A stretch of DNA of 63,336 nucleotides, counting the filler, from Craspedostauros australis (taxonomy: Eukaryota), in the NCBI GenBank assembly GCA_030167865.1. It is 10 parts of 10 records of this genome, joined end to end, with 100 filler letters (N's around TTAATTAATTAA, not from the genome) between each part and the next. Parts side by side here need not be neighbours in the genome. Positions count along the whole stretch, not along the records: positions 1 to 17,494 come from JALAGF010006540.1; 9 more parts are not named here. One strand, given 5' to 3'. The notes beneath the pieces were generated by a model. It searched no databases, had not been told where the DNA came from, and saw only the letters and a list, made by a program, of their open reading frames with translations. Below are positions 1 through 63,336 of the stretch, one piece after another. The position numbers and the translations under genes are program-made. How positions within the stretch are numbered: position 1 is the first letter of the stretch; each line of letters opens with the position of its first letter.

Positions 1-1212
1 AGATACATTGCTGCTGGCATTCCTTACAAAGCAATTCGATCAACGGGGATGGCATTATCGCATCCAACCGCCAAATTCTCCCATCACAAATGTGAAAGAC
101 GAAAGCATATTTCCTGCATTATCAAGACATGTCTCGTCGTCCCAAGGTAAGAACAACGGAAGCCAAATTTTGACAACTGATGCACTGTGGAAGGCCTGCC
201 AACAGTGTTGGGAAAATTTGGAGATGGACAAGGTCGCTCGCGCGTACATCCATCACCATCAAGTGGCGTACGCCATCTTGGAGGCAAAAGGAGGAGATGA
301 ATTCGTCACAAAGAGCAGGGGACTACGTATGGGTGTGCGACAATTGTGCGTTGCATCGAAAGATGAGGATGGAAAAGTGGTTGGCACACGAGTGAAAACG
401 CACGACGAGACTGCTGAGAAGAACAAGATCAAAATGGAGCGTGGACCACGAAACTCGAAGTATGGATTGGATCGCAAACGCAAACGAGACGATGGACACG
501 CGTGTTTGAAGTACTCCACTCCAAGATTCGGTGACGATCGGTCAAGCATCATGAAGATGATGCACTTGTGTGAACTACAATGCATAAAAGATCATATTCC
601 AGAGGACCACTGNGATTCGATCATGATAAGCNGAATCATCAACANCAAACTGGAAGAAGAGAAAAAGGAACGACTCAAGCTGGAAGCGGAACTTGCGGAG
701 AAGAAGAGGACGCCGATTAAGAAGAGCCCCAGCAAGCCAACAAAGAAGATCCCGAGCAAGGCAGCCAAGATGACCAGCAGCAAGCCAGCAAAGAACACCA
801 TCATGGAGACAACACAAAAGGGCATGAGCAAGCCAACGAGGTAAACTATCACACAGACAGGCAGAATGGGCAACACACAGACCCACAGCAGCAACGCCTA
901 CGAGGAGAAGGAAACGAAGTCTATTAGTAGAATTAGAAAAAGCATTAGCATCAAGGAAATAGAGGTGGAGAGGGGACAGGTGTGATGCCATCAGATGATG
1001 ATGGGTGTTCGACAACAACGCAAACCTCTGTTGCTCGGTTTTGTGGGTTGCGACCAGTCACGCCACTGGCCACTCGTTGGTTTTAGAAACTGTAGCGTTG
1101 GGAGCATTGCCGATACTCCCGGGATCATCCAAACACGAGTCATTCTGGCCAGAAAAACAGCAAAAACTCTACAACTAGTGCTATCGGTTTGCCGAGTGAG
1201 TGAGGTGGAAGG
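1..1212 (+). mobile_element. 3' part of a mariner-like DNA transposon, putative terminus ...GAGTGAGGTGGAAGG followed by TA
   Basis: Transposase ORF, then non-coding sequence, then an abrupt switch to copia pol codons exactly at a TA (1213-1214). The other TIR is not in the window. Confidence 0.5.
2..844 (+). CDS. Tc1/mariner (IS630-Tc1-mariner) transposase, C-terminal part; 5' end outside window
   Basis: QPPNSPITNVKD matches the xPPxSPDLxxxD motif carrying the third catalytic Asp. It is followed by LWKACQQCW...AILEAKGGDEF, typical of the mariner C-terminal helices, then a Lys-rich tail. Confidence 0.7.
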   Translation, partial: DTLLLAFLTKQFDQRGWHYRIQPPNSPITNVKDESIFPALSRHVSSSQGKNNGSQILTTDALWKACQQCWENLEMDKVARAYIHHHQVAYAILEAKGGDEFVTKSRGLRMGVRQLCVASKDEDGKVVGTRVKTHDETAEKNKIKMERGPRNSKYGLDRKRKRDDGHACLKYSTPRFGDDRSSIMKMMHLCELQCIKDHIPEDHXDSIMISXIINXKLEEEKKERLKLEAELAEKKRTPIKKSPSKPTKKIPSKAAKMTSSKPAKNTIMETTQKGMSKPTR

Positions 1213-1213
1213 T

Positions 1214-4200
1214 ATGCGCGCGTCCGGACTGAACGTCTACGATCGCCTCATTGAACATCAGGGACAGCAGCAAGTTTCATCGGACGAAATCAGCATACCA
1301 CTGGAGAACCATAAAGGCAACACGCTCCGAATTCCTATCAGAAAGCCAACAGCCCACGAGATGGTAACGGCACAGCATATCATCATATGCGACAGACATC
1401 AGCGTTTACGACGCAACGCAGGTCGGGTCGATTTCACGCGAATCTTCCGGCACCTTCCGCCACACGTGGTGGAGAAGACCATGGCGGCATCCACTCAGCT
1501 GGCGGATACTCCGATCGAGGCAGAGTCAAGGCTCATCCCGCGGCAGTATCGAGCACAGCGAGCAGGAGTGCTGCAACCCAACCGAATCGACGGCTGAGTT
1601 GACACGGACACGTTCTTCTCCACCGTCCAGTCCATCAGGCACTACAAGTGCTTCCAGCTGTTCTCGCACAACCAGTCGAAATTCATCTGGGCGAAGCCAC
1701 TGAGCCGCGAGGCCATGGCGCCAGGGGCGCTCACGGATTTCATCGTCCGCGTTGGCGCTCCGGATCTACTCGTATCAGACAATTCGCAGGTGCAGTCGGG
1801 CAAGGCATGGAAAGCGGTCACATCCCGCTACCTGATCAAGCACCAGTTCACTGTGCCCATGAATCAGAACCAGAACCACGCAGAACGGGCGATCGGCGAT
1901 GTCAAGCGGCATGCATACCAGCTTCTGTGGGCCGCGTTGGCGCCACTCTCATTCTGGTGCTATGCTGTGCAACACGCGATCGACACATGGAACTACACGG
2001 CGAAGGCGAGCCTCCAATGGCGCACTCCAATTGAGATTCTTCGCGGCAACACTCCCGACATCTCAATGTTTCGCTTCACGTTCTTCCAGCCCGTCTGGTT
2101 CTTCGAACCCATGACCAAATTTCCCAACCATCCATTCAAGCCAGGGTACTTCCTTGGCATCGCATGGAACCACGGCGACCCATTCACCTACAACATATGG
2201 TCACCGCGAGGCGACGACGTCACGAAGGGCACCGCGCTTGTGCGAAACATCGTCAAGCCGCGTGTCGTCGAAGACGCCGTTCCTCCACGCATCACAGACG
2301 CGGAAGTCAACCGCATCGCTCGACTCGATATCATCCACACCACTAGGCGCGGCGAGTCCGGCGAACGCGCCAGAACCAAGACATTGCCGGTGGAACTCGC
2401 TCGACAGGTCCGTGAGGCCATCGACGCGATTGCTGTGCAGTCAGGGGCGGCGGCGGGTCCACCGGTGCCGGAGACGCAGGAGGTCAGGGGCGTATCCGCG
2501 AACAACACAACGCCAGCAGGCACGGCTGACCGATGGTTCGGTCAACCAAACGTAATTCCCAACGACGGCGCCATGCCGGAACATAATGCACACGGCGTCA
2601 TCTCGGATGACGACGGCGATGCATCCACGGGTAACATCTCTGAGGAGACCGATGACTCCGAAGTCACGGCGATGCCAGATCCTCCGGAGCACCGCTCTCA
2701 GGGGCGTGAGTCCTCTCTCATCGAGAGAGAGCATGACGAGCTGTTCCGAAATCGGGTCGAAAACGAGAAATCTGACGACTTGACAATCAAATCCATCCTC
2801 AGCCACGCATTCAGAGACGGACATCTACACTTCAATGTGCAATGGTCCAATACTGAAACGCAATGGTTCCGATACGACGTGATCCGAGCTGACCATCCCG
2901 AAATGGTAGCACGATACATCATTGACAACGAACCACGACGCAACGGTCGACACAATCGACAATCGCAAGTCCTACTCAAGTGGGCAAAACATGCTCTGCG
3001 AGCCATCAGGCGCAGGATTCGAAGAATCGAGCAGACTCGAGCCTTCACAATGGATGAGAACGACAATATCATCATCATCAGACGAATCCGTCCAGGCAAG
3101 AAGAAGCCGAAACGAGACTACTTCGCCACTGTATATCAATACGGTGTCGAGGTCCCACGCAACATGAGACATGCATTGCAACTGGATGAGGCCAACAGGG
3201 ATCACCAATGGAGAGACGCAGCGAAGAAAGAGATTGACGCATTGATCGAACTCGACTGCTTCACATTCCACCCACCGACATACCAACCAACAGCAGACTA
3301 CCAGAGCACGAAACTCCGACTCATATTCGCGGTCAAGCAAGATCTGCAACGTAAGGGGCGCTTGGTAGCAGGCGGGCATCTCATCGAGCTGGCGGACAAC
3401 ATCCGAGTCTACTCTTCAACCGTCAAGTTGACAAGCGTCCGCATCCTCGATGCAATAGCAGATGCCAACAACCTGCAACAGCTATGTGGCGACGTCAGAA
3501 ACGCATTCGTCAATGCGTACACCAATGAGAAGATCTACGCGACAGCAGGAAAGGCATTCGACGACAAAGAAGGACAAGTCATTGTGCTCAAGAAAGCACT
3601 GTACGGTCTTCGGTCGAGCGCTCAACGATTCCATGCACACTTCGCTAACACTCTCTCATCGATGGGATTCACGCCATCACGGCATGATCAGGATGTATGG
3701 ATCCAGCGCAGAGACGACTCTGGCTACGACTACATCTGCACCCACGTGGACGACTTCAAGATAGTCGCCAAAGACCCAGATCAGTACATGAAAGCGATCC
3801 AACAAGTCTACACAGTCAAAGACATCGGACCGCCGAAGTACTATCTTGGCAATGATTACTCCAGGAACGCAAAAGGAAAATGGAGCGTCGGATGCGACAA
3901 ATACATTTCCAATGCGCTGGACAAGATTGAACGGCTCCATGGGGAACTGCATGATCAACATGTACCCATGAAGAGCAAGGATCACCCGGAAACGGATGAC
4001 ACACCACTACTAACACCTGACGAGCAACAACAGTTCCAGCAGCTCATCGGCATGCTGAACTGGGTTGTACAGCTCGGACGTTTCGACGTCGCATTTGCAA
4101 GTTCTTCTCTATCACGTTTCACATCGACGCCACGAAAAGGGCATCTCACGAGAGCACTTAAGATATGGGGATACCTCAAGAGCAAATCCACGCTGAGAAC

Positions 4201-4492
4201 CATGATTGACTCAAAACCCATCGCATTCGAGAACTTCAATCCAGAATCGCCCAACCCGGAGATGGTTGCACAGATGAAGGAAGAGTACCCCGAAGCGGCT
4301 GAGGACATTGACGATCAGGCACCAGCAGCGATATATCCTGAGATCCAGATGTGCGCATTCGTCGATGCGGACCATGCTCATGATCTGGTCACGCGGAGAT
4401 CGAACACTGGCATCATCATCTTCCTGGGGCGCACCCCAGTGCACTTCTCCAGCAAACGCCAGACATCAGTCGCAACATCAACATACGGAGCA
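1214..4492 (+). pseudogene. copia pol, first part: end of protease region, integrase, chromodomain-like module, RT, RNase H N-half; one in-frame TGA at 1595-1597
   Basis: ORFs 995-1597 and 1715-4495 share a frame. Integrase VDTDTFFS..LVSDN..QNHAERAI; RT KGRLVAGG, GDVRNAFV, LKKALYGLRSS, THVDDF; RNase H AFVDADHAHD..RRSNTG. Confidence 0.92.
4478..4492 (+). repeat. Target-site duplication, left copy (TCAACATACGGAGCA)
   Basis: Identical 15-mer at 12866-12880 on the other side of the LINE. Confidence 0.95.
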
Positions 4493-4600
4493 TAATACCA
4501 GAATCCGAAAATCCAAAACACACAGTAACAACAATAAAATCCAAATCAGAACACAACAACAATTTCACGGTACTAAGTCTACAGAAGTTTGTACGCAGCC

Positions 4601-7080
4601 ATGGATCGCAAGCAGCCAGCCAAAAAGGTCGTAAAGCAAGTCAGAATTGTAACCGACAAAGCCGACGACAACATGGAGATCGACTCATCGTCCCACGATG
4701 CGCATACCCAACAGACCAAGCCACCGCCAGAGCCAGATCCGAAAGCAAACGAGGAAGCAGAGCTGGAGAAACAAGGATTGATAGGAACAGCATGGAAAAC
4801 ACCCAATGCTTCTCGTTGGAAAAAACTCCCCCAAGAGGTCAGCTCACAGGCCAAAGGATACACGGCAGACGAGGTCTTCGGAGAGGAAGGCAGATCGATG
4901 CACAATGATGTCAAGCAGGCACTAACCCGGAAAGCGATTTGGGAGGACACGAACACCTCGTTGGTGTCGGCGATGGTTCCCTCAGTTCAAGAAGTTTCCG
5001 ACTTTTTCCAGGCAGTGATGGACGGCAGGATCACGAAGCTCGGGAAGGAAAAATTCCGCCCGACGACGCGAACGGAACCAAAATCAAGCAATTGATCGCG
5101 GATCTGTCCCTCACAGATCCCAACAAATGCTTCGGCCCGTCTCCTCAAGGACACAGTCAGGCCACGATGGCGAATCAAATGTCCATCTTGTGGGCGGCAG
5201 CATTCAACCACATGGGCAGCCAATACCAGGAGGAACTGGGACCGCCAGAAGTAGACTCGGACAATGTGCCCATGGACGACGACAGCGATGACAGCAGCCA
5301 CGACCTTGAGGCTCTAATCACCAAGCGTCCCCTTAGACAGTCAAATCTCACAGCCTTTACCACCACCGTCAATGACAAAAAAGCCAAGCGCCCGAAGACG
5401 ACCAAAGCTTCAGCAGGTGCAGCGGCAGCCAAAGTCACAGGTGACGACTCAGCGCAACAAGGCAATGGCGAAGAGGACGCGGATGTTTCAAAATAGCAAG
5501 GGTGGACCACGGTGGAGGCACAAGAGACGCAAATTGGCAACATCAAGCGGCGACACTACGGAAGATTTGAGATGAGACTGAAGATTCCGAAAGGGTCCCG
5601 CACACCAGTTCGCGACTTTCAAGCAAGGTTTGCGCAATGGTGGGAGGAAGCCAAAGAGATGGACAAAAGCTTGGTGATTCGCCCGTGGTACAAGAAGAAC
5701 AAAAAGAAAGGGTGCATCTCCACAACAGAAGGGGTGCCTTCCCAATGGAAAGATCTTCGAGTGTACGTGGGCAAAGCAAATCCAAGCTCCAGAAGCGAGG
5801 ATGTCTACATGCAAATCCTACTGGCGTCCAATGTTGAAATGCAAATCTTCACTAGCCGAAGCACCGAGATGGAAGGGTCCTACGCTGAAGGCGAATACGC
5901 ATACATCCAAGACCTCAAAGACGCAGAACACGTCACAGAGATAGGATTCATGGCATACTCCGGCAACTTCACGAAGGCAAAGCAAGCACTGGAGGTCATC
6001 AACCGGCTTCTCGAGGAAAGCCGAGCCAAGCTCAAAGTGGGGGGAAGAGTCAAATTCATCGGTAAAGTCCAGGAAGACGTCCAGGATGCACACAGAGCCA
6101 ATGGAGGCAGCTGGTACAACGCGCCGTGGATGGCGTTGCATCTCCATGCCGACGTCAAAGACGCGCGCAGAGCATCCAAGCTGTTGGGTCAGATCTTCAA
6201 CAAGAAAGATGCGCCCCGAGGAGGTCTGAACTACCGATACGTCCCTAAGCCGGGTACGTCAGTCATGGGAGCCAAGACCGCCACCAAAGTAAAGGCGATG
6301 ATCAAGAAGCATCAGCGGTATGTGCGGCAGCTCAAGTATGAGCAACTCAAAGGCGACTTCTCGCTCGACGAGCTGGACCCAGAGACAAAGCAGGTCACTC
6401 TTCGGCAATTCCTTGCCACGCAGGTGAAGGAAGGGTGCCCTCTCATCCACGACGTGAGCACGACACACATGGCGGACGGCAAGGACGACGCCATTCACGT
6501 CGTCGCTTTTGGCGAAAGATTTGCCGAGGCAGTGGGCATCATCCACACCATAGCGGTGAGGTGCTCTACGGAAATCAACGAGTCCACAAAAACGTGGTTC
6601 TCCGACGACATCGTGGAGATGAGCTGTCTCATGCAGAAGGACGACAGTGGAGAATATGTCGACACAGAGATGGAGATCGAGATGGACTTCCTGCTTGACG
6701 AAGACTTCGGTGAGGTGCAGATCAACGGCATGGGAATGATAGACGACGACAAGGACACCTCCCCAAGGCGCAAGAAGCCACGACTGGAAGACGAATCGGT
6801 ATACACATTCACCACGGAGCTGGGCAAGTCGGCAGCATCATCGCGGTATACACAACCAGACTCACAAACAGAGGCAGAAGAAATCGAGAATGAACTGGAG
6901 GCAGTAATGAGAGAGGCCAGAAAAGATCAAGAGGCAGAATTCAATCGCAAGAGAGTGCAAGAACAATCGAACGAGATCGCCAGCAAAGATTCAATCATCG
7001 CAGCGTTGCGCGCCCAACTACAGGCGTCCGACTCAGCTCCCCCTGACTCAAGCACGGGAGGGGGTGTATCCAATGAATAA
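4601..7080 (+). pseudogene. LINE ORF1 (~826 aa reconstructed); one -1 frameshift near 5050 and an in-frame TAG at 5494-5496
   Basis: ATG at 4601. ORFs 4939-5496 and 5512-7080 share a frame, separated only by TAG. The C-terminus is acidic and coiled-coil-like. Confidence 0.75.
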
Positions 7081-10000
7081 TGCGAGGCTGGGGGTAGGTG
7101 AAGCATCGCCAACCACCCCCGCAAGCCCAATGGATGCAACACAGGAGGGGACGCGCCAGGAAGGGCAGAACCTCCAGGACCGGCAGTGGGGTGATTCCAC
7201 CAAGACAAAAGGCCGCTCAATATTGAGGATAGCGGCGTTGAACGTGGGATGCCTCCACGCTGAGTCCAACCATTGGAAGAACCGCGACGTATGGCAGTGG
7301 ATTAAACAGCTGAAAATCGACGTGGCGCTTCTATCGGAGATCGGGATCAACTGGGGAAAGATGGGGGGAACGCAGTCATGGAGAGAGATGGCGAAACAAC
7401 AGGTGAACACGGAAAGGCACTCGCTGGCTTATAACAGTCGGGAGAAGTACGGGTCCAAGAAACAGTGGGGAGGAACAGCATGCTCAGTCAATGGAAATGC
7501 CACGGGGCGGGTCGCAGAAAGAGAAGTCGATTCGTCAGGATTGGGCAGGTGGGCCGGCCTCGCGCTGCGGGGCAAGCAAGGCTCCACAGTGAGGATGGTC
7601 TGCGTTTGCGTCCCGACCAAAGGAGGCAGCAGTGCTGGGACCGTATACAACCAGCAAGCCTCGTGGCTGGAGGCGCAGGGCAATGACACCTCTCCAATCC
7701 AGCAGCTTGTGCAGGACTTCGAGATGGCTCTCCAAGGGTGGAAACAATCTGGGGAAACAGTGGTGGTAGGCGGTGACATCAACATGCCAGTTGGTAAGTC
7801 ACAATGGGCCGACATGATGAAGAGACAGGGCATGAAGGAGGCCATCGTCGGTAAGCACCCAGAAGAACCAGGCACATCTACGCACATCCGAGCCCAGTCC
7901 AACAGAATCATCGACGGGATCTGGGTGTCTGAATCCCTGCCAGTCATCCGAGCAGGCTACAGCGCCTTTGGGTCATGGGACCATCGGACGGCGTGGATCG
8001 AGGCTACAGCAGAATCCGTCTTTGGAGTGCAAAGCAAACCAACCCAGAAATTCGAAGGCAGACGAGTTCAGCTAAATCGTCCAAACACGGTGAACAGATA
8101 TCAAACGCGAGTGCGGCAGCAGTACGAGCGGCACGGGATTGGAGCAAGAGTGCAAGCACTACGGGCGACAGTGACCGCAGGACGGCCACTCACCGCTTCG
8201 CAAGTGCAGGAGATCGAGGAAATTGATACGGCGAGAACGGCGGTAGTGCTCGAGGCCGAACGCAAGTCGCGCAGAGTGTTCTTGGGCAACATCCCCTTCT
8301 CCCCGGAGATCAAGAACAAGGCTATGGCGAAGCAGTTCTGGGACTTGGCATGGAAGCGAAGAAACGGAAAAAAGGTCAGCGCAAGGTGGTACGACAGAGC
8401 CAAGAAAAAGGCCAAAGTGACACTACGCACGGCAACTCTGACGGCGGAGGACATCGAACACTGACGCCACCGCGCCCACGCGCAATGGAAACAAGCGCGG
8501 CGAAACGCAGCCGAGCACAGAAAGACCTTCTTGGAGGAACGCGCAGAGGAGGTGGCGCGTGATGGCAAAACAACGGTCGTCACGGCTCTTCAACACATCA
8601 TCAAGAGAGAAGAGGTGGTTTGCACGTTCAAAGCCATACGCAGTGTCATCGGCGAGTATGATGCCAACAGCAAGGTCTCCTTGGTGATAGCCCCCGGCAG
8701 AGACGGAGAGGAGGTGGTCTACGACACAGAGCAATCAGTGATAACGCAATGCATGAAAGCCAACGAAGCGAAATACCGCCAAGCCTACGTGACGCCGTTA
8801 CAGCAGCCCAACTTCGAGCGAGACACCATATCCATGGGGGCGGAACAAGCGAGACGACGACACCGCAGCAAGCTCGGCCAATATGACAACATTATGATGG
8901 AACAAATACTGTCAGGTGACCCACTTCCGTGGGCCAGCCAGCATCTCCACATCACAATGGAGACACACCAACAGCTGTGGTCCAAAGCACGAGAACGAAC
9001 CATGTCTGGTCCGTCTGGTCTGCACTTCGGGCTATGGAAGGCGAACGCTCAGGACGACCAATTGGCGGAAACCGACGCAGCGATGCGAGAGATTTCACTC
9101 AAGACCGGGTACAACTTGCGCCGAAGGCTGCGATGTGAAGACGTGACGCTACTCAAGGAAGCCGGAAACTACCGGGTATCTCGGTTCCGGACCATCAGTC
9201 TGGTTGAAGGCAATTTTAACGCAAACTTGAAGTGGATCGGTAAGATCATGATGCAACATGCGGAGCGACACTCAATGCTTCCAGAGGAGCAGTACGGTAG
9301 CAGGAAGCAACGAAGTGCAGCGGAAGTCAGTCTCAACAACCGTATGACTGATGATATCATCCGCATCACAGGGACCACCAGCGCCATCTGTTCTAATGAT
9401 GCCAAAAGCTGTTATGACCGCATGGCGCACAACCCATTGCGCATGAGCATGGAGAGAATCGGAGTCCCTGAGTGGGTGAGTCGAGGAGTCACAGACGAAC
9501 TGGAAAACATGAAGCACCATGTCCTGACGAGCTTCGGGAGGTCCTTACGAACGTACCCCACGAGGGGGGCGAAGCTTCAAGGCCTGCTCCAAGGCCTCGG
9601 CATATCACCAGCAGGATGGGTAGCGATGAGCTCTCCGCTCATGCAGGCGATGGCTTGGCAAGGCTACGGATTCACATCCGTAAGTCCAGTTTCAAGGACG
9701 ACTACGAGGCTGGTGTGTTTTTCATTTGTCGACGATACCGACCTGATCCACTCGGTGAGGGAAGATGCTTCAAACGCGACGGCATGTGTGGCGGAGGTCC
9801 AAGCTGTGGTAGACGCCTGGGAAGGTATGCTGCGGGCTACAAGCGGAGCTCTGGAACCCCGCAAGAGCTACTTGTACCTCATGGCGTTCTCCTGGGACGG
9901 TGAGAGATGGAAATACAAGTCAGTGGAGGAGCAGCCAGGGGACATCACCATCCGGAAACCTGATAGCGACGCAACATCCAAGCTTCAGAGGCTGCACGTT

Positions 10001-12703
10001 GACCAAGCTCGCAAAGTGTTGGGAGTGATGGTGCGGCACGACGGCGTTCAAAGCAGCAATGAGGAATACTACACACAGAAAGCGGCACAGTGGGCAGACA
10101 AAATGAGACGAGGGAGACTTCTGCGTACGCATGCGTGGATAGCCATGCAGGCAACAATATGGAAGACATTGGAGTACCCACTGCTCAGTTCAACGTTCAC
10201 GAGAGAGGCAGCGGAGCGAATCATGCGGCCAGTCCTCCAAGCAGCATTGCCAGCGTCTGGGATACAACGCAACGTTCCTCGGAAGCTGGTCTTTGGGCCA
10301 TACGAAGGTCTCGGTTTTGGGGTGCATCATCTCTACGACACCCAGATCACGCGGCACATGGAGGCCATCGCTCGGCACTGGGCGGAGCCCAAGCTCACAG
10401 GGAGGCTTCTGCAGACTCAGTTGGAGCTTCTCACTCTGTAAGTGGGAATGCCCCATGTAATGGAGCTCGACTTCGACAAGTGGGGCATGCTTGCAGAGGA
10501 ATCGTGGCTAAAAGCCGTCTGGGCGGAAATCCATGGCGCTGAAATACGCATTCAATGGGAGCAGCCAGTCTTGCATCCTCCTCGCCGACAGGACCAGCCG
10601 GTGATGGATCTCATCATGCAATTGGGGCTCTCCAAGTCAGACCTGCGCGCGGTGAATCTATGCCGACGGCAGAAGCAGGTCCTCTGGGTCTCGGATATCA
10701 CCAACGCCAACGGCGATTCGCTTGTGGCCGACGTCTTGAAACCGGGAGTCACGTCTCTACGCGCGTCGGTACTGAATTGGCCCCCGATGGGCAGGATAGG
10801 TACAGTGAAGTGGCGCGTGTGGGAACATGCAATTCGCCGATGCTTTCCAGCGTCAAGGCCGCCAGTGATAGTTCTGGAAAGACCGCTGGGACCATGGTTG
10901 AGTTATTCCTCGCTACAGCCTCTGGTGTTCCACAACGCAGCTGGAGATCGACTCTTACACCAGCAACGACCAGGGTGCCACTATCGGCGGTTGCCGCGGC
11001 GACGCAGGCAGCAAGTGTACGAGCAGGCAGAGGGAAGTGAATCGGAGGTTCAGGACGCAGTGGACGGATACGAGCGCCACGGGCGTGTCGTGGTCACGGG
11101 TTCTGGGCCAGGTATCGAGCAACCCACGGAGTCGAGACTCGGGTTTCATGAAATGGTGAAGGCGGTGTGCCCGTCCAAATCATGGTCGATACAGGTTTGC
11201 GAAGTTATGGGCGATATCGCGACGTTCTCATTATCACTACGGAATGGCGCTCTCAAGGCATGCAGCGATGGATCAGTTGCCGACGGCAACGGAGCAGCGG
11301 GAGCAGTTCTGCAGGCCCACCACGAAGGCGAATCGGCACGATGCTGGATCGCTTGCCGGGCTCCGGCCACGGATGGCGTCATGCAGTCCCACAGAGCGGA
11401 GCTGGCAGGTCTCTACGGAGTCTTGGTCGTGCTTGAAGTGCTGTGCGGTTCATGTCAGGTCCAGCAAGGGAGCGTCACCGTCGGGTGCGACAACGTGGGA
11501 GCTCTGAAGGCGCTGGACAAGGATTGGTATCTGTCTCCGGCATCGACGGACGCGGATTTGCAGCGAACAGTTCGCAACTTAAGCGTGGAGCTGCCCGTCC
11601 AAATTTGTGGAAAACATGTCAAAGGACATCAAGACGAGAACACGGCGCGGGCCGACCTAGATCAGTGGGCCCGTCTCAATGTGGAGGCAGACCGGCTTGC
11701 TGGAGCGGCGCGAGTGTCCCTGCCCGAGGAGTGTGTATACCAAGGGCACATCTACGGGGAGCGCATGTCGTTTCACCACCGGAGCAAGCTGTCGTCGATA
11801 CGATTTTCCAGTGTCTCCGACAGGAAGGCGGCACAGGAGTCCATCGGAGTCCTTCAAAGGCGGCAGGTGATTCGCGGCGGCGATCAGGTGCACTGGGCGG
11901 CAGTGGCAGGGGCGCTACAAGGCCTCGACCACACCAAGAGGATACTCACTATAAAGCTCATCGCCGGTGAGGCGGCGACAGGCCAGCGCATGAAGCGATG
12001 GGGCCTGAGAGACTCCGACAAGTGTCCCAATTGTGGGGAACAGGAGAGCAGTGAGCATTTCTGGGAGTGTCGGGACCAGGCAAGGGTGAAAGCAGCAGCT
12101 CGTCACATGACAGGCTTAAGAGGCTGGATGCAGAAGTATCCCACGAGCCCCGGTGTTGCACAGGCGATCATATCGGTCCTGCGCAGCCAAGTCGGCGGCA
12201 CGGTGCAATTGCGTCCAGCGGGCATGAGCAAGAGTATGCAAGCGGCGATGGAGAGCCAGGACGCCATTGGCAAAGGGGCCTTGCGGAAGGGTCTGGTCTC
12301 TGCGCAGTGGTGTCTCCTTCAAGACGACTTCCTGCGCAGCCAGGACACGCGAAGGACGGCGCGCCGATGGTCAACGCAGCTCATTCGGAGGATTTGGAAG
12401 ATAGCGTGGGAACAGTGGCAGCTTCGGAACGAAGCACAGTTTCGTCAAGCGGACTCGGCCGATGCTGAAATGGAGCAAGCTATGCGTCAGCGAGTAGCTT
12501 CAATTCGGCAGCGCCTCGAGGGAGACCAACAAGACCACACTCGATTGATCGGCACAGCTCCAGGCGACGACGCGCACGTACCACAGGTCGCGATTTGGCT
12601 CGAGCAAGCTGCGGGGGTGTTGGCGGAGCCAGTTGCTTCTGGCACATTGCTCCGCTGGATCCAGTACAAGCAGCAGGTCCAGCCGGATCCCGGCAAGGGA
12701 TAG
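7073..12703 (+). pseudogene. LINE ORF2 (~1876 aa): AP endonuclease, reverse transcriptase, RNase HI, CCHC zinc finger; in-frame stops at 8462-8464 (TGA) and 10439-10441 (TAA)
   Basis: APE: ALNVG, LLSEIG, GGDIN, IDGIW, DH. RT: EQYGSRK, CSNDAKSCYDR, LLQG, FVDDTD. RNase H: CSDGS, RAEL, GCDN, HVKGHQD, NVEADRLA. Zinc finger: CPNC..EHFWEC. The three ORFs are in one frame. Confidence 0.93.
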
Positions 12704-12853
12704 CGGTGTCGTCTCGAGTGCTAGCACAGCATTACACACACATCAATTACATATCACAGATTCCGTGCCCCCTTCCCGCACGGCGGGAAGTTGAAAGGAG
12801 GCGGAGAAAAGCGCCTACGGCGCAGATGCCATAGAGGTAATCTAATCTTTGCG

Positions 12854-12865
12854 TTATTTATTTAT
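12854..12865 (+). repeat. (TTAT)3 3' tail of the LINE
   Basis: TTATTTATTTAT directly abuts the right TSD. Confidence 0.85.
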
Positions 12866-12880
12866 TCAACATACGGAGCA
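12866..12880 (+). repeat. Target-site duplication, right copy
   Basis: TCAACATACGGAGCA, identical to 4478-4492. Confidence 0.95.
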
Positions 12881-13222
12881 GAATTCAATGCAATGCGCTC
12901 GGCAACCGAGGAAATCATTGCACTCCGATACGCACTCCGATCTCTGGGAGTCACAGTCAAAGCGCCAACGATCACGTTCGGCGACAACAATGCAGTGATA
13001 TCGAACACGACCATTGCAGACAGCTTGCTTCAAAAGAAGCACGTGGCAATCTCGTTCCACAGAGTCCGCGAAGCGGTGGGAGCTGGAATCCTTGTCCCAG
13101 TCTATGTCCCATCGAAGCGGAACTTTGCAGATATGCTCACGAAGGCGCTGGCAAAGCCAGAACTCACATCATTTGTCACAACTCTGTTCTATGCAGGTCT
13201 ACCTCGAGATCAAGGGGCGTGA
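12881..13222 (+). pseudogene. copia pol RNase H, C-terminal half
   Basis: EFNAM..LRYALRSLG..FGDNNAV..KKHVAISFHRVRE..NFADMLTKAL. Confidence 0.93.
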
Positions 13223-13390
13223 CAATTCTCACAGAATTCTTTACTTCTTACTTCTCTACTAATCCCATTAGTCAAATACTGGTCGGGGGCTGTCTTCGGA
13301 CAGCACTCACAAATAAACAACAAGAGCTCCGACCAGGGCACGAAACAACGGGCCAATACGTCTTTCGTAGTTACTTGCACTGTTTGACAA
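13206..13390 (+). repeat. Polypurine tract and start of the copia 3' LTR (TG at 13220); LTR end not resolved
   Basis: GAGATCAAGGGGCG|TGACA at the pol stop; AATAAA near 13312. There is no 5' LTR in the window to compare. Confidence 0.55.
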
Positions 13391-13705
13391 AGAGAAGGAG
13401 ACAAACACAGGCAAACAGAAGGAGGAGACCATGCGAACAAGACAACAACACACACACCACCCAACCCCATACTCAACCGCGTGAACATCAGACATCGAGT
13501 TGCCACTCATATTCATCACACAGCGTATGGTACTCATACTCATACTAATACTAATACTAATACAAGCTGTTGCATACACAAACATCGATATCTCTTCCAT
13601 AGGCAGCTCCGACCACAGACATCCTCGACAGCCAATCCAACGTAAATCGTCCAACGTCCAACATCTATCGTCCAGCAACCATCGACCATCCACCACACTC
13701 TCAAA

Positions 13706-15654
13706 ATGCCGAGTGTTACGAACGAACAACTCATTGATGCTGCCAAGGCAGGTGACTTGTCAGTGTTGAAGGAGGGGAAGAAGCAGAACAAGACGCAGAA
13801 TGAAAGAGTTAATGTCAACAAGGTTACAGGCTGGCTTGGTCGCACTCCCCTTCATTGGGCATGCTACAACGGCCACCTGGAGTGTGTCAAGTACCTCATC
13901 AAATCATGTGGAGCTGACATCAACTGCCAAAACAACTATGGTTCCACTCCCCTTCATCTGGCATGCTGGAACGGCCACCTGGAGTGTGTCAAGTACCTCA
14001 TCGAATCATGTGAGGCGAACATCAACTGCAAAGACAACGATGGTTCCACTCCCCTTCATCTGGCATGCTGCCACAGCCACCTGGAGTGTGTCAAGTACCT
14101 CATCGAATCATGTGAGGCGGACATCAACTGCAAAATCAACGATGGTCGCACTCCCCTTCATCTGGCATGCTGGAACGGCAAGCTGGAGTGTGTTGTGTAC
14201 CTCATCGAATCATGTGAGGCGAACATCAACTGCAAAGACAACGATGGTTCCACTCCCCTTCATCATGCATGCATGAACGGCCACCTGGAGTGTGTCAAGT
14301 ACCTCATCGAATCATGTGAGGCGGACATCAACTGCAAAGACAACGATGGTCGCACTCCCCTTCATCGGGCATGCTACAACGGCCACCTGGAGTGTATCGA
14401 GTACCTCATCGAATCAGGTAGGGCTAACATCAACTGTCAAAACAACCGAGGTTCCACTCCCCTTCATCGGGCATGCTACAAGGGCCACCTGGAGTGTGTG
14501 AAGTACCTCATCAAATCAGGTGGGGCGAACATCAACTGTCAAAACAACCGAGGTGAAACTCCCCTTCGTTGGGCATGCACGCGTGGCCACCTGGAGTGTA
14601 TGGAGTCCCTCATTAGAGGACTTTCACCTTCAGCTCACCCACAACTGCAGCAACACTTACAACAAAACGAACAAGCAAATGAACAACCACAAGAACAGCT
14701 GAGACAGCAGTTGAAGCGAAAGAGCCAAGAGAATGAACACAAACACAGCAGCAACAAGAGGACCAACATCAGCATTGGAGAAGGCCGGCCCAGATCCTTC
14801 CAAACCGAGAACAGGGCAGACACCATCTTCTTGTGTGGACAGGGCGACCAACAACAACCAATCAAGGCAAACTCTGGAGTCCTCATGATCGCTGCCCCAT
14901 CCATTGAGACACTGATCGACAAAGGAATCCAGCATCAGCACGCGAATGATGACACCGGAGACGGCGCGGCTCCATCCAAACAACCATCCCTCTCCCCAAC
15001 CTCCAACCAAGGCACGTCCGATACGTCCTCCAATGCATCTACACAGGCAAGATATCCTTGAATGACAGCGCTCGTGACAACGCCGCCACTCATATCGGTG
15101 CTCACGCCAACGCTCGCCACGATACAGATGCCTCTCACCAGCCAACTCCCATCCTCACTGGACAGGATGATCTGCAACAGCTGATCCTTGTGGCCAACGA
15201 GTTTGGCTTCTGACGACTCAAGCTTGTTCTTGAATCAGAGCTAGCGCACAAGCATTTCACAGAAGACAGCATGATAGATGTGTTGATATTCGCTCATCAA
15301 CACAACTGCGTGGTGTTGAAGGATATGGCGATGAGAATGGCAGCTGAAAGTGATAAAGATATGTTCACTCATCCAGATTTCAGCAAGCTGATTCCACACC
15401 ATCAACTGCTGGGAGGCATTCATGTCCTCCGTAGTGGGGGAGCGGAGAGTGATGGAGTTGATGATGAGTACAGCCACATGTCCATGGTGGAGCTGTACAA
15501 GGTTATGGATCAGGATGATGGTACAGCACAAGTGGATTCGTACATGGATCGGGCAACATTGGTGGACCTCGTCCGTTCCATGAGAACCAGCTCCACGAGA
15601 GCCAATGGATCCGAAGTGATTGTGGTGGACGGCACTGCCGAGGAAGAGGAGTGA
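13706..15654 (+). pseudogene. Ankyrin-repeat + BTB/POZ(-BACK-like) protein, copy 1; ANK part open, BTB disrupted (1-bp deletion near 14972, TGA at 15211-15213)
   Basis: Eight 34-aa ANK repeats and a Q-rich linker, then ADTIFLCG..IKANSGVL..(shift)..VRYVLQCIYTG..LILVANEFG..LKLVLESEL..VLIFAHQHNCVVLKD, a SPOP-like BTB/BACK pattern. The lesions are inferred from the paralog at 58102-59894. Confidence 0.8.
13838..14620 (+). repeat. Tandem 102-bp ankyrin-coding repeats (7 full + 1 partial), high nucleotide identity
   Basis: The GGT-NNN-ACTCCCCTTC motif recurs at 13838, 13940 and every 102 bp up to 14552. Confidence 0.95.
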
Positions 15655-15849
15655 AGTGTCAGACCATACCAAATCATAACAGAAATCTTCAAGAAGTGAA
15701 CGCATGACAGAATTGAGTCGACGGATAGAAATAGTCGTCAGAATAGTCATTAGGATAGAATCTGTGTGAAAGGAGGTGGAGCAATTTATGATCGATTCAT
15801 TGAATGGTGCGTCCGCCATGCCTTCACCGTCGCCTTTGGTGATGTGCAC

Positions 15850-16839
15850 AGCATGCTGCTCTGCATGCTGCTCTATCCACTCCTGTATCGTTCACAGCAC
15901 GGTCTGGCTAATCCGCGAGAGACGCATGATCTTCTGTGAATGAATTGCAGATGATCCCGGTTGGTGTAAGGCACGTTGGTGTGCAGCATCAGTGGCCAAT
16001 GCGACAGGAAGAAGATGATTCAGCCACCGCTGTCATCGTCGTGGTCGTCATTGCCGATCATATGGTTTCCGCGTTCGTTGGTGTCGATGATGTGAGCGGA
16101 GTTGTGTGGGAAGCTATGGTGGACCTCGCGGGCGTCATGCATGGCTTGTAGAACTCGAATCCAACGTGACGGAGCGGGATGTACCACGGCTGTCAGCTTG
16201 TTGGTGGTGGTGGTGCTGCAGTTCGTGCATGATGTCGCGCAGGGCACAAGCGCATGCCAACAGCTGCTGTATGGTTTTCGATATGGCGGACCAAGATGAT
16301 GAGCCATGGGAGAAGTTGCCAACGTCATTGTACACGATTTCAATAATGGTGGATCCGATGATAGCATGCCTCTATCTCATCGTTTGCGGTTTGTGGCAGA
16401 GATGCATCGCTTCGAGCATCGGTATGAGCAGGCGTGGCTGGTTGTGGTGCGTATAGTGGGGACTGAGGAACATCTCCAAACTGATGGCTCTGCAGGTCTC
16501 GGGAAAGTCGCTGCATCCGATCTCACAGATGCACCTGTCCAACATGTGCTGAATCTCCGTTTCAGACAACGCATCGTACGTTTATGTGCGTGCGCGCGGC
16601 TGATGACTTGAATCCAGACCGCACCATGGGCCATGACATGTCTTGCCATTGCTGTTGGCTCTGTTGTTGGCTCTGCGATTTCACATGTCCCAAGCTCTCC
16701 TCTACTCCGGAGCAGTTGGTGTGATATCTTCCTTTCTGATGTCGCTGAGCGATGCGACACGTTTGAGATCGCTGTTCGTCACCGCTTGGCATTCATCATC
16801 GGCATCAGCGTCATCGGCATCGTCATCGTCTCATGCCAT
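15850..16839 (-). pseudogene. Decayed ORF of unknown function; 3' end approximate
   Basis: From ATG 16839 one frame reads MA*DDDDADDAD..LKRVASLSDIRKED.. and joins ORFs 16372-16569 and 16135-16335. It has about 7 stops, each one C-to-T change from an Arg or Gln codon. Confidence 0.45.
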
Positions 16840-17494
16840 GGTCGCCTTCGTTGATTCTATTGGCGTGTCACGTTTTTCGCAGCCGCCGCTTGCTTGATTA
16901 CTTCATTGCTGTGTTGCTTCGCTGATTGCTGCTTGACAGACAATGTCTCAGTGTTGGCTGATACCTCCATCAATGCAAACAAAGTCAAGCCATTTCATCT
17001 CTCTCTCTCTCTCTTTTGTGTTGATGTTGATGTTGTTTGATGAATCATGGGTGCAAAATCGAAGATTCGTTGTTTTGGATGGTGTCAAGAATTGTTGGCG
17101 CGTTTGGCGAGTACTCGTCTGTCTGCCATCCGTTGTTCATTCAACCAATGATACACACAAACACTCACAACCAACATCACCTCTCTGTTGTCTTCATTCG
17201 ACACAACTCTGTTCGACGATGGTGATGGTGATGGCGATGGCGATGGCGATGGCAACCACTCCAATGACGCCGCATCCCTTCACAATTGGTACCACCACCA
17301 ACAACACAAGCACAAACAAACAGACAAGATGATGAGACATCGACATCCAAGAGGATCTGTGGGAAGGCTCGCCAGTTGCTCCATGCCTTGACCCACCCGT
17401 CGTACGACTATGAGTATTGCTATGGAACCTTCCATGAGTACGATCTACTCTGGGAGTTGCCACAGCAAAGCGTCCAGCCTGATACTCTGTTCGA

Positions 17495-17594
17495 NNNNNN
17501 NNNNNNNNNNNNNNNNNNNNNNNNNNNNNNNNNNNNNNTTAATTAATTAANNNNNNNNNNNNNNNNNNNNNNNNNNNNNNNNNNNNNNNNNNNN
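17495..17594. other. Artificial scaffold linker N44-TTAATTAATTAA-N44; also at 23241, 27168, 37479, 52829, 54485, 56615, 59895 and 61472 (100 bp each)
   Basis: The same six-frame-stop 12-mer is centred in Ns nine times. Confidence 0.98.
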
Positions 17595-20307
17595 GGACCA
17601 TCACCACGGCATGATCCTTTCGCGGATCAGGGATGCCGGTGGCGGCGACGTAGCAGTCACCGACGGTCTCGACCTTGAACACACGACGGGCCTTGGCGAT
17701 CTGATCGAAGGAAGAGAAGATCTTCTCCAGGAACGTGAACACCTGGGATGGCTCACGGACGGAGCTCCAGGCGGTGAAGCCTGCGATATCCGCGAACAGG
17801 ATCGTCGTGTCAAGGAACAGATCAGCCATGGGACGTGAGTCCATGCCAGAACCCTCAATGTCTCCGGCCAGGAAGCTCTTGAGGCCGGAGATTTGGCTGG
17901 CAACGCCCTTGTTTTTTCCTGCCTGACTGTTGGTGATGAGTCGATCGCGGATGTTTCGCGGGAAGAGGGACGAGACGATGGCGTTGGACTTGGCCGCATT
18001 CTCGACCAGTCTTTCGTTGCGGCGGTAGACGAAGAGGTCGTAGATGAAGAAGACGACCGCAACGAAGACGAATGTACAGCACACGATGATGGCGAATATC
18101 TCCGGAGTGAACTTGTCGTATGGTTGCTGGAAGTCGCGGGAGGGGTAGAGGAACATTGAGTACTGGCAGTGTCCTGGGGTGGTTGCGAAGTCTGCATGAT
18201 CGTTGAGGGCGAGGTCGACCTTTCGTTCGTAGTTGTTGTACTTTGGGTCATGCAGGTCACCTGGTGGTTGTGCACGATGAATGGGGATGGAAAACGTAGA
18301 TCAAAGATGGAGAAAGTAGAAGACACGAAGACACGAAGACACGAAGAGAGCGAGGATGGTAGAAAGAGAAGCAAGCATACGTTTGAGCGAGATCGCGCGA
18401 AGCACTCCAGGGCACACACGCACGGGGAGTGTGACGTAGCGAACAGATGTGAAGGCACTTTGTCAAGAGTGAAGCGAATGGCATGGAGGCGAAGCGAGTG
18501 GCAACACTTACCGTTTCCCTCGAAGATGGCATCACCGCCATTGATGACATAGGTGTAGGATTGGTTGCAGTCNNNNNNNNNNNNNNNNNNNNNNNNNNNN
18601 NNNNNNNNNNNNNNNNNNNNNNAGGATTGGTTGCAGTCGTTCTTGATGACAGCGTAGAGGCCCTTGACGTTGGAAGGGAGTAGATCCTTCAGTGCAGCGT
18701 CCCATGTAGCTCCGCCACCCAACATAGCGACGATTTTGGAGTTGTAGTCTCCAACTTTCTCGTGGACTGGGTGGAACGCGAAGCTGTGTGGATGTTCGGT
18801 GCTGGAATCTTTCAGTTTGGCATGCATGACCTCGTGCTCTTCTTGTGTAAAGCCGATGCCTGCTCCAATGTACTTGCGGACGTTTGAAATGATGGTTTGG
18901 TTCTTGAGCGCGAAGATTGCTTTGGACACCAGATCATAGTCAGGTATGGAGAATGCGTTCCAGTTCACGAAGCCGTAGGTGAAAGTTGCTGGAGCGTTCT
19001 CCCAGAGCGGGAAGTAGTAGTCACGCTTGATGTCCTCCACGAAACCAGCGGGGGACGGGCGCGTGACGTACGGGTGAAAGCCAACTGGCTTCAGTTTGTC
19101 CAGGTTTCCGTTTTGTTCGATGTGGTCACCTTGGACCATTTTATCGTGTCTTTCGGTGGTGTAACTGGCCCACTCCTCCAGCTGGTCGTGCTCCACACGA
19201 TGAAAGCAGGCAACAACTTCCATGGGCGTTTGCTCCAGGAAGGTCTGGGCAAATGTTATGTAGTAGTCGATGGATACGAATGGCCATGTTTGGTTGGTGA
19301 CCTGTGCCGCCGCTGTTATTGAGTTCGCCAGTCCCCTGTACCCCGTGCGGAGAGCTCGTTGCTGATCGACAGCAGCATCTCCGACTGTTCTGGAGAATTG
19401 CTTGAACTGCGCGCACGAAGGTGGAAGGTGTGGATCGTCGTGATCGCGTGGGTATCAGCCAAGTGCGATGATAAATCAGCATCCATACGTTGTTACCAAG
19501 AATTGTGATGGTGAAGAGCGCACCATCACATGGTTGTCAAATGGTGAGGAAAGTTGGGACAAGATAGGGATGGAGTGAGATGACATGGCGGGTGACATCG
19601 AGCCATGGAGTGTCGTTCATCGGCGAAGCAGCAGACGGATTATCTGAGCTAATTTTGCAGCGAGCGAGGATTTGCTCTTTTCTCTCGTGAGACACTTACG
19701 GCAGTTTCGAAGTTCTCGTCTTGTTCATCTTGGAGGAACTGTTGGCGACAGCGATAGATTGTGAGAAGTCAAGATGAAAGGATGCGTGTGGTAGACAAAA
19801 TAGTGTATGAGCAGCAGTAAGGTTGCACGGAAGATTGGGTGGACGGAATGGTTTAGTGCATGAGACGCAAAGACTGAAATGGTCACGGTCGTCATGGGCA
19901 TCGGTATCGGCGTGAACAGGATCGTTTTTTGTTGTTGCTATCGTCCTTGTCATCGTGCATGGTGGTGCGGTGACAATGAAGATGGAGACGCGCGGGATCA
20001 AGGAGCCTCAAGCCTTCTCAGCGTTTGGTGTGTAGAGCATGCGGCGCATGTCACACGTAGTATGCTTCGTGGAACTTACTGTGTATGTAGTCCAGGTGAC
20101 CGTGACTGCTGTTGCCAGAAGAGCACCTGTGACCATCAACCTCCACAATCGAATGTTCAGTGTATCTTTCTTGGCTACGTTGCGGACGGCCTGAAGTTCA
20201 TCGCCCTCTTCGGATACGGAGTCCACGCGGCCTTCGCTTGCCGAGTGAGCGGTAGATTTGATCGACATCTGATCGTCCATAGTTCCGACGCTGAAGCTTC
20301 TCCTCAT
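17595..20307 (-). CDS. Receptor-type class III nucleotide (guanylate) cyclase, 3'-truncated by scaffold end; exons 20307-20080, 19738-19700, 19406-18512, 18260-17595
   Basis: GT-AG introns keep the frame. TM - extracellular domain (TWPFV) - TM - IVSSLFP linker - TILFADIAGFTAWSS..FKVETVGDCYVAATG; the KVETxGD Glu is the guanylate-cyclase-type residue. Confidence 0.9.
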
Positions 20308-23036
20308 CTTTTCGGTTTCTCTCCTTTCCGGATGTTGGGATGTTGTGCGAGATGTTGAGATGGTGCGTTGTGTTGCGTTGCTTTGCTTTGCTTTTACTGC
20401 GCGAGAGTCTGCGTGAGATGCCCCGTGCTGTGCTGGGTATTTTATGAAAGAGTCGAGAGGGGAAATGGGAGATGTGTGCGTTTTGTTTGTGTTGCGTGCC
20501 TCTGTGTATGGAACCTGCGTGTTGCTTGTCTGCATTTTGTGGGGTGGAGGTGGTCATGAAGTGTTCGGTGTGGCCGTTGTGGAGTAAAAGGTACTGTTTG
20601 GCCTCTGTGTTTGATTGTTCTTCGATGGTGACACGTTGCGCAGTACTCGTGCAGTAGAAATCTGCGGAGGCTGCAGCACTTTCATCTACAGACGAGCATT
20701 TCGGTCGTTCGATTGCCGCTGCGACCCCTGGCCATCCGGGGAACCCGCGCCGCTCTCTGTCCCATCAAGTTTCCTGGCAGCTGGTGTGACATCGCTTCCT
20801 TGGATTGTTTGTGTCGTGCATGAGATGGAGTTCGCGGCAACGAAGATTGACAACGCACAAAGCAGTCTCCAATTGACGCAGACCATCTTCACCTCGGGGA
20901 GGGGGGCTAGTTGGTGAGGCCCTCCTCCCAGGTCAACTTCATTCTGTTGTGCGCCAGCTTTACGTTGGAACGGGGCGGAGGAGAGCGGAGGAGGGCAGAG
21001 TTGGGTGGATGGAGCTGAGCTGAGCAGAGAGGTTTCCTCCAAGGGAAGGGAAGCTATCTTGTCGTTTGACTTGCACAACATGCCTTGTGGTTGTGCTCCG
21101 TGTAGGTGTACAATTGTTCGTACACGCACGATGCGCACAATGCAGCGTGATTGCAACGCATCCGAAGTCCTTGGTGTCAGTCCCTTTTTCGTTTTCTCCG
21201 CGTGCCTTTTCGTTGGTGCTGATGACGCTTTTTTGCTCTCCTCATGAACAAAAAGGCGCCAGTCCCCGACGAAGGAGGGCAAAGAAAGTCCAGAGGATCA
21301 CCCACGAAGGTGAAGGACCAGAAGGATTCGCCGCTTCACGATTGGCTACGATACGTTGCATCACTTTTTAAGCGCTGGCGGGAAAGCAGGGGTCACCTGC
21401 GCTTGTCACTACAGTCATCTCAATGCACAGTAAATAGCCAGTACTTTAGATAGTACGGACACGGTACCGATGCGGAGACTTACGCCGAACCAATCCAACA
21501 CACTAACGATGTCGTTCCCTGTTTGCGCGCAGCTGGCGGAAAAAGAGTGACCAGCGGCACAACCAGAGAACAACAGCGAAGCTTCAGAAACGATACCCAA
21601 GGATCGAAACGACACTCTGCACACCCGGCGCGACGGCGCGAACCGTGATGGCCGCCACCATGCCCTCTCTGAAACAGTTGGCATGAATTGGCGCGAGGAC
21701 TTTGCGACGATTGGAAACCTCCCAAGCAGGTCTCAAGCTCCCAGCGTCAACGGCGTGACAAGTTGGACACCTAAGACCTTCTTTCATGCAAACGCCATTT
21801 GGCTTTACAGCTTCATTGCTCCATTGCTTCATTGTTTATTTTTTCCCATTTCCGTCACGAAATGGGAGAAAGACGATGATGTCGACAGAACTACAGACGT
21901 CGCATTTGGAGTGAAGCACAGTGCGCTTCAACGCCATATCTGCTGTACGAGTATTATCACATAATGTGGAATGAAGGGCGTAACGTTCTTCGTGCTGTGG
22001 TTGCGCGAAAAGTGGAGGAGCGATACAGTACCGACAAAGCAGCATGTCCGTATCCAATCCCCATGATCTATGGTCTTTGTGTGGAGTTGGTCGTACTTTG
22101 ATCCCATGGTGAGTATAGCAGTGCGCAAAGAGAACCAAAAGAGTGCCCGGAGCAGATTGGCACGACCAGATTGGAGTCTCATCACCCCCGCCGCGGCGGC
22201 TATTGGGCCACTCGCAGACGCGCTTTACCCAACCGAAGACGTGGGGCCAGCGTAGTCGCACAAGCTAGATGAGGCGCCGGGCCTGGCGAAGAGCATTCTC
22301 TCTGGAATATTGTACCACCGCGATTGAAAGGAGGCGAGGGGCATCACACGAAAGAACTCATGGCTGGTCTGTCACGAAGCTTTCTGTCCATACCAGTTCC
22401 CTCGAACCAAGACACATGGTTTGGCGTGGAAGTTGGAGGCCCCTCCCGCGTGGCCATGGGTGCACATGCATTACTCTGTCTCACTCCCTCCTGTTCTCTC
22501 TTCATTTGATGTTGTCAGAATCGCTCTTCCCAAGGCGCCCACGGCCGTCCCATCCTTCTCCCATTTCCTCCGATGCTCTCCGCATCCTCGTTTGGGGATC
22601 CCTGGTACTTGAGTACGAACGATGAAACAAGCCATTCATCATCGCCGCGAAACACTCCAAATCCAATCATTCTCAACACGCACCAAGCCAAACCGAACAG
22701 CACCTGCCATCTATTGGTGGGCAGACCCGAACGGGCGTTCTGCGTCGTTTTTGAGCGCCTCTGGATGCACCGGTTCCACGAGAGCATCACCTCTTCTTCA
22801 AACGCCAAACTATCCTTGGACGAAAGTTCATTTGCGGAGACGGTTCCAGGGGCATTGTTGATCTGTGTGACAAGCCCCCTCTGGTGGGTAAGTATCGGCA
22901 TGCAGTCACACCACGACCAATCCAGAACTCGTCGGATGCGGCAAGGGATGTAGAGTACGAGTGTTGGTAGTTCTCGTACTGTTCGTAATGTGCGCCCATA
23001 TCCCTAATGATTTTGGCCTGGTACTGGCCTACGTAC

Positions 23037-23111
23037 CTTGCGTCCGGACGCAAATTGGAGGTGCAATTTGCTTCCCCACGCAAATTGGGCCAATTTGCGT
23101 CCGGACGCAAG
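23037..23111. repeat. Perfect 22-bp inverted repeat with self-palindromic arms
   Basis: CTTGCGTCCGGACGCAAATTGG (23037-23058) and CCAATTTGCGTCCGGACGCAAG (23090-23111). Confidence 0.9.
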
Positions 23112-23340
23112 CGGCGACTCAAAGGACTAGCCCAAATACGCTTTACGAGAAGCCGTTTTTTTTTCAAACCCTTTTTCGCTGGCCATCTCGACTCACGACA
23201 TGACTCATGTCTTATATCGATAATAATCGCTGCAGTTGTGNNNNNNNNNNNNNNNNNNNNNNNNNNNNNNNNNNNNNNNNNNNNTTAATTAATTAANNNN
23301 NNNNNNNNNNNNNNNNNNNNNNNNNNNNNNNNNNNNNNNN

Positions 23341-26300
23341 GTGGACGACTGCACGGATCACTGCTGGAGTTTCTTTCTCAAGAACAAGAGTGATCAACCA
23401 GGATACATCAAACGATTCGTCCAGACGATCAAGTCACAGACTGGTGACCAACAGATCACCTTCCGAGGTGACAACAGCGGAGAGAACCAATCCACGGAGG
23501 ATATTCTCATCGATGCAGGACTCAACGTGAAATTCGAATACACGGCATCGAACACGCCGCAACAGAACGGTAGAGTAGAACGCAAGTTCGCGTACCTCTA
23601 CACCAAGATCCGCTCCATGCTCAACGGAGCACAGCTCAACGAAGAGTATAGGCATGGCCTATGGGCAGCAGCTACGAGCACTGACACCGCCATCGCCAAC
23701 ATCACCGTATTGAAGAACCAAAAGGAGTCACCACATCGACAATTCTTCGGCAACGATCCACCATATGCGGATGCACTCCGTACATTTGGAGAAGTGGGTG
23801 TTGTGAAGACTACCTACGGCAGGATCACCGCCAAACTCAAGAATAGAGGAGAAGAGATGGTGTTCATCGGATATGCACACCAACACGCATCAGGGGTCTA
23901 CAACATGTACAGACCATCAACCAAGTCACTAATCTGCTCACGTGATATCAAATGGCTCAACCAATCATACGGACAGTTCCGTGGCTGGGCACCAGCACCG
24001 AACATATCCAACGAAGCAGGAACAACGGTCGCAGACGGCTTCACGACCATCGGACGGAAGGGAGCATTGCCAAGGACGGCAACGCGTCGAACATCAGAAG
24101 CGAAGAGAGTGTCTTTCACCAACATGAACAAGTATCACATCCTATCAGACAGCGATGATGAGGATGATCAGGACGATGGAGCAGTAACCCAACTAGTCTA
24201 TAACGACGACGAAGATCGGAACGAATCCAATCATGAGGATGACAAGATCACACCATCCAGCGACGAAGCCAAAGATGATACAGGCATCACTCCTCCGAAC
24301 ACACCAGCGAGGTCTACACATGACACACCATCCAGACCTCCACCGAGCAAACCAAACAAGCGTGACATAGCTAGAAAGGAGAGAATCCAACGTCATAAAG
24401 CATGAGGCAGGAAGGGAGAAACCAATCCCAAGTCAACTGCAGGGAAGAGTGTTCCCAGAGCTCTGCGTGAGCTTGCAGACTTCAACGAACAAGGTCGAGA
24501 GGAAGAGGGTTATGAGAGCAAGTCATCATCCAATGACGATAGTGACGAACTGAGCGATGAGGTAACCGACGAGTCCAACAACGAAACTACAGATGACGAA
24601 GAAATCGAAGACGAAGATGAAGAGATCGAGATCACTCATCATAGCACAACAGGACTATACGGGATGAACGCAATCATCACTGAAGCACCAGCAATCGACA
24701 TCGGACTGTCGATGCAGGACAAGAACAAGGAACCAGAGAAGCACATCGAACCAACAACATTCGATGGAGCCTTCAATTACCCAGATCCCATCCATCGAAA
24801 GGGATATCAAGCAGCCATCAAGAAGGAGTTCGACTCCATGGATACACGCAAGGTGTACAGCAGGATCAAACGAGACGCCATCCCACGCGGCCGCAGATGC
24901 TGCAAATGCAAATGGGTCTTCAAGCTGAAACGCGACGGCACACATCGAGCGCGGCTCGTTGCATGTGGCTATTCACAAATCGCAGGAGTAGACTTCCAAG
25001 AGCATTACTCACCCGTCATCCACGACGTGACCTATCGGGTCATGATGGTGATCATGCTGATCAAGAAGATGGACTGCGCACTCGTCAATGTCATAACGGC
25101 ATTCCTACACGGAGACCTCGACGAAGAGATCTACATGAACTGTCCCAATGGGATGGATCATCAACCAGACGAAGCTCTGACCCTACATAAGCCAATCTAC
25201 GGACTTGTGCAGAGCGCCAGGCAGTGGTTCAAGATGTTGGTATCGACCCTCAAGAATATCAACTTCGAACAGAGCGCAGCGGATCCGTGCCTGTTCTACA
25301 GGAAGGCAAACAAAGGAAGCACGATCATGGCCATCTACGTGAACAATTGCTTCTGTTGCGGAGACTCCAAGGCACTGGAGACATTCCTGAAGGACATCCA
25401 AGGCAGCAAATTCAAGGTAACAATCCAGCGTGGACTCGGAGACTACCTCAGCTGCAACATCAAACTGAACCATGACAAGACCAGAGCGACATTGCGTCAA
25501 CCACATCTCATCCGACATCTCATCGAAGAGTTCGGAACCAAGGTTGAGAAGATGCAACGCTATGCAACACCGGGAACCCCAAGTCAAATCATTGTACGAC
25601 CATCCAAAGATAACGGACTGCAGAAGGTCGGACCGGAAGAACATGCCGAATATCGCCGAGGCGTCGGTATGCTACTCTTCCTCATCAAGCACTCGCGACC
25701 AGACATCGCGAACCCTGTGAGAGAGCTCTGCAAGGTATTGATCGGGCCCACCAAGGCTGCAATGAAGGAGATGTATTGGATCATCAAATATGTGATCGAT
25801 ACAAAGGACTATGGATTGAAGATCCATCCAGTGCGTCCAGACGACGACGGCTGGGACATGGAGCTCTTCTGCNNNNNNNNNNNNNNNNNNNNNNNNNNNN
25901 NNNNNNNNNNNNNNNNNNNNNNGATACAAAGGACTATGGATTGAAGATCCATCCAGTGCGTCCAGACGACGACGGCTGGGACATGGAGCTCTTCTGCGAT
26001 AGCGAACATGCAGGGGACAAGAACACGAGAATCAGTGTAGGAGGGTTCATCCTATACCTGTGCAAGGTGCCAACCCTTTGGCGATCCAAGGCACAGAAGG
26101 CCGTCACACTCAGCTCATCCGAAGCAGAATACGTTGCCCTTTCCNNNNNNNNNNNNNNNNNNNNNNNNNNNNNNNNNNNNNNNNNNNNNNNNNNNNNNNN
26201 NNNNNNNNNNNNNNNNNNNNNNNNNNNNNNNNNNNNNNNNNNNNNNNNNNNNNNNNNNNNNNNNNNNNNNNNNNNNNNNNNGCGGCACATCGACGTGCGC

Positions 26301-26459
26301 CATCACTACGTGAGGAACATGGTAATCAACAAGACCATCGAAATCATTTTCGTCAAATCCGAGCAGAACGCAAGCGACGGATTCACCAAGAACATCAAGG
26401 TCGACTTGCAACGAGAGCATGAGAAGTCGTACCTTGACACATCGAGAACACTCGAATGA
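23341..26459 (+). pseudogene. Second Ty1/copia pol (integrase-RT-RNase H), inactivated
   Basis: VDD..RGDNSGE..TPQQNGRVER; KWVFKLK..RARLVACGYSQ; IYGLVQSAR; FCDSEHAGD..LSSSEAEY..HIDVRHH. TGA at 24403-24405. RT aspartates read N (LVNVITAF, YVNN). Confidence 0.92.
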
Positions 26460-26470
26460 CCGAATGCACA

Positions 26471-26597
26471 CAGGAAGGGTGTCGAGATGTATATGTGTGT
26501 ATGTGCATCGTTCACCTGCTATTCTCTCATACTCATGTATGGATGGTACAACTACACGTGTGTCGATAGTATACTGTGATTTGTCAAAATCACATCA
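26471..26597 (+). repeat. PPT and start of 3' LTR of copia 2 (TG at 26480)
   Basis: CAGGAAGGG|TGTCGAG about 20 bp after the pol stop; the sequence runs into a gap. Confidence 0.6.
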
Positions 26598-26724
26598 NNN
26601 NNNNNNNNNNNNNNNNNNNNNNNNNNNNNCGGAAGGAAACTCGTGAACAAACATTTCTGAGAGCATCAGGAATCCTGTCCGTCCATCAACAGACAAAAAT
26701 GTATGGCATCAAGAAATGATCAAT

Positions 26725-27125
26725 GTACTTCCCAACTAAACCTCAAATGACAACATCCTTGCCAAGCCATTGCATCATCAATGGAATCTGGAGGACCGTG
26801 GAAGGCATGAGCTGATGTTGACAGGATGTCATCATGTCACCACGTCAACATCTGTCTCCACATCAGATCAAGAAGGTGAAGATTTGATGACCAAGGGANN
26901 NNNNNNNNNNNNNNNNNNNNNNNNNNNNNNGGACAAGACATTGGCAATTACTCACAGAGTAGCGGGCCAATAGAGAATGAGATGACAGAGTATATACCGA
27001 ATACGGAATACATATCAAGCACGGAATATTGCATGGTGTGAACACGCAATATTGAGAGAGAGAGAGAGAGAGAGAAAGAATATGATGAACAGCAAGAGAG
27101 CATCTCACGTGCCGACTCATAGTCG
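26725..27125 (+). repeat. Dispersed repeat, diverged homolog of 61085-61471 (minus strand)
   Basis: Shared blocks TACTTCCCAACTAAACCTCAAATGACAA, TGTCACCACGTCAACATCTGTCTCCACATCAGATCAAG, GCATGGTGTGAACA and a GA microsatellite, in the same order. Confidence 0.85.
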
Positions 27126-27267
27126 GAGAGACGCACCAAGAGCATCAGGCAGAGCAACAAGAGGCACNNNNNNNNNNNNNNNNNNNNNNNNNNNNNNNNN
27201 NNNNNNNNNNNTTAATTAATTAANNNNNNNNNNNNNNNNNNNNNNNNNNNNNNNNNNNNNNNNNNNN

Positions 27268-28378
27268 AGAAGAAGCCAGCCATCTGGAATCTGAATCAGA
27301 GGTGTGCCGCGATGGAGACCAAGAATCGCAGGACCCAGGAAGCGTGATCGACGTGGAAGCAGAGATCGCAAGCGGAGCGGTAATCAGCCACCCCAGACCT
27401 CCCGTCAGGCGATCCTCACGACCATCACCGGCGTCCAAAATCTTGACAGCCACGCGAGATGGACAAGGGTATACCGACAAGGTACGCCCAAAGCCCATGA
27501 TCCCAGCCGACCATTCCGTGGACAGCGCATCCGTCCCGGAGTCCGGCGACAGCGACGATTCTGAGTCCATCTACCGACCAGAAGGCAAGTCGACCAAACG
27601 AAACCAAGCGTCGCGACGACCCGGCTCTGGAGCCAGCAGCAAGCAAAACAACCGTCCCAAAAGAGAGGGGCTCTTCGATGAATCTGAGGATTCAACCGTT
27701 TCCTCGGGAATGTCAAGAATCAAGACGATCAAACAAGTCAGATCCGCCAAGAAAACCACGAGTGGGACCATCAACGCGAAAGGAACTCCCACCACGACCG
27801 CGGAGAATCCCCCCGATGCAGCAGAGCCGATGCCTCCCACAACCCAGGATGAGCAACCAGAGGTCCCTACACCACCGGAGGGGCCAACCGATGATGGCGT
27901 ACCGGTAGCAACCGCGTACCCGGCACCTGCGAACCACAATGAGGATGCGAACGCCAACACCCGCAGTTTCCCCGTCTTGAACCATCCCCTGCCATCGACA
28001 CCCAACACTCCGGAAACCAGCAACGCTAACAAGAGGGCCCGAACGGAACCCCGTCCAGCGATCGCATACCCATCGCCACGACGTCTTCGATCTGGGTACA
28101 TCATGTCCAGCAACCATGGACCAGCGATGATGCAACCATCCATCTTCCAGATGCCTCCCGACCCCACAGCTCAGATCAAGGCCGTCCTCCAAAACGACGA
28201 GAGAACCCCTATGGTCATCCAAACCCTCGCCGATATCCTTTTCTGCGGAGGGCTTGATCATATCAACCAAGTTCAGCAGGTCAGCATCACCTCCTCGTTG
28301 AACAAGGCATTGGAAGCCATGCTCTCCAACCGCCGCCAACGCCGCGGCTACTACGACAACAACGAACAGTCCGAATGA
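27268..28378 (+). CDS. Hypothetical low-complexity (S/P/T-rich) protein, 5'-truncated; possibly transposon-derived
   Basis: Open frame of more than 358 codons. Its stop overlaps the ATG of a following gapped ORF (ATGA at 28375-28378). Confidence 0.4.
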
Positions 28379-30213
28379 AGCCCGCTCGCCGCCATCTTGG
28401 GCGGCGGAACAAACCACACTACGANNNNNNNNNNNNNNNNNNNNNNNNNNNNNNNNNNNNNNNNNNNNNNNNNNNNNNNNNNNNNNNNNNNNNNNNNNNN
28501 NNNNNNNNNNNNNNNNNNNNNNNNNNNNNNNNNNNNNNNNNNNNNNNNNNNNNNNNNNNNNNNNNNNNNNNNNNNNNNNNNNNNNNNNNNNNACAGATCC
28601 AGAACCTTGAAGCGGATCTTCGGAATTCGTGTCAAGGAACCAATGGGGTTCCGATAACCAAGCTTCTGACACCCGCCATCGCCAAAACGCCGACGCACGG
28701 AACCAAAGCCACAACAACGAGCATCATCGCCCATTGTCTCTCACAGAACCCAGACGACGGATCTCGACCCACGGTACTCGGGCTACACAACCCATACGCA
28801 CTGTCAAACAGGACACCACAGGAGATTCCCCTCGAAGAGAAGAACCATAGCACTAATCTCATAATCCGCACGTTTCTTCACCATCTACCAGTATTCTNNN
28901 NNNNNNNNNNNNNNNNNNNNNNNNNNNNGTCCGGATCGCTTGCCAGTCAAGCCTCTGCCTACAGCTAAAGAACAGCCAACAAGACAACAGCCATTACGTT
29001 TGGGCTCTATTATTGCTACCACGCTGACATGACAGACAGGAGGAAGAGGAACAAGGATCATGCCTACCATCCTGGTTGATGGCCCATGGCACATCGCACC
29101 GCATCACATTACATCACATCACTCGCCACGCAACAAGAGTTTTGTGTTCACACCAACGATTCTGTGTGAGCACAAGGTAGAGTCACTCTCCGAAAATTTG
29201 AGATTCGCGAATAAGGCCCAAACGATGGAAGAAAAAAGAACGTGTTGGACTTCATGACCACTGCGACTAAATTAGAGCGAGTTTTAGGGTCAAACGAGTC
29301 GCGTAGCTCGTATTGGTCAAAGATTCTGTGACCGTACAGTCACAAGCAACCGAGGCGGAATGTTTGTGGCTGAAACAACACAGGGGAAAAACAAACAAAC
29401 AGAGCATGTGTCTTTGTTGGATTCATGGCATGCGGTCACGATCTGGTTCACAACAAGGAGTGTATCAGCAATACACCAACAACAGATAAGCAATAGAAGA
29501 CTGTCATCTGTGTGCCTGCGAGTGCTTCATTTCGCGTCCTGAGCACGCAAGCAAGCCAGAATCATTCGAATTAAAGCGTCAATGAGCACCGTAGCGTCTG
29601 TACGTTATTCACCTAATAGGTAGTTTTACCATGATTTTCAACCCTCCATAACTTTAAATGATTGGACGGAACAATTCTAGTTCTTGCCATATAATGTATC
29701 TGATGTAGGAAAAGAGATCTATGCAGTTAGTTTTAACATGGAAACGACGTTCCCGAGAAAGGTGTAACATTTTCACTGACCGTGGTCTTACTTCGCCACC
29801 AGTACCAATTTACTTCGCCACCAGTACCACCCACCCATGACACGCGATGCGCGTGCAAGCAACTCATAGTCGTATGCGTGCTCATACGCAGCCACTCATC
29901 GGTTTACGCATGACTACTCTACTATTATGCGACAGATGCTTTCCTGGTCACCCACCTACTCGTGGATACCAGGCCAATACGAGTGCTCCACCACCGATCG
30001 TGAAGACACCCCCAACCTGGCATCAACCCCAGCTGCGAAAAGAGGCGACCGAAAAGCCCACCCACACAAGAGGAAAGCGTTCACCGCATGCGAAAACCAA
30101 TGAAGGTGGCGGCTGGCGAAGGAATGGCGACAGTTCCTATTGCCGTTCGTTCTTTCCTTCCTCGGACTCCAAATCATCTCATAAATCCTTCATCTCGTTG
30201 ATGACGAAAAGCC

Positions 30214-33200
30214 ATGCATTCTCACTTCTACCAACGAATCCTTGCTGCTGTGCTGCTTGCGGCGCTTGCCGCTACGGCAGCGACATCCCCGATGTCAACG
30301 TTGACGGTGAGTACGAGCAAGATGGCACCTGTCACTGTTGTCTCGACGCGTGGGGGTTCCTTCTTTGCTGGCATTCTCGCCTTGCCGCATCCGCATCCAC
30401 AGACATACGCGTACGTGCATCCAATTCAATGACCTCATCCTNNNNNNNNNNNNNNNNNNNNNNNNNNNNNNNNNNNNNNNNNNNNNNNNNNGCCAATACG
30501 AGTGCTCCACCACCGATCGTGAAGACACCCCCAACCTGGCATCAACCCCAGCTGCGAAAAGAGGCGACCGAAAAGCCCACCCACACAAGAGGAAAGCGTT
30601 CACCGCATGCGAAAACCAATGAAGGTGGCGGCTGGCGAAGGAATGGCGACAGTTCCTATTGCCGTTCGTTCTTTCCTTCCTCGGACTCCAAATCATCTCA
30701 TAAATCCTTCATCTCGTTGATGACGAAAAGCCATGCATTCTCACTTCTNNNNNNNNNNNNNNNNNNNNNNNNNNNNNNNNNNNNNNNNNNNNNNNNNNNN
30801 NNNNNNNNNNNNNNNNNNNNNNNNNNNNNNNNNNNNNNNNNNNNNNNNNNNNNNNNNNNNNNNNNNNNNNNNNNNNTCCTTCTTTGCTGGCATTCTCGCC
30901 TTGCCGCATCCGCATCCACAGACATACGCGTACGTGCATCCAATTCAATGACCTCATCCTCAAATCAACCATGATTCTGCACCTTGCATTATACAATATT
31001 ATATTCTACATCACAACGCATTACTTCACATCACGTCGTGTCTCGTCCTTCATCACAAAACCAACAACTGAATCGAACTCAATTCAGACGCATGGCGCTG
31101 CCTCGGGCGAACACAGTATCCTACAGGAGCCATGCCTCGTCTCGGCACGTATCATTGGCGCTGCCGACGGAACGGATGCAACTGACTTATCTTGCATGCT
31201 CCAAGGCTCCGATGAGGAAGAACATGGGCCTGTGCATTTGACCATCGAAGGGCTGACGCCGGAATGGGCCAAGAACAACCAAGCATGGCCATTTTCCTCT
31301 TCCAAGTCCACGTTGTTTCTGGAGAATGTCATCATCGATGTCACCAACTTCTCCTTGAAGCTGCCGGACTTGACGACCGTCGATGACATGAAGATCGAGC
31401 ATCATCAACCAAGCGAGCAAAGCGATGGCCATGGACATGGTCGTTCTCTGACCACTCCTGATGTCCGTGGTTCTGGTGACAAGAAGTTCCTCCTCATCCA
31501 GGCCGTCTTCCAAACCGACTACACAGTTCCCAAATCCCTCATCAAAGACGAGATCTTCGGCGCTCAGCCCAACTTCACCGACCAGTTCGCGGCCATGTCT
31601 TTCGACAAGCTGAGGCTCTCCACCATGCCCACGAATGGGACAGATGATGGGATTTTGACATATGAGTTTTCACCTGATGTTGATCCCGCCACCCTCGAGG
31701 CAAAAACAGTTGATAATCTCATCTCGCAATATCTGAAGCAGGAGCTCAAGATCTATGATGACTTTGATTTCTTCTTGATCCTGGTCCCGTTCGGGTTGAA
31801 TGACTTTGGAACTGACTGGATCGGTAAGTGCCGACAAGGACCACACAACTTGTATCTTCCATATCAACATTTCGCACTGGTATCGTGACGAGCTCTACCC
31901 GTGCTCATACTCCTATCCAACCCATCTCACTCCACCGTGCAATACCATCTTTCTTCCGTGCGAATCAAACTCTCCCGATTATCAACGCGCACCAATGCAA
32001 CCGACACACCACTGATTCGCAGCGTACGCTTATGTCGACCAAAAGATCGGCATGTACAACGGTGTCGAAAACTATCCAGGCACGCACTGGGCAACCAACC
32101 CTTCCATCATCGTCCACGAACTCGGTCACAACTTTGGGCTTGGCCATTCCAATCAGAACGGGGTAGAGTACGGAGATTCCAGGTAAGCGCAGTTCATGTG
32201 CCAGCAGAGAGGGAGAGATTGGAGACGATCTGTGACATTCTGTATCAATCATTGTAGGCGGATGGACGATCGGACGCAAGAACGAACACAATCAAACTCT
32301 GGAGAGAGCACATTGGACGCGTCTGTCATGTTCTGATCCTCATCGCATGATAGGGACCTTCTTTCTCGTTCGAAGCCCATCTAACCCCCATCTTCGTGTA
32401 TCCTCCTCCTCCTCGTTGTTGCCGTTTTCTGGCCGATCGACTATTATTCCGCAGTGGCGCGATGGGTGGAGCAGTACTTAGTCCGCTTGGTAATGAAATT
32501 CTGATCGATAAGGTGGGGTACAACGGTAAGTGCTACGGTGCCGCCTTGTGGAGAGCAAGGACCCAGATGATTCCGGTCCAGGAGGAGTCTTGTCACCTCA
32601 GCACACGCGATGCGATGCGACGCTCTACGTACACTGCCTCACCAATCGTTACCTTCTCCATCGTTTCGTTCTTTACGTCCACGCCAAATCATTTCACACT
32701 CTCTTGCTCATGCTGCAAACCTACCCCTTCAATATCATTACTCATGCGCCTGCTCCACCACACATAGGTGCCAAGAGCTGGGTGATGGGGTGGTACTCCG
32801 ATCAGACCACATTGCTCACCGGAGGTCAAGACATCGACTTCGAGGGAAGGCTCTGCGGAGTGGTCGATTATGACCCCACTGACACCAGTTTCGACGTCAT
32901 CATCCGAATTGACGATCCTGAGAGTGAATTGAACTACTACATCGCCTTCAACAGAGCCATTGGCTTCAACGCCGATTCTCCACTGGGCAGGGATCAGGTC
33001 CTCGTGACAAGGGCACAAGACCACGGCACCACCCAGATGCGATTCTCTCATCTGGAGGCCATCCTGGACTTGGCACAACCATCGTACAGAATTGATGCCC
33101 AGTCGTCTTTGCTGGATGGAATCGTTGTTTCGGTATCCAACATCGATGATGACTCGACCACACCCATGTGTGCGACGGTGAGCGTGAAAGTGGTTTCCAG

Positions 33201-35079
33201 TCGATCGCCAACCGCGGCACCATCCGTTTCTGCGGCACCATCAATGTCATCAGTCCCAACCGGAATTTGCGACGTGTGGGAGTTCACAACGCCCAGCGAA
33301 TCTCGCTTCGATGAGCGCATTGAGTCATTCAGATTCGATGTTCGCATACTGGACAGCATCGAATTCACCGCCATCAAGGTCGTCGTGGCTCCTGAATTCA
33401 CCAACATGCCATACACGATCTTCTTCCGTCCAAGCGCCTGGGATGCCGATGGCGACTGGACTCAGATTGCATCAGGAAACAACGGAGAAACGGACTCGTC
33501 TGGCTTCACCCCTCCCCTCATATTTGATCAGCCCGTGGCGGTGTCTGCGGAGGATGACATTGTATCCTTCCGCATTGACATGGCCGACAGGTTGAGGACT
33601 TTGTCCTCATATTCTCTGATTGTGATCCCGGAGAGCTTCTTCGAGTGCCCAGACTGCCCATTCGAGGTATTCAGCGGACAAGGTAGCCTCGAAGTTGGAA
33701 ACAGACCGCCCAATTTCCGCGATGAGTTCCCCTTCTTCTTCGGCATCCTCGAATTCTGTCGGGATCTGAGCACCGAGATGCCAACTGGATCTGCCTCCCC
33801 CACTACGACAACATTGCCAACAACCCAGCCATCCGCAGGCCCCACACAGGCACCAACAGACACCTGCCGCGACGCAAAAACAGCAGGTCTCCCAAGAGAA
33901 TTCTATGACGACCCGGTCGCTTCAGTGCGACACGACATTAAGATTATGGATAGTGTCGACATCACAGGCATGAGGCTTGTCCTGCCATCGACGGGGAACC
34001 AACCATTCACAATCTTCTACCGCACAAGTACGTGGAATGCACCTGGGAATTGGGGAGAACTTGCATCGGGAATGATCGAGGCCAGAGGTGATGGTGAATT
34101 CACAGACGTGATTCCATTCGATCGACCTTTGGCTGTGTCCGAAAGCGACGACGTGATCTCCATCCGCATCGATACACGAACAAAAGCAGGGAATGAATTC
34201 TCGAACACCATCATTCCCATCCCTCCAGATTGGCTTGATTGCAACAATTGCCCATTCACTATCTTTACGGGAACGGCGAGTGCTGTTGTCGGCGATAATC
34301 CTCCTCCTCTCTACGAGGGTGATTTTGAGTACTTCATGGGTTCACTGGAATTCTGCAACGGCAACTCGATGATGCCGCCATCCGCGCTGTCATCTACGCC
34401 GTCATCCACGCTGTCGTTCACACCATCATCCGCGCCGTCGTCCGCACCGTCGTCCATGCTGTCGTCAACACCGTCATCTGCGCTGTCATCGATGCCGTCA
34501 TCCGCGCCGTCGTCCACGCCATCATCGATGCCGTCATCCGCGCCGTCATCCACGCCATCATCGATGCCGTCATCCGCGCCGTCATCCACGCCATCATCGA
34601 TGCCGTCATCCACGCCGTCATCCACGCCATCATCAATGCCGTCCTCCGCGCCGTCATCCACGCCATCATCGATGCCGTCATCCGCGCCGTCGTCCACGCT
34701 GTCATCCGCGCTGTCGTCCACGCCATCATCGATGCCATCATCGATGCCGTCATCGATGCCGTCATCCGCGCCGTCATCCACGCTGTCTTCCGCGCTGTCG
34801 TCCACGCCATCATCGATGCCGTCATCCGCGCCGTCATCCACGCCGTCATCCACGCTGTCATCCACGCTGTCGTCCGCGCCGTCGTCCACGCCATCATCGA
34901 TGCCGTCGTCCACGCTGTCGTCCACGCCGTCATCTGCGCTGTCATCCGCGCTGTCGTCCTTCCCTTCCTCTCAACCATCTTACCTGCGCAGCACGAAGGG
35001 GGCGAAATCATCCAAGTTGCACGAGTCATCAAAGAAGAGCAAGACGAAGTTTCTCAAGACATTCAACTCATTCAACTGA
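30214..35079 (+). CDS. Secreted zinc metalloprotease, peptidase M11 (gametolysin-like); exons 30214-30306, 31088-31823, 32023-32182, 32455-32525, 32768-35079
   Basis: Signal peptide MHSHFYQRILAAVLLAALAATAA; HELGHNFGLGH metzincin motif (32115-32147); EYGD; Met-turn GAMG; NGAKSWVMGWY. All introns are GT-AG with matching phases. The exon 1 region is duplicated by an assembly overlap. Confidence 0.88.
34372..34960 (+). repeat. 12-bp-period coding tandem repeat, S-[TAM]-[PL]-S stalk
   Basis: TCATCCACGCCG-type units over ~600 bp within the M11 ORF. Confidence 0.95.
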
Positions 35080-35729
35080 AGCAAGTCGCCGAAGAGCCCC
35101 AAATGAGACCACTCAACAAGTATGGATACTCGTGCATCCAGCTCCTGTAGCAGCAATGAAGGCAGATGGTGATCTCTCACCAGGCTGTGTCACAATCCTT
35201 GACCATGGGATGAGGGATACCATCGAAGTCTGAGGATTGAAGAATGAACGATCTACTCCATGATATGATACATGTTATAACGTCCCCAAATACACTACAA
35301 CCTGCCAATTTCCTCCGTCCGCACAGCTCGTAATAGTATGCAGACCGCTCGCAGAATACTGCTTGCATGTACTCCACGGTAGGTGTGCTTGCCGCCATTT
35401 TGATCGGATTCATGTTTATTCCGTGGTGATATGCTCCGAGTACGAGTACTTGTTGGTATACGGTCGAAGGCCAGACGGAGCAGCAAATGAACCCCTGTTC
35501 ACAGCCTCAGCAGAGACAACAGAGACGAGTCATAATAACTTCACATCACACACACACACACACTACTCGTATCGTCTCCCGATCATCACAGGTTATGAGG
35601 AAATACGCTTATACTATATAAGACAATCCCCATTGCTTCGTCACCCTCTCTGTATTTTGGAAATCCCCATCCAAACGCAGCTCGTCTCATCTCTCTCTTT
35701 GCTCAACGCCTCGTTCCATCATCGCCATC

Positions 35730-37082
35730 ATGCCCACGAGTGACAACCCCGACAAAACTCCGTTCCATGACACAGAGGAACTCTTCCGTCGCCTCAATTG
35801 GACATAGCTAGCTGACTTCTCCAAGCATTCCAAAATCGCCTCTGACAGTGAATTCACTGACTTCCTCGATACCTCTGAAGAGGAGTTCGAGGCTGTCTTG
35901 GACGGCTGGAAGTCTGGCTCCATCACTCGTTGCTTCGGGCTCCGCACTCTTCGCGCATACGTGGAAGCGAACCCTGATTTCGACACGTGGTTCACCACAC
36001 TGGAACGCCCCGTACTACGCACATTTGGCAAGGCCAAAAAGCCTCCCACTGTTCGCGACAAGTCTCCCCCTGAAGCCCATGGTGCCTCTGGTACCCTTGC
36101 ATCTGGTGGTACCACCAACAATGCCTGTCCCTCCAAACATGGTGATGCATCTACACCCCGCGGTGACATGCCTGTTGCAACTGCAGGTCGTGGTGTTGGC
36201 ACCAGCGATGCTCCTCTTGATGTTGGTGAGGAACCAGTGCTTGCCGTCGACTTCATCACCGGCTCTGGCCTTACCTACGCCATGGCACGCAACAACCCTG
36301 CCACTCTCCCTCATTTTCACTTCAAGGAGGTTCCCATGGTCATGGAGCCCTCGTATGCCGCCATTGGCTACTGGCAGCGCTGGGAACTGAAGCTTGCTGG
36401 AGACGCGCCTGCTGGAGTACTCAAGTGGTACACACAGCTCCAAGCGGAGGCTGCTGGTGTGGACATCCACATCTGTCTGCTTTCTGTGTTCAATCTGCAG
36501 TGCTCCATCATTCCGCACAACGCTTCATGCGAGCGTGTCATCTGCGCCGGCGAGTGGCCAAACAAGAAGTTGCAACAGAAGGACATCCTCGATCTGAACG
36601 ACCCTGCCATCTCCCTATTCTATTCTGGGACTTTTGGCATGTCGCCACATCACTTGTCATCCTTCCTTTTCCTTCATCAAGTGCTCTCTGATGCGTACAT
36701 GCGTGTTGCCAACACCGTGAGCCAAGCGCCTGAGTATGGCGATTTGCAAGACGTCATCAAGTTCGCCACGGCGTTGTTGGAGTTCCAACAGGCCAAGAGC
36801 GTCGTTCACCGTCGCACGATCACTGATGTGGAGCTCTCCTGCCGATTCCTCGAAGGTCTTCGCTCTCACCACATGCCTGTGGAGCACCATATCACATCTC
36901 TGTCCCTGGTGCCAGGCAACAAGCACATACCTCCTCACCTACACGTGTCGGCTCTTGCCCATACCATCCAAGGAGATCCCACTGCCTTGACGTCCAATGT
37001 TGGCCACCATGCGCAAACATGTTTGTCTGGGAAGTCTGGTGGTGATGGTTGTTGGAAATCCAGGGTTATAGTAGTAGACTAA
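35730..37082 (+). pseudogene. Degenerate ORF, possibly retrotransposon gag-like
   Basis: ATG 35730 is in frame with ORF 35898-37082 via one TAG (35805-35807). TATATAA lies about 110 bp upstream. Intronless and TG/CA-rich; no diagnostic motif recognised. Confidence 0.35.
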
Positions 37083-37578
37083 TCTGTTATCAGTCTGTAC
37101 CGTTTTAGAACTGTGAGCACAACATGCTCATCTCCTTTCGATTCCAATTCTGCAGCAAGCATGGTCTGCAGTAGCCACCCAAGGTTGCACTCTTGGGCAT
37201 GGCTTCTTTCATCTGCATCTTCATCTTGCGTTCATGGTGGCTCATCGCCTGCTTGGCTTGATATTGGAGAGCACCTACATTCGTCAAGTTCATACTCGTA
37301 GACCTGCGGGTACCTCTCCTTGGGTCTCATGTCACCTCACTGGTCCCACTTCAGTTCATGTCATTTCAGTTCCTTCCTTCGGTCATCTCGATGATTGCCT
37401 TTGGATGTTTGGAACTTATTGTCATCTGGATCGTGGTCTTGGGTGAATAGGGATCGCCTCTGTTTCGCTTTCTCACATNNNNNNNNNNNNNNNNNNNNNN
37501 NNNNNNNNNNNNNNNNNNNNNNTTAATTAATTAANNNNNNNNNNNNNNNNNNNNNNNNNNNNNNNNNNNNNNNNNNNN

Positions 37579-38499
37579 CGGAGCCTCCTGAGGGAGCAAG
37601 ACACCCCAGAGCGCAGTTGCCACAGTGACCCACACACGTGTTGCATTCCACCATGTGCGCCTCTCGCAATTGCCACCTAGCACGAATCCTGTGGGAGGCA
37701 TGGAATTGAACACGTTCACATCGAAGTGATCCGTGAGCTCCTCCATCACACGAATCACAGCNNNNNNNNNNNNNNNNNNNNNNNNNNNNNNNNNNNNNNN
37801 NNNNNNNNNNNNNNNNNNNNNNNNNNNNNNNNNNNNNNNNNNNNNNNNNNNNNNNNNNNNNNNNNNNNNNNNGCTGTCGTTGGAGGTGTCTGCGTATCCA
37901 CCAGCAACAACAGTATTGCAGCGGCGAGGGAGCCTCGCTGGCGGGGCAGGCTCGACAGGTGGTGCAGCATCAGGCACAGCAGGGGGTGGCGCGTTCACGA
38001 TAACGCTCACCAATGTACCATCGCCAACACCTCGTCCTTCCGAGCGCACCCTGACGTTGGAGTTGTCGTAGACGCCTCCGTTGCCATCGTGGATGTGTAC
38101 GAACACGTGCAGCTCGCGAGCATGCGCATGCGTACTGTTCGGGACGAGGCCGCCATCCNNNNNNNNNNNNNNNNNNNNNNNNNNNNNNNNNNNNNNNNNN
38201 NNNNNNNNATCGTGGATGTGTACGAACACGTGCAGCTCGCGAGCATGCGCATGCGTACTGTTCGGGACGAGGCCGCCATCCGCTGCATGCATAGGCTTCA
38301 CATCGATCACTTGCGTGATGGTGCTCGGCTTCCTCAACGTAGCAGACGGCTTGTCAGGCAACAGTTGCTCTGCAGTAGGCAGCAGGAACCCCTTCGAATC
38401 GAAGGGAGGAGCAGATGCAAGGCGAGCAGAACGCGGTTTCTTACTGGGGGAGGGGTTAGCATCGTTGGCGAGGGCCTTGGCAGCGGCAGAGGGGAGCAT
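37579..38499 (-). CDS. Hypothetical protein, N-terminal part; probably encoded by the DNA transposon ending at 39191
   Basis: Starts ~690 bp inside the terminus and reads inward. It has an NLS-like PSPSKKPR and is gapped and truncated. Confidence 0.4.
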
Positions 38500-39029
38500 G
38501 GTTGAATTGGTGCTGGAGAGAGTAGTTGTTTGCTAGTTCGATGTGATGGTGTGCACTGGTCTGAGACGAAGTGAGCAAGGAGAGCATCCGATGAAAGGCA
38601 AACCAGCTTGCAACAGCAACAGCAACAACTACAACTACAACAACAACAACTACTACTACTACACGAACACTACCAGGGCAAGCACAAGCATGGAACACAA
38701 CAGCGAGTGCGCATGGCATTGGCGAGGAAAGTTGTGAGATGGAGCGAAAGAGTGGCGATGATTTGCGAAATTGTGGGCGGATGGCGATGATTTTGGATGT
38801 GTGATGTGTTTTGTGTGATGTGTTTTGTGTGATGTGTTTTGTGACGAGCAAAATGTGAGATCATGTCGCAGATGCTAACGTGTATTTAACGTGTACCAAA
38901 CGAACGACTCCTTCCGGAGCAGGTCCGTGACTGATCACCCGGCGATAAATACTTCGGAACAGCATAGAACCTTCTGGAATACAACCAGGAGTTGCATGGG
39001 GTCGACTCATAGGACTTCAGCATTTCTTT

Positions 39030-39191
39030 GACTGTACATAAAACTTAAAAAAAGATATACAACAAAAATCGATCGGTTAATTATTTGTAAGAAGAGTATA
39101 AGGAATACTACTATGTACTTGGCTTGGATCTACTAGATAAAAGTTATTGAGTCCCATGACAAAGTGCAGGTCGACTCACTGATCGGGCTCA
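39030..39191 (-). mobile_element. DNA transposon terminus (TIR TGAGCCCGATCAGTGAGTCGACC on minus strand), flanked by TA; element body to the left
   Basis: 39169-39193 is the exact reverse complement of 52516-52540, with further shared blocks ACAAATAATTAACCG and TTTTAAGTTTTA. Confidence 0.75.
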
Positions 39192-39643
39192 TAAAGGGTT
39201 GAAAGAGGCATCAAGATGAACAGGAAGCGGAGACCGTTTGCCGACAATGAACACATCAACAGAGAGCTCTCACTCTCTTCTTTCCAATGATGCAAAGATG
39301 TCAGGCAACAGCCATCAACTCATCGAATGGCAGCTTGTGCCGTCGGCGATACACCAATGGTTTCCAATAATTACCAAAAAGTGCCAACAACCGGAAATTA
39401 GCCAATAGCCGCTAGTGTCTCGTTTTGCTGTGGCTTCCATGCATGATGTGGCTGTCTGAATTGGGGAATGCGAAAGGAAACGGTCACGTTGATGGATGGT
39501 ATGGTCGCATGCTGTCCGAGTCCCTGTTGAGGCTTCTGTGAGCTGGGCATGATTCAAACAGCGGCCGTGTTTGCTCATCGTCCTCATCCGAGTGTCCTCT
39601 ACATTTTGTTTCTCTCGCCCATGGTTTCTCTTTTGCATCCAGC

Positions 39644-42600
39644 ATGCAGGACCAACAGCTCAGACAGAACATGGAGCTCCACGATGTTTGCCGTGCTGGC
39701 GACGTAGCGAGAGTGCAAGAATTGATCACGGCGGATGGGTCCATCGAGAAGATCAGCGCTCAAGATGAAAGGGGCAACACTCCGCTGCATGTGGCTTGCG
39801 AATTTCGGCGCAGAGGCATCATCTGGTGTTTGCTGGGGGTGGACGCAGGCAATGTGTGCATCAACATTCGAAACAACGATGGCAACACACCCCTCCACCT
39901 GGCCTGCCGCAAGGGCTACAGGGACGTGGTCAATACGTTGATTCGTTCCATCCACAACAACAGCACAACCAACGCAGCTACCAGCATCGACATCAACCTG
40001 AAGAACATCAACGGTTGGACGCCGCTGCATTACGGGTGTCGAAAGCGACACACGGATGTGGTTGAGTACTTTCTGCACCTCAATCGCAGCGACAGCCATA
40101 TCCATGCCGATTTCGACACCAAGGACAACCTTGGCAAGACGCCGCTTGGTCACGTTGCAGCAGAACGTGACGAGAAGTGGATCCGTTCTTTGGTCGCATC
40201 CTACCTGGTCAACCAGGAAGGGCAGACCTCATCCGCCGGCAATGATGAGACGAACACCGCGCTCCACCTTGCCTGTCTATCGGGGCTTCTGGACGTGGTG
40301 CGCGCCCTCGTCAAATCCACCAAGATCTTAGTTCATGTCAACGCCAAGAACAAGAAGGGATTCACCGCGTTTCACTACGCATGCCAGAAGGGGCACACAG
40401 ATGTGATCAACTACATGCTGCAATCCAACAGTGTGCGCAACAAGATGGATCTTTCCATCAAGAACACGGATGGAGATACGCCCCTCCATCTGGGTTGCAG
40501 GCACGGGGACGAAGGCAACATCGAACTCCTGTTGGGGAGGAAGCGACAACGAACTGACGTTGATGTCAACGTCGCCAACAACAGAGGCAATACGCCTTTG
40601 CATGACGCTTGTTGGCGTGGGCAAACGGGTGTGCTGAAGCAACTGGTCGAATCAGAACCAACCAAGATCAAAGCAAACGCCCAAAACTACGATAAAGACA
40701 CGCCGCTTCATCTCGCTTGCCGGCATGGACACAAGGACGCGGTGGAATACATGGCAACGTCACAGACAGCCAAAGTGAACCTCGAGGTCCGCAACAAATA
40801 CGGAAACACGCCATTCCACGTTGCCTGCGTATCCGGGCATCGAGATCTCGCCAGGTATTTGGTGAATTCGCAACAACTCAACGTCGACACCAAAGCGAAG
40901 AACAAGAACAGGAATACGCCGCTTCACAGTGCCTGTCGTCGTGGGCACGAAGGCGTTGCCGACTTCTTGCTTGAGCTCGATCAAAGCACCAGCAACGGCG
41001 GTGGCGGTGGCAACGCACCCAACAGCAACGGAAATACGCTGTTGCATGTCGCTTGTCGTCGTGGCAGGAGACATGTGATCTATCGCATGCTGAAGAATCA
41101 TCAAGAGAAGGTGGACGTCAACGCCGCAAACAACNACGGGAACACGCCGTTGCACGTCGCCTGTCGCCACGGACAGGTGAATGTGGTCCAGGACTTGATC
41201 CAATACATGTTCGAATGCAACGACAGACAACCTGTTGATGTCAACACCCAGAACAACAAGGGATACACGCCACTTCGCTACGCCTGTCGAAACGGTCACA
41301 TCGACATTGTCGAACACCTCATCAAATCAGATCAAGCCGACGTTGACGTCAACATCCAAGACGAAAACGGCGACACGCCAATTAACCTTGCTTGTCGCAA
41401 GCGAAAGAGGGACGTTGTGGAATACATGGTGGAATCCGATCAAGCCAACGTTGATCTCAACATCAGAAACTATCAGGGTTACATGCCGCTCGAGGCTGCT
41501 TGCAAGAACGGGGACGCGGATCTTGCCGAGTATCTCGTTACATCGGATAGAGCTAGGATTGATTTCGAGCAAAACAACCCGCTGCATGCGGCCTGCCGAC
41601 ATGGGCAGACGAACATCGTCTATCGTTTCATACCATCCAAGCAGATTCACATCGACATCAACAAGCAAGACGAAGCTGGCTGCGCACCACTCCATTATGC
41701 GTGTCAGTACGGGCAAAACGACATCGTCGCATTCATGTTCGGATTTGGTGAGGACGTCATCAAGTTCAACGTCAGAAACGCGAAGGGTGATTCGCCACTC
41801 CATCTGGCATGTCGACACGGCAAACTCCGCGTAGTTGAATGCATGATCAAGTCGGATCTGGACGGCAGAATCAATTTCAGCATCCTCAACAACAGCGGAT
41901 GCACACCAATCCATCTTGCATGTGGCAATGGTCGTCAAGCTGTGCTGAAGTGCCTCGTGGAATCGAATCGCAACGACGTAGATCCAAACTTGCCAGACCA
42001 CAACCGTAACGCCCCTCTTCATCTGGCATGCCGCTTTGGCCAGGAGGGAGTGGTAGAGTACTTGGTGAAGTCTAATCGGATCAACATTGATGCCACCGCT
42101 CGTAACTCAGATAGCGACACAGCACTCCATGTTGCTTGCCAACACCAACACGCCAAAGCGGTTCAATGTTTTGTGCAGTCAACGCAGGCAAACGTCCATG
42201 CAAGCGTCAACGTCAGAAACGCAAACAATGGAAACACACCATTCCATGATGCGTGTAGTTCTACACAAGGCAACGTCGTTCAATGTTTGGTGGAATCAGC
42301 GAAGACCAACATCGATATCAACGCCCGCAACAATAAAGGCGAGACAGGCCTGTACCGCGCCTGTTGGTTTGGAAATATCGAGGCGATTCGATATTTGATG
42401 GGATTGGGCACTAAGGTTGACATGATCATCGCCAACGACGATGGACGCACGCCATTGCACATTGTATGTCAGCAAGGTCACATGCGCGTGGTCAAACTCC
42501 TCGTGGAATCCAACCCGGTGGCTGTCAACACCCTCATCAACAGCCAATCTGAGCTTGGCCATGCCCCCCTTGACCTCGCTTGCCAACACAGACACAAGGA

Positions 42601-44499
42601 TGTGGTCGAGTACTTGACAGGTCCGCTTGGTGACGGCATCAACATACAATATGAGGACACTCCGCTGCACCATGCGTGTTGCCGTCGCGAATTAGAGACC
42701 GTTCAGCATCTCATCGAGTCTGTTGGCTTCAATCCTGGTCTCACGACCAAGGATGGCAGAACTGGACTACATCGCGCCGCGCAATTGGGACAAGACGAGA
42801 CCGTAAGGTACTTGATCGGCATCGCCAACATCAATATCAACATCAACGCTCAAGACAATGATGGGAATACCCCCTTGTATCTTGCCTGCCGAGAGTATGA
42901 TCCGGGATTCGTCGACGGCCATTGGGAGGTATTCAACATGCTCTTGCAACATCCACAAATCGATGTCAACATCCCCAATCACCATCATCAAACGCCGCTG
43001 ATCGAAGCATGCAAACAGTACACATCTGAGAGCGGATACAACATTCTCGTCAAAGGACTCGTGGAAGTGTACGCGGATGTCAATGTCGCGGACAATGACG
43101 GCAACACCCCTTTGCACATCATCATCAAGGACGGACACTTCGAGATGTTCAAGTACCTGGCTGATAGGGAGGGCATCCGAATGGATATTCGGAATAATGC
43201 TGGCCAAACGCTGTTGCACATTGCCTGCAGCAAACTAACATTCTCGGATGATGAAGATGCGCAGCATCATGCCATCATCCAGCACCTTCTGGCGGAAGAG
43301 CAACTCGACGTCAATCAGCAGGACAACGAGGGCAATACGCCACTGCATCTCATGTGCGCTGCAGACTGCACGCATGCTGATGGCATTCGGTATCTGGTGG
43401 ACGAGTGGAGGGCGCGTACCGACACTCCCAACAGCGCTGGCCAAACCCCATTGCATTTTGCGAGCATGCAAGGGCATCTTGAGGTGGTGCAATACTTGAG
43501 TGGACAGACCAATACCGGCGTCAACATCCTCAACACCGCTGGCCAAACTCCGCTGCACTTTGCGTGCGCAGGTGGGCGCCTTGAAGTGGTGAAACATCTG
43601 GTTGAAGAGGCACAGGCTGATATCAACATCCAAGACCAACAAGGCTGCACACCGCTGCTCCTTGNNNNNNNNNNNNNNNNNNNNNNNNNNNNNNNNNNNN
43701 NNNNNNNNNNNNNNAACATCTGGTTGAAGAGGCACAGGCTGATATCAACATCCAAGACCAACAAGGCTGCACACCGCTGCTCCTTGCCTACACCTACGAA
43801 CGTCTTTCTGTGATCGAATATCTCATCGCACAACCCAACCTCCAAATTGATGCTCGGTACAGTAACGCAAGCACACTCATACACGCTGCCGCCGCTGGTG
43901 GGCACGTTGACGTCGTGAAAGGCCTGCTCACGCTGCCAAATGCCAATGCCAACTTACAAGATGCGCTCGGACACACCCCGCTGCACTTTGCATGCGCTGG
44001 TGGACACGATGATATGGCGGGTCACTTGACCGAGATCGCAGGCGTGGACGTGAATGTCCAAAACAGTGAGGGCAACTCCCCGTTGCATCTTACAGTCCAA
44101 AACTACGGCGATGGCCAGAGCGGGCACTGGGATATCCTCGACATCTTGTTCGAGATGGAACAGACCAATCCCAACCTGACCAACATGAAGCGCGAAACTC
44201 CGCTGTTCATCGCGTCCACAATGTCCGCGGCCTGCAATGGCGCTTACGAGTCCGTCATCGACGAATTGTTGGAAAGAGCTCACGCAGATGTGAACATTGC
44301 CGATGTGGATGGCAATACGCCTTTGCACGTTTTGTGCTGGTACGGACGTCTAAAGACGGTACGTGATTGGCTCGACACGCCTGATGTTGAAGTGGACACG
44401 AGCATCCGCAATCGGTTTGGTTTGAGACCGCAGGATGTTGCTGCAATGCAAGGACACACCGAGTTGGCAGAGTACCTGGCATCGTTGCAACAATCATGA
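39644..44499 (+). CDS. Large intronless ankyrin-repeat protein (~43 repeats, 1577 aa after gap repair)
   Basis: TPLHxAC motifs throughout. 43593-43664 is repeated after the 50-N gap; removing the 122 bp joins both ORFs in frame. Confidence 0.9.
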
Positions 44500-44742
44500 A
44501 GGGGGACTGCTCTTAGTATACACAATATTACATCATACGTTATTACACATCGGTGGACGTGCATCGCTACCCACAATACTCTCAACTGCGCCTTGTACCT
44601 CGATTTCGAATTGCGCTTGATGTGTTCCAGCAGAGGATTCGTATGCATTGAAGATCGTAGAATACGTGTCTCGTTCATGTAACACTTGAATGTTCTAACA
44701 TTTACTTCTTGACCACTCCGATACGCGCAAGACGCAGACAGC

Positions 44743-46386
44743 TCAGAGCTCGCCACGAATGACGGGACGTTTGCCGTTGGCGTTGTTCTTGTTGATCTTC
44801 ATGAGGAACCGCAGTCTCGATCGCGATCGTGATCTGACTTCGCTCTTGTCATTCGGTGCTTGCAGCTCGGAGCTGGCGCGGCTGCGCCTTGCGGCACGGC
44901 CACGCGGTCGCGCACGTGGCTCCTCACCTGCATCGGTCGCGACTTCCTGCTTCAGCTCGAACTCGCCCTCCTGCGGATCAAAGTCATTGGCGAACTCATC
45001 ACCGTCGTCGTCAGTATCATCGTCATCATCGTCGTCAAGATCATCGTCATCATCACACAGCGAGATGGCCTTGCGGATATGCCAGCTGTTGCGATTGTGT
45101 TCGGACTTTTTGATCTCGAGGGTGGCCTCCTCCAGGATCTCATCCGTTTCCTGCAGGAGCTGGTCCACGCGCAGGCCTTGATCATCATCCTCCATTTGGT
45201 CGATTTGCGAGCTCTCGAGGAGGATGTTGGTGGCGCGGTTCTTCGTGCGCTGGATCTGTCGCCGCAGAGTATCCTCCTTTCCGTCCTTGTAGATGTTGAC
45301 AAAGGGATTGTGCTTTTTGGTCGCAACGTCGCTGCTGCCGACCGGGCCGCTGCTGCTGTTGTCATTCTCGCTGATGTCATTGTTGCTGTTGTCGCCGCTG
45401 TCATCATGATCGCTGTCGTCGTCATCGCACTGCAGCAACTTGTCAAAGTTGTTGGCATTCTCCTCCGATTCCTGACACAGCTCCTCGCTGGTCTTCTTGA
45501 GAGAGGCCGCGAACTGCTTGGCCTTATCGATTTGCTGCTGCAGGAGATCCTCATCATCGCCGAAGGACTTGGAGTAGCTGACGGATGGGAGAGATTGCGA
45601 TCGTTTGGGCTGTTTGGTCTTGCGCTTTGGTCGCAATCGCTGTGGCGGGTTGGCGACCGGACTGGCGTCGTCGATATCGCGGATGCTGACATCGTTGCTG
45701 CCGATCGTCGTCGTTGTGCTGGTCGGCGATTCCTCCTTGACCTTCTTCGTCTTCTTTGTTGTCGTTTTGCCGGACTTGCTGGCTTTCTCGCCAGCAGCCT
45801 TTTTGCTTTTTGATTTGATGCCCTTTGTGCTCTTGATGCTGCGCTCGCTCTTGCCGGACTTGGAGAGCTTGATGGATCGCTCGCCTCTCTCGCTCTTGGC
45901 ACTGACGCTCTTCGTACTCGCGAGCTTGGCGCCGACGCTCTTGCTCTTGCTGGGTTTGATGGACCGCTCGCCTCTCTCGCTCTTATTGCTCTTGTTGCTG
46001 GGCTTGATGGATCTCTCGCCGCGTTCGCTCTTGCTGCTGGGCTTGGTGGATCTCTCGTTCTTATTGCTGAGCTTGATAGACCGCTCGCCTCTGCTGCTCT
46101 TGCTGCCAAGCTTGACGGACTTGACCTTCTTAGGCTTCTTCGGCGTCGATTTGCTGATGGCATCCGACAAGGCACCGTCGTAATCCACCTTGAGGATGGG
46201 CAGCTGCAGGAAGGTTTTGTGATCGCCGCAGGCCGTGCTGTCCTCCCATTCCACCTTGTTGAGGTGGCCCAGCGTGAGTCGGCGACGGTGTCCCGACTGC
46301 GTCATGGAGGCATCGTCCTCAGTGCTGCGCCGTTCCGCTCGTCGCGATCGCATCGCGTGATCGGAGTTGGATCGTCGCAGTGTCAT
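44743..46386 (-). CDS. Hypothetical disordered protein (547 aa) with Lys/Ser-rich ERSIK repeats and acidic tracts
   Basis: Long ORF with GC-ending codon bias; ATG at 46386 follows an A/C-rich leader. Confidence 0.8.
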   Translation of the reverse strand: MTLRRSNSDHAMRSRRAERRSTEDDASMTQSGHRRRLTLGHLNKVEWEDSTACGDHKTFLQLPILKVDYDGALSDAISKSTPKKPKKVKSVKLGSKSSRGERSIKLSNKNERSTKPSSKSERGERSIKPSNKSNKSERGERSIKPSKSKSVGAKLASTKSVSAKSERGERSIKLSKSGKSERSIKSTKGIKSKSKKAAGEKASKSGKTTTKKTKKVKEESPTSTTTTIGSNDVSIRDIDDASPVANPPQRLRPKRKTKQPKRSQSLPSVSYSKSFGDDEDLLQQQIDKAKQFAASLKKTSEELCQESEENANNFDKLLQCDDDDSDHDDSGDNSNNDISENDNSSSGPVGSSDVATKKHNPFVNIYKDGKEDTLRRQIQRTKNRATNILLESSQIDQMEDDDQGLRVDQLLQETDEILEEATLEIKKSEHNRNSWHIRKAISLCDDDDDLDDDDDDDTDDDGDEFANDFDPQEGEFELKQEVATDAGEEPRARPRGRAARRSRASSELQAPNDKSEVRSRSRSRLRFLMKINKNNANGKRPVIRGEL

Positions 46387-46728
46387 CGTGATGGCTTTGT
46401 TGTATGATACTGTATTACAATGTATTGTATTGTGTCCGACTGGATACGGATAGTACGTGCGAATACGAATGTCGTATGAGTGGAGAGTTGAGGGAGAAAC
46501 AGACCGACAGGTAGGTAGGTGAGATGATGGTGAGATGATGATGAAGCATGGTGGAACTGGAGCAGTATGCATCACGCAGAGGAAGCCGTTCCCATTTCAC
46601 GATCAACGATCACATCCGAGGTGCCATGCCAGCATCATGGGATTGAGTGCATTCGCATGGTATCATGCTGATCGAAGGGCTCACCTTGACTGTGCTGTTT
46701 GTGTCCGAGCGCTGTGGATTTGTTGGTT

Positions 46729-46762
46729 GGATGGATGGATGGATGGATGGATGGATGGATGG
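46729..46762. repeat. (GATG)n microsatellite
   Basis: About 8 GATG/GGAT units upstream of the 46386 gene. Confidence 0.9.
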
Positions 46763-48961
46763 AGTGGGATTGTGTGCTGTCGAGTTGAGATTATGGCAAC
46801 ATGTGACAGAAGATGGAGGGCTTTCTTCGTTGTGGATCTCTTTTGCTTTGTGTGCTCTGCTGCGTTGTGTTGTGCTGCGCTGTCAATGTCGTGATCGCAG
46901 CTGACAAAGCGTTGTGTTGTGTGTCCTGCGGATGTGCTACGATCTGGTGTTAGCGCACCAACGGAGACGTGCCGATACCGCCTTGTCGCTCTGCGTCTCC
47001 AGCCCAGCCAAGACAAACCACGTCAAAGCCATGATTTCGCTCTCTGGACGTTGAGTTTCCACGCGAAGGAAAGCAGCGCCAATCGCGTTTTGCGCGCCTC
47101 TTTTGTTTGTGACAGGCGACGACTGGTTCTGCTCGATGCGGGTCACTTTCGAAGGTCACTAGTGCTTGTTTCCGTGATTCGCGGTTCACGCGACTCCACT
47201 TCATTTATTATCAATGGATACCTGTTGGGATAGCGGACCTTTTCAGTCGCTCGCATACTTAACCCAACGAGCGAGGGCTTCAGTCATTACAGGACAGCGA
47301 AACGGTGACAAATACAGTTGAGAACAAGAACCACAGTGAACAGCGGCGATCCACATTTTGAATGCGCTCCCGTGCGTTATGATCATGTCGTCACACGCAA
47401 TCGGGACAGCTAACACATCTCAGAATCACAATCAACTATTATCCTTGATAAAGGTCGTCGACGACAACCACGTTCAAGAGCAAGTCAATCCAGTTCTTGT
47501 TGTTTGTGCGTCATCGTTTCAGGAGTTGCTGCCGTGTTCGTGGTGTTTGTGTGTGTGGTCGTCGTGGTATCCTTGGTCCTCACATCTCTGCGAGCAGTCG
47601 TGAGGAATCTGGAGCGCGCTCTTGCACGAGCTATTCGTGTTGTCGACGACCACCACCTTCATCCATCTCCGAACACAGACAACGACTACAAATAGAACCG
47701 AGCGCCGCGGGTCGGTCATCAAAGCGCACCATTCTGGTACCAACTGCAAGGACTTTACGTTCTGATGGAATCCTCCTTTCTCCAACCGTTTGCACTTGGA
47801 AAGCGGACACCGCCTTCTTGTTTGTGGCTTGTCATGGCATTCCGGTATCCACGAAGCATTGTTGCTGACGCTCCACCGGTACTCGCACAGGTCCCCTTGA
47901 GTGCTCCGCGTTGGATGGTCTGGTTCGCGGTCACGGCGAAGAAGGCCGCCACACGACATCGATCTAGAAACATCATGATGCCAAACTCTTGGGCCTCCCA
48001 GGTACGAAACAACCCGTCCGACCTTTACGGCATTGCGAACACAAACAACCAAGCCACCCACCCATTTCGCCAATGTGTCAACCATTGTTGTGTGCAGGAT
48101 CTTGTTTCCGCGTCCAGCGCAATGTTTCTCTTTTGTGGTATAGTTCTATACTATATTCCTGTATGCTTCATTCATCACATGTGCTTCACTCCTCCGTGCT
48201 TCATCGATCTATTACGAGCTGCTCCATGATTCCTCCATCCACATGCTCCATTCATCTCTTCTGTGCTATGCTCTGTTGTGCTCCACTTCACTTCGCTTCG
48301 TTTCACACAACTCCAATCGTATTCATTCCGTTTTGCTATTCCGCTCCGATCTGGTCTGGTTGTGGACATGGAAAGCCGCTCTCCCGGTCGCTCGCCTGAT
48401 CTACGATTTACGAATACGTATTCAACTATGAATTCCCAGAGTATCGTACTCAACACATAGCACATGGAAAGCACTTGAAGTGCTAACATTGTCCTGCCAG
48501 CGCGACCACCAACGAAGACTCTTGAGGAGGTCTTCAAGATCAACATACTCGCGGGAGGTTGGCTCCTCGCCATGGCAACATCTATCGCATTCTCCCATCT
48601 GCGAGTAGCGCGCCATACTCGTAGTTGTACTCTGCGAATACTTGCGCTGCAACACGTATGGCAGTCCACGAGTACATGTGGATGACGGGTGCTTCATGCT
48701 TCTTGGAATGATCATTTCAAATTCAACCATCGGCAACCAATTTGTAACCGTCTCTTAACAGTCCAATCTAGAGTGAGAAAGGGAACCTAGACATTTGACC
48801 AACTATTTCAGAAACGAAAGAGCAATGGGTTGTACAGGGACGCAGTCCCCTCGACGACTGCAACTCTCGTTGCTGCACAGGACGATGGTCGCACTCGTGC
48901 TCGAACCATACGACAACCACGCAAGCGCAAGTACGAGTCTAGTGAATTGCCCAAGATAACG

Positions 48962-51900
48962 TCAGCTCTTAATGCCTTTGCTGCGTTCTGTCTTGGAATC
49001 GATGTCGCCGCGGCGCTTCTTGGAATCCTGGCACGCCTTCCAGTATCTGCGCGCGCTGTTCTGGACGAAGAACAACCTCCCGTTGTTCATGCGGGTTGTG
49101 CGCTCCAGATCGTTTGCCATTGCCGCCAGCACATCCGCCACGGAGTCCGCGCTTTCGTGTCGGATTTGTGACGGATCGCGACGTGCTGCATGCTTCTTCT
49201 TGGTGCTTGCGACAGTTGAATTTGTTGCTGGCTTCGCCCCCTTGCTCTGTTTCTTCGCCGCGTCGCCGTTGCTTTCGACTTGCATCGGGTCGTCATACTT
49301 CGATGCGGCTCCGCCGGCGTGTCCATTCATTTTCACGCTCGCCTTGTCCAGCGTACGATATGGATCTTTGCCCTCGACGTTGTTTGCCGCCGCTCCCGCT
49401 TTATCCGTTTCTTCAACACCATCATCATCGTCGTGCCCCTCTTTGCCTTCATCGTATACCACAGGAGCACGCCTCAGGGTGAACTCAGGTTCCGGATACA
49501 GCGGCCGCTTCACCAATCCAATGTTTCCCAAATGCATGAACAGCCGCTCTTCCATGCTGAATGCGCTCACATCCACAAGGCGCGTGTTTTTCGATGGATC
49601 CTCTTCGATCCATTCCGAGACGTCCAATTCGCTGTCCGAATCGCTGTCGATGTCGCTGCCATCGCTGTACTGCGTGCCACCATTCTCCAAGTCGGAATCC
49701 TCTTCCTCCACCAGCAACGACTGCAATCGATCGACCAGGCTGGTATGCGTCGGGGTTGCGAACTGTTCCAGATCCACGGTCTTGTGTACGAGCATGTTCT
49801 TGTCCACGGTTGCGTCCATGCCTGGATGTGCGTCCTTGGTCCCTTCTGCCATTGTTGTTGTTGTTGTTGATGATGATGATGCGGTTGTTTTCGTGGTAGA
49901 ATGATTCTCCCCATCCTTTGCATCGGCGTCGGTACTGATACCAATGGACTTCACCTTGCCGGCTTCCACATCTGCATCGATCTCCATTTTTGCAACCGGG
50001 TCATTTTCTTTGGATGACGTTCCCGTTTCCTCTTGTTCTGCTTTCGACATGGCTGTCGCCTCGGCCGCTTCCACAAGCTGCGCCATCTCGCTGTGCCCGA
50101 ACTTCCTGCCGATGACGGTGACGTTCCCTTGCTTGACACAAGGATTGACGTAGGCCGACCAAAACGGCTGCAGCAGCTGATCGATCTCGTTGAGTCCGTA
50201 GGTATGATACGAGATCTTGTCGAGGTAGTTCCACGCGGCCTTCGTGTGCAAGGGCAGAGCGTCATCTTCAATGTCGTGGCTCATCATGCTGCTGGCGGCC
50301 TGATCGGCCTTGCGCTGCACGATCTTGTCACGAGCATCGCGCAACGTGATGTACTTGGCCTCGAGTTGGGCGGCGCGGTTTTGGATGTATTCCCAGATGC
50401 GCTGACGTCGATCCAAGGGATGCGTTTCGGTGTACGACAGCATCTTGGGTTGACGCGGTGCCGGTTTCTCTGGTGCTGGTGGCGCGGCGGGGGCAGTTGT
50501 CGCAGCAGGATGCGTTGTGACAGCCGATGCTTGCGCGGAGGATGCCGCAGGGGTTGACGCTGCCGATGCCTTGGACGTGGTGGCCGATGATGACGGAGCC
50601 GTTGCAGAAGCGCTGGCCTTGACCTTGTCCGTCGCCGCGCTCTTCTTCGTCTTGGGCGCCGCCTTAATCTTGGGCGCGGGCTTCTTGGTGGTGCTGACCT
50701 TGGCCGCCGCTGCTTTGGCCGCCTTCATCTCGGCCGCGACGGTCGCCCTGCGTTTCTCTTCTTCGGGACCGATGAGATCGAGAATATTGACGGGCAGCTG
50801 CGCAATGAGCGTGCCGGGGTGTGTGGCGACGCCGTGATGCGTTGGTGGTGGCGGTTGAAAGCCGGCACACACGACGCGTATCCTCAAGAACGGCGTGCGC
50901 ATGGAGAGGAAGTTGGGTGACACGGGTTTACCCGTCGTGGACGTGCGCAGCTTGGTGCCGGAGTTGTCGGCATGATACGTGAGCTGGTAATCCAAGGGCA
51001 AGAAGTTCTTCTTGCACCAGTTCTGCATGTTGTCCAGATTCTGCTGCAGGAAGTCGTGCTGCCGCTGCAGCAGCTGGCACAGAGCGAAGAGGTCGTTGAC
51101 GAGCTTGCCCTTCTCTAGGTTGCCGATCGTGCCGCGCATCTCGTGCACGCAGCGCTGCAGCTGGGCTCGTTTCGCGGCACCGAAGGCGGCCTTGTCCTTC
51201 TCGCTCATCTCGTAGGTCTCTAGGAGGAGCTTGTAGATGGGCGATTCCGCCATGCCGGGCGGCACGTCGTTGGGTGAGATGGTGCTCATGGCGGACGCGT
51301 AGGAGCTGGAGACCTTGTCCATGATGGGGTATGACTTGCGGCTCTTCATGGTGGCTTCGGGTGGCAGACCCGGCAGGAAGGGGTAGTACTTCGTCTCGGA
51401 GACCTCGAGACCGCAATGGCGCGGCTCCTGCTTCGGCGGGAAGGAGGACTTGTGGGGCGCACCGGACAGCGCGGCATCCGCCGAGACCGACGCCAGATTG
51501 GCACCGGCCGAGTTGGGCGACAGCATGGAGGCTCCCTTCTTCTTGGTTTCGGTCTGCGAGCTGGAGGAGGGACCCGCCGCACTGCCAGCGGCCGCGACCG
51601 ATTTCTTCTTCTTCTTGGTCGTCTTGGTTGTCTTGGTGGTGGTGGTTGTGGCGGCCGTCGATGAGGACTTCTTGGTGGTCGTCGTCGTGGAGTTGGAACG
51701 ACCCGCGAACTGCCCCACCTGCGCCGCCATCGGCAGCACCATCCTCGATGATGGTCCGGACGACTTCTTCGTCTTCTTGGTCACGGTTGCGCCGTCCTTC
51801 GTCTTGGCGGTCGTCGCGGATGCGCTGGAAGCCTTCTTCTTCGTCGTGCGCTTCGTCGTCGTCGTCTTGGTCGTCGAGCTTGCTGCCGCCTTGCTCGTCC

Positions 51901-52213
51901 GTTTCTTCTTCGCCTTGGGTGGCTTGACCGTATCTCCATTCTTGGCCGTCGTCTCCTCATCCCATGATGCCTTCTGCTTGCGCTTCGCCTTGCGCTTCGG
52001 CTTGGGCGCAGGCGGCGGCGGCGGTGGCGGCGGTTCCTCTTCTTCCTCTTCTTCATCCTTGGGAATGTCATCCATACCTCCCAGATCGATGTCCAAGTCA
52101 CCGAAGAGATCATCGCCACCTTCTCCGAACATCATGTCATCGAGGTTGAGGTCGTCCAAGGCGCCCGTGTCGAGACCCATGACCATGGCGTCATCGTCGC
52201 CGGGAGTTCCCAT
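48962..52213 (-). CDS. Large nuclear protein (~1083 aa), C-terminal region resembles Ada3/Ngg1 (SAGA HAT module)
   Basis: Long ORF with Lys/Thr-rich N-terminus. SLVDRLQSLLVEE..SMEERLFMHLGNIGL..DVLAAMANDL..NNGR follows the Ada3 pattern. ORF confidence is high, function tentative. Confidence 0.6.
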   Translation of the reverse strand: MGTPGDDDAMVMGLDTGALDDLNLDDMMFGEGGDDLFGDLDIDLGGMDDIPKDEEEEEEEPPPPPPPPAPKPKRKAKRKQKASWDEETTAKNGDTVKPPKAKKKRTSKAAASSTTKTTTTKRTTKKKASSASATTAKTKDGATVTKKTKKSSGPSSRMVLPMAAQVGQFAGRSNSTTTTTKKSSSTAATTTTTKTTKTTKKKKKSVAAAGSAAGPSSSSQTETKKKGASMLSPNSAGANLASVSADAALSGAPHKSSFPPKQEPRHCGLEVSETKYYPFLPGLPPEATMKSRKSYPIMDKVSSSYASAMSTISPNDVPPGMAESPIYKLLLETYEMSEKDKAAFGAAKRAQLQRCVHEMRGTIGNLEKGKLVNDLFALCQLLQRQHDFLQQNLDNMQNWCKKNFLPLDYQLTYHADNSGTKLRTSTTGKPVSPNFLSMRTPFLRIRVVCAGFQPPPPTHHGVATHPGTLIAQLPVNILDLIGPEEEKRRATVAAEMKAAKAAAAKVSTTKKPAPKIKAAPKTKKSAATDKVKASASATAPSSSATTSKASAASTPAASSAQASAVTTHPAATTAPAAPPAPEKPAPRQPKMLSYTETHPLDRRQRIWEYIQNRAAQLEAKYITLRDARDKIVQRKADQAASSMMSHDIEDDALPLHTKAAWNYLDKISYHTYGLNEIDQLLQPFWSAYVNPCVKQGNVTVIGRKFGHSEMAQLVEAAEATAMSKAEQEETGTSSKENDPVAKMEIDADVEAGKVKSIGISTDADAKDGENHSTTKTTASSSSTTTTTMAEGTKDAHPGMDATVDKNMLVHKTVDLEQFATPTHTSLVDRLQSLLVEEEDSDLENGGTQYSDGSDIDSDSDSELDVSEWIEEDPSKNTRLVDVSAFSMEERLFMHLGNIGLVKRPLYPEPEFTLRRAPVVYDEGKEGHDDDDGVEETDKAGAAANNVEGKDPYRTLDKASVKMNGHAGGAASKYDDPMQVESNGDAAKKQSKGAKPATNSTVASTKKKHAARRDPSQIRHESADSVADVLAAMANDLERTTRMNNGRLFFVQNSARRYWKACQDSKKRRGDIDSKTERSKGIKS

Positions 52214-52517
52214 GGTTTGCACTCCACAACGAGCAGCACAAGTGGATTGGATGCTCGTGCAATATGTATTCTATTATAAGTACACTATTCTATGTATTGC
52301 AATACTCGTATGTTCTCAGTTTTGCGTTGGCACGAAGAACGGCAGCGACAATGGTGTGTGCCGTTGCGTCTCCGCCATGGTCGCTTGTTTTTTGTGTCTT
52401 TGGTTTGATGTACCATGGTGTGAATATGATACTTGGAACATGGTATATTCAACAAGGAGTATCTAATTCGATGTACCGAATCTTTCGGCTGGATGGAACA
52501 GTTAAAAATCATTAGTA

Positions 52518-52680
52518 TGAGCCCGATCAGTGAGTCGACCAACACTTTGAAATAGACCTCCAGAAATTTTCTCTCCTACATACTAACCAAGCACATATTC
52601 GTAATCCCTTTAGGTCTAATACAAATAATTAACCGTTAAATTTTTGAGTTAGATCCTATTTTAAGTTTTACAGACCGATG
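52518..52680 (+). mobile_element. DNA transposon terminus of the same family as 39030-39191, preceded by TA; element body to the right
   Basis: TA|TGAGCCCGATCAGTGAGTCGACC followed by AT-rich subterminal homology. Confidence 0.75.
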
Positions 52681-52928
52681 GATATGCGCAATTTTCGATC
52701 TCTCTCGGGTTTCAGCCTTTCGCCTACGACTACATCGATCAAACTTAACCCTTTGCTGTTCTTCGTTTCAGCGACGTTGTTCCCATTTTGAATTGTTTAG
52801 TCTCTTTTTGAGGTGTTCCGATCAGACCNNNNNNNNNNNNNNNNNNNNNNNNNNNNNNNNNNNNNNNNNNNNTTAATTAATTAANNNNNNNNNNNNNNNN
52901 NNNNNNNNNNNNNNNNNNNNNNNNNNNN

Positions 52929-54484
52929 CATCGTGAACTTCCAACATCAACTCACGTTCAATCCGGAACTGGTCACCATCAACACGATCAGAGGAGTACT
53001 CCGTACTGCATATGCCACTCACAGAGGAGGCAAGGCATACGTCGACGACTTCCAAGACAGTAACCCGAAGAGCAACGACACCGGCTTCACAAGCACCGGT
53101 AACTTCAAGGGTACTTGTCACAACTGTGGCGTGTATGGCCATAGATCCGCNNNNNNNNNNNNNNNNNNNNNNNNNNNNNNNNNNNNNNNNNNNNNNNNNN
53201 NNNNNNNNNNNNNNNNNNNNNNNNNNNNNNNNNNNNNNNNNNNNNNNNNNNNNNNNNNNNNNNNNNNNNNNNNNNNNNNNNNNNNNNNNNNNNNNNNNNN
53301 NNNNNNNNNNNNNNNNNNNNNNNNNNNNNNNNNNGAGGCGGAGTGCCGAAAGAAGAAGTTCAACGAAAGCAAAAAGAACAACGAACAAGCCAACGCGGCT
53401 ACGGAAGGACACGACAAGAGTGGGCACGAGATGGTACTCTCGGCAAAGGACTTGCCACTCTGCATGTTGGTGTCCGACGACTACATCGAAGACTCCTTCT
53501 TCGATAACTTCGAGTGCGTCNNNNNNNNNNNNNNNNNNNNNNNNNNNNNNNNNNNNNNNNNNNNNNNNNNNNNNNNNNTCATCCACGAGGTGGATCCAAG
53601 ACGCGAGGTGAGCTACGAATGCTGCTTCAACGCGCACGACCTGATCGGTTCATACGGCGACGGAGCCGAGATGGACAGCGAGGCCATCGATAGCGACATC
53701 GAAGAGGCAATGAGCGAAGACAACGAAGACGCCGACGAGAACGGCTCAGACGAAGACGCCGACGAGGACGGCGCANNNNNNNNNGACGACGACACCATCA
53801 GAGACGGGATGAACCGCGACGAGGCGCCGCCTCCCGCAGCAATGCGAAACGAGAGAACGGGCATCTTCGATGAAGAGGATAGCGACGAAGCTGAGGACCG
53901 TCCGAACGACGCATTCAATCCTTACGAAGCTGTCGTCTACCCACTTCGAATCCAATTCCCACCGGAGCCGAATCCCAGAAGAGTCGACGACATCTACCGA
54001 CTCCAGACCTTTCCAGAACCAACAATCACTGCAAAACGAATGCAGAAGCAGCTCATCTACGACGCGGTCCTAACAGCTGCATTACCGATGTTCCCAGGGT
54101 TCGTGAACGAACCATTGCGATACATTTGGGTGAACATGGTAAGCACCATCCTATCCGATAACTTCAAATCGATTGAAGAGATCCTCGCAAACGCAGCCAT
54201 CCTCAACCGACTACTGCAAGCAAACGAAGAGGATGAACTCTCCGAACTGGACTTGCACTACGTGCTCGGAGGATGCATGCAGGTGCTCCTGCGCGAGCGA
54301 CCACGCGTCACACCGTATGACACGGTCACCGGAGTTCATCGAAATAGTACAGTGCCAGCGCACTTCGCTGAACTACCAAGCGACGATGAAGCTGATGAGA
54401 ATCACAATCCATACAACGAAGATGGAGTGCATGAAGATGAAGAGGCAGACGGCCTCATGGATGAGATGGCCACAGCAGCCGTGG
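52929..54484 (+). CDS. Copia-like gag fragment with zinc knuckle and long acidic spacer (partial, gapped)
   Basis: FKGTCHNCGVYGHRS fits a CX2CX4H knuckle cut by a gap; EAECRKKK after the gap looks like a knuckle end. The frame is open across the scaffold. Confidence 0.6.
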
Positions 54485-54584
54485 NNNNNNNNNNNNNNNN
54501 NNNNNNNNNNNNNNNNNNNNNNNNNNNNTTAATTAATTAANNNNNNNNNNNNNNNNNNNNNNNNNNNNNNNNNNNNNNNNNNNN

Positions 54585-56551
54585 GGCACGGTCAACGACG
54601 AGTACGAGCTGCCCGTGCTGGGCGCAGACTTCTCGCTGCTGCCAGTCGCACGGGTGATGGTGCTCGACGTCGCCGCTACTTCCGCTCCCGTTTCTGTTTC
54701 CATGTCCATATTCATGTCCATTGCTGTTAGTAGTCCTGTGGATACTTCCGGCTTCGCTTGCGCACCAACCTGCGCTTCCACTTCTGCCAGAGTCTGGCTG
54801 ATTCGGGATGCTGCTTCCTCCATGCCCAACGTGGTTGTAGGTTCCGACTCAAAGTCGAAGTCGTCTCCGAGCTGATCGAAGAAGTCGTCAATGCCGCCTG
54901 TAATACCATCGTTGCCATTGGAGCCTGTGAATGGGTCAGAACTGCCCGCCAGGAAGTCCTCCACATCATTCTCAAGTTCCAAGGAGAATGCAGCTTCATC
55001 GTACGCACCTGCGCCTTCTCCATCGCCAACACCACCATTCGCACCACTACCAGCACCATCGTTCAGACTTTCACTGACGGTACTGGACAGGGATGCGAAG
55101 AAATCGTCATCGGAGTCACTGTTGCTGTCGCGTGAGTCGCCAATATCGCTGTTGGCAGCACCATCGATGTTGGTGTTGGCGTTACTACTGCTGTCAGTTT
55201 GTGTGGATTCGGTATCGGATATCTCCGATGCCAACGATGCGAAGAAGTCCGAGTCATCGAAGAGATCATCCTGATTGTTTCCATCATCGAATCGTNNNNN
55301 NNNNNNNNNNNNNNNNNNNNNNNNNNNNNNNNNNNNNNNNNNNNNATCGTCGGTTGTTGAAGTTGGTGTTCATTCCACCACCAGCACTGCCACCGCCACC
55401 ATCACCATCACGGCCACGAGCGCCACCGCCATTGTCTCTCCCCCTGCCATCCCCGTCAAGATCGTTCGATAGATCACTCATGAGTGATTCGAAGAAATCA
55501 GATGAGTCATTGGAGCTTGCATCGCCACCGGATGAAGGCCGAGACCTCGATGATGGCTTCGCAGACGCCGGTGACTGTGCTGGCGAGACGAACGAGCTCC
55601 AATCATCTGCCCCATCCAAGGCCCGTTCCACGTTCCTGTTGTCTGCTCGGTTCTTCTGTCGATCGTTGCGTCGCTCCTGCCGTCGAGAGCTCAAGCCTCG
55701 TACCTGACCATCTCGCACGCCACTCTGCCATCCATCACCGTTGTTTCTATTGCTGTTTCTGCCGTTGTTATTGCGTCTGTCCATATCATCTCGCGAATTT
55801 CCGCCACGGAAGGTCCATTCACCATCGGAGTACCCAGAGTCATTATCACTCCGTTTCTGGTCCTTGTACCAATCCCAATTGTCGGCGTTCTTCTTCGCTT
55901 CCCTCGCATCCATGTCGCTGCCGAACTTGCGGACCGTGTTGTCCTGTCGTCTCTGACGCATGAAGCGGCTGGAACCGCGCGTGCTGCGGTCCACTGTGTT
56001 CCGCATGTCCGATCCGGAGTTCCTATTAGGCTGCTGCGCCTTGTCAAGGTCGTACTGCGTGATGGGTTGCACGGGTCCTCCAAGACCGTCCAAGGCCTCC
56101 ATGTCGCTCATCTTGCGCACGTCGCCAGGATTGAGCCAGTGATCGTAGACGGTACCGTAGGTGTAGAACCGAACCAGGATCTTCCCTTCCTTCAGACGTT
56201 TGACGATACCATCCTCACCAAGGAACTTGCCTTGGGCCGTCACTTTGATCATGTCATCCACACGGAGCTCGCCGTACGTGCGAGTGACCTCCTCTTGCAA
56301 AGCCCTATCCTCGGCGGCCTGTTTCGCATCTGCCTCTTGCGTGTCCATGATGATCTCTTCTCCATCTTCCGTCAGCATTGGGATTGGCATTCCGCTATCC
56401 CCTGCACCACTATCCTCGCCGTCCTCCTCTTCTTCCTTCTCCAATCCGAACTTTTCGATTTCATCCTCGTTCAGAATGACGGGAGCGGGAGGGAGCTTCT
56501 TGTATCCCTTCTGGTTAACGGTTCCCATCCAGGATCGGCACAGATCGAGTC
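54585..56551 (-). CDS. NusG-like protein (end of NGN domain + KOW) with long acidic/Gly-Arg extension; internal exon, both ends missing
   Basis: CRSWMGTV..PPAPVILNEDEI and LRVDDMIKVTAQGKFLGEDGIVKRLKEGKILVRFYTYG (KOW). CAG acceptor at 56554-56552. The frames join if the 5-bp overlap at the gap is collapsed. Confidence 0.75.
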
Positions 56552-58101
56552 CTGTCCGAGCGTGAAAGGATGATGCAGCATAACAGCAACAGCACAAACG
56601 TGTGTAAAGGAGAGNNNNNNNNNNNNNNNNNNNNNNNNNNNNNNNNNNNNNNNNNNNNTTAATTAATTAANNNNNNNNNNNNNNNNNNNNNNNNNNNNNN
56701 NNNNNNNNNNNNNNTTAACATCATTTTGGCTTGCTGTCTGTGGCCACGTCGCGCCGACAACTTCAACCTTTGTAAATTGTGATTGTGGTATCAAGCTAGT
56801 GCGTATTGATATTTCATATTTTACGTTGAGCTATGCATGTCACAACAAGACAAACACGCACAACCTCCACATCAACAAATGAGAACGAGAATCCAAGAAG
56901 CAGAAGATCGTGGAAGAGGGAGACATCACCAACACCACCAAGATCGTGTGCGCTCCTTTCACCCAACACCACAGCACACAACAACTACGCGCACCATGGT
57001 CTCCAACCACCATGATACTCGTACGAGCACACTGCCCTCTACTCGTACGACTATTGGTACAAACACCTCTGAGATAATGACCGCGGTCTTCGCTGCTTCA
57101 ATTCCGCCAACTGAACTAGGCAGGCACACGTGTTGCGCGGAAAAGTGCAGGTGATGGACGAGAGAGCTGAGGTCGGACCACGCATCATGTGGGCGACGCG
57201 CGCGATCTCTTGGCGTCGACTTCGGTTCCGCGTATCTTTCGACAGATGATGCCGATGCCCAAGTCGTCAAATCGTCAAGCTGGAGCACGGAGCAAGACTC
57301 TCACCCTGCGGCGAATTCGTTCTGAGGTGTGGAAAGCAACGGCTTGGGAGCGAAGCATCGCATGGCACCAATGCACTGCGCATGAGACGCATCGCTTTGG
57401 ATGCTGGAGCAGTCGCCATCCCAGCAAAGTGGTTGGACCGCATCAAGCCTCGCGTACTCCGCCGGCGGCGAGCGATCGCATGAAGCATGACCAAAGCGCA
57501 ATTGGCGAGGCGCATGGTTCTTGCTTCATTGCTTGGCTCATCTGCTGCCCCAATGCCTGGCCCGAACAACAGAGCAAACGCTCACGCATCACAAGACACC
57601 AATGGTCAAGATGACGAATATGAATGTGAATCCAGCGGAGGCTCCACGGCGCTGGCTCCACGGCGCTCATATTCCATGCTCCTCGCCCACCGACATTCAC
57701 ACTCACAACCATCTCGTCTCCCCGTCACATCAAAACGCCGCGCAACTGAACTTCACAATGATCGAGCGATTGTTTGATGTCGTGGTGGTTCCGCTTGCGG
57801 CACTCTCTTCGGCATGTGCAAACCAACTTTCGTCTTTTCACTCAACACGAGCGTTGGCATTGAATTGATGCATGACTTGGCATGTGCGATGCGGCATTGG
57901 ATTGATGGCTCGTCATCTCTTTGCACCGTGCCCGCACCGCGACTACTCGTACAGGTCACACGACATGCGAGTCTGAAGGCTCTCTTGATAAGTAATATAG
58001 AGAATATCTAATTGCTATCAAATTGCTCAGACTTTGCCGTCTGCGCTACTCCACTCCATGATGTGTTCGCTCCTCAAGCGCTGTTGCTGGAGTGAACTGC
58101 T

Positions 58102-59894
58102 TCACTCCTCTTCCTCGGCAGTGCCGTCCGCCACAATCACTTCGGATCAATTGGTTCTCATAGAGCTGGTTCTCATGGAGCGCACGAAGCCCACCAATGT
58201 CGCCCAATCCATGTATGAATCCACTTGTGCTGTACCCTCATCCTCATCAACAACCTTGTACAGGTCCATCATGGACAGGTGGTTGTACTCATCATCAATA
58301 CTAGCGCTCTCTGTTCTTCCACCGCAAAACACCTGGATCTCCGTCATCAGTTGGGGTTGTAGAATCAGTTTGCTTAAATCTAGATGAGTGAACATATCCT
58401 TCTCACTTTCAGCTGCCATTCTCATTGCTGCATCCTACAACACCAAGCAGTTGTGTTGATCGGCGAATATCACCGCATCTATCATGGTATCCTCTGTGAG
58501 ATATTTGTGGGCCAACTCCGCTTCAAGAACAAGCTTGAGTCACCTGAAGCCAAACTCGTTGGCCACAAGGATCAGCTAGTGCAGATCATCCTGTCCAGTG
58601 AGGATGGGAGTTGGCTGGTGAGAGGCATTTGTATCGTGGTGAGAGTTGGAGTGAGCGCCGATGTGTGTGGCGGCGTTGTCACGAGCGCTGTCATTGAAGG
58701 ATTTCTCGCCTGTGTAGATGCATTGGAGGATGTATCGGACGTGTTTTGGTTGAAGGTTGGGAAGAGGGATGGTTGTTTGGATGGGGGCTGCACCGTCGTC
58801 AGTGCCATCATTTGCATACTGATGTTGGATTCCAGGGCCGATAAGTGTCTCATTGGATGGGGCAGTGATCTTGAGGACTTGGGTGTTTGCCTTGATTGGT
58901 TGTTGTTGGTCACCGTGGCCGCACAAGAAGATGGTGTCTTCCCTATTCCCAGTTTAGAAAGATCTGAGGCGGTCTTCGTCAATGTTGATTTTGGTCCTCT
59001 TGTGGTCACTGTGGTTGTGTTCATTCTCTTGCTTCTTCCGCTTCAACTGGTGTCTCGACTGTTGTTGTTGTTGTTGTTGTTGTTCCTTCGGCTTCAACTG
59101 CTGTCCCAACTGTTCTTGTGGNTGTTCATTCTCTTGCTCGTTTTGTTGCAAGCGTTGTTGCAGTTGTGGGTGAACTGAAGGCGAAAGTCCTCTAATGAGG
59201 GACTCGATACACTCCAGCTTGCCGTTGTGGCATGCCCAATGAAGGGGAGTGTCACCATTGTTGTTTTGGCAGTTGATGTTCGCTCCACCTGATTTGGTGA
59301 GGTACTCCACGCACTCCAGGTGGCCGTTGCGGCATGCGTGATGAAGGGGAGTCCAACCATTGTTGTTTTGGCAGTTGATGTTCGCCTCACATGATNNNNN
59401 NNNNNNNNNNNNNNNNNNNNNNNNNNNNNNNNNNNNNNNNNNNNNCGTTGCGGCATGCGTGATGAAGGGGAGTCCAACCATTGTTGTTTTGGCAGTTGAT
59501 GTTCGCCTCACATGATTCAATGAGGTACTTGACACACTCCAGGTGGCCGTTGCAGCATGCCCAATGAAGGGCAGTGTCACCATTGTTGTCTTTGCAGTTG
59601 ATGTCCGCCTCACATGATTCGATGAGGTACTTCACACACTCCAGGTGGCCGTTGCGGCATGCGTGATGAAGGGGAGTCCAACCATTGTTGTTTTGGCANT
59701 TGATGTTCGCCTCACATGATTCAATGAGGTACTCCACGCACTCCAGGTGGCCGTTGTGGCATGCTACATGAAGGGGAGTGAGATCATTGTTGTCTTTGCA
59801 GTTGATGTCCGCCTCACATGATTCGATGAGGTACTTGACGCACTCCAGGTGGCCGTTGCAGCATGCCTGGTGAAGGGGAGTGTCACCATCGTTG
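58102..59894 (-). pseudogene. Ankyrin-repeat + BTB protein, copy 2 (5'-truncated; several stops in BTB region)
   Basis: Collinear with 13.8-15.65 kb at the nucleotide level. Stops include TAA 58954-58956 (CAA in copy 1) and TAG 58576-58578 (CAG in copy 1). Confidence 0.85.
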
Positions 59895-59994
59895 NNNNNN
59901 NNNNNNNNNNNNNNNNNNNNNNNNNNNNNNNNNNNNNNTTAATTAATTAANNNNNNNNNNNNNNNNNNNNNNNNNNNNNNNNNNNNNNNNNNNN

Positions 59995-61471
59995 GATGTT
60001 TTTCGTCACAGATTCTCCTCTCCGTGTCGTCTTATTTGTTCCGCTCTGCTTGGCCGTGCGAATGCTCTTCGTCACACCAGTCTCCTCTTGCTTGATTGCC
60101 TTGAGAATGGTCTTCTCCTCGCGGTGTAGTCTTGCAGACCGTTCCTCTTTGATCTCGTCGATCGCGCTTCCTTCTGTGCTAGAGAGGACAGTGGGCGCGC
60201 CCTCTTCCTTCTGTGGTTGAGGTGGAGTCTCACTTGCACCTTCTTCTTGCTTGATAGTTGGATTGGACAGAGGGATGTCTTTCAATTCCTCTTCCTTGCT
60301 CATTCAGCCTGCTGCTCTTGAATGATGTTGTCTTCCTTGCACAATCCGATCCGTGGGCTTGCCCTGATCTAACGTTTATAATCGTGTTGGCAAGTTTTGC
60401 AAACGGATACCTTGCAATCGTGGAAGATGGTGTTGTTGTTTGGTGCTGATTCTCTCTACTATTTCATTACGTTGCTACTCCAATTCTCTTGGTGTACTCT
60501 GTTTCTTTGACCAATGCTCTTGGCGCATCTGTTTGATGGTCCGACTAGGAGTTGGTATGNNNNNNNNNNNNNNNNNNNNNNNNNNNNNNNNNNNNNNNNN
60601 NNNNNNNNNCTTCGTCACACCTGTCTCGTCTTCCTTGATGCCTGTGAAAATGCTCTTCTGCATGCAATGTTGTTGCATGAACTGTTCCTCTTCAATCTCG
60701 TTGATCGCGCTTCCTTCTGTGCTAGAGAGGACAGTGGACGCGCCCTCTTCCTTCTGTGGTTGAGGTGGAGTCTCACTTGCACCTTCTTCTTGCTTGATAG
60801 TTGGATTGGACAGAGGGATGTCTTTCAATTCCTCTTCCTTGCTCATTCAGCCTGCTGCTCTTGAATGATGTTGTCTTCCTTGCACAATCCNATCCGTGGG
60901 CTTGCCCTGATCTAACGTTTATAATCGTGTTGGCAAGTTTTGCAAACGGATACCTTGCAATCGTGGAAGATGGTGTTGTTGTTTGGTGCTGATTCTCTCT
61001 ACTATTTCATTCCGTTGCTACTCCAATTCTCTTGGTGTACTCTGTTTCTTTGACCAATGCTCTTGGCGCATCTGTTTGATGGTCCGACTATGAGTTGGTA
61101 TGCGAGCTACTCTCTCGCTCTTGCTCATGTTCTCTCTCTCTCTCTCTCTTCGTATTGCATGTTCACACCATGCGATATTCCATATTCGATGCGTACTCCG
61201 CATTTCGCTATCTACAGGCTCACTACTCCATGAGGAATTGCCAATGCATCCACACTGTATTCCTCCTTGCACACTTACAATCTTGATGTCCCTTGGCCAT
61301 CAAATCTTTGCATCCTTGATCTGATGTGGAGACAGATGTTGACGTGGTGACACAATGGCATCTTGTCAACATCAGCTGTCAGATTCCAAGGTCCTTGTCA
61401 TTCCACATTCCATCGATGATGTGATGGGTCAGCGAGGGTATTGTCATTTGAGGTTTAGTTGGGAAGTATAT
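59995..61471 (-). repeat. Repetitive element fragment: long non-coding leader then ORF start MSKEEELKDIPLS; ~0.5-kb unit present twice across a 50-N gap
   Basis: 60066-60559 vs 60610-61100 are near-identical except for ~100 bp. The upstream part is homologous to 26725-27125. Confidence 0.6.
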
Positions 61472-61991
61472 NNNNNNNNNNNNNNNNNNNNNNNNNNNNN
61501 NNNNNNNNNNNNNNNTTAATTAATTAANNNNNNNNNNNNNNNNNNNNNNNNNNNNNNNNNNNNNNNNNNNNCAAATACATGGCTGGCTTGTCCTCACCGT
61601 GGACGAAAATGGTGACGTCATCGACGGTCGATGCCAGACTGAGATGGTATCCAGCCGCCTCGATGGTGATGTTGTGAAAGGTTCAGTGTTACGTTCATTC
61701 CTTGTGTTGTCGATGGTTTGGCTCTGGTGTGCGTTTCCCCTTTGTGCGTGGGATGTCAAACAGCACGGTGTTGGTGGTGGCATCCCTACACATCCACTTC
61801 CACGTTCATGGCAATAGCAACACTTGCGAATATGACACAACATAATATTATATCATATAGTATCATATAATANNNNNNNNNNNNNNNNNNNNNNNNNNNN
61901 NNNNNNNNNNNNNNNNNNNNNNNNNNNNNNNNNNNNNNNNNNNNNNNNNNNNNNNNNNNNNNNNNNNNNNNNNNNNNNNNNNNNNNNNNNN

Positions 61992-63336
61992 GGTGTCAAC
62001 TGTAGAAAAGATACAGAAGTGAGGCCAACAGCAGCAACAATGGCAGGCAAAGCAATGGTAAATCATAAGGAGACTACCAACGGCATACGCGGAGGAGGAC
62101 AGTCACAAACAAGGGCTGTCAAGACCATGCCAAGGAAGGCTGGGAGCAAGAAACGGGATANNNNNNNNNNNNNNNNNNNNNNNNNNNNNNNNNNNNNNNN
62201 NNNNNNNNNNAAGACCATGCCAAGGAAGGCTGGGAGCAAGAAACGGGATAAGATGCTGACACTTGTGGAAGGAGAAAACAAGGCAGGAGTCTCCGTTGCA
62301 CGTAAGACAACGATAAGCATGTGGAAATCTCTGCCAGGAGAAATCCACAAGGTAGCTGTTTCGTTCTCCTACCGTGAAGTGATGGCAGAGGAAGGCAGGT
62401 CGATCCATATCCTGGTGAAAGGGATGATGAATCAACGATAAAGGTGGACCGGGAAGGCGACTGTGAAAACAAGACACCATCCTGGTGCAGGAAGTGCAGG
62501 TGTTCATCAGCATGGTCATCGATGGAAGAAAAAAAAATTCGGTGTAGCGCAAGTGCCCAAAACAGACGAATGACGACAGCAGATCCAACAACTTGCTGCT
62601 GACTTGAGCATGACAGATCCNAACATGATGCTGAAAGACATGATGATTCCCAATTCAGGAGGGCTCCTGAGGAAGACTGAGATCACCATTGCGCGGAGAG
62701 CGGCTGTGAATGTGTTGGGGTCACGGTACCCAGACATGACGTTCGTTCCCCAAGGCAAAGATGCAGTAATGGGGGAAACCGAAAGCAGCATGATGAGCAC
62801 AACCACAGAAGGGAGTGGAAAGAAGGGAAAGACGGGAGATAGCGACATCGTCCAACCAAAAAACCTCAAGCAGAAGAAAATCAAATTCATGACCAGCACA
62901 CCAACCATGATAGAGGTGGAGGGACAGCGTTTGGCAAAGGCGATGGAGCACAACGCAAGTAGTGAGAGTGAGGAGTCCGACGAAGATGAGGAGTCATGCA
63001 AGAGTGAAGGGAGCACAAGCAGTGCNAAAACGGATGAAGACAGTGATAGCNATGCATCCGTGGAGAGCAAGNCCACGCATACGCTGAAGAAAGGCATGGT
63101 AGNNAAGAGATTTGACATGACAGTACTGGTCAAATCAGGCGGCAATCCAGTGAAGAGGTATCTGAAGCCACTTAAAAATGGCTAGGGGCGCTCAAGGATC
63201 ATGACGACACAATCTTTCTCATGGTGTGGAAGGTGCAAGACACCACCGAGGCGATCGGCAAAGCCAACCAATTTCCAACAACTGAGAAGGAGCTGATGGT
63301 GTATGTGAGCAGGATGAAGGCAACATTGAATGGTCG
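61992..63336 (+). pseudogene. Degenerate ORF1 of a second Ambal-like LINE family (runs out of window)
   Basis: RFDMTVLVK..(frameshift)..KWLGALKDHDDTIFLMVWK..AIGKANQFPTTEKELMVYV aligns by eye with RFEMRLKIP..QWWEEAKEMDKSLVIRPWY..CISTTEGVPSQWKDLRVYV of ORF1 at 5.56-5.77 kb. Confidence 0.6.

What the first reader, a model, noticed from the sequence alone, without database searches (positions are those of the whole stretch)
13706..15654. Natural 'DARPin library': ANK-BTB family with invariant scaffold and hypervariable binding codons
Seen: the 102-bp repeats are nearly identical in DNA, yet a few codons change radically, often by 2-3 bases. Across both paralogs the residue before TPLH is R/S/E/W/D/L, the residue after it is W/L/H/R/V/Q, and the residue after AC is Y/W/C/M/T/R/H. 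Known: these lie on the beta-hairpin/helix-1 ligand face, and most are positions randomised in DARPins. BTB domains are Cullin-3 adaptors. Highly conserved repeats with variable surface sites mark fungal NLR-like receptors. Inference: a rapidly diversifying, repeat-shuffling family of Cul3 substrate receptors, i.e. a candidate non-self/antiviral recognition system in a diatom.
Basis: partly seen in the sequence, partly recalled or inferred. Interest (0 to 1): 0.8.

Follow-up and report, generated by a model that had tools for sequence, protein, structure and literature searches.

The report
Hypervariable ankyrin-BTB gene family, decayed copies
The window holds two broken copies of a diatom-specific gene family whose ankyrin repeats are kept almost uniform except at four contact positions that change very fast, joined to a BTB domain of the kind that hands bound proteins to the cell's ubiquitin machinery.

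Summary
Window 13838-14653 carries eight in-frame 102-bp ankyrin units, and a second array lies at 59155-59887(-). Codons 2, 7, 10 and 34 of the unit take 4-7 different codons each. The rest of the unit differs by only 8.6%. These codons are ankyrin positions 5, 10, 13 and 3, on the beta-turn and helix 1 binding face. Their non-synonymous rate is about 5 times the scaffold's synonymous rate. The BTB/BACK tail shows purifying selection, with dN/dS 0.36.

BTB+BACK is supported by Pfam in 7 of 9 relatives. It is also supported by a fold match to SPOP, KEAP1 and KBTBD2/4.

- Both window copies are broken. Copy 1 has a 1-bp deletion and a TGA. Copy 2 has five premature stops.
- The window is a chain of contigs, so the copies need not be neighbours.

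Intact, transcript-derived relatives occur only in Craspedostauros australis-type records. One sequencing run holds 1311 variant contigs of the family.

Best reading: a birth-and-death family of probable Cul3 adaptors under diversifying selection. An immune role is untested. I class it as a new variant of a known kind.

The parts
13706..13837 (+). Copy 1: start codon and N-terminal cap preceding the first repeat unit
   Evidence: The ORF from ATG 13706 is 59% identical to residues 1-66 of P0001 (tblastn). The model shows helices at residues 6-15 and 18-29.
13838..14653 (+). Copy 1: eight 102-bp (34-codon) ankyrin units A1-A8. A8 acts as the C-terminal cap and runs into the linker. The hypervariable codons are numbers 2, 7, 10 and 34 of each unit. 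In A1 these are 13841-13843, 13856-13858, 13865-13867 and 13937-13939, and each later unit is offset by a further 102 bases.
   Evidence: Tandem Repeats Finder. Unit table. Pfam ankyrin models match in 8 stretches, with Ank_4 at E = 1.5e-100. Per-codon statistics. AlphaFold model with pLDDT 86.1.
14654..14799 (+). Copy 1: Q/E/K-rich linker. The start of the BTB is placed approximately. Copy 2 has 51 extra bases in this linker.
   Evidence: Alignment of the two copies. Linker dN/dS is 0.31. The corresponding part of the P0001 model has pLDDT below 50.
14800..15213 (+). Copy 1: BTB domain, broken in two places. A 1-bp deletion at about 14969-14973 shifts the frame. An in-frame TGA at 15211-15213 replaces the Trp found in relatives (GFWRLKL).
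   Evidence: ORF frames. Gap at column 462 of the alignment with copy 2. The tblastn match to P0001 splits at 14974-14998. Pfam BTB scores 19.1 bits against a cut-off of 20.5. Sequence context.
15214..15654 (+). Copy 1: BACK-like helical region and a conserved C-terminal module (DDEYS..MSM.ELYK...SYMDR..L..VRS). The natural stop is at 15652-15654.
   Evidence: Pfam BACK scores 17.3 bits (cut-off 20.9) and BACK_BPM_SPOP 17.9 bits (cut-off 27.4). The family alignment A2 shows the conserved module. P0001 matches SPOP BTB-BACK and KBTBD2/4 by fold.
59155..59894 (-). Copy 2: ankyrin units B1-B8. The array is cut by the contig end at 59894 and by a 50-N gap at 59396-59445. It has a 204-bp two-unit super-period. 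Units B3, B5 and B7 share identical hypervariable codons.
   Evidence: Tandem Repeats Finder. Unit table. N runs. No stop codon in the assembled units.
58102..59154 (-). Copy 2: linker, BTB and BACK-like tail. It is a pseudogene with premature stops at 58954-58956 (TAA), 58576-58578 (TAG), 58540-58542 (TGA), 58435-58437 (TAG) and 58147-58149 (TGA). The natural stop is at 58102-58104.
   Evidence: Frame walk. Alignment with copy 1 at 88% identity. A single colinear tblastn match to residues 30-366 of P0001 indicates no intron.
59895..59994 (.). Artificial contig joiner (44 N, then TTAATTAATTAA, then 44 N). It is not biology, but it sets the limit of copy 2.
   Evidence: N runs with the same spacing (two 44-N runs 12 bases apart) occur at 17495, 23241, 27168, 37479, 52829, 54485, 56615 and 61472. 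The 12-base spacer was read only at this joiner.

Best explanation
These are two decayed members of a large, lineage-restricted diatom family. The domain order is N-cap, ankyrin array, linker, BTB, BACK-like region, then a conserved C-terminal module.

**Shown here:**
- The ankyrin units are kept similar even at synonymous sites.
- Four positions on the beta-turn and helix 1 face change faster than synonymous sites.
- The BTB/BACK tail evolved under purifying selection until recently.
- Both window copies carry disabling lesions.
- Intact relatives exist as transcripts.
- One sequencing run holds more than a thousand variant contigs of the family.

**Inferred:**
- The units are homogenised and reshuffled by unequal crossing-over and gene conversion, within and between copies.
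- Selection favours new residues at the contact positions.
- The BTB/BACK end docks the protein, probably as a dimer, onto a Cullin-3-type ubiquitin ligase, so whatever the ankyrin face binds is ubiquitinated.
- Copies are born and die quickly, and the two seen here are dead ones.
- The ligands are unknown. Fast-evolving foreign or selfish proteins (viruses, parasites, transposons) and mating or self-recognition partners are the plausible classes.
For: **Array and hypervariable codons.**

**Selection contrast.**
- pN is 0.636 at codons 2, 7 and 10. In the other 31 codons pS is 0.133 and pN is 0.100.
- A tree-free minimal-change count gives 17.5 non-synonymous changes over 7.2 sites at those codons. 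It gives 8.7 synonymous changes over 19.2 scaffold sites. The ratio is 5.4 (conditional binomial p = 2.2e-5).
- In the positionally matched penultimate units A7 and B7, 6 of 9 hypervariable bases differ against 9 of 93 others (Fisher p = 2.4e-4).
- The tail shows dN/dS 0.36 with dS 0.33 over 340 codons.

**Concerted evolution.** Some units from different copies differ at 1-3 of 90 scaffold bases (A5/B3, A2/B3, A5/B1) but at 5-6 of 9 hypervariable bases. The tails of the same two copies differ by 12%.

**Binding face.**
- The variable codons equal ankyrin positions 3, 5, 10 and 13.
- These are four of the positions chosen for randomisation in the ANK-N5C library, because they are the highest-entropy, surface-clustered positions (PMC4308713, passages and section 12).
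- In the model of copy 1, codons 7 and 10 sit on helix 1, and codons 2 and 34 sit in the preceding turn.

**BTB/BACK.**
- Pfam BTB scores above its cut-off in 7 of 9 family proteins.
- The model of P0001 matches the SPOP BTB (E = 2.2e-7, TM 0.80 on the target), then KEAP1, KBTBD2-CUL3, KBTBD4 and NPR1.
- The nearest Atlas cluster is a Bacillariophyta BTB/BACK_BPM_SPOP cluster with score 0.91 (a lead only).

**Family size and expression.**
- 1311 of 30,610 contigs of run X1 lie on 13300-16000 at 88% identity or more.
- Variant letters fall in codons 2, 10, 11, 12 and 24 of the units.
- Summed depth is in the thousands inside the gene, against about 5 in the spacer 13391-13572.
- The transcript-derived relatives are named 'BTB domain-containing protein' of Craspedostauros australis.

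**Precedents.**
- Fungal NLR ankyrin repeats combine high internal conservation, repeat-number polymorphism and positive selection on the concave face (PMC4986451, passages).
Against: - **Both window copies are pseudogenes in this assembly**, so nothing in the window is itself a working receptor.
- **The sample is small and not independent.** It comprises 12 complete units plus 4 partial ones from two genes. B3, B5 and B7 share identical hypervariable codons.
- **No formal test was run.** No site-model likelihood test or recombination test could be carried out.
- **The three-codon test is post hoc.** The five-codon test uses positions fixed in advance, but the mapping of the 34-residue unit onto the 33-residue numbering is my own.
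- **These positions vary in all ankyrin proteins**. Variability alone is therefore ordinary, and only the contrast with the scaffold's synonymous rate is unusual.
- **High internal conservation is only partly met.** The 85% amino-acid criterion holds only for units A2-A5 (87%) and not for whole arrays (78%).
- **The assembly is a gappy draft.** One array ends at a contig end and contains a gap, so units from different family members may have been assembled together.
- **The window's own BTB and BACK fragments score just below the Pfam cut-offs**.
- **The sequence search of solved structures was not significant.** The best hit was KBTBD2 at E = 0.16.
- **The BTB model is only moderate**, with mean pLDDT 65.7.
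- **The only close relative in protein databases, P0001, has a single ankyrin unit**.
- **The kind of run X1 (RNA or DNA) is only guessed**.
- **No Cul3 sequence of this organism was available**, so Cul3 binding is untested.
Confidence: 0.6

Rival explanations
1. No diversifying selection. The units are simply young tandem duplicates, which explains the similar scaffolds. The four sites are the least constrained surface positions of any ankyrin repeat. They drift freely, the more so because these copies are pseudogenes.
For: - The same positions are the highest-entropy positions across natural ankyrin repeats (PMC4308713, section 12).
- Both copies are broken.
- The scaffold's own dN/dS is fairly high, at about 0.7-0.75.
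- The sample is only 12-16 units, and the choice of three sites is post hoc.
Against: - Neutral sites cannot diverge faster than synonymous sites of the same units. Here the rate per site is 2.44 against 0.45.
- The p-distance is 0.552 at the hypervariable bases against 0.090 at scaffold third positions.
- Decay after gene death would be spread evenly, but 31 of 34 codons stay conserved and the arrays contain no stop codon.
- CpG-type changes account for only 6 of 42 differences at the hypervariable sites.
Confidence: 0.15
2. Assembly artefact. The arrays are consensus or chimeric paths through reads from hundreds of family members. The 'within-gene' unit diversity and the lesions would then be products of short-read assembly of a repeat.
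For: - The window is a chain of contigs with 44-N and 50-N gaps.
- The array of copy 2 contains a gap and ends at a contig end.
- 1311 variant contigs in run X1 fit this stretch, and 362 of them fit two places.
- Contigs join the cap to later units, with net skips that equal 4, 5 or 6 units, or within 3 bases of such a multiple.
Against: - Copy 1 has no N in 13706-15654.
- Codons 2, 7 and 10 lie within 27 bases, so each combination is supported within a single read or k-mer.
- The pattern of a uniform scaffold with variable contact codons would hold at family level even if the unit order were wrong.
- Variant letters in X1 hit the same codons.
Confidence: 0.1
3. The family is a real diversifying adaptor family, but it serves mating or gamete recognition or another endogenous process, not defence.
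For: In the benthic diatom Seminavis robusta, BTB/POZ families are among those with reproduction-biased expression. They also occur among genes with signs of amino-acid diversification (PMC7335047, passages).
Against: - Those Seminavis families were not compared with this one here.
- No expression data by condition exist for this family.
- The very large number of variants and the many dead copies fit an arms race better than a mating system, but this is a judgement and was not tested.
Confidence: 0.1
4. The genes are of viral or transposon origin: cargo of a mobile element or a giant-virus insertion, multiplied by that element.
For: - Copy 1 lies a few hundred bases downstream of nested retrotransposons at 1-13390.
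- Ankyrin and BTB families are common in large DNA viruses (background knowledge; also PMC3185573, abstract seen in the listing).
- Copy number appears very high.
Against: - A low-depth spacer (13391-13572, depth about 5) separates the retroelement from the gene in X1.
- Homology between the two copies stops within a few bases of the stop codon, so no shared mobile flank is seen.
- No relative was found in the viral contig collection. 24 pattern matches were examined and none was confirmed.
- Relatives are ordinary transcripts of a diatom.
Confidence: 0.03

Closest known systems
Fungal NLR-type (STAND) receptors with highly internally conserved ANK, TPR or WD repeats, e.g. Podospora Pa_3_8560 and the HET-E/D family (Dyrka et al. 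2014, PMC4986451)
   Same: - The units are 33-34 residues long and kept similar at the DNA level.
- A handful of positions on the concave beta-hairpin and inner-helix face are hypervariable or positively selected.
- There are hints of unit reshuffling and unit-number differences.
   Different: - No NACHT or NB-ARC domain is present. The partner domain is BTB/BACK at the C-terminal side.
- The host is a diatom, not a fungus.
- Internal conservation is lower: 78% amino-acid identity overall, and 87% only in four units.
- Repeat-number polymorphism between strains has not been shown.
Rapidly evolving Cul3 and Cul1 adaptor families: MATH-BTB and F-box genes of Caenorhabditis and grasses (Thomas 2006, as cited in PMC4334554)
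   Same: - A BTB adaptor family is expanded within one lineage.
- There is birth-and-death turnover with many dead copies.
- Selection acts on the substrate-binding domain, while the cullin-binding end is conserved.
   Different: - The substrate-binding domain is an ankyrin array, not MATH.
- Diversity is concentrated in four codons of a homogenised repeat, not spread over a globular domain.
- Cul3 binding is not shown for this family.
Designed ankyrin repeat libraries (DARPins; ANK-N5C, PMC4308713)
   Same: - A fixed scaffold carries variable residues at positions 3, 5, 10 and 13 of each unit.
- Together these residues form one continuous surface.
   Different: - This array is natural, with 34-residue units.
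- Positions 2 and 33 are not variable here.
- The array carries Cys-rich scaffold residues and is fused to an effector domain.
Other proteins combining ANK and BTB: plant NPR1/BOP and animal ABTB1/ABTB2/BTBD11
   Same: - Ankyrin repeats and a BTB domain occur in one polypeptide.
- NPR1 is among the fold matches (rank 48-50).
   Different: - The domain order in NPR1 is BTB then ANK.
- Those are small, conserved families without homogenised or hypervariable repeats.
- No sequence relationship beyond the domains was found.

Membership tests
Ankyrin repeat proteins (Pfam CL0465) | Tandem 33-34-residue helix-turn-helix units matching the ANK profile models | tested here: met
   Copy 1 matches Ank_4 at E = 1.5e-100 and Ank at E = 3.5e-92, in 8 stretches. 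The AlphaFold model has pLDDT 86.1 and shows paired helices in every unit.
BTB/POZ domain proteins (PF00651) | Profile match at or above Pfam's gathering score | tested here: inconclusive
   The window fragments score 19.1 and 17.8 bits against a cut-off of 20.5. They are split by the frameshift and stops. Seven of 9 family proteins pass with 24.0-34.4 bits. P0001 (20.0) and P0005 (19.5) fall just short.
BTB/POZ domain proteins (PF00651) | BTB fold | tested here: met
   The model of the closest intact relative, P0001, has mean pLDDT 65.7 and 81-91 in most of the BTB/BACK blocks. Foldseek matches it to the SPOP BTB (E = 2.2e-7, TM 0.80 on the target), KEAP1 BTB, KBTBD2, KBTBD4 and NPR1. In all, 53 matches have E of 0.001 or less. 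The test was made on the relative, not on the broken window copies.
BTB-BACK Cul3 substrate adaptors (SPOP / KLHL / KBTBD type) | BACK or 3-box helices directly after the BTB | tested here: inconclusive
   - Pfam BACK and BACK_BPM_SPOP score below their cut-offs: 17.3-22.2 bits against 20.9 and 27.4.
- The fold alignments cover 218-250 columns and include full-length SPOP and KBTBD2.
- The nearest Atlas cluster carries BACK_BPM_SPOP in 23% of its members.
BTB-BACK Cul3 substrate adaptors (SPOP / KLHL / KBTBD type) | Physical binding to Cullin-3 and BTB dimerisation | not testable with these tools
   No genome or Cullin-3 sequence of this organism is held. No complex prediction was run.
Fungal-type NLRs with highly conserved repeats | Central NOD (NACHT or NB-ARC) domain | tested here: not met
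   Pfam finds only ANK, BTB and BACK in the window copies and in the 9 relatives. The family is therefore not an NLR, and the likeness is in the mode of repeat evolution only.
Fungal-type NLRs with highly conserved repeats | Internal repeat identity above 85% over at least 100 residues (criterion quoted in PMC4986451) | tested here: inconclusive
   Units A2-A5 (136 residues) are 87% identical in amino acids. Whole arrays reach 78%.
Fungal-type NLRs with highly conserved repeats | Positive selection at positions on the binding face | tested here: met
   The count-based ratio is 5.4 (p = 2.2e-5). The test on sites fixed in advance gives p = 6.7e-9. The position on helix 1 and the turn is shown. 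No likelihood site model was run.
Fungal-type NLRs with highly conserved repeats | Repeat-number polymorphism between alleles or strains | tested here: inconclusive
   - P0137, P0008 and P0136 belong to one 90% cluster. P0137 has exactly two more 34-residue units than the other two, and P0008 and P0136 carry different units in the array.
- Contigs in X1 skip 4-6 units.
- Both observations could be assembly paths.
Designed-library-like binding surface (DARPin / ANK-N5C positions) | Variation confined to positions 2, 3, 5, 10, 13 and 33 | tested here: met
   Four of the six positions (3, 5, 10, 13) are the most variable codons. Position 2 is invariant, and position 33 shows only a K/Q alternation. 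The register mapping rests on the G4 and T6-P7 anchors in the C-cap sequence printed.

The most novel reading that the evidence does not exclude
Diatoms of this lineage run an intracellular recognition system built from hundreds of ankyrin-BTB genes. Recombination among near-identical ankyrin units continually deals out new combinations of four contact residues per unit, giving a germline-encoded combinatorial binder repertoire. Each binder is wired directly to Cullin-3 ubiquitination, so that newly recognised viral, parasite or transposon proteins are destroyed. This would be an immune receptor class distinct from NLRs and TRIMs, and the first such candidate in diatoms.
Probability: 0.2. Interest if true: 0.85.

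Novelty: new variant of a known kind. Interest (0 to 1): 0.58.

Why it matters
Diatoms are major primary producers and are attacked by viruses, bacteria, oomycetes and chytrids, yet few candidate intracellular receptors for non-self are known in them.

A lineage-specific, highly multiplied family is described here. It pairs a uniform ankyrin scaffold carrying fast-changing contact residues with a ubiquitin-ligase adaptor domain. That makes it a concrete, testable candidate for such a receptor class. Alternatively it could be a mate- or self-recognition system.

It would also extend the regime of concerted evolution plus diversifying selection on repeats. That regime is so far documented mainly in fungal NLRs. 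The extension would be to a new domain architecture and a new eukaryotic supergroup.

My literature searches found no description of such a family in diatoms. The searches were diatom, ankyrin repeat, BTB, gene family expansion: 50 papers with 3 of 4 terms, 12 listed; Craspedostauros australis, genome: 18 papers, 10 listed. Supplements were not examined.

Tried and rejected
- **Whole-genome access.** No genome is held for this window. A census of all copies, codeml-type site models and recombination tests could therefore not be run.
- **More family DNA.**
  - With the 5-sequence alignment it found 168 pattern matches in metagenome contigs and 24 in viral contigs, and none was confirmed.
  - A degenerate 29-base pattern of the unit found 0 matches in metagenome contigs.
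- **Protein searches.**
  - The C-terminal 146 residues found one relative among 551 candidates.
  - The linker and BTB start found the same single relative among 58 candidates.
  - The ankyrin part returned 7264 generic ankyrin proteins of 8000 scored. Nothing above 52% identity appeared in the best 120, so it added no homogenised arrays.
- **Representatives search.** Four of the 12 hits (P0002, P0009, P0010, P0012) are long proteins that I take to be unrelated. By source name they are a sponge giant protein and an archaeal LamG protein. Pfam on P0009 and P0010 shows bacterial Ig, cadherin and LamG domains. P0002 and P0012 were not scanned. I dropped all four from the family.
- **Sequence search of solved structures with the tail profile.** The best hit was KBTBD2 at E = 0.16, which is not significant.
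- **Sequencing runs.**
  - No RNA holder is listed. Run X1 is only guessed to be RNA, and X2 and X3 laid nothing.
  - Whether the lesions of copy 1 are shared by other copies could not be read from the summary tables, which show only 40 of 136 variant rows.
- **Earlier findings of this scan.** Nothing relevant was returned.
- **Ideas considered and rejected.**
  - Diversity-generating retroelement mutagenesis. The changes are not adenine-specific, there is no template repeat, and the organism is a eukaryote.
  - An intron as the cause of the frame break. Copy 2 and P0001 read straight through the same place.
  - A non-standard code reading TGA as Trp. The two copies have TGA in adjacent, different codons, and copy 2 also has TAA and TAG stops.
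Full report
**1. What is in the sequence**

Window 13706-15654(+) opens with an ATG. It reads through an N-terminal cap, eight in-frame 102-bp ankyrin units (13838-14653), a Q/E/K-rich linker and a BTB-like segment. Tandem Repeats Finder gives period 102, 7.6 copies, 87% matches and no indels. Pfam finds eight ankyrin stretches, with Ank_4 at E = 1.5e-100.

A second copy lies on the minus strand at about 58102-59894.

The N runs show that the window is not one continuous piece of chromosome. Contigs are chained by '44 N, TTAATTAATTAA, 44 N' joiners, and 50-N gaps lie inside scaffolds. Copy 1 sits on the piece 1-17494. Copy 2 sits on the piece 56715-59894, which ends inside the ankyrin array and has a 50-N gap within it. 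The two copies are therefore not shown to be neighbours. Unit number and order in a draft assembly of such a repeat are not secure.

**2.

In the register G-x-T-P-L-H-x-A-C-x, the per-codon picture is as follows:
- Codon 2 has six different codons (R, S, E, D, L, W).
- Codon 7 has seven (W, L, H, R, Q, V).
- Codon 10 has seven (Y, W, C, M, T, H, R).
- Codon 34 has four (Y, D, R, N).
- Thirteen of the 34 codons are invariant in every unit read.

Among the 12 complete internal units, a tree-free lower bound puts 18 of 50 base changes in three of 34 codons (p = 1.2e-7). The mean p-distance is 0.552 at these nine bases, against 0.086 over the other 90 scaffold bases and 0.090 at scaffold third positions.

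CpG-type transitions are only 6 of 42 differences from consensus at these sites, and transversions are as common as transitions (22 against 20). CpG decay therefore does not explain the pattern.

'Nearly identical' is a little generous. Mean unit identity is 86% in DNA and 78% in protein. It rises to 91.5% and 87% for units A2-A5.

**3. Both copies are broken**

The two tails align at 88% identity. The alignment with the closest intact relative shows the lesions.

Copy 1:
- It lacks one base at about 14969-14973, which shifts the frame inside the BTB.
- It has TGA at 15211-15213, where relatives have Trp.

Copy 2:
- It has five premature stops, at 58954, 58576, 58540, 58435 and 58147.
- No frameshift is seen in the assembled tail.

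The frame break is not an intron, because copy 2 and the transcript-derived P0001 read straight through it. I could not check whether the lesions of copy 1 are assembly errors. Copy 2 is a pseudogene beyond reasonable doubt.

The tails nevertheless diverged mostly under constraint. Over 340 codons dS is 0.326, dN is 0.116 and dN/dS is 0.36, and the values are similar in the linker, the BTB and the C-terminal part. Both copies therefore descend from working genes and died fairly recently.

**4. Selection contrast**

Pairwise counts:
- pN is 0.636 at codons 2, 7 and 10.
- Over the remaining 31 codons pS is 0.133 and pN is 0.100.

A conservative count treats each distinct codon as arising once, on a minimum spanning tree:
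- 17.5 non-synonymous changes fall on 7.2 non-synonymous sites at the three codons.
- 8.7 synonymous changes fall on 19.2 synonymous scaffold sites.
- The ratio is 5.4 (conditional binomial p = 2.2e-5).

Those three codons were chosen after looking at the data. I therefore repeated the test with five codons fixed in advance from a published library design (see section 5). In that test 21.8 of 40.8 minimal non-synonymous changes fall in 5 of 34 codons (p = 6.7e-9).

In the positionally matched penultimate units A7 and B7, 6 of 9 hypervariable bases differ against 9 of 93 others (p = 2.4e-4).

Some units of different copies are almost identical in scaffold. A5/B3 differ at 1 of 90 bases, and A2/B3 and A5/B1 at 2 of 90. 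Yet the same pairs differ at 6 of 9 hypervariable bases, while the tails of those two genes differ by 12%. That combination is what concerted evolution with selection for diversity predicts.

These are count-based tests on few, related units. No likelihood site model or recombination test could be run.

**5. Where the variable sites sit**

A single-sequence AlphaFold model of residues 1-330 of copy 1 has mean pLDDT 86.1 and the expected pair of helices per unit. Codons 7 and 10 lie on the first helix, three residues apart. Codons 2 and 34 lie in the turn before it.

I mapped the unit onto standard 33-residue numbering, using G4 and T6-P7 as anchors, as in the cap sequence printed in PMC4308713 section 12. 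On that mapping the four sites are positions 5, 10, 13 and 3.

That paper (passages and section 12 read) states that positions 2, 3, 5, 10 and 13 have the highest entropy among natural repeats. They were randomised together with position 33. The randomised positions lie in beta-turn 1 and helix 1 and form one continuous binding surface. A review passage says DARPins bind through the randomised positions on the concave surface (PMC8229355).

The same facts are a caution. These positions vary in all ankyrin proteins. What is unusual here is only the contrast with a scaffold that is homogeneous even at silent sites.

**6. The tail is BTB plus BACK-like**

Sequence evidence:
- The broken window fragments score just under Pfam's cut-offs: BTB 19.1 and 17.8 bits against 20.5, and BACK 17.3 against 20.9.
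- Seven of nine family proteins pass the BTB cut-off with 24.0-34.4 bits.
- A sequence-only search of solved structures with the tail profile was not significant (KBTBD2, E = 0.16).

Structural evidence:
- An AlphaFold model of P0001, built on a 14-row family alignment, has mean pLDDT 65.7, with 81-91 in most BTB/BACK blocks.
- Foldseek matches it to the SPOP BTB (E = 2.2e-7, TM 0.80 on the target), full-length SPOP, KEAP1 BTB, KBTBD2 in complex with CUL3, KBTBD4 and NPR1.
- The protein atlas puts the tail nearest to a Bacillariophyta BTB / BACK_BPM_SPOP cluster with score 0.91, which is a lead only.

All the top structural matches are Cullin-3 adaptors. Cul3 binding by this family remains an inference.

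A conserved C-terminal module (DDEYS...MSM.ELYK...SYMDR..L..VRS) has no Pfam match.

**7. The family**

An exhaustive HMMER search of 1.84 billion representatives, using the BTB fragment of copy 2, found 12 proteins at E of 0.001 or less.
- Eight share the ANK-linker-BTB-tail architecture, or its tail.
- Four are long proteins that I take to be unrelated and dropped.

Every member that carries a name is a 'BTB domain-containing protein' of Craspedostauros australis or a record of one MMETSP sample. The others are unnamed JGI records.

The closest relative, P0001, is 77% identical over the linker and BTB start and 73% over the C-terminal part. It has only one ankyrin unit. That may be real, or it may be a collapse in transcript assembly.

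In another subfamily, three sequences of one 90% cluster differ in their arrays. P0137 has exactly two more 34-residue units than P0008 and P0136. P0008 and P0136 in turn carry different units. This is suggestive of unit gain and loss, but it is also what assembler path choices would give.

No relative was found in metagenome or viral contig collections.

**8. Copy number and expression**

One public run, X1 (kind guessed as RNA, not on record), holds the stretch. Findings:
- 1311 of its 30,610 contigs lie on 13300-16000 at 88% identity or more. By identity class, 230 are at 99% or more, 394 at 95-99%, 536 at 90-95% and 151 below 90%.
- Summed depth is in the thousands from about 13573 to 15756. 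It is about 5 in the spacer 13391-13572 and 70-95 beyond 15757.
- Among the 40 best-supported variant letters shown (of 136), those inside the array fall in codons 2, 10, 11, 12 and 24 of the units.
- Five contigs join the cap to later units with net skips of 405, 408, 510, 510 and 612 bases. Four of these equal 4, 5 or 6 whole units.

The family is thus very large and varied, or very highly expressed in many variants. Which of the two applies depends on the run's kind, which I cannot settle.

**9. Interpretation**

The data fit a birth-and-death family of probable Cul3 substrate adaptors. The ankyrin recognition face is diversified by selection, while the units are homogenised and reshuffled by recombination. 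Two precedents bear on this:
- Fungal NLR ankyrin, TPR and WD repeats show the same mode of repeat evolution (PMC4986451, passages). That paper reports such repeats to be rare elsewhere, at 0.4-1.2% of repeats in plants, animals and dikarya.
- MATH-BTB and F-box adaptors are selected in the substrate-binding domain but not in the cullin-binding domain, and this has been read as defence against foreign proteins (a passage of PMC4334554 citing Thomas 2006).

The family is not an NLR, because it has no NOD domain.

A defence role is plausible but untested. A role in sexual recognition is a live alternative, since BTB/POZ families in Seminavis robusta show reproduction-biased expression and diversification (PMC7335047, passages).

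**10. Rival readings and verdict**

- **Neutral drift at unconstrained sites.** This fails to explain rates above the synonymous rate.
- **Assembly chimerism.** It could distort unit order, but not the family-wide pattern.
- **Mobile-element or viral origin.** It finds no support.

The two copies in hand are pseudogenes of an interesting family. I rate it a new variant of a known kind, with interest 0.58.

Noticed in passing
window 17495-17594, 23241-23340, 27168-27267, 37479-37578, 52829-52928, 54485-54584, 56615-56714, 59895-59994, 61472-61571: The window is a chain of separate contigs. At 59895-59994 the joiner reads '44 N, TTAATTAATTAA, 44 N'. The other eight places show the same pair of 44-N runs 12 bases apart. 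Gene neighbourhood across these points is not real linkage.
   Followed up: partly
window 1-13390 (+): Nested retrotransposons lie upstream of copy 1. A Copia-type polyprotein (RVT_2 in 1598-4495, with its C-terminal end apparently resuming at 12841-13222) seems to be interrupted by a second element carrying RVT_1 (8465-10441) and a long ORF (10442-12703). The element end at 13300-13390 has high depth in run X1.
   Followed up: partly
window 39542-43813 (+): A 1423-residue open frame consists almost wholly of ankyrin repeats (Ank_2 E = 2e-227, 23 stretches). The units are diverged and Tandem Repeats Finder reports no repeat there. It is a useful internal contrast to the homogenised arrays. The frame is cut by a 50-N gap near its end.
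   Followed up: partly
window 23293-25944 (+): A second Copia-like element is present, with a retroviral SH3-like integrase domain and RVT_2 (E = 1e-38).
   Followed up: no
window 59995-61100 (-): A segment of about 545 bp occurs twice in tandem on the contig after copy 2. Each copy carries an ORF beginning MSKEEELKDIPLSNPTIKQEEGASETPPQPQKEEGA (59947-60303 and 60475-60846). Its function is unknown.
   Followed up: no
window 34374-34959: A long coding-frame microsatellite-like array, with 48.8 copies of a 12-bp unit (GCCGTCATCCAC; also periods 72 and 84), lies inside the 849-residue ORF 32530-35079. That ORF has no Pfam match.
   Followed up: no
window 58102-59887 (-): In copy 2, all five premature stops lie in the roughly 284 tail codons. 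None lies in the roughly 293 assembled ankyrin and linker codons. This may be chance, or the dead copy's array may still be overwritten by gene conversion from live copies.
   Followed up: no
window 17539-18156 (-): This ORF contains a stretch that by eye resembles a class III adenylate/guanylate cyclase catalytic core (FADIAGFT...VETVGDCY). The motif is recalled and was not tested by any search.
   Followed up: no
proteins P0137, P0008, P0136: Three near-identical proteins of a sister subfamily differ in their ankyrin arrays. P0137 has exactly two more 34-residue units than the other two, and P0008 and P0136 carry different units. This is either repeat-number variation or assembler isoforms.
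   Followed up: partly
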